A DNA stretch of 64,000 bases, from positions 8,770 through 72,769 of the forward strand of contig DAHUYN010000009.1 of the NCBI GenBank assembly GCA_027315165.1, given 5' to 3'. This document shows, piece by piece, positions 1 to 64,000 of the stretch. The stretch is from Thermoplasmata archaeon (GTDB lineage: Archaea > Thermoplasmatota > Thermoplasmata > Lutacidiplasmatales > UBA184). Position 1 is the first letter of the stretch; each line of letters begins with the position of its first letter. The notes under the pieces were generated by a model. The model saw nothing but the letters and a program-made list of their open reading frames with translations, was not told where the DNA came from and did not search any database. A program made the translations under genes and the position numbers.

Positions 1-2420
1 TCCCCGGGCTCGATCACGCGGGGCTCGCGACCCAGGTCGAGGTGCGACGGCGGCTGCAGAAGCAGGGGATCCGCCTCGAGGACCTCCCGCGCGAGCAGGT
101 GCTCGCTCACGTCGAGGCGTGGAAGCGGGAGCACGAGGCGCGGATCCTCGAGCAGATCCGGGCGGGCGGGTTCTCGGTCGACTGGAGCCGTTATCGCTAC
201 ACGATGGACGACGGGGCCGTCCGCGCGACGCGGAAGGTCTTCGTCGAGCTGTACGAGAGGGGCCTCATCTACCGCGGGGAGCGGATCGTCAACTGGGACC
301 CGAGGCTCCGGACCGCGGTCTCCGACCTCGAGGTCGAGCACGCGGAGGAGCCGGCCGACCTCCTCTACGTGAGATACCCGTGGGCCGACGGCGCGCCCGG
401 CGGGCTCCTCGTCGCAACGGTCCGACCCGAGACGGTCTTCGGGGACGTCGCGGTCGCGGTGCATCCCGAGGACCCTCGACACCGCGAGGCCCTCGGCCGA
501 CAGGTCCTCGTACCCCTCACCGGCCGCTCGGTGCCCGTCATCGCCGACCCCGGCGTCGACCGGGAGTTCGGCAACGGCGCGCTCAAGGTGACGCCGCGGC
601 ACGACCCCCTCGACTTCGAGATCGCCCGACGCCACCCGGAGCTCGCCCAACCGCCCTCGATCCTCTCCGACGACGGCCACCTCGAGGGCGACTGGGTCCC
701 GTCTCCGTACCGGGGGCTCGACCGCGACGAGGCCCGCGTGACGGTGAGCGAGGCGCTCCGGGCGGGCGGGTTCGTCGACCGGACCGAGCGGATCGTGCAC
801 TCCGTCGGCCGTTCCGAGCGATCGAAGGCCGTGATCGAGCCGAGACTGTCGCGTCAGTGGTTCGTCAAGGTCCGGGAGCTCGCCCCGCCGGTCGTCGCGG
901 CGGTCCGCGCCGGGACGATCCGGATCCACCCGCCGCGGTGGGACCTCACCTTCTTCCGCTGGATGGAGGCGCTCCAGGACTGGTGCATCTCCCGCCAGGT
1001 CGCCTGGGGCCACGCGATCCCCGTCTACTACTGCGCCGCCTGCGCGCACGAGATGGCGGCGGAGTCGCCGCCCGTCGGCTGCCCCAAGTGCGGGGCCTCG
1101 CGTCTCACGCAGGATCCCGACGTGCTCGACACCTGGTTCACCTCGTGGCTCTGGCCGTTCCTCGCCCTCGGCTGGCCCGAGGAGACCTCCGACCTCGCGC
1201 ACTACTACCCGACGAGCGTCCTCGTGACCGGCCGCGACATCATGTTCTTCTGGGTGGCGAGGATGATGATGGCGGGCTTCGCCTTCCGTGGCGCCGCCCC
1301 GTTCTCCGACGTCTACTTCACCGGGATGCTGCGCGACGAGCAGGGCCGGCGCATGTCCAAGCACCTGGGCAACTCGCCGGACCCCCTCGACGTGGTCCGC
1401 AACCGCGGCGCCGACGCGATGCGGTTCGCTCTCCTCTTCCCCAACCCGGTCGACCAGGACGGCCCTTTCGGCGAGGGGACCCTTGACGGGGCCCGCAATT
1501 TCCTCACGAAGCTCTGGAACCTGGTCCGGTTCGCGCTCCCCTACCTGCCCGAGGGGAGCTCGCCGGCGGCGCCGCCCCCCCTGACGACGGGGTCGTCGCT
1601 CGAGGACCGCTGGGTCGTCTCCGCGCTCGGCCGGACGCTCGAGCAGGTCGATGCGTCGCTCTCCGCCTTCGAGTTCACGAAGGCGGCCGGCGCGCTCTAC
1701 GAGTTCCTCTGGCACGATCTCGCGGACCGCTACGTCGAGGTCGCGAAGGAGGCGCTCTCGGGGCAGCGGGGCGAGGCGGCCTCGCGCGAGGCCCGCGCGA
1801 CGCTCCTCTTCGTCCTCGACCAGCTCCTCCGGGCGCTCCATCCGATGGTGCCGCACGTCACCGAGGAGCTCTGGCATGCGCTCCCCCACGAGGGCGAGAC
1901 GCTCGCCCTCGCGGCGTGGCCCCGAGCCTCCGAGGTCCGACGCGACCCCGAGGCGGAGGTCGCCTTCGAGGTCGTCTGGGACGCGATCCGCACCTTCCGG
2001 AACCTGAGGGCGGAGTCGAAGGTCCCCGCGGGCGAGCGCCCTGACGCCGCGGTGCTGCCGACCGGCGCCGAGGAGCGCGGCCTCCTCGAGCGCGAGCTCG
2101 CCACCGTCCGTCGGCTCGCGCGGCTCGGCGAACTCTGCCTGCTCGGCTCCGCCGCGGAGCGCCCGCCGTCGCCGACCCGCTCCGTGACGGCCCACGGCGA
2201 GTTCTTCCTCCTCCGCCCCGCGACCGTCGAGTCCGGCGAGGCGGTCGAGCGGGAGCGCGAGCGGCTGACCGCGCTCCTCGAGCGGACCCGGGCGCGACTC
2301 GCCGACCCCGGGTTCCGCGCGCGCGCGCCCCCCGAGGTCGTCGCGGAAACCGAGGCGAAGGTCCGGGACCTCGAGGACCGGCTCCGCCGCCTCGCCGATA
2401 CGGTCGGGGAGGCCCCATGA
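1..2420 (+). CDS. valS: Valine--tRNA ligase, 5'-truncated by window edge; bacterial-type
   Basis: Motifs DWCISRQ, DPDVLDTWFTSWLWPF and GRDIMFFWVARM. KMSKS-like RMSKHLGN. C-terminal coiled-coil arm. The frame is open from the window start. Confidence 0.95.
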   Translation, partial: PGLDHAGLATQVEVRRRLQKQGIRLEDLPREQVLAHVEAWKREHEARILEQIRAGGFSVDWSRYRYTMDDGAVRATRKVFVELYERGLIYRGERIVNWDPRLRTAVSDLEVEHAEEPADLLYVRYPWADGAPGGLLVATVRPETVFGDVAVAVHPEDPRHREALGRQVLVPLTGRSVPVIADPGVDREFGNGALKVTPRHDPLDFEIARRHPELAQPPSILSDDGHLEGDWVPSPYRGLDRDEARVTVSEALRAGGFVDRTERIVHSVGRSERSKAVIEPRLSRQWFVKVRELAPPVVAAVRAGTIRIHPPRWDLTFFRWMEALQDWCISRQVAWGHAIPVYYCAACAHEMAAESPPVGCPKCGASRLTQDPDVLDTWFTSWLWPFLALGWPEETSDLAHYYPTSVLVTGRDIMFFWVARMMMAGFAFRGAAPFSDVYFTGMLRDEQGRRMSKHLGNSPDPLDVVRNRGADAMRFALLFPNPVDQDGPFGEGTLDGARNFLTKLWNLVRFALPYLPEGSSPAAPPPLTTGSSLEDRWVVSALGRTLEQVDASLSAFEFTKAAGALYEFLWHDLADRYVEVAKEALSGQRGEAASREARATLLFVLDQLLRALHPMVPHVTEELWHALPHEGETLALAAWPRASEVRRDPEAEVAFEVVWDAIRTFRNLRAESKVPAGERPDAAVLPTGAEERGLLERELATVRRLARLGELCLLGSAAERPPSPTRSVTAHGEFFLLRPATVESGEAVERERERLTALLERTRARLADPGFRARAPPEVVAETEAKVRDLEDRLRRLADTVGEAP

Positions 2421-3400
2421 GCCCCGCCCGGCCCCGGCGGCGCGCCGCCCCCGCGGCGCCGTCCCCGACCTCGGGGGCCCCGCCGACGGAGGGGATCCCG
2501 CTCGGCGGCACCGGCCGGAGCCACCCCGCGATCGGCCTCGGCCTCTGGGCGATGGGTCGGTGGACCGCGGCCGAGGAGGCCGTGACGAAGGAGACGGTCC
2601 ATCGGGCCCTCGAGCTCGGCGTCCCCTGGTTCGACACCGCGGAGGTGTACGGGTCGGGTCGCTCCGAACGGATCCTCGGGGACGCGCTCGTCCACCGGCC
2701 CCCGGGCCACCCCGTATTCCTCACGACGAAGGTCTCTCAAGAGCACCTGCGGCCCGCCCAGATCCGGGCCGCGCTCACGCAGAGCCTGGGACGCCTCGGC
2801 CGCCGCAACGTCGACGTCTACCTCGTCCACGCCCCGGACCCCTCGCTGCCGATCGGCCCGACCATGGAGACGCTCGAGGCGCTCTGGAAGGAGGGCCGGA
2901 TCGGCGCCGTCGGCGTGAGCAACTTCAACGTCGAGGACCTCGTCGCGGCGCGGGACGCGCTCCGGGAGGCCCCGCTCGTCGTCAACCAGGTCGAGTACTC
3001 GCTCCTCGCGCGCCGCGAGGGCGACACCGTCCTCGACTACTGCCGGAAGAACGGCATCGTCGTCGAGTCGTACACGCCCCTCGCGAGAGGCCTCCTCGCG
3101 GGGCGGTACCTCGACGGGAACGCCCCGCCGCCGGACGTGCGCCGGCTCGCCCGGGACCTCTTCGACCGCGACCGCTTCCCCGAGGTGCGCGCGACGGCGC
3201 GCGCCCTCCGCGCCCTCGCGGTCGAGGCGGGCGTCCCGCTGCTCTCCGTCGCCCTGCACTGGCTCGCCCGCCAGGGAACGGCCCCCGTCTTCGGCGCCCG
3301 GACGCCGGCCCAGCTCGAGGAGGTCCTCGAGGCGTGGCGGCTCCGCCCCGAGGCGGCGGTCCTCGACAGGGCCGACGCGATCTCGCGAGGCGCGGGATGA
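2417..3400 (+). CDS. Aldo/keto reductase
   Basis: IGLGLW, FDTAEVYG, TKV, DVYLVH, GVSNF, NQVEYSLL. Overlaps the valS stop (ATGA). Confidence 0.9.
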   Translation: MSPARPRRRAAPAAPSPTSGAPPTEGIPLGGTGRSHPAIGLGLWAMGRWTAAEEAVTKETVHRALELGVPWFDTAEVYGSGRSERILGDALVHRPPGHPVFLTTKVSQEHLRPAQIRAALTQSLGRLGRRNVDVYLVHAPDPSLPIGPTMETLEALWKEGRIGAVGVSNFNVEDLVAARDALREAPLVVNQVEYSLLARREGDTVLDYCRKNGIVVESYTPLARGLLAGRYLDGNAPPPDVRRLARDLFDRDRFPEVRATARALRALAVEAGVPLLSVALHWLARQGTAPVFGARTPAQLEEVLEAWRLRPEAAVLDRADAISRGAG

Positions 3401-4050
3401 TCCGGCTCGCGGCGTTCGACATGGACGGGACGCTCGTCGACGTCCAGAGCTCCTGGGCGGCCGTGCACGACCACTTCGGGGAGTCGAACTCGGAAGCGCT
3501 CGAGCTGTTCCTCACGGACCGCATCGACGACGCCGAGTTCATGCGGAGGGACATCCAGCTCTGGTGGAAGCACCGGCCCGAGATCTCCGTCTTCGACCTC
3601 GAGGAGATCCTCGACCGCGTCCCCCTCATGCCGGGGGCCGCCGAGATGTTCCAGGCGCTCCGGCGCGAGGGCATCGTCACCGCGATCGTCAGCGGCGGGA
3701 TCGACCTGCTCGCGCGACGGATCGGCCGCGAGCTCGGGGTCGACTACGTCCTCGCGAACGGCTTCCGGGTCGGCGCCGACGGCCGCCTCACCGGCGACGG
3801 GATCGTCCGCGTCCCGATCAAGGGCAAGGAGCAGGTCCTCGCGAGGATCCAGGCCCAGCTCGGGATCCCGCCCGAGAGGACCGCGAGCGTCGGCAACTCC
3901 GAGATCGATGTCGGCCTCTTCAAGCGAAGCCGGGTCGGGGTGGCGTTCCTCCCCGAGGACGACTTCGTCCGCCGGCACGCGACGGCGGTCGTCACGGCCC
4001 GGGACCTCCGTCTCGTCCTGCCCTACCTCTTCGAGGTCGGCGGACCCTAG
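3397..4050 (+). CDS. HAD-IB family phosphatase (phosphoserine phosphatase-like)
   Basis: ATG at 3397 overlaps the upstream stop. FDMDGTL motif I, IVSGG motif II, K...GNSEID motifs III/IV. Confidence 0.88.
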   Translation: MIRLAAFDMDGTLVDVQSSWAAVHDHFGESNSEALELFLTDRIDDAEFMRRDIQLWWKHRPEISVFDLEEILDRVPLMPGAAEMFQALRREGIVTAIVSGGIDLLARRIGRELGVDYVLANGFRVGADGRLTGDGIVRVPIKGKEQVLARIQAQLGIPPERTASVGNSEIDVGLFKRSRVGVAFLPEDDFVRRHATAVVTARDLRLVLPYLFEVGGP

Positions 4051-4121
4051 CGGGGCCCCCGACGGCCCGGGTCGGCCGAGAGAAGCCCTTTTGAGCCGAG
4101 CCCGGCCTAGCACGGGTCTCC

Positions 4122-4739
4122 ATGGAGTCGTACAAGTCGCTCCTCGAGCGCGCCCGGGCCCGGCTTCCGCCGGTCCAGGTCGCCCGGGAGCGGTTCCAGG
4201 TCCCCGAGCCGGACGTGATGACGGACGGCAAGAACACCGTCATCCGCAACTTCCAGGAGATCGCCACGGTCCTGCGGCGGGAGCCGGCGCACGTCATCGG
4301 CCACCTCGCCCGAGAGCTGGGGTGCCCGGGGGTCCTCGACCTTCCCCGCGGCGTCCTCAAGTCGCGCGTCACGCGGGAGGCCGTCTCGCAGCGGATCCGC
4401 GAGTACACCGAGAAGTACGTGATCTGCTCGGAGTGCAAGCGGCCGGACACCCACCTCTCCAAGGACGGCCGCCTCACGCTCCTCATCTGCGAGGCCTGCG
4501 GCGCGCAGCGGCCGGTCACCGTCCGCCGCGTCGTCGAGCCCGAGAAGCCGAAGGCCCCGGTCGTCGTCGGCGAGGTCTACCGCCTCACGATCGAGGATCT
4601 GGGTCGGCGTGGGGACGGGGTCGCCAAGAAAGAGGGGTTCGTGATCTTCGTGACGGGGGCCAACCAGCGCGGCGTGACGGTCAACGCGAAGATCACCAAG
4701 GTCCTCGGCAACAACGCCTACGCGGTCGTCCAGCCGTAG
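4122..4739 (+). CDS. eif2b: Translation initiation factor aIF-2 beta subunit with C-terminal TRAM domain
   Basis: RFQVP, TVIRNF, zinc ribbon CSECKRPDT...CEACG. TRAM-like IEDLGRRGDGVAKKEGFVIFV. Confidence 0.93.
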   Translation: MESYKSLLERARARLPPVQVARERFQVPEPDVMTDGKNTVIRNFQEIATVLRREPAHVIGHLARELGCPGVLDLPRGVLKSRVTREAVSQRIREYTEKYVICSECKRPDTHLSKDGRLTLLICEACGAQRPVTVRRVVEPEKPKAPVVVGEVYRLTIEDLGRRGDGVAKKEGFVIFVTGANQRGVTVNAKITKVLGNNAYAVVQP

Positions 4740-4743
4740 GACG

Positions 4744-5712
4744 ATGCCCCGGCTGCGGACGTTCGGCCTCGTCGCGCTCTACGTCGGCGCCCAGCTCGTC
4801 GCCCTCCTGCTGGCGCTCCCGTTCCGGTCCGCCGGCCTCGCCACGAACGCGAACCCGAACTCGCCGACCAGCCCGCTTTATCTGATCCTCGTCGTCGTCG
4901 GGGCCTCGTTCGCGATCCTCTGGGTCTCCAAGCGCGCCGGCGGGCTCTCGGCGCTGCGCTGGCTCATCCTCCTCGGGATCGCGGGCTCGCTCGCGATCAC
5001 GCTCTACGCGACGTTCGGCCTGGTCCTGCCCTCGCCGACCTACCTCGGGAGCACGGGGACCGGCGAGGTGCTCGACCTCGCGCTCCCGGTGGCCCTCTCG
5101 ACGGCGGTCGTGATGTTCCTCGCACTGCTGATGAGCCCCGAGTGGTGGGTCGTCGACGGGGTCGGGTTCGTCGCCGCCGGCTCCCTCATCGCCCTCCTGG
5201 GGATCTCCTTCGGGATCCTGCCGACGTTCCTGCTCCTCATCGCGCTCGCCGTCTACGACGCGATCGCCGTCTACTGGACCAAGCACATGCTGTCGCTCGC
5301 CGACGTCGTCACCGAGATGAAGCTCCCGATCCTGATGGTGATGCCGGACGCGCCCGGGTTCGACTACACGCGCCGCGGCTCCTTCAAGGAGCAGCGGAGG
5401 ATCCCCCCCGAGGAGCGCGAGGCCGTCTTCATGGGGCTCGGGGACGTCGTCTTCCCCGGGATCCTCGTCGTCTCCGCCTTCGTCTGGCTGCCGACGTCGG
5501 TCCATCTCCTCGGCGTCGGCGCCAACCTCCTGGTCGGGCTCGGCGCGATGGCCGGCTCGCTCTGCGGCTACGCGGTGCTGATGCGCCTCGTCGCGGGCGG
5601 CAACGCGCAGGCGGGGCTCCCGCTCCTCAACGGCGGCGCCCTGGCGGGCTACGTCGTGAGCTACCTCCTCCTTTTCCACAGCCTCGGCCTCGGGTTCTCG
5701 CTGTCGTTCTAG
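4744..5712 (+). CDS. Presenilin-family intramembrane aspartyl protease (PSH)
   Basis: Multi-TM protein with YDAIAVY, MGLGD and QAGLPLLN (YD / GxGD / PAL-like motifs). Confidence 0.92.
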   Translation: MPRLRTFGLVALYVGAQLVALLLALPFRSAGLATNANPNSPTSPLYLILVVVGASFAILWVSKRAGGLSALRWLILLGIAGSLAITLYATFGLVLPSPTYLGSTGTGEVLDLALPVALSTAVVMFLALLMSPEWWVVDGVGFVAAGSLIALLGISFGILPTFLLLIALAVYDAIAVYWTKHMLSLADVVTEMKLPILMVMPDAPGFDYTRRGSFKEQRRIPPEEREAVFMGLGDVVFPGILVVSAFVWLPTSVHLLGVGANLLVGLGAMAGSLCGYAVLMRLVAGGNAQAGLPLLNGGALAGYVVSYLLLFHSLGLGFSLSF

Positions 5713-5722
5713 GGAGTCGAGG

Positions 5723-6664
5723 ATGCGACGCGTCGTCGAGGACATCCGCATCGACGATGGCCCCTCGCTCGACACGCTGATGCGCCGCCTCGAGGCGGCC
5801 GGCGGCTTCTCCGCGAAGGCGGTCGCCCAGGGGGTCGACCTGCTCGCCGAGATCCTCGCCGACGAGGAGATGACCACCTTCCTGTCGTTCCCCGCGGCGA
5901 TCGTCGCGACGGGGACGCGCGGGGTCCTCGAGACGCTCGTCCGAGAGGGGTACGTCGACGCCGTGATCACGACGTGCGGCACCCTCGACCACGACCTCGC
6001 CCGGTCGCTCCGGCCGTACTACCACGGCGCGTGGGACCTCGACGACGCCGAGCTGTACCGAAAGGGCCTCTACCGGCTCGGGAACCTCGTGATCCCGCAG
6101 AGCCACTACGGCCGTCCGGTCGAGCAGCGGATGCAGCGGATCCTCAAGCGGCTCTACGCGCAAGGGGTCCGCCAGCTCTCGACGCGCGAGCTCTCCTGGG
6201 CGATCGGCGAGGAGCTCGGCCCGAAGGCGGGGGCGGGCAGCCTCTGCCGCGCCGCCCTCGAGAGGAAGGTCCCCATCTTCGTGCCCGGGATCACCGACGG
6301 CGCCGTCGGCTCGCAGATCTGGCTGTTCTGGCAGACCCACAAGGACCTCTCGATCGACCTCCTCGACGACGAGCAGAAGATCTCCGACCTCGTCTACGAG
6401 GCGAAGCGCGCCGGGGCGATCATGCTCGGCGGCGGCATCTCCAAGCACCACACGATCTGGTGGAACCAGTTCCGCGACGGGCTCGACGCCGCGCTCTACG
6501 TGACGACGGCCGTCGAGTGGGACGGCTCGCTCTCGGGAGCGCGCACGCGCGAGGCGGTCTCCTGGGGGAAGGTGAAGCCGCGCGCCCGCCACACGACGGT
6601 CGACGGCGACGCGACCCTCCTGCTGCCCCTCATGGTCGGGGCGGCGCTCGAGCGGATCCGCTGA
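5723..6664 (+). CDS. dys: Deoxyhypusine synthase
   Basis: PGITDGAVG, LGGGISKHH, DGSLSGA and EAVSWGK with the catalytic Lys. Confidence 0.95.
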   Translation: MRRVVEDIRIDDGPSLDTLMRRLEAAGGFSAKAVAQGVDLLAEILADEEMTTFLSFPAAIVATGTRGVLETLVREGYVDAVITTCGTLDHDLARSLRPYYHGAWDLDDAELYRKGLYRLGNLVIPQSHYGRPVEQRMQRILKRLYAQGVRQLSTRELSWAIGEELGPKAGAGSLCRAALERKVPIFVPGITDGAVGSQIWLFWQTHKDLSIDLLDDEQKISDLVYEAKRAGAIMLGGGISKHHTIWWNQFRDGLDAALYVTTAVEWDGSLSGARTREAVSWGKVKPRARHTTVDGDATLLLPLMVGAALERIR

Positions 6665-6686
6665 CCCGGGTGCCGGTGTCGGTGAC

Positions 6687-6694
6687 CTTAATAG
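6687..6694 (+). promoter_or_regulatory. TATA-box-like element for tRNA-Lys
   Basis: CTTAATAG, an AT patch about 30 nt upstream of the tRNA in GC-rich context. Confidence 0.55.
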
Positions 6695-6724
6695 GGAGGG
6701 GCCGGCTCGGGCGCCTTCGTCCTT

Positions 6725-6798
6725 GGGCCCGTAGCTCAGCTCGGTAGAGCAGGCGGCTCTTAACCGCAAGGTCAGGGGTTCGAATCCCCTCGGGCCCG
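6725..6798 (+). tRNA. tRNA-Lys (anticodon CTT), no intron, CCA not encoded
   Basis: Acceptor stem GGGCCCG/CGGGCCC, D-arm GCTC...GAGC, anticodon arm GCGG-CTCTTAA-CCGC, T-loop GGTTCGAATCC. Confidence 0.97.
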
Positions 6799-6918
6799 TA
6801 ACACGTTCCTTATCGAACCCACGCCGGCGGCCCCCCCCGGCCTGAGGAAGGGGCCCCGCGGCTCGCCCGAGGATTCGGTGGGCAATCCCCCGCGGATTGA
6901 AGGCGTTGGGGGTGGCTC

Positions 6919-8022
6919 GTGATCCTGACGGGGCTGGCGCCGGCCATCCTCGAGGGGGAGGTGCGGGAGGTCCTCCGGGTACTCCCCGATGGGTCGGTCC
7001 ACTGCGTTGTGACATCGCCGCCCTACTGGGGTCTGAGGGACTACGGAATCCCGCGAGTGCTCTGGGGAGGGGACCCCTTCTGCTCTCACGAGTGGGAAGC
7101 CCGCCCGCTGCGTCGGAGACGCTCACCGCTCGGTGTGAAGGACCCCGAGTCGATTCAGGCCGGCCATCCCGGTGCCGCGGTCGAGCTTCCCGCCACCAAG
7201 ACCTGCCCTCGCCGTCAAGGTTGGCTCGGTCCGTTGGGCCTCGAACCGGACCCGGACCTCTTTGTCGATCACCTCGCGTCGGTCTTCGACGAGGTCCACC
7301 GTGTTCTGCGCGCCGATGGAACTCTCTGGCTGAACCTCGGCGACACCTATCACACGGATAGCCCGGTCCGGGGCTCCTCTCGGGAGGCGTTCTCGCGGAA
7401 GTGGGACCCTTCCCAGACTCGGAGTCGCGGAGGAAGCCGACGGCCGGCCTCACGGTTCGGAGAGGTCGAACCGAAGGACCTCACCGGCATTCCTTGGCGG
7501 GTCGCGTTCGAGCGGTTGATGGGCCTCCGCCGGTGGGAAGTGCTTCGGATCAGACTCGCCGACCTTGGGGAGACGCAGCTGAGCGTCCGCGGGAAGGGGC
7601 CAGAGGGAGGGAGGCCCAGGCGCCTTCTATGGCATTCGCGCCTCAGGGCCATCCTCCCGGAACGGCTGGCGCACCGTGCCCCGCTCATTTCGGGCGCCCA
7701 TGGACCCGACTCTGGCCACCTGTTTGCCCACCTCGGGTCAGAGGGTCGAGTGCGCAGTGGGTCGAAGAACTACATCGACGAGCGAATGGTGAGGCCAGCG
7801 TTTCGGGTCGCTGGTCTGAGCCTGCCGGGGACTCTGAACCACGCCCTTCGACGGACGTGCGGGCGCACGCTGTGGGAGAACGGAGTCCCCATCGGGAAGA
7901 TCGCCGAATTGCTCGGGCACTCCGACACCAAGACCACCCAGCGATACTTGGCGCTTCGACAGGACGACTCCGACGCGACGATTCGGGTGCTCGAACGACG
8001 GTTCCCGGCAGAAGTAGCCTGA
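6919..8022 (+). CDS. Chimeric ORF: N-terminal half of a beta-class amino-DNA methyltransferase fused in frame to a tyrosine recombinase catalytic domain
   Basis: MTase part: VHCVVTSPPYWGLRDY, LWLNLGDTY, KDLTGIPWRVAF. Recombinase part: GLRR, RGKG, HALRR, LLGHS, TQRY. Confidence 0.8.
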   Translation: MILTGLAPAILEGEVREVLRVLPDGSVHCVVTSPPYWGLRDYGIPRVLWGGDPFCSHEWEARPLRRRRSPLGVKDPESIQAGHPGAAVELPATKTCPRRQGWLGPLGLEPDPDLFVDHLASVFDEVHRVLRADGTLWLNLGDTYHTDSPVRGSSREAFSRKWDPSQTRSRGGSRRPASRFGEVEPKDLTGIPWRVAFERLMGLRRWEVLRIRLADLGETQLSVRGKGPEGGRPRRLLWHSRLRAILPERLAHRAPLISGAHGPDSGHLFAHLGSEGRVRSGSKNYIDERMVRPAFRVAGLSLPGTLNHALRRTCGRTLWENGVPIGKIAELLGHSDTKTTQRYLALRQDDSDATIRVLERRFPAEVA

Positions 8023-8143
8023 ACGAGAATGTAGGCCAAGCAGAAAGGGGCGAAGTTGAGTCCAACGGCGTGCTGCGTCAGGCTGTGCCTAAACGGCTGA
8101 GATCGTGACGGAGGCCCCTCGTCCTCATCGCGAGGAGATTGTC

Positions 8144-8815
8144 TCAACGAACTTCTCTGCGGACGAGGACGTTGCTTCGCCCGAACGGCCGAACGACCTC
8201 AAACCCTTCCCGTTCGAACATGCCAATCGTCCCGAACCATGTGGCCACCGCTCTCCCGTGCGTAGCCGGATACGCCTCCACGATGCCGCCACCGCGCCGC
8301 CGGATCGCATCTACCGCCGCCCGAAGGGCGACCCGAGCTACTCCGGACCTGCGAAACGGTCGATCGACGAAGAAGCAAGTGATTCGCCAGTTCGGAGGGG
8401 GGCCGAGGCGGTCTGCCATGGACTTGTACTTCCGTCCTCGTTCGACCCTCGGCAGGTCCTCGCGCCGACCGAATTGACACCATCCGATCGGCTTGCCGTC
8501 TCGGTACACCAGGATACCGTGGGCGTGACCTCGCAGGAGCAGGGCGTAATGGTCGTGCCGGTTCGCCTCCTGACGACGTTGGCTCTGGAGAGGTCCTGTC
8601 GGGCCTTCCCGATGATAGAACATGCACCAACACCCGGCCTGTACGCCGTGGTATTTTCGAAACAGTCCCTCGAAATCAGCCCAGGATGAGGGCGAGAGTT
8701 CGCGCGTTTCGAGTGGCTGCCTTTCTGGACGGCTCGGTCGAGACAAGCCCGCAGGGAGGTCACTCTTGGCGGCCGAAGAAGGTTCGGTCCCAGCGGGGAC
8801 TTGAGGCTGTTTCAC
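8144..8815 (-). CDS. GNAT family N-acetyltransferase
   Basis: GCWCMFY, IGWCQFG, ITCFFVDRPFRRSGVA (acetyl-CoA binding), VEAYP, FEREGF. Confidence 0.85.
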   Translation of the reverse strand: MKQPQVPAGTEPSSAAKSDLPAGLSRPSRPERQPLETRELSPSSWADFEGLFRKYHGVQAGCWCMFYHREGPTGPLQSQRRQEANRHDHYALLLRGHAHGILVYRDGKPIGWCQFGRREDLPRVERGRKYKSMADRLGPPPNWRITCFFVDRPFRRSGVARVALRAAVDAIRRRGGGIVEAYPATHGRAVATWFGTIGMFEREGFEVVRPFGRSNVLVRREVR

Positions 8816-8873
8816 GTAGTCTCTCGACGCTTTATCGTTGATTACGTGGTCGCCCTGGCCGGAGAGAACCGGA

Positions 8874-9398
8874 ATGACCGAACTGGACGCGTTACGAACC
8901 TTCTATCGGTACAACGCCCGGGTGAGGCGAAACTACCTCTCCGCTCTCCTCGCTCTCTCCCCAGAGGAGCGTTTGAAGGACCGGGGCGCCTCCTACCCCT
9001 CTCTCCAAGAAGTCTTCGTTCATGTCCTCGACGGCATCTTTTGGTGGCTCAAGTATGTCCCCCAAGACCGTGTTCGCGAAGCCGCGCTCCTACCCGCCCG
9101 CGACCTGACTGCCGATGAGTTGAAGGAGCAAGTTGCTCGAGCCGAGCGGGTCGCGACAGAGTACATCGACTCCCTGGACGAGGCGAGCCTCACGAGGGAG
9201 TTGGTTTGCCACTTTTCGGAGGATGGGAAGACTTCTGAGGGGCGATTTCCCATCGGCGACGTGCTGTGGCACGTGGTGGAGGAAGAGCTGCAGCATCGGG
9301 GAGAGCTCAACGCGCTGTTCTGGCAGATGGATGTCGACCCGCCAATCGCTACGGTCGACGATTGGAATGCTTCGAAAGTGGTCACCCTGCAAAGATGA
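8874..9398 (+). CDS. DinB/YfiT family protein
   Basis: SLQEVFVH...W and HVVEEELQHRGEL (His triad). Confidence 0.85.
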   Translation: MTELDALRTFYRYNARVRRNYLSALLALSPEERLKDRGASYPSLQEVFVHVLDGIFWWLKYVPQDRVREAALLPARDLTADELKEQVARAERVATEYIDSLDEASLTRELVCHFSEDGKTSEGRFPIGDVLWHVVEEELQHRGELNALFWQMDVDPPIATVDDWNASKVVTLQR

Positions 9399-9742
9399 TG
9401 TCGGCTGGTGCTGTCAATCCCCCTACCTCCTGGGCCCGTCTGGCATTTCGGTGGCTCCAATCCCAGCCCTTCGAGCAAGCGTCGACGGCTCTCACCGTCA
9501 GCCATGATCGGGAAGGCAGAGGGGGTCTTGGGTCCCGCCGGAAGTGCTAACACCTCCTGGCGACGAGGCGCGGACTGCAGTCGAGGCGTAACCGACGAGC
9601 AGACTCAGGGCTTCAAGAGTGATTCAACGCGGTGATGCGCAAAGTGCGCCTCTGTTTCGAGGCGCGCTGTCTGGGATCTCCGACACCCTACGGGGTCCTC
9701 CCGACCGAAGGAGCAATGCGGTAGAAGTGGGTCTGGGGCTCG

Positions 9743-9940
9743 GTGAGCGGCGTCGTACGCCTTGACCAGACCGTTGGCCTGGGACCCAACGAGGAGCAGG
9801 ACTTCGGCCCGATTCCGTACTATAATGGCTGGAAGCTGCTGTTGAGTAGCTCTGGTACGGTCCGCCGCTACCTCGGTCTATACGATCTGGCCGAGTACCA
9901 ACGACTTCGGGTAACCCTCACTACTTTGGCGGAACCCTGA
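9743..9940 (+). CDS. Small hypothetical protein or gene fragment
   Basis: 65-aa ORF with protein-like composition and no recognised motif. Confidence 0.3.
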   Translation: MSGVVRLDQTVGLGPNEEQDFGPIPYYNGWKLLLSSSGTVRRYLGLYDLAEYQRLRVTLTTLAEP

Positions 9941-10064
9941 CTCGGTCGACGAGAGCACGCGACGCGTTCAGTCACTGGGACGCCCGCGTTGTGTCTGGCC
10001 GTTGTCGAATGCCCCTTCCTCGGCGGCCGGAGCCTTTACTCCGGCCTTCCGTTGACCGGAGGGC

Positions 10065-11618
10065 GTGGGCTCTCGAGCGCGCGCAATCTCCCCTTCGCTT
10101 TCCCGGCGCCAAGCTCACATCCAGCGCATCGGCATCGGAGGCAGGTTTCGGGATGCCCCTCGAGGCCCCCGCCAGAGGTCCTTGGCCCTTCAGTACTGTC
10201 AGGGCCTCCTCTTCCCCGGCGAGCGCAAGAGCATGCCGCCGTGGGCGGCCCGAGCTCCCGAGGCGAGATACGAGGCCATCCAGAACGTCATCACCGACTC
10301 TCCCTGGGACTGGGCGGAAAGCCAGTCGCGACGGATCGAGGTGATGAAGGGGAAGATCGGCGGCGCATCCGGCCTCCGGGCGATCGACGATGTGCCCCTC
10401 GTCAAGCGAGGAACGTAGAGCCGTGGGGTCGGCTCGCAATCCTGCGGAGTTACCGGCAACGTACAGAACTGCCAGGCCCTTGTGGACTCGTTCTACCTGC
10501 TCCGCCGCGCGGGACGGCATCGGGGGAGCCGAGGTTTCTGTTTCGCCCTCGACCCCTACCTTCCCAAGGCGTGGGCGAACGAGCCCGTCCGCTGTGGCGA
10601 CGCCGGAATCCAGACCTCGGTGGTGTTTCGCGAGAAGTGGCGAATCGCTTTGGAGCCGGTGGACCGAGCTCGCGGACACGGTCTGCCCCATGCGGCCATT
10701 CTCATGGATTGTGGAGAGGGGGATGCTCAGGAGTTTGGAGAGGAGTTGCGCTCTCGCGGCGAGGCGTACATCGCAGAAGTCACGGTCTCGGAGGCCCGCG
10801 TAGTTTCCGCCGCCACGCCGCTCCTCCGACCGGAGATGCCTCTGCGCGGTGGGCATGGCGGGGGCCGGGTCCGGAGCCCTCGCCTCTTTCCCGATACTTC
10901 GGCCGTCTCTCCGCACGCCATCGCCGCCGACGCGAGCGACGGGGTGAGAATCCGTTGGGCGGAGGGGACCAAGGGGCCTCTGGAAGGGGAGTTCACGCGA
11001 CGGAAGGTTCGGGTCTGCCGAGGGCAGGTTCCGACCGCGAAGGTGGGCGGGTTGCTGTTGGAGAAGACCTCCGACGGGCGGAGGTCGCGGATCTGCTGGG
11101 GACGGAACTCGCGGCCCCTCGAGGAACGGGCGGCGACGGCCCACCGTCGCTTCCTCATCGAGCGGGTTCACGAGGAAGCGAAGATGGAATCGGGGCTGGA
11201 CCCCTTCGAGGGAAGGACGTGGCGGGGTCTCCACCACCACTTGACGCTGGTACTGATTGCGCACACATTTTGGGTCTTGGAGCAGCCTCGGGCGGACTCG
11301 GAGACCCGGGACGAACCGCTGCCGACGTTGGGTGAGATGCGACGACGGGTGGTGGTCGAGGTGGCTCTGGCGCTCGTCTCCCGAGTGGCGTTGGATCGCA
11401 CGAAGAAGGCCCGGATGGCTTGGGCCACCGCGGTAGCGCACTACTGGGCCGGAGCCGGAGAGCAGGGACTGAGACCCGAGCGCGGGTCTGGTCTTGCCCT
11501 GCCTCGGGGGCCTCCTCTCGCCCTCGAGGGAAGGCGGCCCAACCCGGCTTGGAACGAGCCGGAGTCCGGAGAGAATCGAGGGATAGACGGCTTCAGCGCG
11601 TCCCAACTGGTAAGGTGA
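10065..11618 (+). pseudogene. IS701-family transposase, degenerate, interrupted by an in-frame TAG at 10416-10418
   Basis: GERKSM, AIDD..KRG*S.GV....G..NCQ, R..IE...EAKMESGLDPFEGRTWRGLHHHLTL. ORFs 10065 and 10482 are in the same frame. Confidence 0.85.
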
Positions 11619-11782
11619 ACTTCGAACGTTCCGCCAAAGTCGTGAGGGTTACTTCAGGCGGCAAGATGTCCGGCTACACGACACCAACGGAGGCTCGGGA
11701 CGCTGACGCGCGAGCCGCGCTCGGCGAGAAAGGCGCCGACCCCCGGCCGGGCGCATCCCGGGGTCTCGACGGGAGCGGGCGC

Positions 11783-13057
11783 TCACTCGCGGTCGGAGAG
11801 CAGGAGGTCGCTCGGGGGGGGTTCGGCACCGAGCTCCGTGCTCCGCTCCAGGCGGCGTCGCGCGGAGTCGCGCAGGTTGACGAAGCCGAGCGCGACGGCC
11901 AGTGCGACGACGGCCATGCCGCCCCAGAGGAGCTCCGGCCCTTGGGGACCGATCCCGAGAAGCAGCGTCCCCGCGACGGGCGCGAGCACGCGCGTCGCGT
12001 TCGTCGCCGCGTTGTAGGCGCCGAAGTAGCTGCCACGACGCGCCCGGCCCGCGAAGTGGGCGACGAGGGACTGTTCGGTGGGGCTCACGATATCCTCTCC
12101 GAGCGTGAGAACGCCCATCGAGAGCAGGTACATCGGCAGCGCCCCCGAGAGGTCGAAGAGCAGGAAGGAGGCCCCGTAGGCCAGCGTTCCACCGGCGAGC
12201 CAGCCGATGTAGCGATGACGCCGTTCGATGACGCGGGAGACCGGCAGCTGGAGTAGCACGACCAGGACGCCGTTGAGCGAGTAGACGAGCCCGAACTCCG
12301 TGAGCGGCACCGCCCGGACCGAGCCGAGGAACAGCGCGAGCGGCGTCCCGAACTGGTTCATCACGAGGGCGAGGCCGACGAGGCCGACGAGCAGTCCGAC
12401 GAACGGCCGGTCGCGGAACGGGGTCGAGAGGTTCGTGGCGGTCGCGCCGGTCCGCGCGGTGCCCGCGAAAGTCTCCCGAAGGAGGGTGACGAGGATCACC
12501 CCCTCGATCGCCGACGTGACGGCGGCGAAGAGGAAGAGCGCCGGCAGCCCGGAGGAGGTCGCGAGGAGACCCCCGAGCGCGGGCGAGATCGCAAAGCCGG
12601 TGTTCGAGAAGACCCGCTGGACCCCGAAGGCCGTCACCGCGAGGTCGGGACTCGTGACGTCCCCGACCATCGCGCTCCGCGCCGGTCGCGTGAGGCCGCC
12701 GAGGAGCGAGTTGACCGCCCAGAGGCCCATCACGACCGGGATCCCCCGGTCGAGGTACAGCCAGAGCAGGACGAGGACGACCGCGCTCAGGAAGTTCGGG
12801 TAGATCGCGAGGGCCCGACGCCCCTGGCGGTCCGAGAGGTACCCGCCGAGCAGGAACGCGAGCGTGCTCACCGGCACGATCGCCGCGATGAGCAGCCCGA
12901 TCTCGAGGTAGGGGAGCCGGTAGACGTCGGCGAAGACGAGCGGCAGAAAGACGAACGTGGCGGACCGGCCGACGCTTCGGATGAGGCCGGCGGACCCGAG
13001 GAGATAGACCCGCCCGTCGAGGCGGAGGAAGGCGGGACGCGTCGAGGGGCCCGGCAC
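11783..13057 (-). CDS. MFS transporter
   Basis: About 12 TM helices and motif A (GYLSDRQGRR). Confidence 0.92.
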   Translation of the reverse strand: MPGPSTRPAFLRLDGRVYLLGSAGLIRSVGRSATFVFLPLVFADVYRLPYLEIGLLIAAIVPVSTLAFLLGGYLSDRQGRRALAIYPNFLSAVVLVLLWLYLDRGIPVVMGLWAVNSLLGGLTRPARSAMVGDVTSPDLAVTAFGVQRVFSNTGFAISPALGGLLATSSGLPALFLFAAVTSAIEGVILVTLLRETFAGTARTGATATNLSTPFRDRPFVGLLVGLVGLALVMNQFGTPLALFLGSVRAVPLTEFGLVYSLNGVLVVLLQLPVSRVIERRHRYIGWLAGGTLAYGASFLLFDLSGALPMYLLSMGVLTLGEDIVSPTEQSLVAHFAGRARRGSYFGAYNAATNATRVLAPVAGTLLLGIGPQGPELLWGGMAVVALAVALGFVNLRDSARRRLERSTELGAEPPPSDLLLSDRE

Positions 13058-13224
13058 GCTCCCTTCATCCGGCTCCCGACTTGGGCGTTGCGTACCGAAC
13101 CGAGGGGCCCGGGCCCGCTCCGTTCCGATCGCGCGGCCGGCGGGAGGAGGGACGGCGCTCGGGCACCGGTTGAGGATCGAACGCTCCCCCGGGGAGATTA
13201 TCCCCCGTGGGGGCTGGCGGCTTC

Positions 13225-14178
13225 GTGAGAGCCCTCGTCGCAGGCGCCGACGGCTTCCTCGGCCGCGCCGTCGTGAGCGCGCTGGCGAGCCACGGCCACG
13301 AGGTCGTTGCCCTGGTCCACCACGACCGAGGCGCGCGGCCGTCGCTCGGGCCCCGTGTCACGACGGTCGTCGGCGACCTGCTCGAGCCCTCCACGCTCGG
13401 GCCGGCGCTTCGAGGCGTCGACCTCGCGGTCCACCTCGCCCAGGCGCCCGCGTCGGACCTCGGCCATATGCGTCGCGTGCGGGTCGAGGGGGGACGGAAC
13501 CTCGTCGCCGCCGTTGCGGCCGAGGGCGCCAAGAGGGTCCTCGTCGGCTCCGGCTACTGGGTCTATCGGGACTCCACCGAGCCGATCGTCGAGGCGAGCC
13601 CGGTCGCGCCGATGTCGCTCTCTAGCGTGAACTTCGAGGCGGAGGAGGTCGCCCGCGAGGCCGGTCGGAAGGGCGGCGTCTCGGTCGGCGTCGTGCGTCC
13701 CGGGATGGTCTACGGGGACGGCTCGTGGTTCGGCGAGATGGTCGCCGAGCTCGGTCGGAGCACCTACCGATACCTCGGCGATGGGACGAACTTCCTCTCG
13801 CCGATCCACCTCGACGACCTCGGCGAGGCGTTCCGGTGCCTCGCCGAGCGGGGCGACCCCACGGGGCTCTACCTCGTGGTCGACGACGCGCCGGTCGACC
13901 ACCGCACCTTCGCCGAGTTCGTCGCGGAGCGGCTCGGTGTGCCCAAGCCCCAAGGGGTCCCGTTCGAGGAGGCAGAGCGCGACTGGGGACGCGAGATCGC
14001 CCTCCTCAACGCCGCGAGCCGGCGCGCGTCGAACGCCCGCCTGCGGTCGACCGGCTGGGCCCCGCGTTACCCGTCGTACCGCGAGGGGGTTCCCGAAGTG
14101 CTACGTCGGATGGCAGCCTCGCGCTCGCGACGTCTCTCGGCGAGAAGAGATCCGGCCGAGCCGCCGCTACGCCGGTAA
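13225..14178 (+). CDS. NAD-dependent epimerase/dehydratase (extended SDR)
   Basis: VAGADGFLG Rossmann motif, VHLA, RPGMVYG, PIHLDD. GTG start at 13225 is inferred. Confidence 0.88.
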   Translation: MRALVAGADGFLGRAVVSALASHGHEVVALVHHDRGARPSLGPRVTTVVGDLLEPSTLGPALRGVDLAVHLAQAPASDLGHMRRVRVEGGRNLVAAVAAEGAKRVLVGSGYWVYRDSTEPIVEASPVAPMSLSSVNFEAEEVAREAGRKGGVSVGVVRPGMVYGDGSWFGEMVAELGRSTYRYLGDGTNFLSPIHLDDLGEAFRCLAERGDPTGLYLVVDDAPVDHRTFAEFVAERLGVPKPQGVPFEEAERDWGREIALLNAASRRASNARLRSTGWAPRYPSYREGVPEVLRRMAASRSRRLSARRDPAEPPLRR

Positions 14179-15282
14179 GCGCCCCGCCGGCATCTCCCGA
14201 ATGACGAGCGCGCGTCCGCCTCCGTGGGCGACGGTCTCGGGCTCGACGGAGCGGTTGAGCGTGATCTCGTTGATGATGGAGAGCATCTCGAGGGCGGTCC
14301 CGATGTCCGAGAGGATCCGCTGCCGCCGCGCCGCCGCCTCCTTGTCGCGGCTGCGACCGATCAGCACGCCGGACAGCTCGTCCTGGTCGGCGATGGACTG
14401 CTCGATCGCCGTGAGGGCGGCGTGCGCGCCCGTCGGCGAGACCTCACCGAACGCCTTCATCGTCCGGACGAGCGCGTCGTCGAACCGGCTGAGCAGGGCC
14501 CGGACCTCCGGAGCCCCCTTGGCGAGATCCGGGTCCGCGGCGAGCTCCGTCGAGACGGCGGCCGTGAGGTCCGCGGTCACCTCGAGCATCTTCGCGACGA
14601 TGCGGTAGCCGAACTGATAGTGGTGGCTCGGCACGCCGATCTCCCGTGCGATGTGGAAGTCGTTCGACGCGAGGAGGATCTGCCGGGCCATCAGCAGGTA
14701 GAACCGGTCGATCTCCTCTTCGATGTGCTCGATCTGCCCGAGCGGCTCGGCGGAGCCGGTCGCGAGGGTGCGGTCGCAGGCCTCGAGCTCGAGCCGGATC
14801 ATCCGAACGACCCGGTCGATCAGGCCGGGCAGTCGGTGCTTCGTCGCGTCGAGGAAGACCTGGACCTCGAGGCGGGTCGGCTCGTCCTCGATGAGGCTCA
14901 TGCCGAGGACCCGGCGGGCCGTCCGCTCGACCTCCTCGCGGACCTCGGCGGAGAGCTCCCGGCGCGCCGTGATGATCACGCGGTCCTGCCCCGTGATGTA
15001 GGCTCCGACGAGCAGCCTCGCGACGAGCTGCGGCGGCGCCTCGGTGGCGTCGAGGTGGAGGACGCGCGGCGTCGGCTCCTGGGGGGTCCCGGTCGCCGGG
15101 GCGAGCTCGAGGCGCCCCTCGGCGAGCTCCTGGAAGCGAAGGACGGTCCCGTGATGGACCCCGTGCGCTTCGGTCCAGGACTTCGGCAGCGTCACCGCGA
15201 GCGAGGTGAGCCCGGTCCGCTGGACGCGTCGGAGCATCGACTCGCCGCCCGCTGCTGCCAGGTCGCTGCGTGCCTCGGCCAC
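14167..15282 (-). CDS. Archaeal PhoU-family regulator with N-terminal AbrB/SpoVT DNA-binding domain
   Basis: RRVQRTGLTSLAVTLPKSW, GAYITGQD, EEEIDRFYLL. The start may be the ATG at 15237. Confidence 0.85.
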   Translation of the reverse strand: MAEARSDLAAAGGESMLRRVQRTGLTSLAVTLPKSWTEAHGVHHGTVLRFQELAEGRLELAPATGTPQEPTPRVLHLDATEAPPQLVARLLVGAYITGQDRVIITARRELSAEVREEVERTARRVLGMSLIEDEPTRLEVQVFLDATKHRLPGLIDRVVRMIRLELEACDRTLATGSAEPLGQIEHIEEEIDRFYLLMARQILLASNDFHIAREIGVPSHHYQFGYRIVAKMLEVTADLTAAVSTELAADPDLAKGAPEVRALLSRFDDALVRTMKAFGEVSPTGAHAALTAIEQSIADQDELSGVLIGRSRDKEAAARRQRILSDIGTALEMLSIINEITLNRSVEPETVAHGGGRALVIREMPAGRLPA

Positions 15283-15300
15283 GAAAGCAGAAGGGGGAGA

Positions 15301-15513
15301 CCCGTAGGATAAGGAGAGGGTCGAGCCGGCTTGACCTCCCGCGGCGGAGCTCTCTCGTTCTCCTTGCCCTCCTTACCCAAAGGAGGAATGCCAGATGGTC
15401 CCCACCCGCCTACGGGAGCGTAAGGAGGCGCCATGTCGACATGGAACGACCGCAACGACGCGAGCCACCCGAACGAGCCCCGAGGCGGGGCCTAGGAAGG
15501 AGGAGGAAAGACG
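15301..15513 (+). promoter_or_regulatory. Structured leader with repeated Shine-Dalgarno motifs and short upstream ORFs
   Basis: AAGGAG at 15311, 15380, 15422 and 15497. Hairpin CCTCCTT-ACCCA-AAGGAGG. CCCGTAGG/CCTACGGG inverted repeat. Confidence 0.45.
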
Positions 15514-16275
15514 ATGTTCATCGATAACTTGGCCCTGATCGAGGCGATGATCGCCTTCGCCGCGGTCGTGCTCACGTACGTCGGGGTCACGACCTGGTGG
15601 GCGATCCGTCGGAACGAGCCCGAGAAGGTCCGCGCGGCCCTCAAGGGCGGCGCGATCCCGATCGGCTCCGTCGGCTTCGCGGCGACGGTCCTCGGCCTGT
15701 GGTCCGAGATGGTGTGGCCGTTCCCGAGCACGATGGCCGGCTACAACATCCTGTTCGACGACGTCGCGCTGATGTTCGGCCTCGTCATGATGGCGTTCGC
15801 GGCCTCGGCCTACCTCGGCCTCCGCCTGCAGTACGTCGGGCTGTTCGCCTTCGCGGCGGGCGCGGCGACGATCCTCTACGGCTGGACCGGCTACGGGTTC
15901 AACTACACGAAGGAGCCGTTCGACTTCCTGCTCCTCTACCTCGGCTTCGGCGCGGCGGGCCTGATGACCTGGCCGGCGACGGTCCTGGTCGACTACTACC
16001 TCGGGACCGTCTCGACGAACCCGACGCTCTGGCGCTCGTCGTCCTCGGCGTCGGTCGGGCTCCGCTCGCTCGGGGTCCGCGGGGCGATGCGGCTCGGCCG
16101 CTCCAAGGGCAATGGTGAGACCGAGTCGGACCTCCCGCTCCGGTACCGTGTCCCGGCGTTCGCCCACCTGCTGATGCTGGCGTTCCCGGTGTTCATGGCC
16201 CTCGCAGCGATCGCGGCGTTCTGGTTCTTCGGGACCACGCTGCCCGGACACCTGACGCCCGGCAAGACCCCCTGA
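15514..16275 (+). CDS. DUF981-like membrane protein
   Basis: MFIDNL start, WPFPSTMAGYNILFDD and YNY/TKEP-like motifs, multi-TM, strong SD. Confidence 0.8.
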   Translation: MFIDNLALIEAMIAFAAVVLTYVGVTTWWAIRRNEPEKVRAALKGGAIPIGSVGFAATVLGLWSEMVWPFPSTMAGYNILFDDVALMFGLVMMAFAASAYLGLRLQYVGLFAFAAGAATILYGWTGYGFNYTKEPFDFLLLYLGFGAAGLMTWPATVLVDYYLGTVSTNPTLWRSSSSASVGLRSLGVRGAMRLGRSKGNGETESDLPLRYRVPAFAHLLMLAFPVFMALAAIAAFWFFGTTLPGHLTPGKTP

Positions 16276-16324
16276 CGCGCCTCCTCGGGACCGGCGGCGG
16301 TGGCCCCGACGGTCCCGCTCGCCG

Positions 16325-16376
16325 CCCTTCCCGGCCACCCCGGGGACCCGGAACGGGTCCCCGGACGTGGGAAGGG
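16325..16376. terminator. Long GC hairpin between convergent genes
   Basis: Perfect 11-bp stem CCGGGGACCCG-GAA-CGGGTCCCCGG (16340-16364), with outer CCCTTCCC/GGGAAGGG pairing. Confidence 0.5.
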
Positions 16377-16491
16377 TGACCTGAGGCGAACCCTTTCCCC
16401 CCTTCCGGGGGTCGAGCGGACGTTCTGTCGGCGGTGAGGACGGACCCGCGAGGGTCGCAGCGTTTCGAGGCTCCCGCGTCTCGCGGTACCG

Positions 16492-17199
16492 CTAGAGGAA
16501 GCCGAGCTGGCGTTGCGCGAGCGGGGACATCTTCTCGGGGCTCCACGGCGGGTCCCAGACCACCGAGACCCGAACGGTCGCGACGCCGCCCGCCGCGTGG
16601 GCCGCGGCCTCGACCTCTTTCACGAGCGTCTCCGCGACCGGGCAGCCCGGGCTCGTCATCGTCATGTCGACCTCGATCTCGTCGTCGGAGAGCCACCGCG
16701 TCGCGTAGATCAGCCCGAGGTCGAGGATGTTCATCGGGATCTCGGGGTCGTAGATCTTCTTCCAGGAGGAGCGGATCCGCTCTTCGCGCTCCGTTCGCGT
16801 GAGGCCCGCGGTCGCCACGCCAGGGAGCGTCCCGGAGTCGGGCCGAGTCGTCGGGGGCGGCTCGACGGCCGGCAGGTTCGGCCCCGCGACCTCGAACGTC
16901 GGAGGGTCCCGGTTCGCCCAGAAGCGGACCTGGGCCCCCTCGAGGAACCGGAGGCTCGGAGGGTCGACGATGACGGGGATCCCGTCGACGAGGACGGGAG
17001 AGTCCCGCGCGGTGACGTGGTCGATCGCCATCAGGGCCTTCGGGTGCATGCCCGGCTCGACCCAGATCCGGACGGCGACGCCCGCTTGGCCCGCGAGCGC
17101 CCGACGGAGCTCGACCGCGGCTCCCGGAGTGATCGAGACGGGAGCGCTACGGGAGCCGGGGCGAGTCGGATCGGACCGGGCGGGTGCGCTCTCGACCAT
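16492..17199 (-). CDS. Fe-S assembly protein: HesB/IscA-like N-domain fused to DUF59 (SufT/PaaD-like) domain
   Basis: DUF59 motifs DPEIPMNILDLGLIY, MTMTSPGCP, VWDPPW. N-domain ITPGAA...VDGIPVIVDPPSLRFLEGA. Confidence 0.8.
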   Translation of the reverse strand: MVESAPARSDPTRPGSRSAPVSITPGAAVELRRALAGQAGVAVRIWVEPGMHPKALMAIDHVTARDSPVLVDGIPVIVDPPSLRFLEGAQVRFWANRDPPTFEVAGPNLPAVEPPPTTRPDSGTLPGVATAGLTRTEREERIRSSWKKIYDPEIPMNILDLGLIYATRWLSDDEIEVDMTMTSPGCPVAETLVKEVEAAAHAAGGVATVRVSVVWDPPWSPEKMSPLAQRQLGFL

Positions 17200-17483
17200 G
17201 CGTGTGCGACGAGCAGCACGACGCGCTGGGTTATCAGCGTCGCCCGCGGGTCCCGGGGCCCCTGTCGGCCGAGCCGGTCCCGAGCGAGGCGGCGCGGGCG
17301 GGCCGTCCGCGACCCCGGGCGCGAGGCTCGGTCTACCGCGAGAACCGTTCGACCGCGTCCTTGTCGAGGAGGGGCCTGAGCTCCGTCGGGCGGACTCCGA
17401 GGCGCCTGGCGCCCGCGAGCCTCGGAGCCGGGTCGTCGAGCGGGTCGTCGCGCTCGAAGACGAGCCGGTCGATGCCGACCTTC

Positions 17484-17966
17484 TCAGGCCTCCCCCTCGA
17501 AACGGCTCCACCGGGGAGGTCGGGCCCGCGTCCATCGGGGACGGGTGGGTCCGCGCGCCCACTTGTCCTCGAGATGGCGTCGGTAGGCGGTCGTTACGGG
17601 GCGCACGCGAGGGTGTCGGGTCAGGTTCACGAACGGCGGCCGACGCCCCTTCGGAAACCTCGGGATCGCGGCCCGGAACGCGGCGGAGCAGCGCATCGAG
17701 GCGTGCTGCCGCCCGAACCGACGCGCGTACTCCGCGCCGAGGGCGAGGAAGTGACGGTAGACCCAGGTGAAGCTCGCGCGATTCGTACGCGTCCAGGCGA
17801 CGGCCGGGTGGTACCGGTGTGTCGGTCGGTACGGCGCCGGAAGGCCTCGCAGCCACATCGCCGTCGAGAGCAGTTGGGCCGACTCGACGGCCATCTTGAT
17901 CACGCGACGATCGTCGAGGGCTCGCGCGGAGCGCTCCGGGCTCGCCGAGGTCGCGAAGAGGTTCAT
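17484..17966 (-). CDS. Pyrimidine dimer DNA glycosylase / T4 endonuclease V-like family protein
   Basis: MNLF...P..SA..LDD.RV.KM..ESAQLLST, YRPTH..HP...W, EY..RFG..H. Confidence 0.8.
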   Translation of the reverse strand: MNLFATSASPERSARALDDRRVIKMAVESAQLLSTAMWLRGLPAPYRPTHRYHPAVAWTRTNRASFTWVYRHFLALGAEYARRFGRQHASMRCSAAFRAAIPRFPKGRRPPFVNLTRHPRVRPVTTAYRRHLEDKWARGPTRPRWTRARPPRWSRFEGEA

Positions 17967-18076
17967 CGACGCGGCCTTACCCCAGGCGTAGATGGCCCCT
18001 TCGCCGCGCGGCCGTCCGCGAAATGTCATGCACGATTGACGGCGGCCCCAAATCTCCCCTGCCCCCCGTACCCGTC

Positions 18077-21000
18077 GTGCTCGTCCCCTCCCGTCGACTG
18101 GCCGCGATCATGTTCACCGACATGGTGGGCTACGCGCGGATCACCGAGCACGACGAGGCTCGGGCTCTCTCCCTCGTCCACGAGCAGGAGCGCCTTCTGC
18201 GGCCTCTCTTCGAGAAGCACCGGGGGCGCGTCGTCAAGACGACGGGGGATGGATTCCTCGTCGAGTTCGACAGTGCGCTCGACGCGACGGTCTGCTCGCT
18301 CGAGGCGCGCGACCGCCTCCGGGTCCACAATCGCGGCCACCCGGACGCCCGTATCGAGACCCGCATCGGCATCCACGTCGGAGACGTCGTCGAGGAGGGC
18401 GGGGACGTCTTCGGTGACGCGGTGAACGTCGCTTCCCGGGTCGAGCCCCTCGCCGACGCGGGCGGGGTCTGCGTGAGCCAGGCCGTCTACGAGCAGGTCG
18501 CGAACAAGGTCGATACGAGGTTCCGGCGCCTCGACCGGGCCGCGATGAAGAACATCGACTTCCCGTGGGCCGTCTACCGGCTCGAGACGCGGCAGGACGA
18601 GCCGGGGATCCCCATCGACGCGCGCGTGTCGCTCCCCCTGGTCGAGCGCGAGAAGGACCTCGCTCGGCTTCGGGAGGCGAGCGAGCGGCTCGCGGCGGGC
18701 GAGGGCGGCGTCCTGCTCGTGACCGGCGAGGCCGGCATCGGAAAGACGCGCCTCCTTCGAGAGCTCGGCCGCCTCTCCGCCGAGGTGGGGATGCTCGTGG
18801 CGGTCGGCCACGCCCACGAGGGCGAGTTCGAGCCCCCGCTCACCGTGTGGGTCGAGGCCCTCCGCACGCTCGTCGGGGAGCTCTCCCCGTCCGAGCTGAT
18901 GCAGGATGTCGGCCTCAACGCCTTCGTGGTCGGCCGCTACGTTCCCGAGCTGGTCCTCCGTCTCGGGGGCGCCCCCGCGGCGCCCGAGGTCGAGCCCGAG
19001 CCGTTCGTCCTCTTCGGCGCGGTGACGAAGCTCCTCGCGAACGCCTCTCGCCGCCGACCGCTCCTCCTGTTCCTCGAGGACCTCCAGTGGGCCGACGAGG
19101 TCTCGCTCCGCCTCCTCGAGTTCGTCGTGCGGAACACGCTCGACGAGCGCCTCCTGTGCATCGGCAGCTATCGGAGCGAGGAGTTCGAGCGCGGCGGCCG
19201 TCTGCCGGCGACGGTCCTCGAGCTGAGCCGCACCCGACCGTTGGGTCAGCTCGAGGTCGGCCCGCTCAGCGAGGCGGGCGTGGCGACGCTCTTGGCGTCG
19301 GCGCTCGGCACCGAGCAGGTCGCCGCCCCGTTGACGGCCCTGGTCCACGAGCGGACGGGCGGCAACCCCCTGTTCGTCGACGAGCTCGCCTGGGCGCTCA
19401 AGAACGCCGGAAGGATCCGGGTCGAGGGCGGCCGGGCGACCCTGACCGAGGGGCCTGTGCAGCTCCCGCAGACGGTGCAGCCGCTCATCGAGCGGCGCGT
19501 TCGCAGCCTGTCGCCCGGCGCTCGCGAGCTCCTCCGGACGGCGAGCGTCCTCGGCGCTCGCTTCGACGCGGGCACTCTCGAGGCCGTCGCGGGCCTCCCC
19601 CGCCCGGAGTTCCTCGACTCGGTCGAGGAGGCGCTGCGGGCGGGGATCCTCCGGGAGCGGCCGGCGGAGGCGGGGGCCTCGCTGACCTTCGCCGATGCGC
19701 GGCTGTGCGAGCACCTCTACACGACGGTCAGCTTCCTGCGCCGACGTGCGCTACACAGCGACATCGCCCGCGCGCTCGAGGCCTCGGGGGCCTCGGCCGA
19801 TCAGCTCGCCTACCACTACGACCGGGCGCGGCAGCCCGCGGAGGCGTCGGTCCACTTCGAGCGCGCCGGGGACGAGGCGCTCGCCCTCGGCGACTACCAC
19901 CGGGCGACGGAGCGCTTCGCGCGCGGCCTCGCCGACTGCCCGGAGCGGGAACGGGAGGCCCGCCGGCGCCTCGGCGTGAAGCTCGGCCGCTCGCTGCAGG
20001 AGGTCGGACGGTACCCGGAGGCGCTCGAGGCGCTCCTCGAGGCCCGACGCGCGGTCGATCGCCCGGCGGACGACGTGCCGATCGCGGTGTGGCTCTCGGC
20101 CGTCCGGCTGCGCCAGGGCCGCTTTGACGAGTCCCGCGCGGAGATGGAGTCCGCGCTGCGGACCCTCGGGGAGGCGACGACCCCGGAGGCGGCGGATGCG
20201 TGGAGCGGCTGGGCGGTCCTGCTCTGCAGCAACGGCGAGGTCGACGCGGCGATCGCCGCGGGGCAGCGCACCCTCGCGCTGTCGCGCCAGTTGCAGCGGC
20301 CCGAGCTGGTCTCGCAGGCGCTGAACAACCTCGGCTTCGCCTACACGAGCGCGTGCCGGTGGGACGACGCGGTCCGGTGCGTGACCGAGCGCCTCGAGAG
20401 CGCGGACGAGGGGGTCCGACCGTTCGAGTCGGCGGTGACCCTCCTCGATGCCGCGGGGGCGTACGGCGGGATCCTCGCCGAGTTCCCGACGGCCCTCGCC
20501 TACTACGACCGCGCCATCGATCGATTCCGCGCGATGGGCATCCACTCCTCGGAGGTCTATGCGAGGCTCGGCCGCGCGGGGCTCCTCGTCTTCCTCGGCC
20601 GGCTCGAGGAGGCCGAGCGAGAGATCGCCGAAGGGCTCCGGCGGGCCGCCGACCTCAGGATCGAGTGGGCCCGCGCCTACTACGCCCTGCACGCCGCGGA
20701 GATCGAGTGGCAGCGGGGCGACCTCGACGCCGCCGCGGAGCGCCTGCGCCGGCTCTTGAGCGACCTCCCGGTCGAGGTGCAGAGCCGGGGCCACCTCGAG
20801 CTGGAGGCCCACCACCAGCTCGCCCTCGTGCTCGCCGCCGAAGGGGACCGAGAGGCGGCCCGGGAGGAGATCCGACCCTGGTGGGGGACGCCGGACCCCC
20901 ATCGTTGCGGTCACTGCGGCGAGTTCACGAGCTACGTGGCGGCCTGGATCGAGGCCGTCGAACCGGGCGGGGACCCCCGGGTCTTCGACGAGGCGGTCGC

Positions 21001-21295
21001 CTACGCGATGCGCCGGGGGACTCCGATGGGCCGGGCGATGCTCGCCGTGCCGAGGGCGATGTGGGCCCGTCACCACGGGGCGCCGAGCGAGGCGGCGCTC
21101 GTCGAAGCCCAGGCGTTCCTGCACGACCGCGGGGTCTCGACGCTGCTGGCCGACACGCTCGCGGAGCACGCGCGCACCCTCGAGGCGCTCGGCGATGCGG
21201 CGGCCGCCGCCTCGCGGGCCCGCGAGAGCGCCGAGCTCTACGAGCGGGTCGGGTCCCCTCGCCGGGCCGCCGAGCTCCGGGGTTCCGATGCCTGA
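18077..21295 (+). CDS. Class III nucleotide cyclase - STAND (AAA_16) NTPase - TPR protein
   Basis: Cyclase: FTDMVGY, VKTTGDGF, DVFGDAVNVASR. NTPase: Walker A GEAGIGKT, Walker B EDLQWAD, GGNPLF. TPR-like helices follow. Start is uncertain (ORF open from 18023). Confidence 0.9.
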   Translation: MLVPSRRLAAIMFTDMVGYARITEHDEARALSLVHEQERLLRPLFEKHRGRVVKTTGDGFLVEFDSALDATVCSLEARDRLRVHNRGHPDARIETRIGIHVGDVVEEGGDVFGDAVNVASRVEPLADAGGVCVSQAVYEQVANKVDTRFRRLDRAAMKNIDFPWAVYRLETRQDEPGIPIDARVSLPLVEREKDLARLREASERLAAGEGGVLLVTGEAGIGKTRLLRELGRLSAEVGMLVAVGHAHEGEFEPPLTVWVEALRTLVGELSPSELMQDVGLNAFVVGRYVPELVLRLGGAPAAPEVEPEPFVLFGAVTKLLANASRRRPLLLFLEDLQWADEVSLRLLEFVVRNTLDERLLCIGSYRSEEFERGGRLPATVLELSRTRPLGQLEVGPLSEAGVATLLASALGTEQVAAPLTALVHERTGGNPLFVDELAWALKNAGRIRVEGGRATLTEGPVQLPQTVQPLIERRVRSLSPGARELLRTASVLGARFDAGTLEAVAGLPRPEFLDSVEEALRAGILRERPAEAGASLTFADARLCEHLYTTVSFLRRRALHSDIARALEASGASADQLAYHYDRARQPAEASVHFERAGDEALALGDYHRATERFARGLADCPEREREARRRLGVKLGRSLQEVGRYPEALEALLEARRAVDRPADDVPIAVWLSAVRLRQGRFDESRAEMESALRTLGEATTPEAADAWSGWAVLLCSNGEVDAAIAAGQRTLALSRQLQRPELVSQALNNLGFAYTSACRWDDAVRCVTERLESADEGVRPFESAVTLLDAAGAYGGILAEFPTALAYYDRAIDRFRAMGIHSSEVYARLGRAGLLVFLGRLEEAEREIAEGLRRAADLRIEWARAYYALHAAEIEWQRGDLDAAAERLRRLLSDLPVEVQSRGHLELEAHHQLALVLAAEGDREAAREEIRPWWGTPDPHRCGHCGEFTSYVAAWIEAVEPGGDPRVFDEAVAYAMRRGTPMGRAMLAVPRAMWARHHGAPSEAALVEAQAFLHDRGVSTLLADTLAEHARTLEALGDAAAAASRARESAELYERVGSPRRAAELRGSDA

Positions 21296-21367
21296 CCCTC
21301 TGCCACCGCGGGTCGCCACGAGCCCCGAGCCCTCGGTCGGGCCCTAGGGTTCATCTCCCCCCGCGCG

Positions 21368-22150
21368 GTGCCGTGGGACGTGACGCCCGGGGCCCGGGGT
21401 CGGCGCCGCGCCCGTCTGAGGGGGGGGACAAGCGCGGCAGCGCGCCCGTCCCGCGCCCGACGCCCTCCGGACCGCTCGCTCGTGGAGATCCGATTCAAGG
21501 GCGGCTCGGTCGCACGATGGATCGAGGAGCTCCAGGCGCGGTGGAACGCGAGCGTCCGTCTCCACGTCTGCCGGCCCCTCGACTCGGAGCACGCGAGGAT
21601 CCTCCGTCTCTTCGAGGTCGACTCCCCTCCGGCCCACATGGGCGAGGTCTGGGAGTACCTCCTCGAGCAGGTCGGTCCCGAGAACGCGGCGGTGACGCGC
21701 ATCGCCCCGAACCGGCTCATGGTCTGGACCTCGGCCCCGATCCCTCGGCTCTGTTCGGCGGTCTTCGAGGCGGGAGCGGTCTGCACGAGCTGCCCGTACC
21801 TCCCGCAGGGGCCCCACTCGGACGCCGAGGGATGGGGGCTGCTCGTCCCCGACGCGGCGAACGCGCAGATCCCCCTCGATGCGATGACGCGTCCCGGGCG
21901 CCCTCCGCCGACGGTCCTTCGCATCGGCCGGTATCAGTCGACCGGCGCGCTGACCCCGCGTCAAGAGCGCGCGATCGACGAGGCGCTCCGGCTCGGCTAC
22001 TTCGCCCACCCGAGGCGGGCGGGGCTCGCCGAGGTCGCCGAGGCGCTCGGCGTCAGCCGGTCGACGGCGATGGAGATCCTGCGGCGGGCGGTGTTCAAGC
22101 TCGCGCAGCAGCGCAAGTCGGCGACGGTCGCGACGACCGGGCTCACCTAG
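21368..22150 (+). CDS. HTH_10 (bacterio-opsin activator-type) transcription regulator
   Basis: C-terminal LTPRQERAIDEALRLGYFAHPRRAGLAEVAEALGVSRST...LRRA. The start may be the GTG at 21482. Confidence 0.85.
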   Translation: MPWDVTPGARGRRRARLRGGTSAAARPSRARRPPDRSLVEIRFKGGSVARWIEELQARWNASVRLHVCRPLDSEHARILRLFEVDSPPAHMGEVWEYLLEQVGPENAAVTRIAPNRLMVWTSAPIPRLCSAVFEAGAVCTSCPYLPQGPHSDAEGWGLLVPDAANAQIPLDAMTRPGRPPPTVLRIGRYQSTGALTPRQERAIDEALRLGYFAHPRRAGLAEVAEALGVSRSTAMEILRRAVFKLAQQRKSATVATTGLT

Positions 22151-23174
22151 CCCGGGGCACGACGACGGTCCGGAGCCCCTCCCCACGGCGGAGGGCGTCG
22201 GCCGCCTCGCCGATCCGTTCGAGCGGGACCGTCCCCGTGACGACCGGGTCGAGCTGGACCCGGCCCCGTCGGACGAGCTCGACGATGCGGGGGTAGTCGA
22301 CGGGCCGGCAGCCGAGCGAGCCCATCATCGTGTACTCGAGGAACATCACCTTCTGCACGGGGACCTCCGCCGGGCGGTCGCTGTAGCCGACCAGGCAGAT
22401 GCGCCCGCCCCGGGCGACCGCAGAGAACGCCATCCCGATCGTCTTGGGCGAGCCGACCGCCTCGAACACGACATCGGCTCCGCCCGGCAGGAGGGCCCGG
22501 ACCGCCTTTCCGAACTCCGGGGCGCTCTGGGGGTTGAGCGTCTCCGCGGCGCCGAGGCGCCGCGCCACCTCGAGCTTCGCGTCGGACAGGTCGACGGCGA
22601 GCACGTGTGCGCCGGCGAGGTGGGCGAACTGGACGACGTTGACGCCGACGCCCCCGCAGCCGATCACGACGACGGTCTCGCCCCCGAGCACGCGCGCCCG
22701 GCGGACCACGGCGTGGTACGGCGTCGAGAGCGCGTCCGCGATCACCGCCCCCTTGACGAGGTCGACCTCGTCGGGCAGCTCGACGAGAAGGTCCGCGGGC
22801 GCGACGACGGCCTCCGCGAACCCTCCGTCCGTGTGGTTGCCGAACATCACCATCGAGGAGCAGATGTTCCCCCGACCCGAGCGGCAGAGCGCGCATCGCC
22901 CGCAGGGCAGCACGGCCGGCAGCACGACGCGCCGTCCCAGCACCGACGGGTCCACGCGAGGGCCGTGCTCGGCGACACGGCCCGAGATCTCGTGCCCGAG
23001 CACGAGCGGGGGTGGCTTCGCCGTCGGCACGCCGTGGTCGAGGTAGTGCAGGTCGGTGTGGCAGAAGCCGCAGCCCGCGACGTCGACGACGACCTCGCCG
23101 GGTCCCGCCACCGGGCGCGGAACGTCCCGCACCACGAGCTCCCGGGCCCCCTTCTCCAGGACCGCTGCGCGCAT
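22143..23174 (-). CDS. had: Zn-dependent dehydrogenase, probable 6-hydroxycyclohex-1-ene-1-carbonyl-CoA dehydrogenase
   Basis: GCGFCHTDLHY..GVPT..P.PLVLGHEISG, PAVLPCGRCALC, ADALSTPY, GSLGCRP. Context fits the pathway. Confidence 0.78.
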   Translation of the reverse strand: MRAAVLEKGARELVVRDVPRPVAGPGEVVVDVAGCGFCHTDLHYLDHGVPTAKPPPLVLGHEISGRVAEHGPRVDPSVLGRRVVLPAVLPCGRCALCRSGRGNICSSMVMFGNHTDGGFAEAVVAPADLLVELPDEVDLVKGAVIADALSTPYHAVVRRARVLGGETVVVIGCGGVGVNVVQFAHLAGAHVLAVDLSDAKLEVARRLGAAETLNPQSAPEFGKAVRALLPGGADVVFEAVGSPKTIGMAFSAVARGGRICLVGYSDRPAEVPVQKVMFLEYTMMGSLGCRPVDYPRIVELVRRGRVQLDPVVTGTVPLERIGEAADALRRGEGLRTVVVPRAR

Positions 23175-23187
23175 CGGAGTCCCTCCC

Positions 23188-24432
23188 TCACTCGAAGAGG
23201 ATCGACTCGACGAACGTCTCGAGCTGCAGTCGGGACTGCTCGTAGGCGCTCGAGCGCTCCTCGAACTCGAGATGGAGGTACGGCACCTTCGCCTCGTCGA
23301 GCGCGCGTCGGTAGAGCACGACGTCCTCGAGCGCCGGCTCGCAGAACTTCGCCGTGAGGAAGATGACCCCCTGCGCCCCGCTCCGCCGGACCCTCTCGAG
23401 GACGGCCGCCCCCTTCGTCGTCGGCGTCGCGCGGACGCCGAGGTCCACCGGGTTCTCGACGTAGGCCCGCGCGAGCTCGGTGAGCGGGTCCCCCGTGCTC
23501 GGCACCTCGCGGTACCAGCGCAGGAGCATCTGCAGCTCGTCCTCGACGACGTAGCAGCCGACCTCCTCGAGAAGGTCGAGGAGGTCGAGGGTCGGCTGCT
23601 CGCAGAACGGACCCACGATCGCGACGCGGACGGAGTCCTTGCGGCTCCGGCTGCGCCCGTCGAGGGCGGAGAGGGCCTTTTGGAGGAGCTCGATGTGCCG
23701 CTCTCGCGGGAGGAAGTTGCCGACGCGGACGAGCAGGTAGGCCTCTGTCGCCGAGAGGACCCAGGGCTCCCGTCGCTTGCGTTCGACGAGCTCCCGGACG
23801 AGCGCGCGGTTCTCGTTGAACACCGAAAAGGAGTGCCGGAGGGCCTCCGGGGTCAGCGGTGTACCTCCCGCCGCCTCGAGCTGCCGGGCGAGCCGGCCGT
23901 ACTCGTGGGTGAGATACGGCACCGTCGCCTTCGAGGTGAAGTTCTGCGGCAGGTGGAGCATGTGCGTCGGGCGCCCGGGAAGGACACGGGAGAAGATCCC
24001 CTCGAGGTTGCGGCTCACATCGCAGATGTAGGGAAACACGAACGCCGAGAACGGGTCGAGCCGGCCCGTGAGGGCGAGCTCGAGCGTCGACTTGCTCACC
24101 GAGCAGAGGAAAGAGCCCAGGGGGGCGTCGGCCCGCGTGATGTCGATGCTCTCGCCGGCCCCCTGCACGAGCACCGGGAGCATGCCCATCGCGTGCGCGA
24201 TCTCCTGGGGCGTGTAGACGGGGAAGAAGGCGACCGCCTTCCGACCGGACCGGGTCCAGGCGCGGACCGTCGGGAACGTGGGGTCCTGGACGACCTCGCG
24301 CGCCCAGGCGACCATCTCCTCGACCGTGCCGAGCCGGGAGACCTCCGCAAGGTCGTCGGAGAGCTCCATCCCTCCCGCCGGCGCGGGCTCGGCGACGGGG
24401 GGCACCGCGTTGAGGGGGATCAGACGGGCCAT
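23188..24432 (-). CDS. bcrC: Benzoyl-CoA reductase subunit C-like (2-hydroxyacyl-CoA dehydratase family)
   Basis: PVYTPQEIAHAMGMLP, SFLCSVSKSTLEL, FPYICDVSRNL, GPFCEQP, KFCEPAL. Confidence 0.78.
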   Translation of the reverse strand: MARLIPLNAVPPVAEPAPAGGMELSDDLAEVSRLGTVEEMVAWAREVVQDPTFPTVRAWTRSGRKAVAFFPVYTPQEIAHAMGMLPVLVQGAGESIDITRADAPLGSFLCSVSKSTLELALTGRLDPFSAFVFPYICDVSRNLEGIFSRVLPGRPTHMLHLPQNFTSKATVPYLTHEYGRLARQLEAAGGTPLTPEALRHSFSVFNENRALVRELVERKRREPWVLSATEAYLLVRVGNFLPRERHIELLQKALSALDGRSRSRKDSVRVAIVGPFCEQPTLDLLDLLEEVGCYVVEDELQMLLRWYREVPSTGDPLTELARAYVENPVDLGVRATPTTKGAAVLERVRRSGAQGVIFLTAKFCEPALEDVVLYRRALDEAKVPYLHLEFEERSSAYEQSRLQLETFVESILFE

Positions 24433-24433
24433 C

Positions 24434-25243
24434 CTAGGCTCCGACCGTCGGCACGCCCGCGGCGACCTTCTGCGCCCGGCTGTGTCCGAGCAGCGCGGCC
24501 CCGATCGCGGCCGCGTAGTGGGCCTCGGGCCGCACGTTGATCGGCAGCTTCGTGGTCCCCTCGAGGGCGCGGACCATCCCCGGGTTCGCGACGAGCCCTC
24601 CGACGAGCGTGACCTCGGGCCGAAGGCCGACGTAGGTCATCAGCGACTGCGCGCGCTGCGCGAGCGAGAGGAAGATCCCCATCAGGATGTCCTGGACCGG
24701 GATCCCCTCCGCGACGTTGTTGATGATCTCGGTCTCGGCCAGGACCGCGCAGACGCTCGAGATCGTCTTCGGTTGCGTCGCCGCGAGCGCGCGTGGGCCC
24801 ATCTCCTCGAGCGGCACCTGCAGGTACTTCGAGCACCGCTCGACGAACCGTCCGGCGCCGGCGGCGCACTTCTCGTTCATCTTGAACTTCGCCACGCGCC
24901 CGGTCTCGGTGACGGAGATGGCGCGCGACGACTGGGCGCCGACGTCGAGGACCAAGCGGGTCCCGGGGAAGAGGAAGACCGCGCCGCGGGCCGACGAGGT
25001 GATGTCGCTCACCTGGAGCTGGCGCTCCGGGAACGAGTAGCGGCCGAAGCCGGTCGTGCAGACGTAGGCGACGTCGCCCTCGAGCAGGTTCTCCTCCTCG
25101 GCCATCTGTTCGAGGAGCGCGTGGGCGACGCCGGTCGGGTTGCCTCGGGTCGGACGGCTCGCCGAGCGCAGGAGCCGCCTCCCGTCCTCGAGGAGGACCC
25201 CTTTCGTGGTCCCGCTGCCGATGTCGAGCCCGGCGGTGATCAT
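24434..25243 (-). CDS. bcrD: Benzoyl-CoA reductase ATPase subunit D-like (BcrAD/BadFG activase)
   Basis: ATG at 25243. GLDIGSGTTK, DVGAQ, KCAAGAG, ISSVCAVLAETE (BcrD-like). Confidence 0.75.
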   Translation of the reverse strand: MITAGLDIGSGTTKGVLLEDGRRLLRSASRPTRGNPTGVAHALLEQMAEEENLLEGDVAYVCTTGFGRYSFPERQLQVSDITSSARGAVFLFPGTRLVLDVGAQSSRAISVTETGRVAKFKMNEKCAAGAGRFVERCSKYLQVPLEEMGPRALAATQPKTISSVCAVLAETEIINNVAEGIPVQDILMGIFLSLAQRAQSLMTYVGLRPEVTLVGGLVANPGMVRALEGTTKLPINVRPEAHYAAAIGAALLGHSRAQKVAAGVPTVGA

Positions 25244-26028
25244 GCGGCGGACCCCCCGAGGCGGTCCCGTCCGATCAGGGCCGCGCCGACCGCGCCGAGG
25301 TACTGCGAGAGCGGGCTCACGTTCACGGGCAGCCCGAGCCGCCGCCGCATCGCGAGGACCATCCCCTCGTTCCGCGAGACCCCGCCCGTGAAGGTCACCT
25401 CCGCCTCGACGCCGACGCGCTGCATCAGCGAGAAGGAGCGGCTGACGATGCTCTCGTGGAGGCCCGCGAGGATGTCCTTCGCCTCCTTGCCTCTCGAGAC
25501 GAACGACGTCACCTCGGACTCGGCGAAGACCGTGCACGTGCTCGAGATCTTGACGGGCCGACGGGCCTGGAGCGAGAGCGGGCCGATCTCGCCGACATCG
25601 AAGCCGAGGGCGTTCGCGCAGACGTCGAGGAACCGCCCCGTTCCGGCGGCGCACTTGTCGTTCATCGCGAAATCGACGACCTCGCCCTTCGGGCTGACCT
25701 TGATCGCCTTCGTGTCCTGCCCGCCGATGTCGACGACGAGGCGTGTGCCCGGGAACAGGAAGTGCGCCCCGCGTGCGTGGCAGGAGATCTCGGTCACGGT
25801 CAGCTGGCCGAAGTAGACCTTGTAGCGCCCGTAGCCGGTACCGGTCGTGAACGCGACCTCCGAGCGCGAGACCCCGGCCTCGGCGAGGGCGAGCTCGAGG
25901 GCCCTCTCCGCGTCCTTGACGATGTCGACGCCGACGGGGTTGAGCGAGGTGCCGAGGATCTTGTCGCCGTCCAAGAGCACGCACTTCGCGGTCGTCGACC
26001 CGATGTCGACACCGGCGACGATCGTCAT
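25240..26028 (-). CDS. bcrA: Benzoyl-CoA reductase ATPase subunit A-like (compact activase)
   Basis: GVDIGSTTAK, TGYGR, EISCHARGA, DIGGQDTK, MNDKCAAGTGRFL, SSTCTVFAESE. Confidence 0.72.
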   Translation of the reverse strand: MTIVAGVDIGSTTAKCVLLDGDKILGTSLNPVGVDIVKDAERALELALAEAGVSRSEVAFTTGTGYGRYKVYFGQLTVTEISCHARGAHFLFPGTRLVVDIGGQDTKAIKVSPKGEVVDFAMNDKCAAGTGRFLDVCANALGFDVGEIGPLSLQARRPVKISSTCTVFAESEVTSFVSRGKEAKDILAGLHESIVSRSFSLMQRVGVEAEVTFTGGVSRNEGMVLAMRRRLGLPVNVSPLSQYLGAVGAALIGRDRLGGSAA

Positions 26029-27317
26029 CGGGCCCCCCGGGCGGCCGCGGCCCGCCGCCCTTCGAGCGACTCGAAGAACGCGTCCATCCGGTTCTTGACC
26101 TGGGCCGGGGCGAAGTACCGAGGATCCTCGTGGTCCGATTCGAGGTAGAGCGTCGGGACGTCGCGCTCTCGGATGAGCCAGTCGCGGAGGTCACCCTGGC
26201 CGGCGGTGAACGACCGACACGACTTGATCCCGTGGATCAGCACGGCGTCGGCCTCGAAGTCCTTGAGATACCGCTCGATGAGCTGTCGTCGGACCGGCCA
26301 GGACTGGTTGACGTAGGCGCCGAGGCTGTACTCGGCGATGCTCTCGAACGGGCGGCTGGGGTCGTGCAGGAAGCCGGCATCGAAGAGGCCCCCCACCTTC
26401 GGATACGTCGCGGCGACCGAGACCGCCCCCCACTTGCGGAAGAAGTCCCAGAAGGTCCGGTAGTTCGTGTACGGTGGCACCCCCTCGACGACGAGTCGGA
26501 ACCTCTCCTCCGGCACGGCGAACTCGCCGGCCTTCACGCGCTGCTCGACCTCCTCGTTGACGTGCTCGTAGAACGCGGTGGCCTCTCGAGTCCCTCGGAG
26601 GACGTTGATCGGGAACATGTAGAAGACCGCCTCGAAGTACGCCTCGATCGGGGACGGGCGGTGCCGCCCCGCGTTGAGGTAGCGGACCCACCCCTCCTCG
26701 GCGCGCCGGCTCTCGGCGAGGACCCGCTTGAGCTCGTTGATGTCGAAGTCGCGGCCCGTGCGCTTCTCGAGGTCGTGGACGAACTCCCAGAGCTGCGCGA
26801 CGAGGTACTCGACGTCCTCCTTGCGGATCGCCTCCTCGCGCTGGTACGGCACGTCGTACGTGACCATCGGGGCCCCGTACGTCTCGGAGAGCGCCTCCCA
26901 CCACTTCACGTAGACGTAGCAGCCGGAGAAGCTGCAGACGAGCAGGTCGGGACGCGGGATCTTGCCGAAGGAGGTCGTGCCTCCGCGAGCCTGGAGCCCG
27001 AGGTCGTTCTTGACGTAGCCGCAGACGTCGAGCCCGTATCCCATCGACTCGGCGTGGAGGATGTTGTCGAGCGACTGGTGCTTGATCGCGCAGTTGAGCG
27101 CGACGATCTCGGGAAAGACCACCTCGTAGCCGAACGCCCGGACGATCTCGGTGAGGTTTCCCCCGACGAGCATGTAGGCGACGGGACGCTCCGGTCCGCC
27201 GGCCCCCTGGAGCCGCGCGTAGTACTCCTCGACGAGCCTGCGCTGACGGTCGCGCCCGCTCTCGAGGGCATCGGGAGGCCCCGGTGGCGCCACGGCCGCA
27301 GACGCCTCAGTCGGCAT
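26025..27317 (-). CDS. bcrB: Benzoyl-CoA reductase subunit B-like
   Basis: GNLTE...PE, DVCGYVKNDLG, IPRPDLL..SFSGC...KW.E, YPKVGG, IKSCRSFTAGQ, ESD..DPRYF. Confidence 0.8.
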   Translation of the reverse strand: MPTEASAAVAPPGPPDALESGRDRQRRLVEEYYARLQGAGGPERPVAYMLVGGNLTEIVRAFGYEVVFPEIVALNCAIKHQSLDNILHAESMGYGLDVCGYVKNDLGLQARGGTTSFGKIPRPDLLVCSFSGCYVYVKWWEALSETYGAPMVTYDVPYQREEAIRKEDVEYLVAQLWEFVHDLEKRTGRDFDINELKRVLAESRRAEEGWVRYLNAGRHRPSPIEAYFEAVFYMFPINVLRGTREATAFYEHVNEEVEQRVKAGEFAVPEERFRLVVEGVPPYTNYRTFWDFFRKWGAVSVAATYPKVGGLFDAGFLHDPSRPFESIAEYSLGAYVNQSWPVRRQLIERYLKDFEADAVLIHGIKSCRSFTAGQGDLRDWLIRERDVPTLYLESDHEDPRYFAPAQVKNRMDAFFESLEGRRAAAARGAR

Positions 27318-28431
27318 CGCGCGAACCTCCGGCCGGCGACAGGGCGCCGCCGCAGACCCCGCAGTACGCGAACTTCTCCGGAAGGTTCTTGGCGCCGCAG
27401 GACGGGCAGGCCCGTAACGGGGGGCCGTGGAAGTACTCGACCCCGGTGCCTTCCGCGAGCTCCGTCCTTAGCCCCGCGACGTTCGCCTTCCGCTTCTCGA
27501 CGAAGGCGTTCATCCCCTCGAGCGGCTCCCGGTTCGCGAAGTGGAGCGTGAGCCAGTCGCGGGCGTGGCCGATCGTGCTGTGCCAACCGAGCTCCTTCCA
27601 GAAGTTGACCTGCTGCTTCGTGTACCGCAGGCACTCGGGGAACATCCCGAGAAGCCGCTCGGCCAGTCCGTCGACCTCGGCGTCGAGGGGGCCGAGGTCG
27701 AGCGAGTAGCCGTCGCTCCCCTTCGCGGCCGCGGCGATCGCGGCGCTCGTCGGCTCGCTGAGAAGCTCACCGTCGTGGCGGACGCTCGGCGCCACCCGGG
27801 AGACCAGGCCCCACGCGAGGGCCTGCGCCGCGGGGACGCGCTCGTTGAGCAGAAGCATCTGGCGTGCCCGGCGGTCCCCGACCGCGAGGGGCAGCCACTG
27901 GGTCGCGCCACCCGCCGCCACCGAGCCGACACCGACCCCGACCTGGCCGAGGTAGATGTGCGACGCGGCGACCGAGAGATCGCACGCCAGGTGGAGCTCG
28001 TTTCCGCCGCCGACCGTGATCCCGTTGAGGCGCGCGATCGTGGGCTTCCCGCACTTGAGAAGCCCCTCGACAACGCTCTGGAAGTGACCCATGTACTCCC
28101 AGTACTCGTGCGGGCGCCGGGTGTACCGGTGGGCGTACTCCTTGACGTCCCCGCCCGTGCAGAAGGCCCGGGTGCCGGAGCCCGTGAGCACGAGGACACC
28201 CACGCGGTCGTCCCTCGTCGCCTCGCCGATCGCCTGGGCGAGCTCGATGAGCGTCTCCGTCGTGTAGGCGTTCAGGGCGTCGGGACGGTCGAGGGTGATC
28301 CGCGCCACGTGGCCCTTCCTCTCGTAGCGAAGGTCGTGGTAGGCCGAGGTCTTGGAGGTACCGGAACGACCGGTGCCGGTCGGCGAGGCTTCGGGGCGTG
28401 GCGGTCTCGGCCGACCTTCGTTGCGGGCCAT
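27307..28431 (-). CDS. oah: Crotonase-family ring-opening hydrolase, probable 6-oxocyclohex-1-ene-1-carbonyl-CoA hydrolase, with C-terminal zinc ribbon
   Basis: NAYTT, AFCTGGDVKEYA..Y...P.EY..YM, GGGNE, GS.AAGGATQWLP, Oah-type insertion ending DL..LD. Confidence 0.75.
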   Translation of the reverse strand: MARNEGRPRPPRPEASPTGTGRSGTSKTSAYHDLRYERKGHVARITLDRPDALNAYTTETLIELAQAIGEATRDDRVGVLVLTGSGTRAFCTGGDVKEYAHRYTRRPHEYWEYMGHFQSVVEGLLKCGKPTIARLNGITVGGGNELHLACDLSVAASHIYLGQVGVGVGSVAAGGATQWLPLAVGDRRARQMLLLNERVPAAQALAWGLVSRVAPSVRHDGELLSEPTSAAIAAAAKGSDGYSLDLGPLDAEVDGLAERLLGMFPECLRYTKQQVNFWKELGWHSTIGHARDWLTLHFANREPLEGMNAFVEKRKANVAGLRTELAEGTGVEYFHGPPLRACPSCGAKNLPEKFAYCGVCGGALSPAGGSRDAD

Positions 28432-28595
28432 CGGCGTCTCCGGGCCGGCATGCGGCCCGGCGACCAAGCGGCTTACCCCGAACCGGTACGGGGTGGCCCG
28501 GCGCCCGCGCGCGGGGGTCGGGTGGGGGCCCGCGGCGTTGCCGGGGCGCTCGGCCGTGAGATAGTCAGATGAACCCGGGCCGAGTGCGGGCGAGC

Positions 28596-29378
28596 ATGCC
28601 GGTCCGATTCGAGGTCGAGGCGCGGGTCGCCCGGATCACGCTCGACCGACCGGAGGCGCTCAACGCGATCGACCCCGAGATGCAGGAGCAGCTCGTGGCG
28701 GCATGGCGCCGGTTCCGCGACGACGACGGGCTCCACGTCGCGGTCCTCGAGGGCGCCGGACCCAGGGCGTTCTGCGCCGGCGTCGACGTGAAGCGAATGG
28801 GGGAGCTCTATGACGTCGGAGCCGCCTCGAGCCGTCGCGAGCTCTGGAACCGCGCGCCGGGGCTCGGGGGGATCACCCGGAACCTCGACCCCGGCAAGCC
28901 CGTGATCGCGGCGATCCACGGCTTCTGCGTCGGCGGCGGCCTCGAGCTCGCTCTCGCCTGCGACCTCCGCTACGCGAGCGAGGACGCCACCTTCGCCTTT
29001 CCCGAGGTGAAGTGGGCGATCATTCCCGGTCAGGGCGGCACGCAGCGGCTTCCGCGCGTCGTGGCGCCGAACCTCGCCCTCGAGATGATCCTCTCAACGG
29101 AGCCGATCTCGGCCGCGCGGGCCGCTGAGATCGGCCTCGTCAACCGGACCGTGCCGCGTGCGGAGCTTCTCCCCACCGCCCTCGCGATGGCCCACCGTCT
29201 CGCCGAGCTTCCGACCCGTGCGGTCCGGGTCGCGAGGGAGGCGGTGCTGCGGGGGCTCGACCTTCCGCTCTCGGACGCTCTCCGGCTCGAACAGGACCTG
29301 GCCGACCCGCTCCGCGACAGCACGGAGAACCGCGCGGCGCGAGCCCGGTTCGGCGTCAAGGGGCCTCCGCCGAGCTGA
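28596..29378 (+). CDS. Enoyl-CoA hydratase/isomerase
   Basis: AFCAGVD, GGGLELALACD, PEVKW..PGQGGTQRLPR. Both catalytic Glu are present. Confidence 0.9.
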   Translation: MPVRFEVEARVARITLDRPEALNAIDPEMQEQLVAAWRRFRDDDGLHVAVLEGAGPRAFCAGVDVKRMGELYDVGAASSRRELWNRAPGLGGITRNLDPGKPVIAAIHGFCVGGGLELALACDLRYASEDATFAFPEVKWAIIPGQGGTQRLPRVVAPNLALEMILSTEPISAARAAEIGLVNRTVPRAELLPTALAMAHRLAELPTRAVRVAREAVLRGLDLPLSDALRLEQDLADPLRDSTENRAARARFGVKGPPPS

Positions 29379-29421
29379 GAGCGGGACTCGCTCGGAAGCG
29401 AGGGGCCGAGGGTCCCGTCGC

Positions 29422-31041
29422 TCAGCCCGGCGCCCCCGCGTGAGGGCCCGCGGAGGAGGCGGGTCCCGGGGCGCGACGGGAGGCGATCACGTCGTCGATG
29501 CGCAGGATCATCGCGGCGGCCTCGGTCGCTCCCTGGATCGCCTGTCGACCGACCCGGATCGGCTCGACCGCGACCTCGCGCATGTCGGCGATCCGTGCGT
29601 TGAGCACGTCCACGCCCGCATCGCGCTCGCCCGAGGCATGACGTCGCCTCAGCTCGATCAGCGCGTCGAGGGTGCTCATGCCCGCGTTCTCGGCGAGCGT
29701 CGACGGGATCACCTCGAGCGCGTCCGCGAACCGCTCGACGGCGATCTGCTCCCGACCTCCGATGCGGGCGGCGAGGTCGCGGAGCCGGAGGCTGAGCTCG
29801 ATGGCCGCAGCCCCCGCACCGGTGACAACGAGGCCATCCTCGATCGCTCCGCCGACGGTCGACAGCGCGTCGACGAGCGAGCGCTCGACCTCGGCGAGGA
29901 CGTGCTCCGAGCCACCGCGAAGGAGCAGGGAGACGGACCGGGCCCCTTCGCAGCCGGTCACGAACGTGAGCCGGTCCTCACCGATGTGCCTCTCCTCGAC
30001 GCGCGCGGCGGTCCCGAGGTCGCTCGACCGGAGCTCCTCGGGCCGCGAGACGATCTCGGCGCCGGTCGCCTTGGCGAGCAGTTCGAGGTCCGCTCGCTTC
30101 GCCCGTCGGACGGCGTAGATACCGGCCCGGGCGAAGTGCTCGGCCGCGAGGTCGTCGATCCCCTTCTCGGCGACGAGCACGTTGGCTCCGGTGCGCCGCA
30201 CCGAGTCGACCATCTCGGCGACGAGGCGCTCCTCCTCGCTCAGGAACGACTGCATCTGGTCCGGCGCGGTGATCCGGATCTCGGCACTGAGTTCCGTCTT
30301 TCGCACCTCGACGGCCCCGGCGAGCAGCGCGAGGTGGGCGGGCGCGACCGTCCGCGGCATCGCGCTGTGCGCTACCTCGAGCTCGAGGATGTGCCCTTCG
30401 AGGAGTTCGCTGTGGGAGATGTCCCCGCCGGTCCGACGGACGATCTGGACGTTCCGCTTGTCGAACGTGAAACGACCCTCGTGCTCCTCGAGCACCGCCT
30501 CGACGGCGCCGACCGCGAGGTCGGCGAGCTGCTCGCGGTAGGAGGCGACCCCCTTCGAGATCATCGACGTCATGGCGATCCGGCGCAGAAGGTCGCGGTC
30601 GCCCCGGTGGACGGGACGCCCTACCTCGCGGAGCTGCTCGATCGCTCGCTGGGCCGCGAGCCGGTAGCCCTGTGTGATCACCGTCGGATGGATATGCTCC
30701 TCGAGCAGCTCCTCGGCCTTGTGGAGGAGCTCGCCGGCCAGGATGACGGAGGTCTTGGTCCCGTCGCCGCATTCGAGGTCCTGCGACTTCGCGAGCTCGG
30801 CGAGCATCTTCGCCGCCGGGTGCTGGATCTCCATCTCCTGGACGATCGTCGCGCCGTCGTTCGTGATCACGACGTCGCCGGCCGAGTCGACGAGCATCTT
30901 GTCCATTCCCTTGGGGCCGAGCGTGGAGCGGATCGACTCGGCGAGGGCGCGCGCCGCGCGTATGTTCTCTCGTTGGGCGTCCTTCCCTTCGGCTCGCTCC
31001 GTTCCTTCCCGGAGCAGGAGCACCGGCGTTCCCGCGAGCAT
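29422..31041 (-). CDS. ths: Thermosome (group II chaperonin) subunit
   Basis: [31 protein letters not shown]. Confidence 0.95.
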
Positions 31042-31413
31042 CGTCTCCCTCCTCCTGGAGGACGCGCGTCACACCATAGGCGTCGGGTGAAGTCGGCTTG
31101 ACCCGGGATCCCGCGTGGCCCGGGACCTGCGCTATGGCCCCGGGATCGGACTCGAGGTCCTCCGTGCCGACCCAGGGATCCGAGCCGGTACGGAGCTCGC
31201 CCTCACACCGGTCCCCGACCGACCCTTGCCGAGGCAGAAATCCACCGTCCCTATCGCGCGCGAGCCGTGCGCATGGTAGCGAAGACGGCTTGAGCCCCCT
31301 GCTTGTGCGTGGCGCGCCACCATGCCTCGGGCCGCAGCACGCTTCCGACCTACCGACAGGCCGTGCCGGGCCCCCGGTGCCTCACGTCGCCCGACGGCGA
31401 ACGGGGGGGAGGG

Positions 31414-33003
31414 ATGACCTCTCGGGGACGGGTGCTCGTCCTCGACGGGGAGTCCGGAGAGAGCGCTCTGGCCGTCGTGCGCTCGCTGGGCCGCAGGGGG
31501 TACGAGGTCGAGCTCGGGTTCTCGGAGGGCGCGCCACGCCGGGCCGCGGTCTCTCGATACGTCGCTCGGGCGCGCATCTACCCGGAGGCGACGCATGCGA
31601 CCGAGCGGTTCCACGAGACGCTCCTGCGCTGGGCGCCGACGGTCGGGGCCGTGATCCCGATCAAGGAGCCCACGCTCCTCGCGACGGCCTCGATCCGCAG
31701 CGAGCTCGAGTCGGCAGGAGCTCGTGTGCCGATCGCCGACCACGACACGCTCCGGACCGCGACGGACAAGGTCGCGATGCTCGAGCTCGCCCGGCGGGCG
31801 GGGCTCCGGGTGCCCCGATCCCGAATCGTGGCGAGCCTCGAGGCCGCGCGCGGGGCCTCCGGAGAGCTCGGGGTCCCCGTCGTGATGAAGTCGTCCACGG
31901 AGATCGGACTCCTGCCCGTCGAGCGTCACTTCCTCGTCTCCGACCTGGCGTCACCGACGTTCGTGACGGAGTTCGACCGGCTCTCTCGGTTCGGGCCGGT
32001 GGTCCTCCAGGAGTACATCGTCGGTCAGGGGGCGGGGATCGCCCTGCTCTACAACCGTCGCTCGGAGCTCCTCGCGTACTCTGGGCACCGGAGGAGGTTC
32101 GAGCAGATCTCCGACGGAGGTCCGAGCGTTCTCGCGCGCACCGACGTGCACGCGGAGGCGCTCGTCCAGTCACGTCGCCTCCTCGAGTCCCTGCCGTGGC
32201 AGGGGCTCGCCCTGGTCGAGTTCCGGATCGACGGTGCGGGGCGACCCGTGTACATGGAGGTGAATCCGCGGGTCTGGGGGACGCTCCCCCTCGCCGTGGA
32301 CTCCGGGGTGGATTTTCCGAGCCTCCTGCTCGAACGGTTCGACGGGCCCGCCCCGCCGGTCCCGCTCGGTCCCCGGCGTCGTCGGGGATACCTCTCCCTC
32401 GAGGCGCTCATCACGTCGCGTGGTGCCCCGCGTGAGAAGCGCCCGCGCCTGAGCCGCTTCCTTCTCGAGCTCGCACGGAGCTCCCGGGGCCTGTCGGTGC
32501 GGGAGTTCCAGGGACACGACCCTGCCCCGATGGTCGAGGAGTTCTTCCACGTCCTCCGGGCGCGTGCGACGCAGGGCCGGGTGGCGCGCGTAGACCGCCT
32601 GCTCTTCGGCCCGCCGGTCGACTACGCCGACCTCTACCGACGGGGCGTGCGCACCGTCGTCGACCTGCGGGAGCCACGTGAGGTCGGCTCGAGGCCCCTA
32701 CCGGTCCCGCCGGGGCTCACACGTCGGGCCTTTCCGATCGTCGACGACACGGGGGTCCCGCCCGAACGGTTCCGCGAGCTGATCGAGACGCTCTCGCGCG
32801 CCCTCCGCGAAGGCGGGGTCTACGTGCACTGCCGGCAGGGAAAGGGCCGCGCCCCGATGACGGCCGTCGGCTGGCTCGTCTCAAACGGCGTCGGTCTCGA
32901 GGAGGCGTTCGACCAGGTCTACCGAGCCCGCCCGTTCTCCTATCTCAACGCCGTCCAGCGGAACTCCGTCGTCGAGCTGGCGGGGTCGTTGCGCCCCGAC
33001 TAG
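31414..33003 (+). CDS. ATP-grasp ligase fused to a dual-specificity/tyrosine phosphatase domain
   Basis: VLVLDG...ALAVVRSLG, DK, PVVMK, QEYI, EF, MEVNPRVWG. C-terminal VHCRQGKGRA (HCX5R). Confidence 0.85.
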   Translation: MTSRGRVLVLDGESGESALAVVRSLGRRGYEVELGFSEGAPRRAAVSRYVARARIYPEATHATERFHETLLRWAPTVGAVIPIKEPTLLATASIRSELESAGARVPIADHDTLRTATDKVAMLELARRAGLRVPRSRIVASLEAARGASGELGVPVVMKSSTEIGLLPVERHFLVSDLASPTFVTEFDRLSRFGPVVLQEYIVGQGAGIALLYNRRSELLAYSGHRRRFEQISDGGPSVLARTDVHAEALVQSRRLLESLPWQGLALVEFRIDGAGRPVYMEVNPRVWGTLPLAVDSGVDFPSLLLERFDGPAPPVPLGPRRRRGYLSLEALITSRGAPREKRPRLSRFLLELARSSRGLSVREFQGHDPAPMVEEFFHVLRARATQGRVARVDRLLFGPPVDYADLYRRGVRTVVDLREPREVGSRPLPVPPGLTRRAFPIVDDTGVPPERFRELIETLSRALREGGVYVHCRQGKGRAPMTAVGWLVSNGVGLEEAFDQVYRARPFSYLNAVQRNSVVELAGSLRPD

Positions 33004-33116
33004 GGGAGCGCCGGGGAGGGTCCGGTCGGGGACACACGGACCCCCGGTACGGCCTTCGGGGCTCGTCAACCCGGTTCGATGGCGTCGGTTAACCCCCGCA
33101 GGGGAAGTACGAATTC

Positions 33117-33647
33117 ATGGTCCTTGGGCCCCTCGAGTCCGCCTGGGTGGTCCCGGCGGCGCTGGCCGCGTGCGGGCTCCTCTTCCTCGGCGACGCGGCC
33201 GTCGAGGGAGGGCCGCGGAGGCACACGCTCGAGACGTTCGCGCTGAACTTCCTCTCGTTGCCGGTCGGAGGGTTCACGCTCTTCATCGGCGCCCTCGACT
33301 GGTACGCGGACGGCTCGCTCACGCTCTTCTCCGGGAGCGCGGTCGCGGTCGGCGCCGTGCTGGCCGGGCGGTCGCTCCGCGAGATCCCGTGGACCGGCTT
33401 CGCGAGCCTCGCCGCCGCGGCCGTGGCGGGCTGGTACCTCGTGCAGCACTCCGCTGGGTCGCTCCCTCTCCCGGGCATCCTCGCCGTGAGCGCCCTCGTC
33501 TTCCTGATCGTCTTCGGCCTGCTCTATCTCATCGAGCTCCCGTTACGGCTTGCCGGTCTGCTCGCCCTGCCGAGGCCGCTCCTCCTCGCGTTCGGCGTCG
33601 CCACGCTCGGCCTTGCCGGGTACTTCGCCCTCCTCGGCATCAACTAA
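33117..33647 (+). CDS. Hypothetical multi-TM membrane protein
   Basis: Strongly hydrophobic 176-aa ORF with host-like codon usage. Confidence 0.7.
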   Translation: MVLGPLESAWVVPAALAACGLLFLGDAAVEGGPRRHTLETFALNFLSLPVGGFTLFIGALDWYADGSLTLFSGSAVAVGAVLAGRSLREIPWTGFASLAAAAVAGWYLVQHSAGSLPLPGILAVSALVFLIVFGLLYLIELPLRLAGLLALPRPLLLAFGVATLGLAGYFALLGIN

Positions 33648-33778
33648 GCGAGCGGTCCGGTCAGCGGCGCACGGCCGGAGACGCCCCGCCGCCTTCTCGA
33701 GGAGGCCGCCGGGCCGCTCCCCTCGTCAAGGCGTACGCGGCCGCCGTCGGGTCGCCGAACGGGACCCCAGCGTCGCGC

Positions 33779-34291
33779 TCACGGGCGGGCGCCGCACCTG
33801 TCGCACCGGCCGCTGGCGGCATCGTAGAGGCCGCCGCAATAGCGGCACGGGAGCATCACCTTCGGAGCCGGCGGAGCGGCCACGTGGATGACGACGGGAG
33901 CCGCAGGGTTGCCCGCGACGGGAGGTCCCGGGACCCGCGGGCTTTCGGGGGGCGGCGGCGGAGCCGGTGGCGGGGGCAACGAGCTTCGGGCGCGCACGAT
34001 CGCATCGGCCCAGCCCCGGCCGTTCACGACCTCGAACAGAGAACGGCCGTAGTGCGTCTCGACGGTGAGGAACTCGCGCGAAGGCGTGAGGAACCGGCCG
34101 GGCTGACGGCCGATGTGCACGTTCCAGACGCGCTCGACCCCGACGTCGATCACCGTGAACGGAGCGATGCCCCCGGCCTCGAAGACGAGTCGGTGCGTCG
34201 TCACAGAGAGCGTCCCCGGCGTCACCCGCGCTCCCGCGAGCAGGGTCGCCGCCCCCTGAACGATGACGGTCTCCTGCGGGTAGAGGATCAT
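33779..34291 (-). CDS. PH/GRAM-like domain protein with Pro-rich linker and C-terminal zinc ribbon
   Basis: GTLSVTTHRLVFE (PH/GRAM-like), poly-Pro tract, CRYCG...CDRCG. Confidence 0.7.
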   Translation of the reverse strand: MILYPQETVIVQGAATLLAGARVTPGTLSVTTHRLVFEAGGIAPFTVIDVGVERVWNVHIGRQPGRFLTPSREFLTVETHYGRSLFEVVNGRGWADAIVRARSSLPPPPAPPPPPESPRVPGPPVAGNPAAPVVIHVAAPPAPKVMLPCRYCGGLYDAASGRCDRCGARP

Positions 34292-34569
34292 CGCCGTCGC
34301 CGCATCGTGGGTCGGTCTATCAAGCCTTCTTCGCCGCCGGAAGGAGGCCGGCGACACCCGCTCGGGAAGGCCGACCGCCCGAGCCTCCGATTCCGAGGCC
34401 GGGGCCCCATGCATTCTCGCGGGCCGAGCTCGCCGAGGCGGCCGCGGGGGAGTCGACGGGACCCGGCGCGTCCGGGCGACTCGAGGAGGACCGGCTCCGC
34501 CGGCACGAGCGGGCCCGGCCGAGAGCTATCCCAGGTGACGTGAAGCTCGAGAGAGCCTTCGGGGACCGG

Positions 34570-35388
34570 ATGCCGCCACGGTCGACGCCGTTCCACACGA
34601 CGACCGTCGTCGTGGTGCTGCTCGTGCTATCGACCTCGGTCGGGTTCCTCGCCGACTCGGCGGTCCGGCCCGCCCCCATATGCCCGACGCGCATCGGCAC
34701 CGCGACCTGCGCTGCTCTCCCGCTCAATCCCCGGTACGACTCGCGCACGGTGACGATCCCCGCGAACAGCACCGGGTGGGGGCCGCTCTCCGTGCTCGGA
34801 TTCGAGGCCGTCCAGTTCCGTCTGTGGCTCGCGAGCCCGTCGGCGTACCTGCGCCTCGTCCAGGGGACCGCAAGCGAACCCGACGGCCCCGAGTTGGCGT
34901 TCGCCGTGTTCGCGAGCAACAACTCTCTCACCGAGGACCCCTCGAACGACACCTCGCGGGCCTGGTTCTCGCCCGACGGCGTCTTCGGTGTGGCCTGGGT
35001 CGGCGAAAGCGGCCCTCTCGTGACGGTCCGCCTGTACGTCGCGGACCCGATGGTCCGCTACGGAGCCGAGAGCGTATCGCTCGTCCCGACCCCGTTCGGC
35101 GCGGCCGTGCCCGGGCGGATCCTGTTCCTCGGTGTCGTGTTCCAACTGGGCGAGTCGAACCTCCCTCCACCGACGGGACCGACGCGCACCGCGACGGTCG
35201 AGCTCCCCAACGGGACCTTCTACGAGCTCAGTCTGTGGGCCGGCCCGAGGACCGCGTGCGAGAACTTCCTCGGACCCGACGACCTGTTCGGCTCCGCCTC
35301 CTGCCTCGAGAGCGTGTCGACCGGGTACGAGGCGGGCGTCGTGTGGACCGGGCCTCTCACCGCGACCCTCCTGGTCGGGACCCCGTAG
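34570..35388 (+). CDS. Hypothetical secreted or membrane-anchored protein
   Basis: N-terminal hydrophobic segment, N-glycosylation sequons, and apparent internal duplication. Confidence 0.6.
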   Translation: MPPRSTPFHTTTVVVVLLVLSTSVGFLADSAVRPAPICPTRIGTATCAALPLNPRYDSRTVTIPANSTGWGPLSVLGFEAVQFRLWLASPSAYLRLVQGTASEPDGPELAFAVFASNNSLTEDPSNDTSRAWFSPDGVFGVAWVGESGPLVTVRLYVADPMVRYGAESVSLVPTPFGAAVPGRILFLGVVFQLGESNLPPPTGPTRTATVELPNGTFYELSLWAGPRTACENFLGPDDLFGSASCLESVSTGYEAGVVWTGPLTATLLVGTP

Positions 35389-36086
35389 AGCGCCGGCCCT
35401 CCGTGCCCCGCGCGTCCTCCACGACGGCGACCTCGGCGAGAAGGCGTCGCATAGGACGACGCGCTCGTCGAGAGGACCTCCTCGACGACGATCTTCACCG
35501 CGTCCCTCGGGATCCCCGCGGACCGGGCCACAATGGAGCGGACCCGCTCCTCGTCGGTCGCGATCCCGGCGCGAGCGAGAGCGTCGAGGACTACCTTGCG
35601 AAGCGCGGCGGAGCCGACCGGGGAGAATTCGAGGAGGGTGCATCGCGAGCGGATCGGGGGAGTGATCGCGCCGAGGTCGTTGCACGCGAGGAGGAACAGT
35701 GTCGTCCCGGCCTCCATCGCCGGTCGCATGGCGCTCTGGACCTCGGGGCTGAGCGCGTCGGCCTCGTCAAAGAAGAAGACGCGGAACGGGGCCCGACGGC
35801 TCGGACGCTGGATCGCGAGCGGGAGGACCTGACCGAGCATTCGAGCTAGGCCGCGGTCGTCCGAGGCGTCGAGGCGGTGGAAGCTGTTCTCCCAGTCGTC
35901 GCCGAGCAGGGCCCGACCGAAGGCCCGCGCTGCCGTAGTTTTTCCGACCCCGGGCGGGCCGTGCAGGAGCAGGTTCGGGGGCACGATGCGGCCGGCCCGC
36001 ACGGCGGCAACGAGCCGACCCAGCCGCTCGAGGGCAGCCTCCTGTCCCGCGATCCCCTCAAGGGTCGTGGGCCTCAGGTCCTCCAT
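35220..36086 (-). CDS. Replication factor C small subunit-like AAA+ ATPase lacking the C-terminal domain
   Basis: EDLRPTTLEGIAGQ, GPPGVGKT, DASDDRG, DEADAL, IRSRC. The 3' end overlaps the opposite gene. Confidence 0.72.
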   Translation of the reverse strand: MEDLRPTTLEGIAGQEAALERLGRLVAAVRAGRIVPPNLLLHGPPGVGKTTAARAFGRALLGDDWENSFHRLDASDDRGLARMLGQVLPLAIQRPSRRAPFRVFFFDEADALSPEVQSAMRPAMEAGTTLFLLACNDLGAITPPIRSRCTLLEFSPVGSAALRKVVLDALARAGIATDEERVRSIVARSAGIPRDAVKIVVEEVLSTSASSYATPSRRGRRRGGRAGHGGPALYGVPTRRVAVRGPVHTTPASYPVDTLSRQEAEPNRSSGPRKFSHAVLGPAHRLSS

Positions 36087-36219
36087 CGAGAGGGGCCGGG
36101 CCCGCCGCACGTCCACGCCCTAGACGTTCGAGCGCTGGCGATATCTAGGTTTCCCACGCCGCATCGAGGCTACGGTGCCCCGACAGGTCGGGCCCCCGGG
36201 TGCCGCGGACGGCGGGCGA

Positions 36220-36242
36220 GGCGGGCCCGGATCGGGCCCGCC
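36220..36242. terminator. GC hairpin downstream of the zinc-ribbon gene
   Basis: GGCGGGCCCG-GAT-CGGGCCCGCC, a 10-bp stem. Confidence 0.4.
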
Positions 36243-36260
36243 CGAAGAGGGTCGTCGTCG

Positions 36261-36491
36261 TTACGACTTCTTCTCCTCGTCGGAGTGCTTGAACTCCTTC
36301 TTGGCCGTCGCGCCGACGGCCTTGACGCCGCCCCAGAGGCTCTTGCCGACCTTCTCCGCCACGACCCCCGTCTCCTTCGCGACGTGGACCGTCTCCCCGG
36401 CGGCCCGTCGACCGAGACCTACCTCGCGCCCGCAGCCCGTGCAGGTCTTCGCACTCTCGGCGAGCTCCGCTCCGCACCCTTCGCACTTCAT
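36261..36491 (-). CDS. Small zinc-ribbon protein
   Basis: MKCEGCG...AKTCTGCG followed by a Lys-rich helical tail. Confidence 0.75.
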   Translation of the reverse strand: MKCEGCGAELAESAKTCTGCGREVGLGRRAAGETVHVAKETGVVAEKVGKSLWGGVKAVGATAKKEFKHSDEEKKS

Positions 36492-36574
36492 CGTCGTACG
36501 GACCTCACCCGGCGAAGGCCGTTTCGAAGGTTAATACCTGCCGCGACGGCCCGCGGCCCCCCTCGCGCCCGAGA

Positions 36575-37261
36575 CTAGGGCGCGCGGTCGGCCGGAAGGT
36601 CGTAGCGCAGGACGGGGTTCTCGATGTACTCAAAGACCTTGTCGACGCCGCGCTCGAGGGCGACCCGGTAGGCGAGCCGGAGCGTCTCGGCGGTCTCCTC
36701 GGGAGTGGGCGGGGGGATCACGGCCACGAGGGTCGCCACGGGCGTCACGTGCCGGTCGAGACAGACGAGCGACAGGCTCGCTTCCGGAAACGCGAGCTGG
36801 AAGAGGCGCAGCTGCAGCGCCACGTCCGGCGGCGGCGGGAGCGCGCGGTAGGTCTTGAGCTCGTACACGCAGGCGCGACCGTCCCAGAAGTCGGGCTGCG
36901 CGTAGACCCCGACGCGCCCACCGATCAGGAGGAGGCGCGAGCGGGGACGGGCGAGCCCGAACAGTACGCTCTGGCGGAAGGCACGGACCACGCCCGGGAC
37001 GACCGCGAGCGCCTTCCCGCGCTCCTCCGGGGAAGCCTCGACGCCGGCCGCCGCGATCTCGTCGTCGAACGTCTCGGCGGCGAGCGCCTCAAGGGCCTGG
37101 GTCCCGATGCGGCGGGTCTGCGCCCGTTCGTGACTGAGCCGAGAGAGCGTTGCGTCGAGCGCCTTCCCCGCGGCGCGGCCGATCTCTCGGCCCTCCTCGA
37201 CCGGCCTCGGGTACGCCACCTGCACGACCTCGTGGGTGGCGACGGTCCGGACGGTCGTCAT
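36575..37261 (-). CDS. Hypothetical protein with PD-(D/E)XK nuclease-like motif
   Basis: AQPDF...YELKT...QLRLF (PD..ExK..QxxxF/Y). Confidence 0.6.
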   Translation of the reverse strand: MTTVRTVATHEVVQVAYPRPVEEGREIGRAAGKALDATLSRLSHERAQTRRIGTQALEALAAETFDDEIAAAGVEASPEERGKALAVVPGVVRAFRQSVLFGLARPRSRLLLIGGRVGVYAQPDFWDGRACVYELKTYRALPPPPDVALQLRLFQLAFPEASLSLVCLDRHVTPVATLVAVIPPPTPEETAETLRLAYRVALERGVDKVFEYIENPVLRYDLPADRAP

Positions 37262-37635
37262 CGGCGCGGAGCCCCTTCGGAGGACCGCCCTCTCGGCGGG
37301 GCCCGGGAACCTCCGGCGCTCGGGCGGGGCGGAGCCTCGGCGCTCGACACTCGGACCCGACCCTCCGCGTCGGGAGGAGAGTCGGTGGCGCGGATGAACG
37401 TTCTCGATCCGTCGGAGGCGGCTCGAGCGACCCCGGTCGGGGTGCGGCGGGCCGGCGAGGGCCCGAGGGCGCGTCGGCTCGCGCTCCGGCCGCCGCGGTC
37501 TCCTCGGGGCCGTGGGGTCCCCGGCCCCACGCGGCCGACGACCCTCGCGTTTCTCGGGTCGTCCCGCCGACACCGCGACGCGTCACGGCGGGAGCGCGCC
37601 CCTTTTAGGCCGAGGAGCGGTCCCACGGGGAAGCG

Positions 37636-38625
37636 ATGGCCGTCGTCTCGAAGACCCCTTTCCGGCTCACCTTCGCCGGAGGCGGCACCGACCTGCCCGC
37701 CTACTACGAGACCCACGGCCCCGGGGCGTGCGTCGCGGGCGCGATGGACAAGGGCATCTACGTGATGGTCGTCGAGAACTTCAACGCCGAGGAGATCCGC
37801 GTCAGCTACCGCATCACCGAGGATGCGAAGCGGAGCGTCGACGAGATCTCCCACGGGTCGATCCGCGAGGCCCTGCGGCTCCTCGCGATCCCGAGCGGCG
37901 TCCAGGTGATCACGGCGACACAGATGCCGTCGCGCGGCACCGGGATCGGCTCGTCGAGCAGCTGCGCGGTCGGGGTCCTCCACGCCCTGCACGCCTGGAA
38001 GGGGGAGCGCGTCGGGCCCCGTCAGCTCGCCCGAGAGGCCGTCCGCATCGAGCGGGAGCGCCTCCACGAGCCCGGCGGGATCCAGGACCAGTACGCGGCG
38101 GCGTACGGCGGCCTCAACCGGATCGAGGTCGAGCGCGACGGCACGGTCTCGGTGCACAGCCTCGCCATCGACCACGATGCGCTCGACCGCCTCAACGAGC
38201 ACCTGATGCTGTTCTTCACCGGTCGGGAGCGACGGTCGACGGAGATCCACGCCAGCCAGGTCAACCAGATCGACGCGCACCTGGCCGAGTACGACCGGAT
38301 GCGCGACCTCGCGCTCGCGACCGCGAAGGCGCTCGAGCGGCTCGACCTCCCCGAGCTCGGGCGACTGATGGACGAGAACTGGGAGCTGAAGAAGCGGCTC
38401 GCGGCGGGCATCAGCAACCCCGAGGTCGACCGGGCCTACTCGATCGCCCGGGAGAACGGCGCGTTCGGGGGGAAGCTCCTCGGCGCCGGAGGCGGGGGAT
38501 TCCTCTTCTTCCTCGTTCCCCCCGAGCGCCAGCGCGCCGTCCGCCAGTCCCTCGAGTCGCTCGGACTCGTCCCGAAGACCGTCCGCCTCGACATCGCGGG
38601 CAGCACGATCGTGCACGAGGAGTAG
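37636..38625 (+). CDS. GHMP kinase, heptose-7-phosphate kinase (HddA)-like
   Basis: PFRLTFAGGGTD, PSRGTGIGSSS, GIQDQY..AYGG, KLLGAGGGGF. Confidence 0.88.
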   Translation: MAVVSKTPFRLTFAGGGTDLPAYYETHGPGACVAGAMDKGIYVMVVENFNAEEIRVSYRITEDAKRSVDEISHGSIREALRLLAIPSGVQVITATQMPSRGTGIGSSSSCAVGVLHALHAWKGERVGPRQLAREAVRIERERLHEPGGIQDQYAAAYGGLNRIEVERDGTVSVHSLAIDHDALDRLNEHLMLFFTGRERRSTEIHASQVNQIDAHLAEYDRMRDLALATAKALERLDLPELGRLMDENWELKKRLAAGISNPEVDRAYSIARENGAFGGKLLGAGGGGFLFFLVPPERQRAVRQSLESLGLVPKTVRLDIAGSTIVHEE

Positions 38626-38647
38626 CGCCTCGGGCGACGGCGCCCGT

Positions 38648-39316
38648 TCAGACCGCCGACGGCTTCGGCCCCGCGCGTGTCGACCCCTGGAGACGGCGGA
38701 GCGTCTCGTAGGCCCTCGGCACGTAGGCCTCCTCGAGGTAGAGGAGGAGCTCGGGGCTCGCCGTGAGGAGCTCGGCGACGACGACGTCGGCGAGCGAGAG
38801 CTCGCGCGTGACCCACGCGAGGAGCCCGCGCGTGCGGCTCGCCTCCGCGGGAAAGACGAGGCTGATCTCGGAGAGGTGCTCGAGGCGCTCGCAGAGCCGG
38901 AACCGAGAGAGGAGCGGGAGGAGGGCCCGCTCGCGAGCCTCGTCGACGAACAGCTTGATCGTCGAGGTTCCGACGACGATCTTGAGGGTGTCGCCGCGGT
39001 CGTAGTCGATCTCGGCGATCACCCGCTCCAATCGGTGGAGGAGCTCCTTGTCCTTCTCGAAGCTGAGGACGACGATCCGGTCCTTGAGCGCCATCCGCAT
39101 CTCGGACGTGAGCGGTCGGGCCGAGGGCTCCGGGCTCCCGAAGTCGTGGCGGCGCAGCGTCGCCACGAGCGCGTCGACCTGGTCCCGACCGGCGACGCCC
39201 CGCGCGATGAGGTAGCGGGCGAGGGCGCGTCGGTTGACGATCCCCTTGCGGGAGCACTTCTCGATCTCCGGCTCGCGGTTGAGGAGCGCCTGGAGCCCGA
39301 GTTCTATTTGTGACAT
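38648..39316 (-). CDS. Archaeal putative regulator with C-terminal ACT-like domain
   Basis: GIVNRRALARYL N-domain. C-terminal TRGLLAWVTRELS...ELL (ACT-like). Confidence 0.7.
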   Translation of the reverse strand: MSQIELGLQALLNREPEIEKCSRKGIVNRRALARYLIARGVAGRDQVDALVATLRRHDFGSPEPSARPLTSEMRMALKDRIVVLSFEKDKELLHRLERVIAEIDYDRGDTLKIVVGTSTIKLFVDEARERALLPLLSRFRLCERLEHLSEISLVFPAEASRTRGLLAWVTRELSLADVVVAELLTASPELLLYLEEAYVPRAYETLRRLQGSTRAGPKPSAV

Positions 39317-39340
39317 TATCCTACGAAGAAGGCTATTCTA

Positions 39341-39379
39341 TCTTAACATGTGCCATCCATGCCACGGGTGGGATATACC
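39341..39379. promoter_or_regulatory. Divergent TATA-like elements
   Basis: GTTAAG on the minus strand (39342-39347) and GATATACC on the plus strand (39372-39379). Each is about 26-30 nt upstream of a start codon. Confidence 0.5.
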
Positions 39380-39407
39380 GGTGCCCCGCCCTGGGTCGTG
39401 AGGACCG

Positions 39408-40748
39408 ATGGACGAGCCGATCCGTATCCTCCTCGGGGAGGACGAGATCCCGCGCCGCTGGTACAATCTGATCGCCGACCTGCCGGTCCGGCCGCCACCG
39501 CCGCTCCACCCGGCGACGCGCGCGCCGGTCACGCCCGACGACCTCGCCGGGGTCTTTGCGCGCGAATTGATCGCGCAGGAGGCCACGCAGGAGCGCTGGA
39601 TCCCGGTCCCCGAGGAGGTCCGCGATGCCTACCGGCTCCTCAACCGGCCCACCCCCCTCCAACGCGCGGTCCGGCTCGAACGCTACCTGAGGACCCCGGC
39701 TCGGATCTACTTCAAGCGCGAGGACCTGAGCCCGACCGGAAGCCACAAGGCGAACACGGCGTTCCCGCAGGCCTACTACAACGCGCGCGAGGGCGTCGAG
39801 CAGCTCGTGACGGAGACCGGCGCGGGCCAGTGGGGGACCGCGCTCGCCCTGGCCGCCCGGCACTTCGGCGTGGGCTGCAAGGTCTTCATGGTGCGGAGCA
39901 GCTTTGAGCACAAGCCCTACCGGCGCCACGTGATGCGCCTCTACGGCGCCGACGTCTCCCCCTCGCCCGGCCCGGAGACGACGTTCGGGCGGCGGCTCCT
40001 CGAGCGGGAGCCGGAGCATCCCGGGTCCCTGGGGGTCGCGATCAGCGACGCGCTCGAGTACGCCGTCGGGAGCCCGACCCGCCGCTACGCGCTCGGGAGC
40101 GTCCTCAACCATGTCCTCCTGCACCAGAGCGTCATCGGCCTCGAGGTCCAGCAGCAGTTCGCGAAGATCGACGTCGTCCCGGACCACATCGTCGGCTGTG
40201 TCGGCGGTGGCAGCAATTTCGCGGGGTTCGCCTACCCGATGCTCGGCGAGACGCTCCGTCGGGGCGGCGAGGGGCCGGAGTTCCTCGCCGTCGAGCCGAC
40301 GGCGGTCCCCTCGATGACGCGCGGGCGGTACGAATACGACTTCGGGGACACGGCCGGGCGGACCCCGCTGCTCAAGATGTTCACGCTCGGGGCGTCCTTC
40401 GTTCCCTCGCCCATCCACGCCGGAGGGCTACGGTACCACGGCGTCGCTCCGTCGCTCAGCGCGCTCGTCGACGCCGGCCGCGTCCGACCCCTCGCCGTCG
40501 GCCAGGCGGAGAGCTTCGAGGCCGGAGTGCTGTTCGCCCGAACCGAGGGGATCGTACCGGCGCCGGAGTCGGCCCATGCGGTGCGCGCCGCCATCGACCT
40601 CGCCCTCGAGGCCAAGCGGACCGGCGAGGCGAAGGTGATCGCGTTCAACCTCTCGGGGCACGGGCTCTTCGACCTCGCCGGCTACGCCGAGCATCTGGAG
40701 GGCCGGCTCGGCGTCGCCGCCGGGACCGGGACAGTCGTTCCGGCGTGA
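39408..40748 (+). CDS. trpB2: Tryptophan synthase beta chain 2 (TrpB2, TrpB-like PLP enzyme)
   Basis: WYNLIADLP, RPTPL, SPTGSHKAN (PLP Lys), ETGAGQWG, GGGSNF, IHAGGLRYHG, NLSGHG. Confidence 0.95.
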   Translation: MDEPIRILLGEDEIPRRWYNLIADLPVRPPPPLHPATRAPVTPDDLAGVFARELIAQEATQERWIPVPEEVRDAYRLLNRPTPLQRAVRLERYLRTPARIYFKREDLSPTGSHKANTAFPQAYYNAREGVEQLVTETGAGQWGTALALAARHFGVGCKVFMVRSSFEHKPYRRHVMRLYGADVSPSPGPETTFGRRLLEREPEHPGSLGVAISDALEYAVGSPTRRYALGSVLNHVLLHQSVIGLEVQQQFAKIDVVPDHIVGCVGGGSNFAGFAYPMLGETLRRGGEGPEFLAVEPTAVPSMTRGRYEYDFGDTAGRTPLLKMFTLGASFVPSPIHAGGLRYHGVAPSLSALVDAGRVRPLAVGQAESFEAGVLFARTEGIVPAPESAHAVRAAIDLALEAKRTGEAKVIAFNLSGHGLFDLAGYAEHLEGRLGVAAGTGTVVPA

Positions 40749-40772
40749 CCGGAGCCGGCCCCCGCGCCGCGC

Positions 40773-41039
40773 TTACGCCGGCTTCTCGGGCGGGCTAGCG
40801 TCCTTGGGGGGTGCCTCCGCCGCCTTCGAGCTCCGGGCGGCGTGGCGCTTGACGTAGCGAGCTCCAAGGGCGATGCCCACGAGGCCGAAGACGAGGCCGA
40901 AGGCGAGGGCGGCGACGAACAGCGCGAGGAGACCGCCCGAGAGCGAGGAGAGGTCGATGTAGCCGAGCTGCTGACCGAGGAGGACGACCGCGAGGCCGAA
41001 GACGACGCCGCTCGCGGCCCCCGAGCTACCGGCGCCCAC
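40773..41039 (-). CDS. Small membrane protein
   Basis: Two hydrophobic helices. Translationally coupled to the upstream gene. Confidence 0.6.
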   Translation of the reverse strand: MGAGSSGAASGVVFGLAVVLLGQQLGYIDLSSLSGGLLALFVAALAFGLVFGLVGIALGARYVKRHAARSSKAAEAPPKDASPPEKPA

Positions 41040-41824
41040 TAGCGGCCCCCCTTATCCCCGGCGTCCGACTCGTTCGCGTCCTCGCCGCGACGGCGCGGCG
41101 CCGCATGCGGACCCACGCGCGCGAGCGAGTAGAGCTCGTAGGCGGCGATCAGGGCGAGCCCGACGGTCGCGAGGGTGAGCTGGTCGGGCGCGGTCACGTG
41201 GAGGAAGAAGTTCTCGGACCAGAGCGTCCCGTTGCCGACGGAGACGATCTGCGCGGTGACCTCGTAGACGCCCTCGATCAGGTACTGGCCCGAGGTGAGG
41301 TCCGCGCCGAGGGTCGTGTTGTCGATGGCGCGCGCGTCCGCGGGCTGGAACACCTGGTCACGCGACCAGACCTGCTGGCCGAGGTAGACGACGTGGAGCT
41401 GCACGCTCGAGACGGACTCGCTCGCGCTGAGGAGGCTCGGTCCCCCCTGGCTCCAGGAGAACACGACGCTCGCCGGGTCCCCGAACGACGTCGGGATCGC
41501 CGACGCGGCGGTCCCCGCGCCCGCGACGTTCTGCCCGTTCCAGGTCACCGTCGCCGAGAAGCCGGGCGCACCCGCAGCCCGCGGGGCCGCGCCCGCACCG
41601 GTCGAGGTGGGAGAGTTCGCGGAGGCCGGAACGGCGAGCCACGGAAGGAGGGCGACGGCGACGACGAGGAGCACCAGCGTCGCCGTCGGACGCGCCGCGC
41701 TTGGAGAGGAACCGTGCACAGTGTCGTAGGAGGTACCGAGAGGGACGATATCTACGTTTGCCGAGACCGGTCCGCTCTCCTCGGCCCCCCCCGGCGGGGC
41801 TCTCGCGTCGTCTCTCGGTCCCAC
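41039..41824 (-). CDS. Secreted protein with C-terminal membrane anchor
   Basis: Signal-like LVLLVVAVALLPWLAVPASA, beta-rich domain, C-terminal TM plus RRR. The true start is probably near 41719. Confidence 0.7.
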   Translation of the reverse strand: MGPRDDARAPPGGAEESGPVSANVDIVPLGTSYDTVHGSSPSAARPTATLVLLVVAVALLPWLAVPASANSPTSTGAGAAPRAAGAPGFSATVTWNGQNVAGAGTAASAIPTSFGDPASVVFSWSQGGPSLLSASESVSSVQLHVVYLGQQVWSRDQVFQPADARAIDNTTLGADLTSGQYLIEGVYEVTAQIVSVGNGTLWSENFFLHVTAPDQLTLATVGLALIAAYELYSLARVGPHAAPRRRGEDANESDAGDKGGR

Positions 41825-41870
41825 GGCGGACGCCCGGCAGCGGGGCTCCTGACCCCGCCGGAGGCTTTCG

Positions 41871-42899
41871 TCAGCGGCGGGTCGGTGCGAACGGCGCCCG
41901 GGGCGCCGTCCTCTCTGTCGGGCCGAACGAGTTCGCGAACCGCTCGAGGCCGGCGCGCATCTCGTCCGTGTCGAGACCGACGTAATGGGCCGTCATGTCG
42001 ACGGAGGCGTGCCCGAGGAGGTTCTTCAGCTGCACGAGGTCCATACCTGCCGCGTGGGCGAGCCGGCCGAACGTCCGTCGGAGGTCATGGTGGGAGACGC
42101 GAACCCCCTCCGCGGTGAGCCCGCTCTGCCTCGCCGCCCGCTGGAGCAGCAGGTCGGCCCCGGACCGGGAGATCGGGAACACCCTCGCCTCCTCGGGGGC
42201 ACCAAGAACGAGCCGCGCGAGCTCGTCGCCGACGGCCGGGTGCATCGGGATGCGACGCCACTTGCCGCCGTTCCGGCCCTTTCCGAGCACGCGCAGGCAG
42301 CGCTCGTCGAACAGGACGTCCTTCGCCCTCAGGCGCAGCAGCTCGACCCGGCGGAGCCCGTTGAACCCCTCGAGGAGGACGAGGGCGCGAGCACGGCCTC
42401 GCGGGATCCGCGAGAGACGTTCGAGGGCCTCGCGGGAGATCCAGCGGCGACGGCCGGGCTCGCCGGAGGGAAGCCGCCAGGGCGCCTTTGCCGTGGCGAG
42501 GGGATTCCGCGCCCAGGCGAGGAACTGGCGCAGGGCCGCGAAGTGGACGGAGTAGGTCGCTCGCTCCCAGCGGCACGCGCGTCGTAGGGCGTCGAGGTCC
42601 GCTTGAGAGACCTCCCGCGGGGACCGGAGCCCAGGGCGCGGACCCCGGGCGAGCCGGGGGAATCGGAGCAACTCCCAGCGCATCCGGCGCTGCCAGAGCT
42701 CCCCGACGGGCGCCTCGCGCTGCTTGTCGACGAGGAAGCGCTCGACCGACCGTCGCCAGCGGTCCGGGTCCGCCCGGCGCCCCCGCCGGCGGGCCGCCCG
42801 GAGGCGCGTCGTGCGCTCTCCCGGCCGCGACGGACGCGCCCGGGCCCTCGCGTCTCGCCCGGGCGACGGGCCCACCCCTGGCGGACCGTGCCGTGACAT
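41871..42899 (-). CDS. Tyrosine recombinase/integrase
   Basis: GLRRVE, GKG..GGKWR, HHDLRR, LLGH, HY (complete R-K-H-R-H-Y set). Confidence 0.9.
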   Translation of the reverse strand: MSRHGPPGVGPSPGRDARARARPSRPGERTTRLRAARRRGRRADPDRWRRSVERFLVDKQREAPVGELWQRRMRWELLRFPRLARGPRPGLRSPREVSQADLDALRRACRWERATYSVHFAALRQFLAWARNPLATAKAPWRLPSGEPGRRRWISREALERLSRIPRGRARALVLLEGFNGLRRVELLRLRAKDVLFDERCLRVLGKGRNGGKWRRIPMHPAVGDELARLVLGAPEEARVFPISRSGADLLLQRAARQSGLTAEGVRVSHHDLRRTFGRLAHAAGMDLVQLKNLLGHASVDMTAHYVGLDTDEMRAGLERFANSFGPTERTAPRAPFAPTRR

Positions 42900-42974
42900 C
42901 GTCGGAGGGAGCGTGGCCCCCCGGGTGGGTGACGCTGGGCCCGCCGCTGAACGCTGAACCGTGACGGGGGCGGG

Positions 42975-43235
42975 CTACGACCGGCGACCCGCCGCGCGCG
43001 TCGGGCTCGGCGCGAGCCGCACACCCTCGGGGCCCTCGGTCGTGCTTCCGTCGAGACGACTGTACTCGAGCATGCGGTTCAGCCCCGCGAGCGAGATGCG
43101 GTGGCCGCGACGCGCGAGCGCCTCGAGGAGCGGACGGCGCCGCATCGGCCCCGGCTCGCCCCGCAGGATCTCGAGGACCGCCTCGACGGACCCCGCCGGG
43201 ATCCCGTCGAGCCGGGCCTTCTCCGGCGCGGACAC
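42975..43235 (-). CDS. Small winged-HTH-like protein
   Basis: VLEILRGEPGPMRRRPLLEAL.RRGHRISLAGLNRML, a wHTH-like pattern. Lies upstream of the integrase. Confidence 0.55.
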   Translation of the reverse strand: MSAPEKARLDGIPAGSVEAVLEILRGEPGPMRRRPLLEALARRGHRISLAGLNRMLEYSRLDGSTTEGPEGVRLAPSPTRAAGRRS

Positions 43236-43337
43236 GGTGGGCCAAGGCCGCGATCGCTAAGGCGGCTTTGCCCGAACCCGGCGTCCGCGCAGCCCCCGCG
43301 CCGAAACTCTCTTCTCACGGCGTCCGCTGCACGGCGC

Positions 43338-43835
43338 ATGGGGCGCCTCGCCGAGGTCCGACGGCTCACCGCCTACGATCGGGGGGTCTTTGACAAGTTC
43401 GAGCGGGCCATCGCGCGACGCGGGTGGGCCGAGGCGACGAAGAACCGGGAGATCGGACACCTCACGCTCAAGGACACGCTCGTCCACATCCTCAACGTCC
43501 ACGAGGCCTGGCTCGTCGCGGTCGCGCAGGGCCGCTGGGAGGTCTTCGACGACCCGAACCGCAAAGGGGCCGCCGTCCGGAGCTTCGCGGACCTTTGGGC
43601 CTACCGGCGCCGTGTGCGGGACGGCGAGGACGCCCTGCTCGCCGGACTGACGGAGCGCCGCCTGGCCGGCGCCCTCCAGGCGCCCTGGATGCCCGGTCGT
43701 TACACGCTCGACGACGCCTTCCACCAGGTCTCCTACGAGCAGGCGCACCACCTCGGCGAGATCATCGGGGCACTCTGGCAGGCCGACCGGGCGCCGCCCC
43801 CGATGACCTGGATCGAGAACCTTCCCCGGCGCTGA
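43338..43835 (+). CDS. DinB family protein
   Basis: TLKDTLVHILNVHEAW and EQAHHLGEI. Confidence 0.85.
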   Translation: MGRLAEVRRLTAYDRGVFDKFERAIARRGWAEATKNREIGHLTLKDTLVHILNVHEAWLVAVAQGRWEVFDDPNRKGAAVRSFADLWAYRRRVRDGEDALLAGLTERRLAGALQAPWMPGRYTLDDAFHQVSYEQAHHLGEIIGALWQADRAPPPMTWIENLPRR

Positions 43836-43948
43836 GCCCCTCGGGGTTCGCTCCCGCGACGGCCCGTCGGCCGCCTCGAACGCCACCGGGCCCGGCCCGG
43901 GCGGCGCCCGGCGATCCCTCCCGAGGGAGGTCGACCGGAGTGACCGAT

Positions 43949-46774
43949 CTAGCCGACGGTCCCGGGCGGCGGCGTGCCCGGTGTCGAGGTCGGCTGCGGC
44001 CTTCGACCCCTCCCCCGGAGGAGGAGCGCCACGATCGCCACGACGACGAGGAGCCCGACGATCCCGAGGATCGCGTAGGCCGTGAGCGCGGGCAGTCCGA
44101 GGACGGTGTTCGGGGTCGAGCCGCCGGTCTTCGCGGTCGAGGTGAACTGGATCGTCTGCGCGGCGGTGGCGCCGCTCACCCCGATGCTCCCCGACGCCGG
44201 CGCGGCCGTGTCGCCCGAAACGCTGCCGACGGTGAAGGGGTAGGTTCCGTTCGGCTCCGAGAACGTCACGGTCGGGGTCGTCGAGGAGAGCGTCGTGCTC
44301 CCGAGAGCGACGGACCAGCTCGTGCCCGCAGGAAGCCCCGTCTCGGTGAACACCACGTCGTAGCTCGTCGGCGGCGTCGACGAGGCGAAGGTGACGGTCT
44401 TCGTCAGTGGGGCCCCCGCCACCGTCACGGAGCCCGACGCCGGCGTCGGCGTCGCGCTCCCGACCGCGGCGACCGAGAAGCTGTAGGTGCCGTTCGCCTC
44501 GGAGAAGACGATCGTCGCGCTCGTCCAGGAGAACGTGTTCCCTCCGAGCGTGACGGACCAGGAGGTCCCGGCGGCGAGCCCCGTCTCGCTGAACGTGACG
44601 TCGAAGCTCGCCGGCGGCGCGGTATTGGTGAAGGTCACGAGCACGCTCACGCCCCCCCCGTTGACGGTGACGGTGCCGCCCGTCGGGCTCGCCGTGTAGC
44701 CCGAGACGGCACCGATCGTGTAGCTGTAGCTCGCGTTCGTCACCGAGAAGACGGCGGTCGAGGTCGTCGAGGAGAGCGTGCTCCCTCCGAGCGTGACCGA
44801 CCAGGGGGTCCCGGTCGCGAGCCCCGTCTCGGAGAACGTCACACCGTACTCGGTCGGGAGGCTGACCGCGGTGAAGACGATGGTCTGCGCGGCCGCGGCG
44901 CCGGCGACGAGGACCACGCCGCTCGACGGCGAGGCGGTGTAGCCGACCGCTCCGCCCGCGGTGAACGCGTAGGTGCCGTTCGGGAAGAGGAACGTCAGGG
45001 TCGTCGAGGAGGCCGAGCCGGTGAGGTCGGCGTAGTCGACCAGCGCGTACCACGCGGTCCCGGACGCCAGGCCGGTCTCGGTGAAGGTGACCGTGTAGGC
45101 GTCCCGGTAGTGGAACGTCACGAGGAGGGTCGCCGCGGAGCCGTGGATCGGGAGGTAGCCATAGGGCACCGAGGCGTTGTAGTGCGCCGTCGAGGCGAGG
45201 TAGTAGCTGTAGGTGCCGTTCGGGATCGAGACCGAGAGCGACGTTCCCGTGCCGACGGTGATCTGGGCACTGCTGTAGCCGGGCGTTCCGCCGAACGTGT
45301 ACGCCGCCCACAGGGTCCCGCTCGGGAGTCCGCTCTCGCGGAAGGTGAGATTGTACATCGCCGGCAGGCGGAACGAGATCGAGATCTGGAGCGGAGTGCC
45401 CGCGGCGAGGACCGTCCCGTTGGCGGGTGAGCTCTGGTACCAGCCGAGCGTCGTCACGGTGTAGGGCGTGCTTCCGCTCTGCAGCGTGAACGACAGGTTC
45501 GCGGAGGCGGCGGTCGTCGAGAAGGCGCCGAGCGTCACCTGCCAGGCGGTCCCGGAGGGCAGTCCCGACTCCTGGAAGGTCACTGAGGTGGTCGTTGCGG
45601 AGGCAAAGCGGATCGATACACTGATCGCCGCGCCGGTGATGGTCACGTTGCCGCTCGAGGGCGAGGGGGCGTAGCCGGGGGCTGCCTCGACCGCGTAGGT
45701 CCAGCTTCCGTTGCCGGCGGCGAACCCGACCGCGCTCGTCGTCGAGGTGTTCATGCTGCCCGAGAAGCTCACCGACCACGGGGTCCCGGTGGGAAGTCCC
45801 GTCTCGGAGAAGGTGACCGGGTAGCCTGCGCAGACGTAGGTCGAGTTCGTGATGACCGCGCCGGAGCCGGGGTCGATCTCCGCGGCAAACGTGCCGCCGA
45901 CGCTCGACGAGGGGCTACAACCGGCGGTGTAGTACACGTCCCAGAGGGAGGGCTCCGGCGTGACGATGAGGGCGCTGTTGATCGCGTAACCGCCCCCGTA
46001 GAGGGACCACTGCTTGACGGCGTTCGGATACTGTCGGAGGAACGCGCTGCCCCCCACACGATCCGCGACCGCGACGGCGCCGGTCGAATCGACCGCGGGC
46101 GTCGGAACCGCACCCGAGATGAACTGGAGCTCCCCGGGGACGCAGGTCTCCTTCGCGAAGAGGCTCGCGGTGCCGTTGTCGACGAGCGCGAGGAGGAAGG
46201 CGTCGGGGACGCTCGCCGAAAGGAGCGTGAACTCGTAGGCCGCGGCGGTGCCGACCGAGGCCGACGTGGGCGTACCGGTGAGGGTGAGCTCCGTCGGGGG
46301 GGTTCCGATCCAGTGGTAGGCGCACCCCGTCGGGAGCGTCAGATTGGCCACGGCCGTCGTTTCCGTGGCCGGGAGCGCGAGGCCGGCCCCCGCGGAGAGG
46401 TTCCACGAGGCCGAGCCGAATCCCGAGGCGGCCGCGGCGGCGAGCGCGGCGGCCGCGTTGTACGAGAGGGCGACGACGCCCGTGAGCGGGCGGGCGCTGC
46501 GCACGGGGCCGTGAGAGAACTCCGTCGTCGGCAGGAGCCCGGTGAACCGAGGGGCCGCCCCGACCGTGGTGGGGAGCGAGGCCGAGGGCGGCGTCGACGC
46601 CGCGGGCTGTGCCGACCGAACGAGGGAGGCCGTGGGGGCCGCGATCGCGGCGGAGCCCGCTCGAGAGAAGGCTCCGCCCGACGGTCCGAAGGCCGCGAGA
46701 CCTCCCATCGCGAGCAGGGCGACGACAACCAGGGCCCGGAGTCTTCGATGCGCTACGGAGGCACGGTCCTTCAT
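43949..46774 (-). CDS. Surface glycoprotein with 7 tandem Ig-like repeats and a C-terminal TM anchor
   Basis: Signal peptide, 7 copies of VTF.E(T/S)GL..GT.W.V, TM followed by RGRGRR. Confidence 0.88.
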   Translation of the reverse strand: MKDRASVAHRRLRALVVVALLAMGGLAAFGPSGGAFSRAGSAAIAAPTASLVRSAQPAASTPPSASLPTTVGAAPRFTGLLPTTEFSHGPVRSARPLTGVVALSYNAAAALAAAAASGFGSASWNLSAGAGLALPATETTAVANLTLPTGCAYHWIGTPPTELTLTGTPTSASVGTAAAYEFTLLSASVPDAFLLALVDNGTASLFAKETCVPGELQFISGAVPTPAVDSTGAVAVADRVGGSAFLRQYPNAVKQWSLYGGGYAINSALIVTPEPSLWDVYYTAGCSPSSSVGGTFAAEIDPGSGAVITNSTYVCAGYPVTFSETGLPTGTPWSVSFSGSMNTSTTSAVGFAAGNGSWTYAVEAAPGYAPSPSSGNVTITGAAISVSIRFASATTTSVTFQESGLPSGTAWQVTLGAFSTTAASANLSFTLQSGSTPYTVTTLGWYQSSPANGTVLAAGTPLQISISFRLPAMYNLTFRESGLPSGTLWAAYTFGGTPGYSSAQITVGTGTSLSVSIPNGTYSYYLASTAHYNASVPYGYLPIHGSAATLLVTFHYRDAYTVTFTETGLASGTAWYALVDYADLTGSASSTTLTFLFPNGTYAFTAGGAVGYTASPSSGVVLVAGAAAAQTIVFTAVSLPTEYGVTFSETGLATGTPWSVTLGGSTLSSTTSTAVFSVTNASYSYTIGAVSGYTASPTGGTVTVNGGGVSVLVTFTNTAPPASFDVTFSETGLAAGTSWSVTLGGNTFSWTSATIVFSEANGTYSFSVAAVGSATPTPASGSVTVAGAPLTKTVTFASSTPPTSYDVVFTETGLPAGTSWSVALGSTTLSSTTPTVTFSEPNGTYPFTVGSVSGDTAAPASGSIGVSGATAAQTIQFTSTAKTGGSTPNTVLGLPALTAYAILGIVGLLVVVAIVALLLRGRGRRPQPTSTPGTPPPGTVG
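44130..45830 (-). repeat. Coding tandem repeat of about 80-aa beta-sandwich modules
   Basis: Seven recurrences of the TF.ETGL..GT.W motif. Boundaries are approximate. Confidence 0.75.
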
Positions 46775-46889
46775 GGCAGCAAAACACCGATAGCGGGTCC
46801 GGAGGATAAATCCGGGAGGCCGGCGAGGGGCCCGGCGTCGGTTCCGGTGCTCCCGTCGGGGCCGGTCTCGGACGTGAGGGACGGAGCGG

Positions 46890-46912
46890 TCGCCCCGGTC
46901 GCGTCGGGGCGA
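46890..46912 (-). terminator. Hairpin downstream of the YncE-like gene
   Basis: TCGCCCCG/CGGGGCGA 8-bp stem. Confidence 0.35.
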
Positions 46913-46921
46913 TCCCGTCGG

Positions 46922-49900
46922 CTACCTCGGCATGTCGATCTCGAATCGGCCGTTCTCGGGGGCGTTCTCGTCGTGGCCCGGCGCCTGCGGGGGCGGTCCC
47001 CGACGGCGCCGGACCATGACGACGGTCGCCACGACCGCGACGACCGCGACGACCACGATCGTCCCGATGAGCGCGTAGAGGAGCCCGCCCGAGAGAAGCC
47101 CGCCGTTCGCGGAGCTCCCAAGGGTCCCGCCCGGGGGCGGGGGTGCGGCGACGACGTCGAAGACGATCGAGGAGGCGTTCTTCGTGCCGTTGAAGTCCGT
47201 CGAGAGGGTCAGTGTCACGTTGAGAAGCCAGTCGAACGTGATCGCGACCGTAGAGCCCGTCGTGTTGTTGAGGAGGGCCCCGCCCACGGGCCGGACGGCC
47301 CAGGTGTACGTCGTGTTGGTCCCGAGGACCGCGGCCTCCCCCGGGGCGAGCTGCACGGAGCAGTTCGAGCGAGAGCCGTTCGTCGGCGAGGTCGTCGCGG
47401 GCGAGACCCCTATCGTGACGTTCAGCGGGTACGGCCCGACCGTGAGCGTCATCGACTCCGTGGCGGACTCGTTGGCGAGGTCGCTCACGGTGACCGAGAC
47501 CGAAGAGCTCCCGACCTGGCCCGGCGTGCAGTTGAGCTGCGGCGTCGACGAGGAGCGGCAGCCCGCGGGCAGATGCGTCCAGTTGTACGAGTACGGCGGG
47601 TAGCCGAAGGCCGCCCCGGTCGTGAACGTGGTGCCCTCGCCCTGGATGGCCGGCGAGACCGTCGCGTTGAGGGGCTGGGCCGCGAGGCCGGCCCCGACGT
47701 AATAGATCGCGCTCGAGCCGGCGCCGGCGACCGCGACGAGCCCGGAATCCGACAGGTAGGCGACCCCGGCGAGAGGCGTCGGGATGGGCAGGTCGGTGAT
47801 CGCTCCGGTCGCGCTGTCGATGACCTCGAGCAGGCCCGAGCCGCCGGACGACTCGGCGACGTACGTCCGATTGTTGCCGGTGTCGTAGGCGAGGCCGCTC
47901 ACGGGGTGCTGCAGCGTGAGGGTCTGCTCGACCGCCCCGGTCGTCGAGAGGACGGAGATCTTCCCCGTGCCCGCGTTGGCGACGTCGATCTGACCCGTCA
48001 GCGGGTTCTGGAGGAGGAGGGTCGGCGTGCCGCCGACGACCGCGGTCCACAGCCGTGTGCCGTTGACCGCGTTCATGCCGAAGACACGACCCTCCCACGG
48101 GTCGGAGACGACGAGGAGGTTGCCCGGGAGCGCGAGGACCGACGCCTGGGCGTAGTAGTTGCCGGAGAGGGAGCCCCCCGAGAAGATGGTGACGGTCTCG
48201 TTGCCGACGATCTGGCCCGACGCGGGGTCGATCACCGTGAGGTTCTCGTTAGAGTCACCGTACTGGGCCGAGGTGACACCGACGACGTAGACGCGGTCCG
48301 TCGAGGCGCCGTAGCCGATCCCGTCCCAGGTCGAGGCGTAGCCGCCCGGGAGCGGGATCGACGCCGAGACTTGTGTCGAGGAATCCGGGAGCGCGCTCAC
48401 CGACTGCTGGCCGTAGGCGTACGACTGTCCGCCGTTGCTCAGCACGTACGTCGTCCTCGATGCGGTGTCGTAGGTCATCGCGACCGGCGCAACGCCGACC
48501 GGAACCGACCCGGTGGGCGCGAGCGTCGTCGAATCGAGGAGGTCCACGGACCGGCCGCTCCCGTCCGCGGCGAGGAGCCGGTGCGACGTGGGGTCGGCGA
48601 GGAGCGCTCCCGGGGCCGCCCCCGTGAGGATCGGGACGCCGGGGATCCCTGTCGTCGCGTTCACCGGCACGAGGGCGTTCTCGCACGCGTCGGTCGCGAG
48701 AAGTTGCCCGTTCGAAAAGTAGCCCAGGCTCGAGAGGCAGGTCCCGTCGGTGGCGAAGGTCCGGATCGTCCCGTTCGACGCGTCGATGCCCACGAGGCCA
48801 CGGCCGTACTGCACGACGAGGAAGGCGCCTGCGGCCGGGTCGAACGTCATCGTTCCCCAGTTGGGCACGTTGTCGGGGATCGTCAGGGTCTGCCGGAAGG
48901 TGGCGGTCCCTCCCGAGATGCTGTACTCGGTGAGGTTCGTGGGGCCGCCGTACCAGTCGACGACGGCGAGGACCCCCGACGCCGGGTCGATGCCGATGTC
49001 GTAGGGGATCTGCGGCAGGTACACCGTGCCCTGCGTCGTTCCGGTCGTCGCGTCGACGATCGAAACGTCCCAGCTATCCCAATCCATCACGAACAGCTGG
49101 TCGGTGGTCGGGTCGTAGCTGGCCGAGGTGGGGCCGGCGCCGAGGTGCAGGACCCGGACGACGGCGTTCGTCGCGCCGTCGATCTCCGTCACGTTGTAGG
49201 TGCAGCACGGGAGGATGTATCGACCGGGCTCCATCACGAAGACGTCCCCGGAGTCGCTCGCGTAGACGACATCGGTCGGCGCGGAGGCGAAGTAGCCGCT
49301 CTGGGCGCCGACAGCGAGGCTCGTGACCACGTGGAAGGAGGTCGCGTTGATCACCGAGACGTTGTTCGAACCGGAGTTCGAGACGAAGACCTCGTTCCCC
49401 GCGGGATCGTAGGCGGCGGCCGTCGGGCCGTGTCCGACGACGACCGACGCGATGAGCCGGTCCGTCGGGCTGAACACGCTCACGGATCCCGTGTCAAAGT
49501 TGGCGACGAAGACGTCGCCCGTCGCGGTGTCGACGGCGACGCCGTCGGGGGTCAGGCCCTGAGGAGCGGGATGGACCCCTGGGCCGTAGGTCTGGTTGAG
49601 GAGGTTCGCCGTCGCGAGGAAGGCGTCGCGACCGGACGAGGTCGGCGTCGGAAGGCCGAGAGACGAACCCGGGAGGATGCCGCTCGGGCCCAGCGGCCGG
49701 AGCTCCGGCACCGCGGGCCGCGAGACGGAGGCGGGGCCGGTCCCGATCGGACCGACCGAGGGCGCCCGGGCGGACGCGGCCGGCAGCACGCTGTGCGGAG
49801 CGACCAGCAACGTCGAGAGGACGATCCCGATCGCGAGGGTCCCGGCAACGACCGGTGTCCCCCGGGGAAGCCCCGCTCGGCGGCGCCAGGAGCGGCGCGG

Positions 49901-49948
49901 TGAGGAGAAAGCGCTCTCGGCGGACTCGGCGCGATACCGGGCGGTCAT
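46922..49948 (-). CDS. YncE/YVTN beta-propeller surface protein with Ig-like domains and TM anchor
   Basis: Repeated P..VA.D.....VFV.N..S..VSVI blades. C-terminal TM plus RRRR. ATG at 49948 with a TATA-like element upstream. Confidence 0.85.
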   Translation of the reverse strand: MTARYRAESAESAFSSPRRSWRRRAGLPRGTPVVAGTLAIGIVLSTLLVAPHSVLPAASARAPSVGPIGTGPASVSRPAVPELRPLGPSGILPGSSLGLPTPTSSGRDAFLATANLLNQTYGPGVHPAPQGLTPDGVAVDTATGDVFVANFDTGSVSVFSPTDRLIASVVVGHGPTAAAYDPAGNEVFVSNSGSNNVSVINATSFHVVTSLAVGAQSGYFASAPTDVVYASDSGDVFVMEPGRYILPCCTYNVTEIDGATNAVVRVLHLGAGPTSASYDPTTDQLFVMDWDSWDVSIVDATTGTTQGTVYLPQIPYDIGIDPASGVLAVVDWYGGPTNLTEYSISGGTATFRQTLTIPDNVPNWGTMTFDPAAGAFLVVQYGRGLVGIDASNGTIRTFATDGTCLSSLGYFSNGQLLATDACENALVPVNATTGIPGVPILTGAAPGALLADPTSHRLLAADGSGRSVDLLDSTTLAPTGSVPVGVAPVAMTYDTASRTTYVLSNGGQSYAYGQQSVSALPDSSTQVSASIPLPGGYASTWDGIGYGASTDRVYVVGVTSAQYGDSNENLTVIDPASGQIVGNETVTIFSGGSLSGNYYAQASVLALPGNLLVVSDPWEGRVFGMNAVNGTRLWTAVVGGTPTLLLQNPLTGQIDVANAGTGKISVLSTTGAVEQTLTLQHPVSGLAYDTGNNRTYVAESSGGSGLLEVIDSATGAITDLPIPTPLAGVAYLSDSGLVAVAGAGSSAIYYVGAGLAAQPLNATVSPAIQGEGTTFTTGAAFGYPPYSYNWTHLPAGCRSSSTPQLNCTPGQVGSSSVSVTVSDLANESATESMTLTVGPYPLNVTIGVSPATTSPTNGSRSNCSVQLAPGEAAVLGTNTTYTWAVRPVGGALLNNTTGSTVAITFDWLLNVTLTLSTDFNGTKNASSIVFDVVAAPPPPGGTLGSSANGGLLSGGLLYALIGTIVVVAVVAVVATVVMVRRRRGPPPQAPGHDENAPENGRFEIDMPR

Positions 49949-50117
49949 CGGTGCCGCCGTCCACCGTTCGTCAGCTATAACAAAGTACTGACAGGCGGTT
50001 TCGCCTGCGTCGCACGGCGCGTTCTGGAAGGACTCACGGGCGATTGTGTGGGACGTCGGCAGGAAGCGGCGCCGCGGACACGAGAGCCCGGCTCCCTCGT
50101 CGACGCGGCGGGCTCGA

Positions 50118-51701
50118 CTACGCGCTCTCCGTGAACGGTCGTAGGTGGGCCGGGGGCCCGGCATCGAAGCGGCTGAGGCCCTGCCATCGCCAGGCGGCCG
50201 CGAGGAGGAGGTTCACCAACGCGATGGCGCCGACGATCAGGGCGAGTCCGAGCGCGCTGCCGCTGAATGCGACCGGCAGAACGAAGACGAGAGACGCCAG
50301 GGTCTCGAGGAAGCCCAGCAGGGTGCCGAAGCGGGCGAGGGTGAGCCCGCTCTCCGACAGGTTCGCGAGCGTTGCGAGCTGCGCGGCCGCCGTCACGAAC
50401 GGAAAACTCAGGAGGTAAGCGGCGGCCGCAAGCCCGACGACGACCGCACCTGCGTAGGCCGAGATCGCGAACTCGAGCACGGCCGCCGGCGCGAAGAGCA
50501 GCATCGGCGCCGACAGCAGGGCCTTGTAGATCTCCCTGGGCGGGAGCGGCAGGCTCCGGAGGATGTCCCGGTCGACCGAGCGACCGGGAGCGGCCTCGGT
50601 CATCGTCCCGAATCCCCCGATCATCGGGAACAGGGAAAGGAGCAGCACGCTCGCGAAGAATGCGCTGCCGCCGCCCCCCGTGAAGAGCGACACACCGAGC
50701 ACGGGAACGAGAACGACGACCGCGAACCCGACCGCAAACGACCGGAGCAGGAAGGTGACGCGGAGCGCGGCGAGGGCCCGCCACCCGCCGCCCCAGTCGA
50801 GGAATCTCGGGCGGAGAAGGAGACGGAAGGATTCGTAGAGGCCCGGCGCGGAGGCCCGCTCTTGCGAGAGCCCGCTGCGATCGGCCACTCCGTAGCTGGA
50901 GCCGGGTCCCGGCAGCTCGTAGCGGTAGCGGAGGGCAACCACGTCGACGACCGCAACGACGACCCACGTCGACGCGAGCGGGAGCCAGTCCAGAGCGGTC
51001 ATCGGGGCTCCGACGAGGAAACGCGACAGGTCCAGCGCGATCCATGCGAGAGTCGAGAACGGCGGTATGGCGAGCGCGACCTTGGGGTCGAAGAGAACGA
51101 AGAAGAACGACGCGTATCCGAGCGGGACGAGCGCGACGGCGAGAGCACGCCCGGTCCACGCCCGGCGGGAGCGGAGGGAGGCGTAGCCTCCGAGGACACC
51201 GAGCCCGACCCACAGGAGCGCCGCCGGAAGAAAGAGGGCGAGGAGCCGTCCGAGGTCGGCCCAGACCGGCGTGAGCACGACCCCGGAGAGAACCCACGCG
51301 CCGAGCAGCGAACCGACGACGCCGATGACGGTAACATCACGGAAAGCCCGACGGAGGTTGCCCTCCACCCACGTCGCCCGTCGAAGCGGGGTCGGGAAGA
51401 CGACGGAGACCGTGGCGACGTCCGCCTGCACCGTCGCGCTGCCGCGAAGGCCCGCCATCACCGGGAAGAGAAAGTAGAGGGCCATCCCGACGAACAGCGC
51501 CACCCCTCCGAGCGCCACCTTGTCCGGCGCTACCGGCCGGACGGGGCCGGTCTGCAACAAGGGGAGGAACGCGAGGAGCATGAACGGAAGCATGAGGAAG
51601 ATCATCAGCTGCGACGGGTGCTCCCGGAGATACCGGAGGTAGCCTCGGAACTGCCGGGCCCGCAGCCAGGAGTAGACCTGGCGCTCGCCCTCGACCTCCA
51701 T
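50118..51701 (-). CDS. Putative ABC exporter permease
   Basis: About 12 TM helices, directly downstream of the ABC ATPase. Confidence 0.75.
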   Translation of the reverse strand: MEVEGERQVYSWLRARQFRGYLRYLREHPSQLMIFLMLPFMLLAFLPLLQTGPVRPVAPDKVALGGVALFVGMALYFLFPVMAGLRGSATVQADVATVSVVFPTPLRRATWVEGNLRRAFRDVTVIGVVGSLLGAWVLSGVVLTPVWADLGRLLALFLPAALLWVGLGVLGGYASLRSRRAWTGRALAVALVPLGYASFFFVLFDPKVALAIPPFSTLAWIALDLSRFLVGAPMTALDWLPLASTWVVVAVVDVVALRYRYELPGPGSSYGVADRSGLSQERASAPGLYESFRLLLRPRFLDWGGGWRALAALRVTFLLRSFAVGFAVVVLVPVLGVSLFTGGGGSAFFASVLLLSLFPMIGGFGTMTEAAPGRSVDRDILRSLPLPPREIYKALLSAPMLLFAPAAVLEFAISAYAGAVVVGLAAAAYLLSFPFVTAAAQLATLANLSESGLTLARFGTLLGFLETLASLVFVLPVAFSGSALGLALIVGAIALVNLLLAAAWRWQGLSRFDAGPPAHLRPFTESA

Positions 51702-51708
51702 CGACCGT

Positions 51709-52482
51709 CTACCGCCCCGCGGTGAGCGTGAGGAAGACCTCCTCGAGCGACGCCCCCGGAGCGGCGTGGGCCAGCCGCCGAAGCTCGTCGAACGTGCCGC
51801 CGACGACCGGCCTTCCGTGTGCGAGGACTAGGACTCGGTGGCAGACCTCCTCGACCAGGGCGAGGCTGTGCGAGCTCACGACTCCGCCGGCCCCGGCGCC
51901 CGCGCGCTCTTTGATCCACCGCTTGAGAACGAAGGCACCCTTGGGGTCGATCCCGATGAGCGGCTCATCGAGGACCAGGACCTGAGGGTCGCGAAGCATC
52001 GCCATCGCGAGATGGATCTTCTGCTTCTGCCCCTTGGAGAGGTCTATCGCGAGCGAACGGGCCTTCTCCGTCAGGTCGAGAGCCTCGAGGATCGTCGAGG
52101 CGCGCGCCTCCCATCCCGGCGCGAGCTGATAGGCGCGCGCGACGAACTGCAGGTGCTCGGTGGGCGTAAGGTAGGCGAGCGGATGGGGCACCTCGGGGAG
52201 GTAGGCCATCATCGCCCGCGCCGGGATCGGGTCCTTGTGGATGTCGTGGCCTCCGATCGCCGAGGTGCCGCTGTCCTCGAGCAGAAGGCCGGTCAGGCAC
52301 CGAAGGAGCGTCGTCTTTCCCGACCCGTTCGGTCCGATGAGGCCGAGGATCTCTCCCCGGGCAACCGCGAACGACACGTCGGTGAGGGCTGCGACCTTCC
52401 CGAACCTCTTGGTGAGCCCCCGAACGTCGATCGCGGCGCCGAGAGCGGGCGCTCCCTGTGCGAGCGGGGCTTCGACGGGCAT
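51709..52482 (-). CDS. ABC transporter ATP-binding protein
   Basis: GPNGSGKTT, LSKGQKQK, LVLDEP, SSH. Confidence 0.93.
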   Translation of the reverse strand: MPVEAPLAQGAPALGAAIDVRGLTKRFGKVAALTDVSFAVARGEILGLIGPNGSGKTTLLRCLTGLLLEDSGTSAIGGHDIHKDPIPARAMMAYLPEVPHPLAYLTPTEHLQFVARAYQLAPGWEARASTILEALDLTEKARSLAIDLSKGQKQKIHLAMAMLRDPQVLVLDEPLIGIDPKGAFVLKRWIKERAGAGAGGVVSSHSLALVEEVCHRVLVLAHGRPVVGGTFDELRRLAHAAPGASLEEVFLTLTAGR

Positions 52483-52555
52483 TCCGGTCCCGAGGCTGGC
52501 GGATGGCGGACCGGGGATAAACCTGTGTTCCCGCGGCGAGCGCTACATCCGTTGA

Positions 52556-53651
52556 TGCTTCGTCCCATGATTGGGTCGTACGCTGATCGCGGCCCTCCCG
52601 GCCGCCCTTTCGGTGCAGACCTCTGGGTCTATCTCCCCTCGACCAAGCCGAACGGATGCCCACCGACAACCGCACCTATCATCGCGTCCGCCGACACGAG
52701 TTCGAGATCCTCCCCATCCTCACCGGCCGCGCCGTCGATCGGCCGGAGAAGCCGCCTCAATGGAGTCGGCGGGCGCGCGTGGGGAGGCCCCGCGCGCGGG
52801 CGCCCGGTCGCCCCGAGGAGTTCGACTGGAGAGCCATGGCCGAGACCCTGGTCCTGATGACGGGGGCCCACTTCGACTCTCGGCAGAGGGAGGCCTACCT
52901 CGCCCTCAATCACGCTCTGTGCCGCGGCCTTGGCTTCCCCCGAGCGCCCTCCCGGATGACCCTCTGGAGAGCCCAGAGGCGGTTCCCCGAGGTCGGGCTA
53001 CGTCAGTTGAACGACGAGGTGCGCGCGAGCTTCAAGAGAAGGTCGGGCCGGCTCTCCGTCGAGCTGTCGCAGCGGACTCGACTGGACTCGCGGAACACCG
53101 ACGGGGCGAGCGGCGAGTCCTTCGGGGGATGAACCGCCTCTCGCGCCGGCGGTTTCGCAAGGCGCACCTGGCGGTGGAGGCGCGAGCCGAAAACCGAGTC
53201 ATCTACGCCTGGCACCTCACGACCCCGCGCCGGCCCGACGGTCCGCTCCTCCCGAATCTCGTGGAACAGATCGAGGGTCCGATCGGAGCTGTGCTCGGGG
53301 AGGGGGCGTACGCGAGCCGCTCCAACCCCGAGCACGTCGAGGATCGTGGAGGCGTCAGCTACCTCCGACCGCGAGAGAGCTGGAGACCGAGGCCGGGACC
53401 GCCCTCGGCATGGCAACGGCTCCTCCGACGGTACCACGGTCGCCCGGGGTGGTTCGGACGGTGCTACCGGTACCGGGTGAACGTGGAGGGGCGGTTCTCC
53501 TCGATGAAGCGACGCCAGGGAGCGCACCTCCGGGCCCGAACGATGGCGAGTCAGCAGCGCGAGCTCGGGTGGAGATGTGTCGTCGAGAACCTCGAGATCT
53601 GCGCGAGATCCTACGTCAGAGCCGGGGTGGAGCTGACTTTGTGACGGAGCA
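52556..53651 (+). mobile_element. IS5-like insertion sequence remnant (~1.1 kb) with imperfect terminal inverted repeats
   Basis: Left end TGCTTCGTCCCA versus reverse complement of right end TGCTCCGTCACA (10/12 match), enclosing a DDE transposase. Confidence 0.6.
52656..53644 (+). pseudogene. IS5-like DDE transposase, frameshifted near 53030-53065
   Basis: The N-half is in ORF 52656. The C-half is in another frame: ADSTG, RKAHLAV, GEGAYAS, YRYRVNVEGRFSSMKR. Confidence 0.78.
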
Positions 53652-53668
53652 CGCTGTCGCAAGTAGGA

Positions 53669-53998
53669 CTACCGCGGCCTCTCGAGTCGGCCCCTTCCTA
53701 CGTGACTCTTCCGTTCGATCTTGCGATAGAACTCGGGTCGAGGTTCGAACGCGAGGAATCGAATCAGGTCCCCGTCGACCTCGTAGACCGCACGGAAGGC
53801 ACGCGGCGGGAATGTTGTCAACTTCAGCTTCCAAAGGCCCGGGTGATTCCGGACCGTCGAGACCGTGTATCCCCCACCGGATCTGAAGGGATGGCGAAGA
53901 AGCGACGGAAGAATTTCCTCAAGTTCGAGGCGAATGATAGGCGGCAGGGCGAGGTATTCTGCGTCGGCCGGCGGTCGGGCGACGGCTCGCTGAGCCAC
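53669..53998 (-). CDS. RelE/ParE-family toxin
   Basis: LWKLK...FRAVYEVDG..IRFL...PR.EFY pattern. Downstream of a small antitoxin-like gene. Confidence 0.72.
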   Translation of the reverse strand: MAQRAVARPPADAEYLALPPIIRLELEEILPSLLRHPFRSGGGYTVSTVRNHPGLWKLKLTTFPPRAFRAVYEVDGDLIRFLAFEPRPEFYRKIERKSHVGRGRLERPR

Positions 53999-54000
53999 CG

Positions 54001-54246
54001 TTAGCGACCCTTTCGCGCGAGGCTCCGAGGCTGCCGGATGACCTGTTCCATGGGAACGTCAACTCCCGGACCCCGCCGCCGTTCAATCTCCTCGTACCAG
54101 CCTGGGGGGACGTAGTCTTCGGCCATGTCCGTCAGGAATTCGTCCCAAGTCTGGTTGGCTGCCTTCAGCGCCTTGAGTCTGCGGACGACGTCCGAGTGAA
54201 CGGGAATGGAGGTCAGGGTCTGACTTGCCACCGTCGGATGGTACAT
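54001..54246 (-). CDS. Putative antitoxin (archaeal RHH-like)
   Basis: TSIPVHSDVVRRLKALKAANQTWDEFL. Adjacent to the toxin, with 2-nt spacing. Confidence 0.68.
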   Translation of the reverse strand: MYHPTVASQTLTSIPVHSDVVRRLKALKAANQTWDEFLTDMAEDYVPPGWYEEIERRRGPGVDVPMEQVIRQPRSLARKGR

Positions 54247-54505
54247 GACGGTACTTGATATCGCTTCCCTTTCCGGCGGGCGGTGATTCGGGCTTGGCGG
54301 AGACGGTCGCGCCTCAAAGGCAGGAGATCGGGCGTCAGGGAGGGGGTGAGAGTTCGCAGCGGGCCGCTGTCACAATCGAGCCTTGCGCCTCGCGCTCGGC
54401 CCGCGGTCGACTACCTGACCCGCGCCTCCTCCGAGCTCGGACTCGCACGGAGCCATGTGGAGGCTCGTTTGAATACCCGCCGGACGTCTCAGAGGAAAGG
54501 TTGCC

Positions 54506-55216
54506 ATGGGGGTCGCCCAATCTCTGCCTGCCTCGACCTACGACCTCCCGCTCGTGCTCGATGAGATCGAATCGATCGTGGCCCCGCTGCGCCGGCAGCT
54601 CGATGACGCGTCGGCGGCGGTCTATCGTTCGGCCGGATTCCTGCACTTCGCGGCGGCGATCCTCCTCACGACCGTCAACCTGCTCGAGCTACCCCGGACG
54701 TCGCTGACCTTCGAGGCGATCGGTTCGGATGCGCTCACGTTCTCCGTCCCGCTCGTACTGGTCGGACTCGGGATCGCGTTCGTCTGGCGCCCTCGTGGCC
54801 TGCGACGATTCCAGAACTCCAATCGGTCCTGGCTGAGGAGGGCGTTCACCCGACAGCGGATCGTCGACTCACGCCTGGCCGAGGTGATGGACGAGCTTTC
54901 GTGGATGCAGCGAGAGATCTCGCGCGCGGTCGACTCGACGGCCGTCTTGTCGATTCTCCAGGTCGTTCTTCTCGCCGGGCTCGCGCTCTTGAGCTGGGTC
55001 GCAGCGACGAGCCTAGGCATCTTCCCTCACGCCGTAACGCCGCTGATCCCGGGGGCTGTCACGGCTACCCTCGCGGGCGCGACCGCCGTCGGCACCCTGG
55101 CAATCGTGTGGCGGGGACGGCGGGAGCTGCGGCGGTCGCGTGCGATGCTCGCCGAGCTCTCTCGGTCTCAGTACCGGATCGGATCGATTCAGCAGGCCTT
55201 CTGGGGGCGCTACTGA
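54506..55216 (+). CDS. Hypothetical 4-TM membrane protein
   Basis: Four hydrophobic helices. Co-oriented with the wHTH gene. Confidence 0.65.
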   Translation: MGVAQSLPASTYDLPLVLDEIESIVAPLRRQLDDASAAVYRSAGFLHFAAAILLTTVNLLELPRTSLTFEAIGSDALTFSVPLVLVGLGIAFVWRPRGLRRFQNSNRSWLRRAFTRQRIVDSRLAEVMDELSWMQREISRAVDSTAVLSILQVVLLAGLALLSWVAATSLGIFPHAVTPLIPGAVTATLAGATAVGTLAIVWRGRRELRRSRAMLAELSRSQYRIGSIQQAFWGRY

Positions 55217-55220
55217 AGGA

Positions 55221-55514
55221 ATGCCGGAGGGCCTACAACGACCGGACCTGTTCCTGGTCGCCCGGATCCTCGAGAACCTCGACCGCGCGGACGGTCCCGC
55301 GAGACCTACGAACCTTCAGTTGGCGAGCGCGATCAACTACACGCAGCTCGAGCGCTATCTCGAGTTCCTTAGCGGGAGAGGACTCGTGCAGATCCAGCCG
55401 GCGGAGGATGGGTCGTCGCGGATCCTCATCACCGCGAAGGGCCGCGAGGCTCTCACCTACCTCGCTCGAGCGATCCGCGACACCCTCCGGGAGGAGTTCT
55501 CGCGAAGAGTGTGA
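55221..55514 (+). CDS. Winged helix-turn-helix regulator (archaeal)
   Basis: TNLQLASAINYTQLERYLEFL..RGLV...ITAKGREAL. Confidence 0.8.
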   Translation: MPEGLQRPDLFLVARILENLDRADGPARPTNLQLASAINYTQLERYLEFLSGRGLVQIQPAEDGSSRILITAKGREALTYLARAIRDTLREEFSRRV

Positions 55515-56091
55515 CCCGACGCGCTCGAGCGGGTAGCACCGTCCGCTGTGCCGGCGCGCCCGTCGGCAGGCGCGGCATCCACCGTGGGCACCACGAGCCC
55601 GTGTCTGCCCGTCCGGGCTCGAGTGGCTCTCCGGCGAGGGGCCGGACGCTCCCGTTCGCTTCGAACCGTTCTCGGCGCCAAGTCAGGCGGCGGCGCCTCC
55701 GGCGCCGACGGCCCCCGTCGGCTCGGCGAAACCCCCGACGGCCGCGCCGCGCTCCCCGCGATGTTGGAGCTGTACGTCGGCGACGCGTGTGCAGCCTTCC
55801 GTCGGGCCATCTCCGGCGGCGCAACGGCGGTGTGAGGAGTACGCCGAACGGAAGAAGGAGGAGCAGAACGCATGAACGGAACGACGGACAAGCCGGGGCC
55901 GGGTGCCCCTCCCCGAACCCCACCCTCAAGTGTACAAACGAGAAGGGAGCACGTCAAACTCACAGCACGCCTGGGATGGCATCCGGATTCGGGACGAGGC
56001 GACGTTTCTGTTCGTGATGCCCGAGAATCTACGTGCGCGTCGTTACTGAGATAGATACATACTACGCCACCCCTCACATCCGCGAGGAGCG

Positions 56092-58497
56092 ATGCGCGTC
56101 AGGTCGTATCCGCGTCTTTCCGAGCGCGCCCCCGTCTGGATCCTTGTCGTCGCCCTGATCGTCGTCGGCGGGGGGATTCCAATCCCGGGTCTCTTCTCGC
56201 ACGTCAGACAGCATGGGGCTCTGGCAACCTCGCCTTCTGCCTTCGACGGTCAGAGCACGGTCGCATCCGAGACAAGCTCACCAGCCAGCGGGCTCGGCGT
56301 GTCGAAGGCCTTGGCATCGACCGCATCTCCCGCCCAGCCTGCCCACTCGTCTGGCGGCATTCCTTCCGCTCTGCCGGCTCAGTATGGCATCGCCCAGAAC
56401 GCCCGCTGGCGGAACGTGACGGCCGAGTCGAGTCTGTCGCCTACTCTCCGATCGGAGGAGTCCATGGCCTACGACCCCGTAGGCGGGTACACGATTCTAT
56501 TCGGGGGCGTCGATAACAGTGGATACGCTCTCAACGACACATGGGCCTACGAAAATCAGACATGGACTCTCCTTCACCCGACACGCTCCCCGCCAGCAAG
56601 GATGAACGAAGCGATGGCGTGGGACGCGGCAGACGGCTATCTCGTGCTTTTCGGTGGTCAGGAGGATGGGCAGACCTACTCGAACGACACGTGGGCGTTC
56701 GTCCACGGCACCTGGAAGGAGATCAGTGCCGCCGCCGGACCCTCGCCTCGCGTGGGAGCTTCGATGGCGTGGGACTCTGTTACCGACCGTGTGGTGCTCT
56801 TCGGTGGGGAGTTGTACGGAACGAACTACAACGACACATGGACGTACGTCGGGGGTAACTGGACCCGGTCGCATCCGGCCACCGTTCCGCCCGGCCGCTC
56901 TTTCGCCGCGATTGGATCGGATGATGAGAACGGTGAACTGGTGCTGTTCGGAGGCTGGGGCAATACGGTCCTTACCCTCAATGACACGTGGTCGCTCTCT
57001 GGTGGCAACTGGACCCAGCTAGCCTTGTCGCCCTCCCCTCCCGCAAGGCTCTACGCGAGCATGAGCTACCTGCCGTCGATTCAGTCGTTCGTCCTCTTTG
57101 GCGGAATGAACTCTAAGGGCGGCCTACTCTCTGACACCTGGTGGTTCAACGCCGGTGCGTGGGTCAATGAGTCAGGTGGAGCAAACCCGCTCGAGCGGGA
57201 CGTCTATGCGATGGCGACCGGACCGAGCTGTGACTGCCTGCTGCTGTTCGGCGGAGGAGCGAGGAACGGCTACTGGGCCAACGGGACCTGGGAGTACTAT
57301 TCCCTCAATCTGTCGGTAACGCCCAGCTCGGGCGTCGGCGAGGTGCCCTTCAACTTGACGTTCCGCTCCGCCTCGTCGAACGCTGTCCTCTCGACGGTGA
57401 ACTGGACCTTCGGCGACGGGAGCATCGGCTCGGGTCTCTCGGTGGCTCACACCTTCATCACGGTCGGGAACTTCACGATCTCGGTCGTGGCCTCGGATGC
57501 CGAGGGCGCGACCGCGAACCTTTCCCTCAAGATTCGAACGGTGAGTGCTCTGGACCTCCTCGCGGTTGCTACCCCGCTATCGGGGATCGCTCCATTGCCC
57601 ATCTCGCTGGCAGCTTCTGCCGTCGGGGGCCAGTCACCCTACTCCTTTGTCTGGAGTCTGGATGGTCAACCTCTTGTGACGACGCCGTTCGCGAACCTGA
57701 CCGTCAGCACGGTAGGGTCACACCTCGCGAAGGTGACCCTTCGGGACGGGCTCAATTACTCGCTTAACCGTTCGTTCGCCATCACCGTCATGTCCCCGAG
57801 GCCGGTGCCGCTGTCCGTCGGCATTCTGGCGAACCGCACCGGGGGACCTGCCCCGCTCTCCGTCGCCCTCTCGTCGTGGGAGTCGGGGGGGAGTCCCCCG
57901 TACGCGAGCGCGTGGAGCCTGGGCGATGGCAACACGTCGACGCAGACGCAACTCGATCAAACCTTCCTCGTGCCGGGAACCTACACGATCCACCTGGCCG
58001 TCTCCGATCTCAACGGAGACCTCGGCAATGCGTCGGCGACGGTCACGGTCTGGGCACCGCTTTCGGTGAGCGCGACCGTGAGCGTCCCCGCGTCGAGTAG
58101 AGACAACGCGCCGCTGACCGCGAACTTCACCGCCACGGTGCATGGGGGAGTTCCACCGTACACGGTGATCTGGGAGTACGGGAACGGGAGCGGGTCGGTC
58201 GGGTCCACTACGAGCCATCGGTTCACCATGGCGGGCACGTACTCGGTCACGGTCAAGGCGCTGGATGCGACAGGCGCGAACGCGACGAGCGAGGTGAACG
58301 TGACGGTCCTTCCCGGAGCTGCCACGGCGAGCGGCGGATGGGTGTGGACCGCTCCGGTGGCGGCGCTCTTGGCGCTCGTATCGTTCGCGATGGGCCTGTC
58401 GACCGCTGTGACGCTGGACCGGTTGCGGCGCCAGAGGCGTCAGGGCCCCGGCACGACCGAGGGCGCCGCTCGCGTCGATCAACGTCGCCGGCGGTAG
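56092..58497 (+). CDS. Kelch-repeat plus PKD-domain surface glycoprotein with TM anchor
   Basis: About 6 blades of MA(Y/W)D...LFGG...NDTW. PKD motifs WTFGDG, WSLGDG, WEYGNG. C-terminal TM plus Arg-rich tail. Confidence 0.9.
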   Translation: MRVRSYPRLSERAPVWILVVALIVVGGGIPIPGLFSHVRQHGALATSPSAFDGQSTVASETSSPASGLGVSKALASTASPAQPAHSSGGIPSALPAQYGIAQNARWRNVTAESSLSPTLRSEESMAYDPVGGYTILFGGVDNSGYALNDTWAYENQTWTLLHPTRSPPARMNEAMAWDAADGYLVLFGGQEDGQTYSNDTWAFVHGTWKEISAAAGPSPRVGASMAWDSVTDRVVLFGGELYGTNYNDTWTYVGGNWTRSHPATVPPGRSFAAIGSDDENGELVLFGGWGNTVLTLNDTWSLSGGNWTQLALSPSPPARLYASMSYLPSIQSFVLFGGMNSKGGLLSDTWWFNAGAWVNESGGANPLERDVYAMATGPSCDCLLLFGGGARNGYWANGTWEYYSLNLSVTPSSGVGEVPFNLTFRSASSNAVLSTVNWTFGDGSIGSGLSVAHTFITVGNFTISVVASDAEGATANLSLKIRTVSALDLLAVATPLSGIAPLPISLAASAVGGQSPYSFVWSLDGQPLVTTPFANLTVSTVGSHLAKVTLRDGLNYSLNRSFAITVMSPRPVPLSVGILANRTGGPAPLSVALSSWESGGSPPYASAWSLGDGNTSTQTQLDQTFLVPGTYTIHLAVSDLNGDLGNASATVTVWAPLSVSATVSVPASSRDNAPLTANFTATVHGGVPPYTVIWEYGNGSGSVGSTTSHRFTMAGTYSVTVKALDATGANATSEVNVTVLPGAATASGGWVWTAPVAALLALVSFAMGLSTAVTLDRLRRQRRQGPGTTEGAARVDQRRRR

Positions 58498-59101
58498 CGA
58501 GCGCCCCCCCTTGACCCGTCGTAACGTCTGCTGCCCTCAGGACGGGTGGGGGATCTACATTATTCGGGAAGCACCACGTTGATATCCCATGGCATCATTA
58601 TGGCCCAGCATGGTTATCAGAAGCCGTGCAGATACTTTGGTTCCTGCAACTAGTCACCCGCTGGCTGACACCCACTTCAGTTTGCTGCGCAGAGGGTCAA
58701 GCATATGCACCGGTGATCGACGTCCTTCGAACCTCACCCCGTGCGCAAGGGAAGCCCGTGGATCGACGGGCTGCCAGAGCCTTCTCGGTCTGACCCCGCA
58801 CTCAAGTGGCTTCAACCGACGTCGGATTCCCGAGCGGCGCGAGGGCCGGGCTCGACTTTGCCTCCTTATACGCACGGTGGCGGTTCTCATCCCAGTACCT
58901 GTACCCTCAGATTATCCCCTTAGGAGGCGAGGGGGATCTCTGGGTCTACATCGGACATCCGAACCCCGGGTCAGGGCCCCTGTGGCTAGATGAGAGCCTC
59001 GTCAGCACCTGGGACGTGTTAGGGGCTCCTGTGCGCAGCGGCATAAGTAGGGTCAAGATACGACGCCCCCTGAGTGTGATGGACCAGACCGAGGAGAGCG
59101 G

Positions 59102-61249
59102 GTGCGCGTAAGAGATAGCGTCATTCCGCGGTTGCAGCCCTGTGGCACCGGTGCGGCCCGCCCGCTGCTTCGCCCCGAGTCGGGTGCCGCAGTGGTCCTC
59201 TGCTTGCTCGTAGCGATGTCGGGGTTGCTGGCGACGTCGATCCCATCGGCGGCGGGAGCAGGGCAGAACCCGCTAACTCCTACCTCAGCACCCGCGCAAC
59301 GAACGAACCCCAATAATACATCACACACTGTGGCCGCGGCAACCGCAGCGCTTCCCTCCGGTGCCGCCGGCCCGACACACGCGACGGCTGTCGGAAGCAA
59401 CCCAATCTGGACGGAGCTTTCCCCGACGACGGCTCCCTCACCCCGGGCCTATGCCGGAACGGCCTACGATGCGGCCGACGGATACGTCGTATTGTTCGGT
59501 GGACTCCTTGGAACGGGACACAGCGGTATCGAGCCGTGGGTGCACTGCGCCAACGACACCTGGATCTTTCGGGACGGGACTTGGACCAACTTGTCGATTC
59601 CTGGACCCCCGGGCTCGTGCGGACCGGCGATGACCTATGACGCCGCCGACGACTACGTGGTCGAGTACGGCGGCAATCCCTCGAACACCTGTGACTGCAT
59701 CTCCCCGATCAACGAGACGTGGACCTTCGCGCATGGGAGCTGGACCCGACTGGACACGTTCAACCCGGACGTCAATTCTATGGGTACGATGGCGTACGAC
59801 CAGTCCTCCGGTGAGGTCGTGCTGTTCGGAGGTCATCAAAATCGCACGGGCTCCATCAATCCCACGACGTGGGCGTTCAGCGGCGGCGTGTGGACACAGC
59901 TTCATCCGAAGACATCTCCGAACGTCGGAGATACGGGTTCCGGAGCTGAAGTGATGGCGTGGGACGGCAGCGCGCAGACCGTTGCGCTAGTCCATGCGAA
60001 CTCGACATGGCTGCTGGAGAATGGCAGCTGGCAGCGGGTCGAGAGCCTGCCCTACTTGTCGGCCGGATTCAACGGATTCGCTTGGGACGCGAAGGAAGGC
60101 TACGATGTGCTCTTTGGGTCCACGATCCCGCCGTGGGACACGAGCCTCCAGCTCAACATCACATGGGTCTTCACACAGGGTCGCTGGGAGAATGCATCGA
60201 TCAACGGTCCCCCGACCCTCGGTGGCGATTCGTTGGTCTTCGACGCCTACGACGGCTACCTGTTGCTCTTCGGAGGAGGCGGCCTCGGTTCAACCGTCAA
60301 CAAGTCCGTGCTCCCCTTCTCGTCCGAGACCTGGATCTACACGACTCCGTCCATCCGTCTCGTCCTCTCGCTCGTCGCCCACCCCGCAGTGATCTGCAGC
60401 ACGGCGTCGGAGAACTGTGGGGTCGGCACGGACGAGACGTCTCTCACGCTCACGGTGGCGGCGGTAGCGGCCACCCCGAACGCGACCTACGGCGTCGATG
60501 ACGGACAGGGGAACGTCTCGTGGGGACCGTACTTCTGGGTGATGGCGCCCGAGCTCTCGTTCGTCGGCTGGGGGAACCTGCTGCCCGCAACACCACTGAA
60601 CGACACCTACACCTGCCACTACGGAACGGCGACACGCGTGGGCTGCACAGCGGTTCCTACTGTGACGTCCTTGGGGAGGGCGGGAAGCCTCCTCACGTGG
60701 AACCTCTCCGGCTCGGGCCCGTTCGGAGCGGTTGCCATCGGAGACACCTGGAGCCTGACGTTCGAGTCGCGGGCATTCGGTTCGCCGTTCGGAGCCGTGC
60801 CGGTCGACGCCTGCACGACGGAGGTCTGCCACGCGCAGGGCATTGGCATGGTAGACGGCTGGGAGACGGGACTGAGCTTCACGCCGTACGACAATCAGAC
60901 ACGAGTCTCCGTGTCGGGGCCGCTCGGCACCGTCACAGTCCTTCCACCCACCACCCCCACGACGCCACCGCCCTCGGTCGCCCCCCCACCACCGCCGATC
61001 GGCGTCGGCACCCCCTTGCCGACGCCATCTCCGAGCGTTCCGACCCCGGCTCCGACCCCCGTCGCGAGCCCGTCGGTGGCCCAGAACCTGTTGCTGGGCT
61101 CTGGGGTCTCGATATCGAGCCTCGCCGCGGGGGTGCTGGGCGCGGGGGTGGCGAGCGCCACGATCCGGCGGACCGGGCAGCGCGTGCCGATCGCGATGCG
61201 CGCCCGAGCGGCCGGCCGACGGAAGGACCGAGTTCGTGGCGAGGACTAG
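59102..61249 (+). CDS. Kelch-repeat surface protein with Pro/Thr linker and C-terminal anchor
   Basis: YDAADGYVVLFGG...NDTW blades, PT-rich stalk, hydrophobic segment plus basic tail. Confidence 0.85.
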   Translation: MRVRDSVIPRLQPCGTGAARPLLRPESGAAVVLCLLVAMSGLLATSIPSAAGAGQNPLTPTSAPAQRTNPNNTSHTVAAATAALPSGAAGPTHATAVGSNPIWTELSPTTAPSPRAYAGTAYDAADGYVVLFGGLLGTGHSGIEPWVHCANDTWIFRDGTWTNLSIPGPPGSCGPAMTYDAADDYVVEYGGNPSNTCDCISPINETWTFAHGSWTRLDTFNPDVNSMGTMAYDQSSGEVVLFGGHQNRTGSINPTTWAFSGGVWTQLHPKTSPNVGDTGSGAEVMAWDGSAQTVALVHANSTWLLENGSWQRVESLPYLSAGFNGFAWDAKEGYDVLFGSTIPPWDTSLQLNITWVFTQGRWENASINGPPTLGGDSLVFDAYDGYLLLFGGGGLGSTVNKSVLPFSSETWIYTTPSIRLVLSLVAHPAVICSTASENCGVGTDETSLTLTVAAVAATPNATYGVDDGQGNVSWGPYFWVMAPELSFVGWGNLLPATPLNDTYTCHYGTATRVGCTAVPTVTSLGRAGSLLTWNLSGSGPFGAVAIGDTWSLTFESRAFGSPFGAVPVDACTTEVCHAQGIGMVDGWETGLSFTPYDNQTRVSVSGPLGTVTVLPPTTPTTPPPSVAPPPPPIGVGTPLPTPSPSVPTPAPTPVASPSVAQNLLLGSGVSISSLAAGVLGAGVASATIRRTGQRVPIAMRARAAGRRKDRVRGED

Positions 61250-61479
61250 ATAGACCAACCTCGAAAGCGGGCTATATGACCCGAGTTTGGAGGTGTTACC
61301 GGATCTCCGTCAGTGGACGTGAAAGGGGCCATCATCTACGCGTCGCGTTTAGGCGGAGCGTGAAGCCGGGTCCGGGCGGCCGACATTCTCTGGGCGGATT
61401 ACCTTCGTCGTGCGGGGTAGGCGCCTCTCGGACGAGGGAGAAGGACCGCGACTCGGGGTCGCATGAACGGGGGTGCATC

Positions 61480-61983
61480 CTACTTTACGACGACCAACAT
61501 CTGGACTTGGGAGCCAGACGGGAGTGGAGTTCCCGGAGTCGAACCGGGACTCGCCCAGAGGGTAAAGTCCACCGCTGAAACATTCTGCCACTGAGCCCCG
61601 AGAGAGCTCACAACGAACCCGAACGCGCCCTGGCTTCCGGTTGCGTTGTAAACTGAGTGCGCTGCTTCTGTCACGCATCCGAGCCCAAGACACGACCAAG
61701 TCGCCTCGACGTTGGCGCTACCGTTTACGCTTACCCAAGCCACGGAAATGTTGGACAACCAGCCGGGAGTTCCTTCGAAGCATGGCGTTGAGGAGTTGAA
61801 TGTCAAGACCGATAGAGCCGACCGCGCGAATTGGAGCTGGCCGCAGGGGGTAGGTGGAAGAGATGATACGCGTCCAGCCGACGCTTGTCTATGTTGTGTC
61901 GGAGGACGCGAGAGGTAAAGCGCGAAAGTGCCCGCGACGATGACAACCGCCACCGCGATGGCTACAAGCTTTCTTGCGTCCAC
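61480..61983 (-). CDS. Hypothetical N-terminally anchored protein
   Basis: N-terminal TM (LVAIAVAVVIVAGTFALYL), sequons, Cys pairs. Confidence 0.65.
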   Translation of the reverse strand: MDARKLVAIAVAVVIVAGTFALYLSRPPTQHRQASAGRVSSLPPTPCGQLQFARSALSVLTFNSSTPCFEGTPGWLSNISVAWVSVNGSANVEATWSCLGLGCVTEAAHSVYNATGSQGAFGFVVSSLGAQWQNVSAVDFTLWASPGSTPGTPLPSGSQVQMLVVVK

Positions 61984-62081
61984 GAACTACTCACCGCCGC
62001 ATCGCGCTCAGTTTCTCTCAATTACCATAGTGGTACTTACGGGTGACTCCGCGAGTCGCAATCCGGAGGAATCCAACAGGT

Positions 62082-62740
62082 TCAAATACTCGCAACCCGC
62101 CCGAAGCACTGTAGGAACGTCCAAATCTTCGGCGACCCAACCCCGGTGCAGGCGTCGTAGAATCCGCCGGTGCCGTTAAGGAGTGGGGTGGCGAACCAGA
62201 CAGGATTCGAGTACGGCGTACCCGTCTCATTTATGTCGTGAAGTGTCACCGCGAGTCCGCACAACGACAGACCGCAATAGTTGAGGTCTGGGCCGTCGTC
62301 GTAGATGTACTCGTGGACTATGTCTCCTAGGTTGGGGTAGGGGAACACTCCTTGCAGATCGGCAAGTATGGCTGCCCACTGTGGCGCCCCGAAGCTCGTC
62401 CCCCCGCCTGAATCCAACCCGGTGCCCCGAGGCTGGTCTCGTAGAACCAGTATCCGGAGTAGTAGTCCGCATCGTAGGCGACATCAGGAACCGCCCGAGT
62501 CGTAGGGTGAAAGCTATTCGTGCCGTTCACAGTAGCGTTGGTCACATTGACCGCCTCAGAGGACTGATAAGTCGCCCATGGCCGTGGTACCGCCGCGCCC
62601 GAGGACCGACCTTTCAGGAGACCTCCCCCATCGTTCCCCGCAGGCTCCTTCGCCGAGCCCGCCGCTCGCAGGAGGAGGACCCCGAGCGACCCCTCCCCGC
62701 GCCGAGCCGACATTCACGGGGTGAGCTAGCATCGGCATCC
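62082..62740 (-). pseudogene. S53 (sedolisin/kumamolisin) protease C-terminal remnant, frameshifted
   Basis: RAVPDVAYDAD in one frame. GGTSFGAPQWAA, LHDI and YDACTGVGSP in another. The N-terminal part is absent. Confidence 0.78.
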
Positions 62741-62842
62741 GAGCACCCGTAGTCGCACGGCAAGGCCCCTCGTACCCACCGGTTCGCCGCTTTCTCTGGG
62801 TCCCTGCAAAAGTGATTTACGCGTTCGCGGTGCCCAACGAGC

Positions 62843-64000
62843 GTGAAGTCGGCAAGTCTTGTAACGATTCTGTTCGTTTGTCTGGTCTCCCTGCTCGTCG
62901 CGTGGCCGGGGCTCATCCCGAGCGGACCTCACGGCCCGGCCGGGGCCCCCCGTTCGGGCCCGTCGGGCGAGGCGAGCCTCGCCGAGGAGCGGTCCTTCGA
63001 ACCCACGCGTGTCGCGATCGACCGGAGCCCGGTCGCACGTTCCGGCGGGATCCAACCGTACGGCCTTGCGGTGACGCAGTCGACGCTAGACCTCATCAAT
63101 GGAACCTTGGTTCCGGGAAACTACCCCGTCGCGAACGGGTTCGGTCCCTCGAGCACCGAGCTCATGGCGTCGGGGACCGACGTCCTTGTAGGCTCGATCT
63201 TCACGAACGTCTACAGCCGACTGAACCTGACCACGGACCTGGTAGATCGCGGGCTCAGCCTTCCCAGCTCTGCGACGGGCCTGGCCAACAACTCCGGCGC
63301 CTCCGTGTACTACGCGACGGACGGAAACGAGGTCGTCGCCTTCGGTCCCGATCTGAGCGAAATCGCCTCCGTCAACCTCGGAGTGGCCACCTCCGGGGTC
63401 GCGGTCGACCCCTCGAACGGCGATGTGTTCGTGACGGAGTATCAGAACGACACCGTCGCTGTCCTCCCGGCCAACCTGGGGTCGGTGATCGCCACGATCG
63501 GGGTCGGCTCCGAGCCCGAAGCGATCACGTTCGTTCCGGGCGCGAGCGCAATCCTCGTCGCTGACTTCGGGACGAGCCAGCTCTCGGTGATCGACCCCAC
63601 GACGCTCGCGCTCACCGGGAATCTCTCGGTGGGAAAGGGGCCGAACGGATTCTACTTCGACCCGGGGAACGCCGAGCTCTACGTGGACAACGGGCAGTCC
63701 GGGAACACGACGGTGCTGGACGCCTCGACCCTCCACTCGGTGGCGGGCCTCCCCTTCTCCTGGACTCTCGGGGGGGTCGCGCGCGATGCGTCGGGCGGGC
63801 TCCTGTTCTTCTACGGGGGACTCAGCACGTCGATCCAGGTCGTGTACGAGTCCAACAACTCCCAGGCGTCGGCGATACGGACCCCGGAGCAGATCTCGAT
63901 CCGCTTCCTCACCTTCGCCCCGACGGTCGGGGACCTCTACGTCGCCAACACGACCACCAACGGCGTCGACCTGTACGATGTCGCGACCGACAGCTGGGTG
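62843..64000 (+). CDS. YncE/YVTN beta-propeller secreted protein, 3'-truncated by window edge
   Basis: My translation from GTG 62843 gives a signal MKSASLVTILFVCLVSLLVAW, then TLDLINGTLVPGN and propeller blades (VAVDPSNGDVFVTE, IGVGSEPEAI). It is absent from the ORF track because it has no stop. Confidence 0.82.
   Translation, partial: MKSASLVTILFVCLVSLLVAWPGLIPSGPHGPAGAPRSGPSGEASLAEERSFEPTRVAIDRSPVARSGGIQPYGLAVTQSTLDLINGTLVPGNYPVANGFGPSSTELMASGTDVLVGSIFTNVYSRLNLTTDLVDRGLSLPSSATGLANNSGASVYYATDGNEVVAFGPDLSEIASVNLGVATSGVAVDPSNGDVFVTEYQNDTVAVLPANLGSVIATIGVGSEPEAITFVPGASAILVADFGTSQLSVIDPTTLALTGNLSVGKGPNGFYFDPGNAELYVDNGQSGNTTVLDASTLHSVAGLPFSWTLGGVARDASGGLLFFYGGLSTSIQVVYESNNSQASAIRTPEQISIRFLTFAPTVGDLYVANTTTNGVDLYDVATDSWV

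Follow-up and report, generated by a model that had tools for sequence, protein, structure and literature searches.

A Thermoplasmata operon predicted to encode a non-canonical class I aryl-CoA reductase with ring-oxidising and ring-opening enzymes

We analysed a 64,000-nt stretch of DNA (the window) from a soil-type Thermoplasmata archaeon whose genome has a G+C content of 72%. A minus-strand operon at 22143-28467 comprises six intact, translationally coupled genes. The first encodes a zinc-ribbon crotonase from the MenB/BadI/Oah group (27307..28467, 386 aa; Pfam ECH_1, 157.9 bits). It is followed by a BcrB/MbdO-like catalytic beta subunit of the HGD-D family (26025..27317, 430 aa; TIGR02260, 355.3 bits), a short-form MbdQ/BcrA-like alpha ATPase (25240..26028, 262 aa; BcrAD_BadFG, 236.6 bits), an MbdP/BcrD-like delta ATPase (24434..25231, 265 aa; BcrAD_BadFG, 171.9 bits) that starts at an internal ATG in a longer ORF, a BcrC/MbdN-like gamma subunit, also HGD-D (23188..24432, 414 aa; TIGR02263, 289.2 bits), and a Had-like zinc alcohol dehydrogenase (22143..23174, 343 aa; TIGR03201, 268 bits). 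The successive junctions are overlaps of 11 and 4 nt and gaps of 8, 1 and 13 nt. On the plus strand, a divergent generic crotonase, a candidate hydratase (28569..29378, 269 aa; ECH_1, 188.7 bits), begins 101 nt from the operon start. The intervening region (28468..28568, 101 nt) is presumed from its position to carry the promoters of both units; visual inspection of this region, which is very rich in G+C, revealed no AT-rich TATA-like box. At the other end, a plus-strand gene for a transcription regulator of the bacterio-opsin-activator type (21368..22150, 260 aa; HTH_10, 62.5 bits, residues 195-246) converges on the dehydrogenase gene, and their 3' ends overlap by 8 nt. The first-pass annotation had described this layout, with all overlaps and gaps at 13 nt or less and two flanking genes, and every position agreed with ours; the Bcr/Bad-like motifs it named are present in the translations.

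Spurious ORFs are numerous at 72% G+C. The eight genes have a G+C content of 0.90-0.96 at the third codon position and 0.43-0.58 at the second, values like those of the remaining genes called on the contig, and this indicates that the eight are real coding frames. Pfam and NCBIfam confirmed the family assignments of all eight. As had been proposed, the contig is archaeal, and it is not chimeric: a thermosome gene and the HTH_10 gene lie on the contig, G+C is even, and the same operon occurs in Thermoplasmata MAGs.

The reductase consists of two HGD-D proteins, the only two in the genome, and two different BcrAD/BadFG ATPases (Pfam, NCBIfam), which are identical at 115 of 270 aligned columns. 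The top NCBIfam matches were Thauera-type B (355 bits), C (289), D and A, whereas Bzd-type models gave 101-171 bits against cut-offs of 380-454. The equivalog cut-offs (TIGR02260, 486.55; TIGR02263, 421.15; TIGR02261, 312.85; TIGR03201, 338.65; TIGR03200, 464.45) were reached by none of the four subunits, nor by the Had-like protein or the operon crotonase. Among solved structures, the 3-methylbenzoyl-CoA reductase MbdONQP (MBR type; PDB 9g87, 9gai) gave the best match for each of the four subunits. The beta subunit scored 229.5 bits with MbdO (9g87_A), 141 with HadB and 90 with BzdO, and the gamma subunit scored 296.4 with MbdN (9g87_B), 182 with HadC and 114 with BzdN. The alpha ATPase gave 305.9 bits with MbdQ (9gai_D), and the delta ATPase 192.3 with MbdP (9gai_C) and 171.2 with TIGR02261 (cut-off 312.85). 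Each subunit's Mbd match outscored the dehydratase or activator counterpart and BzdO/N. The subunits are thus closest to Thauera-type Bcr B/C/A/D, as had been claimed, and to MbdONQP, and far from Bzd and from dehydratases; the BCR of Ferroglobus is of the Bzd type.

The metal ligands of the catalytic site are conserved. In the BCR-like alignment, C99, C133 and C367 of the beta subunit are invariant and E57 is nearly so, and this protein agrees with the BCR-like rows in each of the 10 columns by which they differ from HAD-like rows. The position of BzdO His131 is occupied by Tyr, and by Tyr or Phe in 30 of the 32 BCR-like rows. The gamma subunit shares five aligned Cys with MbdN, and the two ATPases are short like those of MbdONQP, which are about 265-273 aa long. 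The alpha subunit covers positions 228-429 only of the 432-position BcrA model and lacks the long N-terminal part of Thauera-type alpha.

Phylogenetic analysis placed the beta subunit in a 32-row BcrB-like clade of a 119-row tree, separated from 87 HadB-like rows with support of 100. The same split received 100/100 in a careful 76-row tree. There, the clade of the beta subunit is all-archaeal, containing Thermoplasmata and Heimdall/Thor-labelled proteins, and lies apart from the canonical BcrB and MbdO-like clades alike. By sequence, the reductase is a non-canonical member of the Thauera/MBR-type class I benzoyl-CoA reductase superclade, and the substrate of this all-archaeal clade's reductases could differ from the canonical one. 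The earlier assignment to a Thauera/Rhodopseudomonas-type reductase therefore holds at the level of the superclade, but no subunit reaches an equivalog cut-off. The suggestion that the cluster was assimilated by horizontal transfer was not borne out: all of the nearest relatives come from archaea, and the 76-row tree fixes no sister group.

Among 80 related loci, a BcrC-like gene was found in 75 and two ATPase genes in 70. A Had-like gene was present in 43, an Oah-type or zinc-ribbon crotonase in 46, and both in 38. The order beta-alpha-delta-gamma seen here occurred in 10 of 75 loci, whereas 65 of 75 had the gamma-beta-alpha-delta order. The long BcrA form (ATPase match starting >1700 nt after the BcrB start) was confined to 10 loci, and the nine of these included in the 76-row tree all fell in the canonical BcrB clade. 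Where the B subunit groups with a TIGR02260-passing reference, as in L100, the cluster has the same arrangement, and its Oah (640 bits), Dch (382) and Had (560) pass their equivalog cut-offs. An HTH_10 homologue (37-44% identity) adjoins the cluster in 7/80 loci, all from Thermoplasmata. Within the genus, the cluster is accessory, being present in 47/150 genomes and in 25/53 high-quality ones.

The zinc alcohol dehydrogenase matched TIGR03201 (dearomat_had) at 268 bits against the cut-off of 338.65, with the next NCBIfam family at 179.6. Its best solved relatives were the 6-hydroxycyclohex-1-ene-1-carbonyl-CoA dehydrogenases 7quy/7qul (194 bits), which supports its earlier description as Had-like. 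The first-pass annotation had also counted Dch as part of the route, but the operon has no Dch-type hydratase gene, the gap between the gamma subunit and Had being just 13 nt. In 8/9 comparable Thermoplasmata operons, these two genes flank a Dch-like gene, which groups with the Dch portion of the crotonase tree. No close copy was found elsewhere in the genome (best, 34% identity). The nearest relative, L029, also lacks the gene, so this layout persists in more than one species. For the plus-strand crotonase, NCBIfam gave no equivalog (best, EchA19, 194.6 against a cut-off of 400); it is conserved, at 58-67% identity and with the same divergent placement, in nine related Thermoplasmata loci.

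The operon crotonase scored 192.5 bits with Oah/BamA (TIGR03200, cut-off 464.45), 148.5 with BadI (TIGR03210) and 147.9 with MenB (TIGR01929), all far under the cut-offs, and aligns to the 360-position Oah model over positions 39-224 only. The Oah C-terminal tail is absent, and in its place is a CxxC...CxxC zinc ribbon (27340..27414, minus strand, residues about 352-376), which matches Pfam DUF7577 at 25.9 bits, just below the cut-off of 28. This tail also occurs in 20/80 related loci, and the protein sits in a clade of zinc-ribbon crotonases adjoining BCR-like genes. The subgroup uniting them with Oah, BadI and MenB was well supported (99 in one tree, 99/97 in another). The best tree joined the zinc-ribbon crotonases to canonical Oah (87/88), with MenB and BadI in a clade of their own (100/98), but placement with MenB and BadI was not rejected (AU p 0.209). 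An Ala in the operon crotonase aligns with the Asp of the MenB 'SFDGG' stretch, a residue with a catalytic role, and bacterial relatives of the protein match the BadI and MenB models end to end. Sequence comparison thus assigns it to a zinc-ribbon lineage separate from canonical Oah and about equidistant from Oah, BadI and MenB; the earlier label 'Oah-like' is weakened, as the protein is no canonical Oah.

The genome encodes three 2-oxoacid:ferredoxin oxidoreductases (OFORs), six acyl-CoA dehydrogenases, thiolases and seven crotonases. It also has a haem-copper oxidase, in line with a facultative lifestyle, the usual setting of class I enzymes according to PMC11971306. The operon contains no ferredoxin gene, and the genome yielded no PaaK match and no glutaryl-CoA dehydrogenase equivalog. 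A search for the aryl-CoA ligase that had been suggested gave no equivalog in the genome, all three of its AMP-forming ligases falling below the benzoate-CoA ligase cut-off (239 vs 375.25). The core gene set of the genus includes a 4-hydroxybenzoyl-CoA-reductase-like Mo enzyme (129/150 genomes) and a PRK06155-like ligase (138/150), and neither co-varies with the cluster.

We infer the substrate, products, electron donor and regulation of the operon by homology. With a probability of roughly 65%, the operon's proteins are a class I, Thauera/MBR-type aryl-CoA reductase that dearomatises its substrate with ATP and electrons from ferredoxin, plus ring-oxidising and hydrolytic ring-opening enzymes; benzoyl-CoA would be the likeliest substrate. 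This reading draws on the subunit make-up, the family and structure matches, the trees, the conserved residues, the synteny, the Had-like gene and the host's metabolic capacity. Weighing against it are the sub-cut-off scores, the separate clade, the non-canonical crotonase, the absent Dch-like and operon ferredoxin genes, the ligase and glutaryl-CoA dehydrogenase searches, and the core Mo enzyme and ligase that do not co-vary with the cluster. Reduced ferredoxin from one of the OFORs would reduce a [4Fe-4S] cluster bridging the alpha/delta ATPase heterodimer, and ATP hydrolysis would drive the electron via the gamma-subunit cluster onto the [4Fe-4S] cluster that three Cys of the beta subunit would coordinate; there the aromatic ring of the CoA thioester would become a cyclic dienoyl-CoA. 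This product would be hydrated by a crotonase, probably the divergent plus-strand one because the relatives' Dch-like gene is missing here, and its 6-hydroxy group oxidised by the Had-like dehydrogenase. The zinc-ribbon crotonase would then open the ring to a pimelyl-type CoA ester for ordinary beta-oxidation enzymes. The HTH_10 protein probably regulates the operon.

The same machinery might act on another substrate or route, a possible but clearly less probable reading. Candidate substrates are substituted or other aryl-CoAs (methyl-, hydroxy- or halo-benzoyl-CoA). In a Rhodopseudomonas-like route, which needs no Dch, the plus-strand crotonase would hydrate cyclohex-1-ene-1-carboxyl-CoA, the zinc dehydrogenase would oxidise the product, and the zinc-ribbon crotonase would yield pimelyl-CoA by BadI-style cleavage. 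The sub-cut-off scores, the two short ATPases as in 3-methylbenzoyl-CoA reductase without a long BcrA, the missing Dch-like gene here and in L029, and the crotonase's similar scores on three models, BadI/MenB-like bacterial relatives and unrejected MenB+BadI placement are consistent with such a departure. Acidobacterial clusters with the same crotonase type also have an added SDR beside it; plasmid-borne genes named badI by PGAP likewise adjoin an SDR. However, the best tree groups these crotonases with Oah, the dehydrogenase here is a Had-like zinc enzyme rather than a BadH-like SDR, and nearly all comparable Thermoplasmata operons retain the Dch-like gene.

That same gene's absence, without a close paralogue, would also fit a decaying accessory module, with an intact reductase and a lost hydratase step and hence no complete ring-opening route. 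The patchy distribution in the genus, a beta gene in pieces in genomes G025 and G032 and the lack of a dedicated ligase in the genome point the same way, but we consider this improbable: the six genes are full-length and tightly coupled with a coding-type G+C pattern, one of the seven crotonases is kept beside the operon in nine relatives, and L029 shares the layout. It is very improbable that the genes instead encode a 2-hydroxyacyl-CoA dehydratase of the amino-acid-fermentation type plus its activator. Such a system would draw on the same Pfam families (HGD-D, BcrAD_BadFG), and several relatives carry the NCBI name '2-hydroxyacyl-CoA dehydratase family protein'. However, the beta subunit splits from HadB-like proteins with 100/100 support; HadB/HadC models and structures score well under Bcr/Mbd ones, the ATPase genes are two and different, the linkage to Had-like and ring-hydrolase-type crotonase genes is conserved, and the genome holds no further HGD-D genes.

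The dearomatising reductase proposed here resembles canonical Thauera-type BCR in its four subunits, the best-scoring families of beta and gamma, its superclade, the three-Cys and Glu catalytic site, and the linkage to Had-type and ring-hydrolase-type genes. It differs in its scores below every equivalog cut-off, all-archaeal clade, gene order and short alpha subunit; a zinc-ribbon crotonase replaces Oah, and neither Dch nor an adjacent ferredoxin gene is present. MbdONQP differs from it in clade and gene order. BzdNOPQ of Aromatoleum sp. CIB (PDB 8s02; PMC11971306) belongs to the same radical enzyme family, and the three Cys and Glu of BzdO named in the available part of that article align with those of the beta subunit, but similarity is far lower (90 and 114 bits) and His131 is replaced by Tyr. 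Archaeal clusters of this kind have been predicted before, and the novelty first attached to the locus was overrated: the accessible text of PMC9239135 already reports bcrABCD in 'Ca. Yaplasmales' (Thermoplasmatota) MAGs, and that of bioRxiv 10.1101/763623 reports BCR genes in Asgard MAGs. The available portions of these two sources contain no operon anatomy, zinc-ribbon crotonase or clade assignment for the Thermoplasmatota genes. Unusual in this copy are the zinc-ribbon hydrolase and the lack of one hydratase that its relatives have.

The window has a G+C content of 72%, which produces long spurious ORFs on both strands, and the true gene set was selected with a codon-position filter (third-position G+C 0.90-0.96, second-position 0.43-0.58). 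The results showed an operon of six minus-strand genes, in the order zinc-ribbon crotonase (27307-28467, 386 aa), beta subunit (HGD-D; 26025-27317, 430 aa), alpha ATPase (25240-26028, 262 aa), delta ATPase (24434-25231, 265 aa, begun at an ATG inside a longer ORF), gamma subunit (HGD-D; 23188-24432, 414 aa) and Had-like Zn-dehydrogenase (22143-23174, 343 aa). Along the operon, the first two junctions overlap by 11 and 4 nt and the next three leave 8, 1 and 13 nt, and the codon pattern of the operon is host-like. Another crotonase gene (28569-29378, plus strand) diverges from the operon start across a 101-nt spacer, in which no promoter was seen by eye, and an HTH_10 gene (21368-22150, plus strand) is convergent with the operon end. 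The first-pass annotation had described these eight genes as one cluster, and every family that it named was upheld by Pfam and NCBIfam; the cluster is real and intact.

The contig measures 90.6 kb and belongs to an assembly of 2.04 Mb in 61 contigs with even G+C, 94.45% completeness and 2.02% contamination. The operon neighbors a thermosome gene (29422-31041), and other neighbors on the contig encode an adenylate-cyclase/AAA_16/TPR protein, an MFS transporter, a GHMP kinase and a PALP enzyme. The closest homologs of the beta subunit (74-87% identity) come from Thermoplasmata wherever the source is named, and the same operon was found in MAG records titled Thermoplasmata archaeon. The neighbors, the homologs and the even G+C gave no sign of the bacterial or chimeric origin that had been a concern at the outset, and the contig is taken as archaeal. 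The sequencing runs containing the stretch were DNA only, labelled soil and mine-drainage metagenome, and no RNA run containing it was found among those searched.

To classify the reductase, we compared its subunits with curated families and solved structures. Two HGD-D proteins and two different BcrAD/BadFG ATPases are encoded together (Pfam, NCBIfam), which is the class I four-subunit make-up. The best NCBIfam models were benz_CoA_red_B for beta (355.3 bits, cut-off 486.55) and benz_CoA_red_C for gamma (289.2 bits, cut-off 421.15). Both ATPases match a generic activase domain, and their matches to BcrA (alpha, 198.4 bits against a cut-off of 578) and BcrD (delta, 171.2 bits against 312.85) are below cut-off. 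They are identical at 115 of 270 positions and have different best matches, MbdQ for alpha and MbdP for delta. The closest solved structures were those of the 3-methylbenzoyl-CoA reductase MbdONQP (MBR type; PDB 9g87, 9gai), with MbdO at 229.5, MbdN at 296.4, MbdQ at 305.9 and MbdP at 192.3 bits, and for all four subunits these matches outscored HadB/C, HgdC/HadI and BzdO/N. An exhaustive search with the beta subunit returned 215 proteins at E<=1e-30. When 20 full-length representatives were scanned with NCBIfam, only the reference proteins P0124 (630 bits) and P0127 (815 bits) passed the BcrB cut-off; BcrB was the best model but under its cut-off in 14/20, and HadB was the best model in 6/20.

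We then inferred trees of the beta subunit. A quick tree of 119 rows (the window, 12 named proteins and 106 representatives of 385-460 aa from a list of 150) separated 32 BcrB-like from 87 HadB-like rows with starred support of 100 on both sides, and a careful tree of 76 rows (47 of 80 related loci, picked for diversity, with 28 representative proteins and the window) gave the same split at 100/100. Because named cultured BCR references were not among the search matches listed, clades were labelled by NCBIfam equivalog scores and PDB matches. In the careful tree, the clade with the window (14 rows, 100/99) has only archaeal-labelled or unlabelled members. Eight are of Thermoplasmata type, four bear the labels Heimdall, Hodarchaeales or Thorarchaeota, and two Kariarchaeaceae and Methanobacteriota. 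The sister of this clade (99/97) is a Methanomassiliicoccales-titled locus with one unlabelled representative. A canonical BcrB clade (13 rows) and an MbdO-like clade (5 rows) stand apart from it, and the branching order among these clades and the bacterial ones (Acidobacteriota, Planctomycetota, Bacteroidota and others) is weakly supported.

These results allowed us to weigh the other identities that such a gene set could have. A 2-hydroxyacyl-CoA dehydratase of amino-acid fermentation (Had/Hgd/Fld/Lcd) shares the HGD-D family and the residues that align with the BzdO cluster ligands, Cys95, Cys128 and Cys380, and with its conserved Glu65 (described in the available text of PMC11971306). The corresponding C99, C133, C367 and E57 of the beta subunit are invariant or nearly so, and since dehydratases have the same residues, this set is necessary but not discriminating. 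The dehydratase models scored far below their cut-offs on the HGD-D subunits (HadB 177 against 750, HadC 197 against 700), and in both trees the beta subunit groups with the reductases and not with HadB/HgdA-type proteins, so the grouping that would have spoken against an aryl-CoA reductase did not appear. In addition, five gamma-subunit Cys match MbdN Cys in the alignment, one of which HadC does not have. The window also carries all 10 of 10 columns that separate the clades, a test that is partly circular because the groups were taken from a tree that included the window.

Within the reductases, the best family models suggest a benzoyl-CoA reductase in the strict sense (the TIGR02259/60/61/63 equivalogs), but all four subunits are under the curated cut-offs, and this identity was rejected. 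The nearest structures suggest membership of the MBR type; MbdO-like representatives scored 345 and 288 bits on 9g87_A, where the window scored 229, and make up a clade of their own (100/99). For the Bzd type (BzdNOPQ, PDB 8s02), the models TIGR03190-03192 gave BzdN 113, BzdO 101 and BzdQ 137-171 bits, under cut-offs of 380-454, and BzdO His131 is replaced by Tyr, a position that is Tyr or Phe in 30/32 BCR-like rows; this type was also rejected. Family, clade and ligands thus point to a class I reductase of the Thauera/MBR kind, one that lies outside the canonical BCR, MBR and Bzd groups. Literature searches found no characterised member of its archaeal clade.

The subunit architecture was compared with known systems. 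Both ATPases of the window are about 265 aa, like the short MbdQ and MbdP of MBR, whereas canonical BcrA has a model of 432 positions, of which the 262-aa alpha subunit matches only 228-429. The long BcrA form (ATPase match starting >1700 nt after the BcrB start) occurred in only 10 loci, and the nine of these that are in the careful tree are all within the canonical BcrB clade. The usual gene order is gamma-beta-alpha-delta (65 of 75 loci with both genes), whereas the window has beta-alpha-delta-gamma, an order found in 10 loci among the best 80 of at least 600 matches, namely nine of the Thermoplasmata clade and L056. No ferredoxin gene is present in the operon; two small ferredoxin-like ORFs lie elsewhere in the genome (crude gene set).

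To examine the genomic context, we used the best 80 of at least 600 matches of a contig search, which are MAG records only and many of which end at contig edges. Among these best 80 of at least 600, a BcrC-like gene was present in 75, two ATPase genes in 70, a Had-like gene (>=35% identity) in 43, an Oah-type or zinc-ribbon crotonase in 46, and such a crotonase together with a Had-like gene in 38. At L100, whose beta subunit grouped with an equivalog-passing reference, the order is had-oah-dch-C-B-A-D, and Had (559.7 bits), Oah (640.6) and Dch (382.2) all pass their equivalogs. Set against L100-type loci, the window operon is a rearranged form of one shared module, each of its parts being a more distant relative. 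This synteny is the strongest argument for the proposed function, in which the reductase would yield a cyclic enoyl-CoA for later oxidation and ring opening. A tblastn search of plasmids with the beta subunit returned 8 records, all with <27% identity and of the dehydratase family or unannotated.

The Zn-dehydrogenase had been called Had-like. Its best family was dearomat_had (TIGR03201), at 268 bits against a cut-off of 338.65 and 88 bits above the next family, and the closest solved protein was Had, 6-hydroxycyclohex-1-ene-1-carbonyl-CoA dehydrogenase (7quy/7qul, 194 bits). The closely related Thermoplasmata MAG loci L051 and L098 have a two-subunit 2-oxoacid:ferredoxin oxidoreductase some 3-5 kb beyond Had; the ortholog of the present genome (63-72% identity) is encoded on contig C5 and not near the operon. 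Hemerythrin genes were seen in L032, L035 and L044.

The first-gene crotonase had been called Oah-like. It scored 192.5 bits on Oah (TIGR03200) against a cut-off of 464.45, matching only model positions 39-224 of 360, and 148.5 and 147.9 bits on BadI and MenB. The canonical Oah C-terminal tail was present in about 20 of 26 proteins counted, whereas the window crotonase ends instead in a CxxC...CxxC zinc ribbon (DUF7577, 25.9 bits, slightly under cut-off). A canonical Oah/BamA was therefore rejected on the low score, the partial match and the missing tail; the placement in the same crotonase subgroup stands. Two kinds of crotonase occur among the 80 loci, 26 of canonical-length Oah type (one of them, in L105, a doubtful 640-aa ORF) and 20 with a zinc ribbon. 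The two Oah-type proteins tested pass the Oah cut-off (640.6 and 553.9 bits), and the three bacterial zinc-ribbon proteins tested gave 179-207 bits on Oah, 154-203 on BadI and 137-206 on two MenB models. In a 106-row crotonase tree (ORFs <200 aa or >470 aa left out), E. coli MenB, the zinc-ribbon proteins and canonical Oah share one clade with starred support of 99. A careful tree of 32 rows, to which three plasmid proteins named BadI by PGAP were added, joined MenB and BadI at 100/98 and the zinc-ribbon proteins and Oah at 87/88, which is not strong, and an AU test did not reject a grouping of the zinc-ribbon proteins with MenB and BadI (p 0.209). Canonical Oah sits on a long branch, beside or inside the zinc-ribbon lineage. 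From these comparisons, the first-gene crotonase is best described as a putative third lineage of the MenB/BadI/Oah subgroup. Its nearest Atlas cluster is an unnamed one of enoyl-CoA hydratases (2,976 members), with a representative of 319 aa that matches the length of the bacterial zinc-ribbon crotonases, which is a lead only. Literature searches found nothing in print on a zinc-ribbon crotonase of this kind and nothing linking a zinc ribbon with 6-oxocyclohex-1-ene-1-carbonyl-CoA.

In the bacterial loci L037, L038, L040 (these three titled Acidobacteriota/Terriglobia), L044 and L103, an SDR gene (FabG-like, about 239 aa) directly follows the zinc-ribbon crotonase; an additional Had-like Zn-dehydrogenase is present in the first four, and none was detected in L103. 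The PGAP-named badI genes on two plasmids (L113, L114) likewise adjoin an SDR and an enoyl-CoA hydratase.

A dienoyl-CoA hydratase, Dch, is part of the route that the first-pass annotation named, and none was found in or beside the cluster. The plus-strand crotonase is generic (best EchA19, 194.6 bits against a cut-off of 400), Dch (TIGR03189) is not among its top 25 families, and it forms its own clade in the 106-row tree. It is kept in the divergent position in nine Thermoplasmata loci (58-67% identity). Of nine Thermoplasmata-clade loci with both a gamma-subunit gene and Had, eight have a Dch-like crotonase gene placed between the two; its product is in the Dch region of the 106-row tree, and its best model is Dch (143.9 bits against 292.5). 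This gene is missing in L029 and in the window, and no close copy was found in the genome (best 34% identity).

We searched the rest of the genome for a ligase, a ferredoxin and a lower pathway, as the first-pass annotation had proposed; ferredoxin-like ORFs and beta-oxidation genes were found, and a ligase equivalog was not. The operon's two HGD-D genes are the only ones in the genome. Three AMP-forming ligases are encoded: an acetyl-CoA synthetase, a PRK06155-like ligase, and a FadD-like ligase whose gene has neighbors for an acyl-CoA dehydrogenase, a crotonase and a thiolase. Their best score on the benzoate-CoA ligase family was 239 bits, short of the 375.25 cut-off. PaaK had no match in the genome, which does encode one family III CoA-transferase, three OFORs, one UbiD, a haem-copper oxidase and six acyl-CoA dehydrogenases, none of them a glutaryl-CoA dehydrogenase equivalog. 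For the lower pathway, no more than the presence of generic beta-oxidation can be claimed. A molybdenum enzyme (L110; contig C60, 52561-55239) scored 795 bits on 4-hydroxybenzoyl-CoA reductase alpha TIGR03194 (cut-off 994.55, next family 500) and has ArsR-, phosphatase- and arsenite-carrier-like genes around it, among which an FAD subunit was not seen; HcrA-like molybdenum enzymes also adjoin the clusters of L056 and L103. Across 150 genomes of the genus, an HcrA-like molybdenum enzyme was found in 129 and a PRK06155-like ligase in 138. Both are core genes of the genus that do not track the cluster, and are therefore uninformative in profiling for an activating enzyme. The 4-hydroxybenzoyl-CoA reductase lead was dropped as support, being core to the genus and in an arsenic-gene setting.

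Taken together, the cluster most likely encodes an ATP-dependent aryl-CoA ring reductase with a ring-opening module, acting on benzoyl-CoA or a close analog, a reading to which we assign a probability of about 0.65. It departs from the known kind in its archaeal clade, new gene order, short alpha subunit, non-canonical hydrolase and, in this genome, the missing Dch-type gene. To our knowledge, the biochemistry of anaerobic aromatic ring breakdown comes almost only from bacteria; the one characterised archaeon, Ferroglobus placidus, uses the Bzd type. The genes themselves have been recorded in archaea before. According to the portions available of each source, bcrABCD occurs in MAGs of 'Ca. Yaplasmales' (Thermoplasmatota; PMC9239135), Asgard MAGs carry BCR genes, those of Lokiarchaeota being put in the Bzd class (bioRxiv 10.1101/763623), most BCR and lower-pathway genes are absent from a benzene-enriched Thermoplasmatota MAG (PMC10570749), and archaeal MAG surveys count bcrABCD (as seen in a literature listing).

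A broader reading would join three parts, which we think unlikely to hold all together: that the reductase belongs to an old, purely archaeal arene reductase lineage common with Heimdall- and Thor-labelled Asgard; that the MenB-sized zinc-ribbon crotonase represents a third, so far undescribed type of alicyclic beta-keto-CoA hydrolase, which could be near the ancestor of canonical Oah; and that the Dch-less operons run a route unlike the textbook routes of Thauera and Rhodopseudomonas. An active clade would mean that abundant Thermoplasmata of soil and sediment, as well as Asgard with sister genes, take part in the anoxic turnover of lignin-derived and pollutant aromatics. For study, the clade provides a compact enzyme with two short ATPases, a new gene order and a putative ring hydrolase. 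The finding opens no long-standing question and mainly refines annotation, in that 'bcrABCD present' does not equal a complete, canonical benzoyl-CoA pathway.

The distribution of the cluster was assessed with the beta subunit. It was matched (E<=1e-80) in 47/150 genomes of the genus including the window's own, in 25/53 of those >=90% complete and <=5% contaminated, and in 43/401 genomes of an even sample of the class, where the copies of other families are about 50% identical and of other clades; the tallies take in the unpublished G019, G158 and G159 (some profiles only), without which counts shift by at most 3. The cluster is an accessory trait of the genus. In G025 and G032, the beta gene is broken into two or three pieces, adjacent or apart, that lie in different frames, either a pseudogene or assembly indel errors.

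The thermosome beside the operon is a divergent paralog, 51-57% identical to thermosomes of 9/10 congeners and 70% identical to the one of G144; a second copy (56% identity) is on another contig. The idea that it travels with the cluster was rejected, with a close copy (70% identity) in 1/5 BCR-positive and 0/5 BCR-negative congeners. Directly upstream of the HTH_10 gene, 18023-21295 encodes a 1090-aa adenylate/guanylate cyclase with AAA_16 and TPR, and 31303-33003 encodes an unusual 566-aa protein fusing ATPgrasp_Ter with a dual-specificity/tyrosine phosphatase domain (Tc-R-P / PTP-SAK). At 6724-6799, a tRNA-Lys(CTT) is followed by a phage-integrase-family gene (6919-8022), and G+C falls to 61.6% at 8001-10000 against about 72% elsewhere; 6724-10000 is probably an element integrated at the tRNA. 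Tiny ORFs (44082-45674) come after a second phage-integrase-family gene (41871-42899, minus strand), and 41871-45700 may be another mobile element or a remnant. In the last 10 kb (54000-64000), G+C is 63-67%, and large ORFs there, for example from 62843, have lower third-position G+C.
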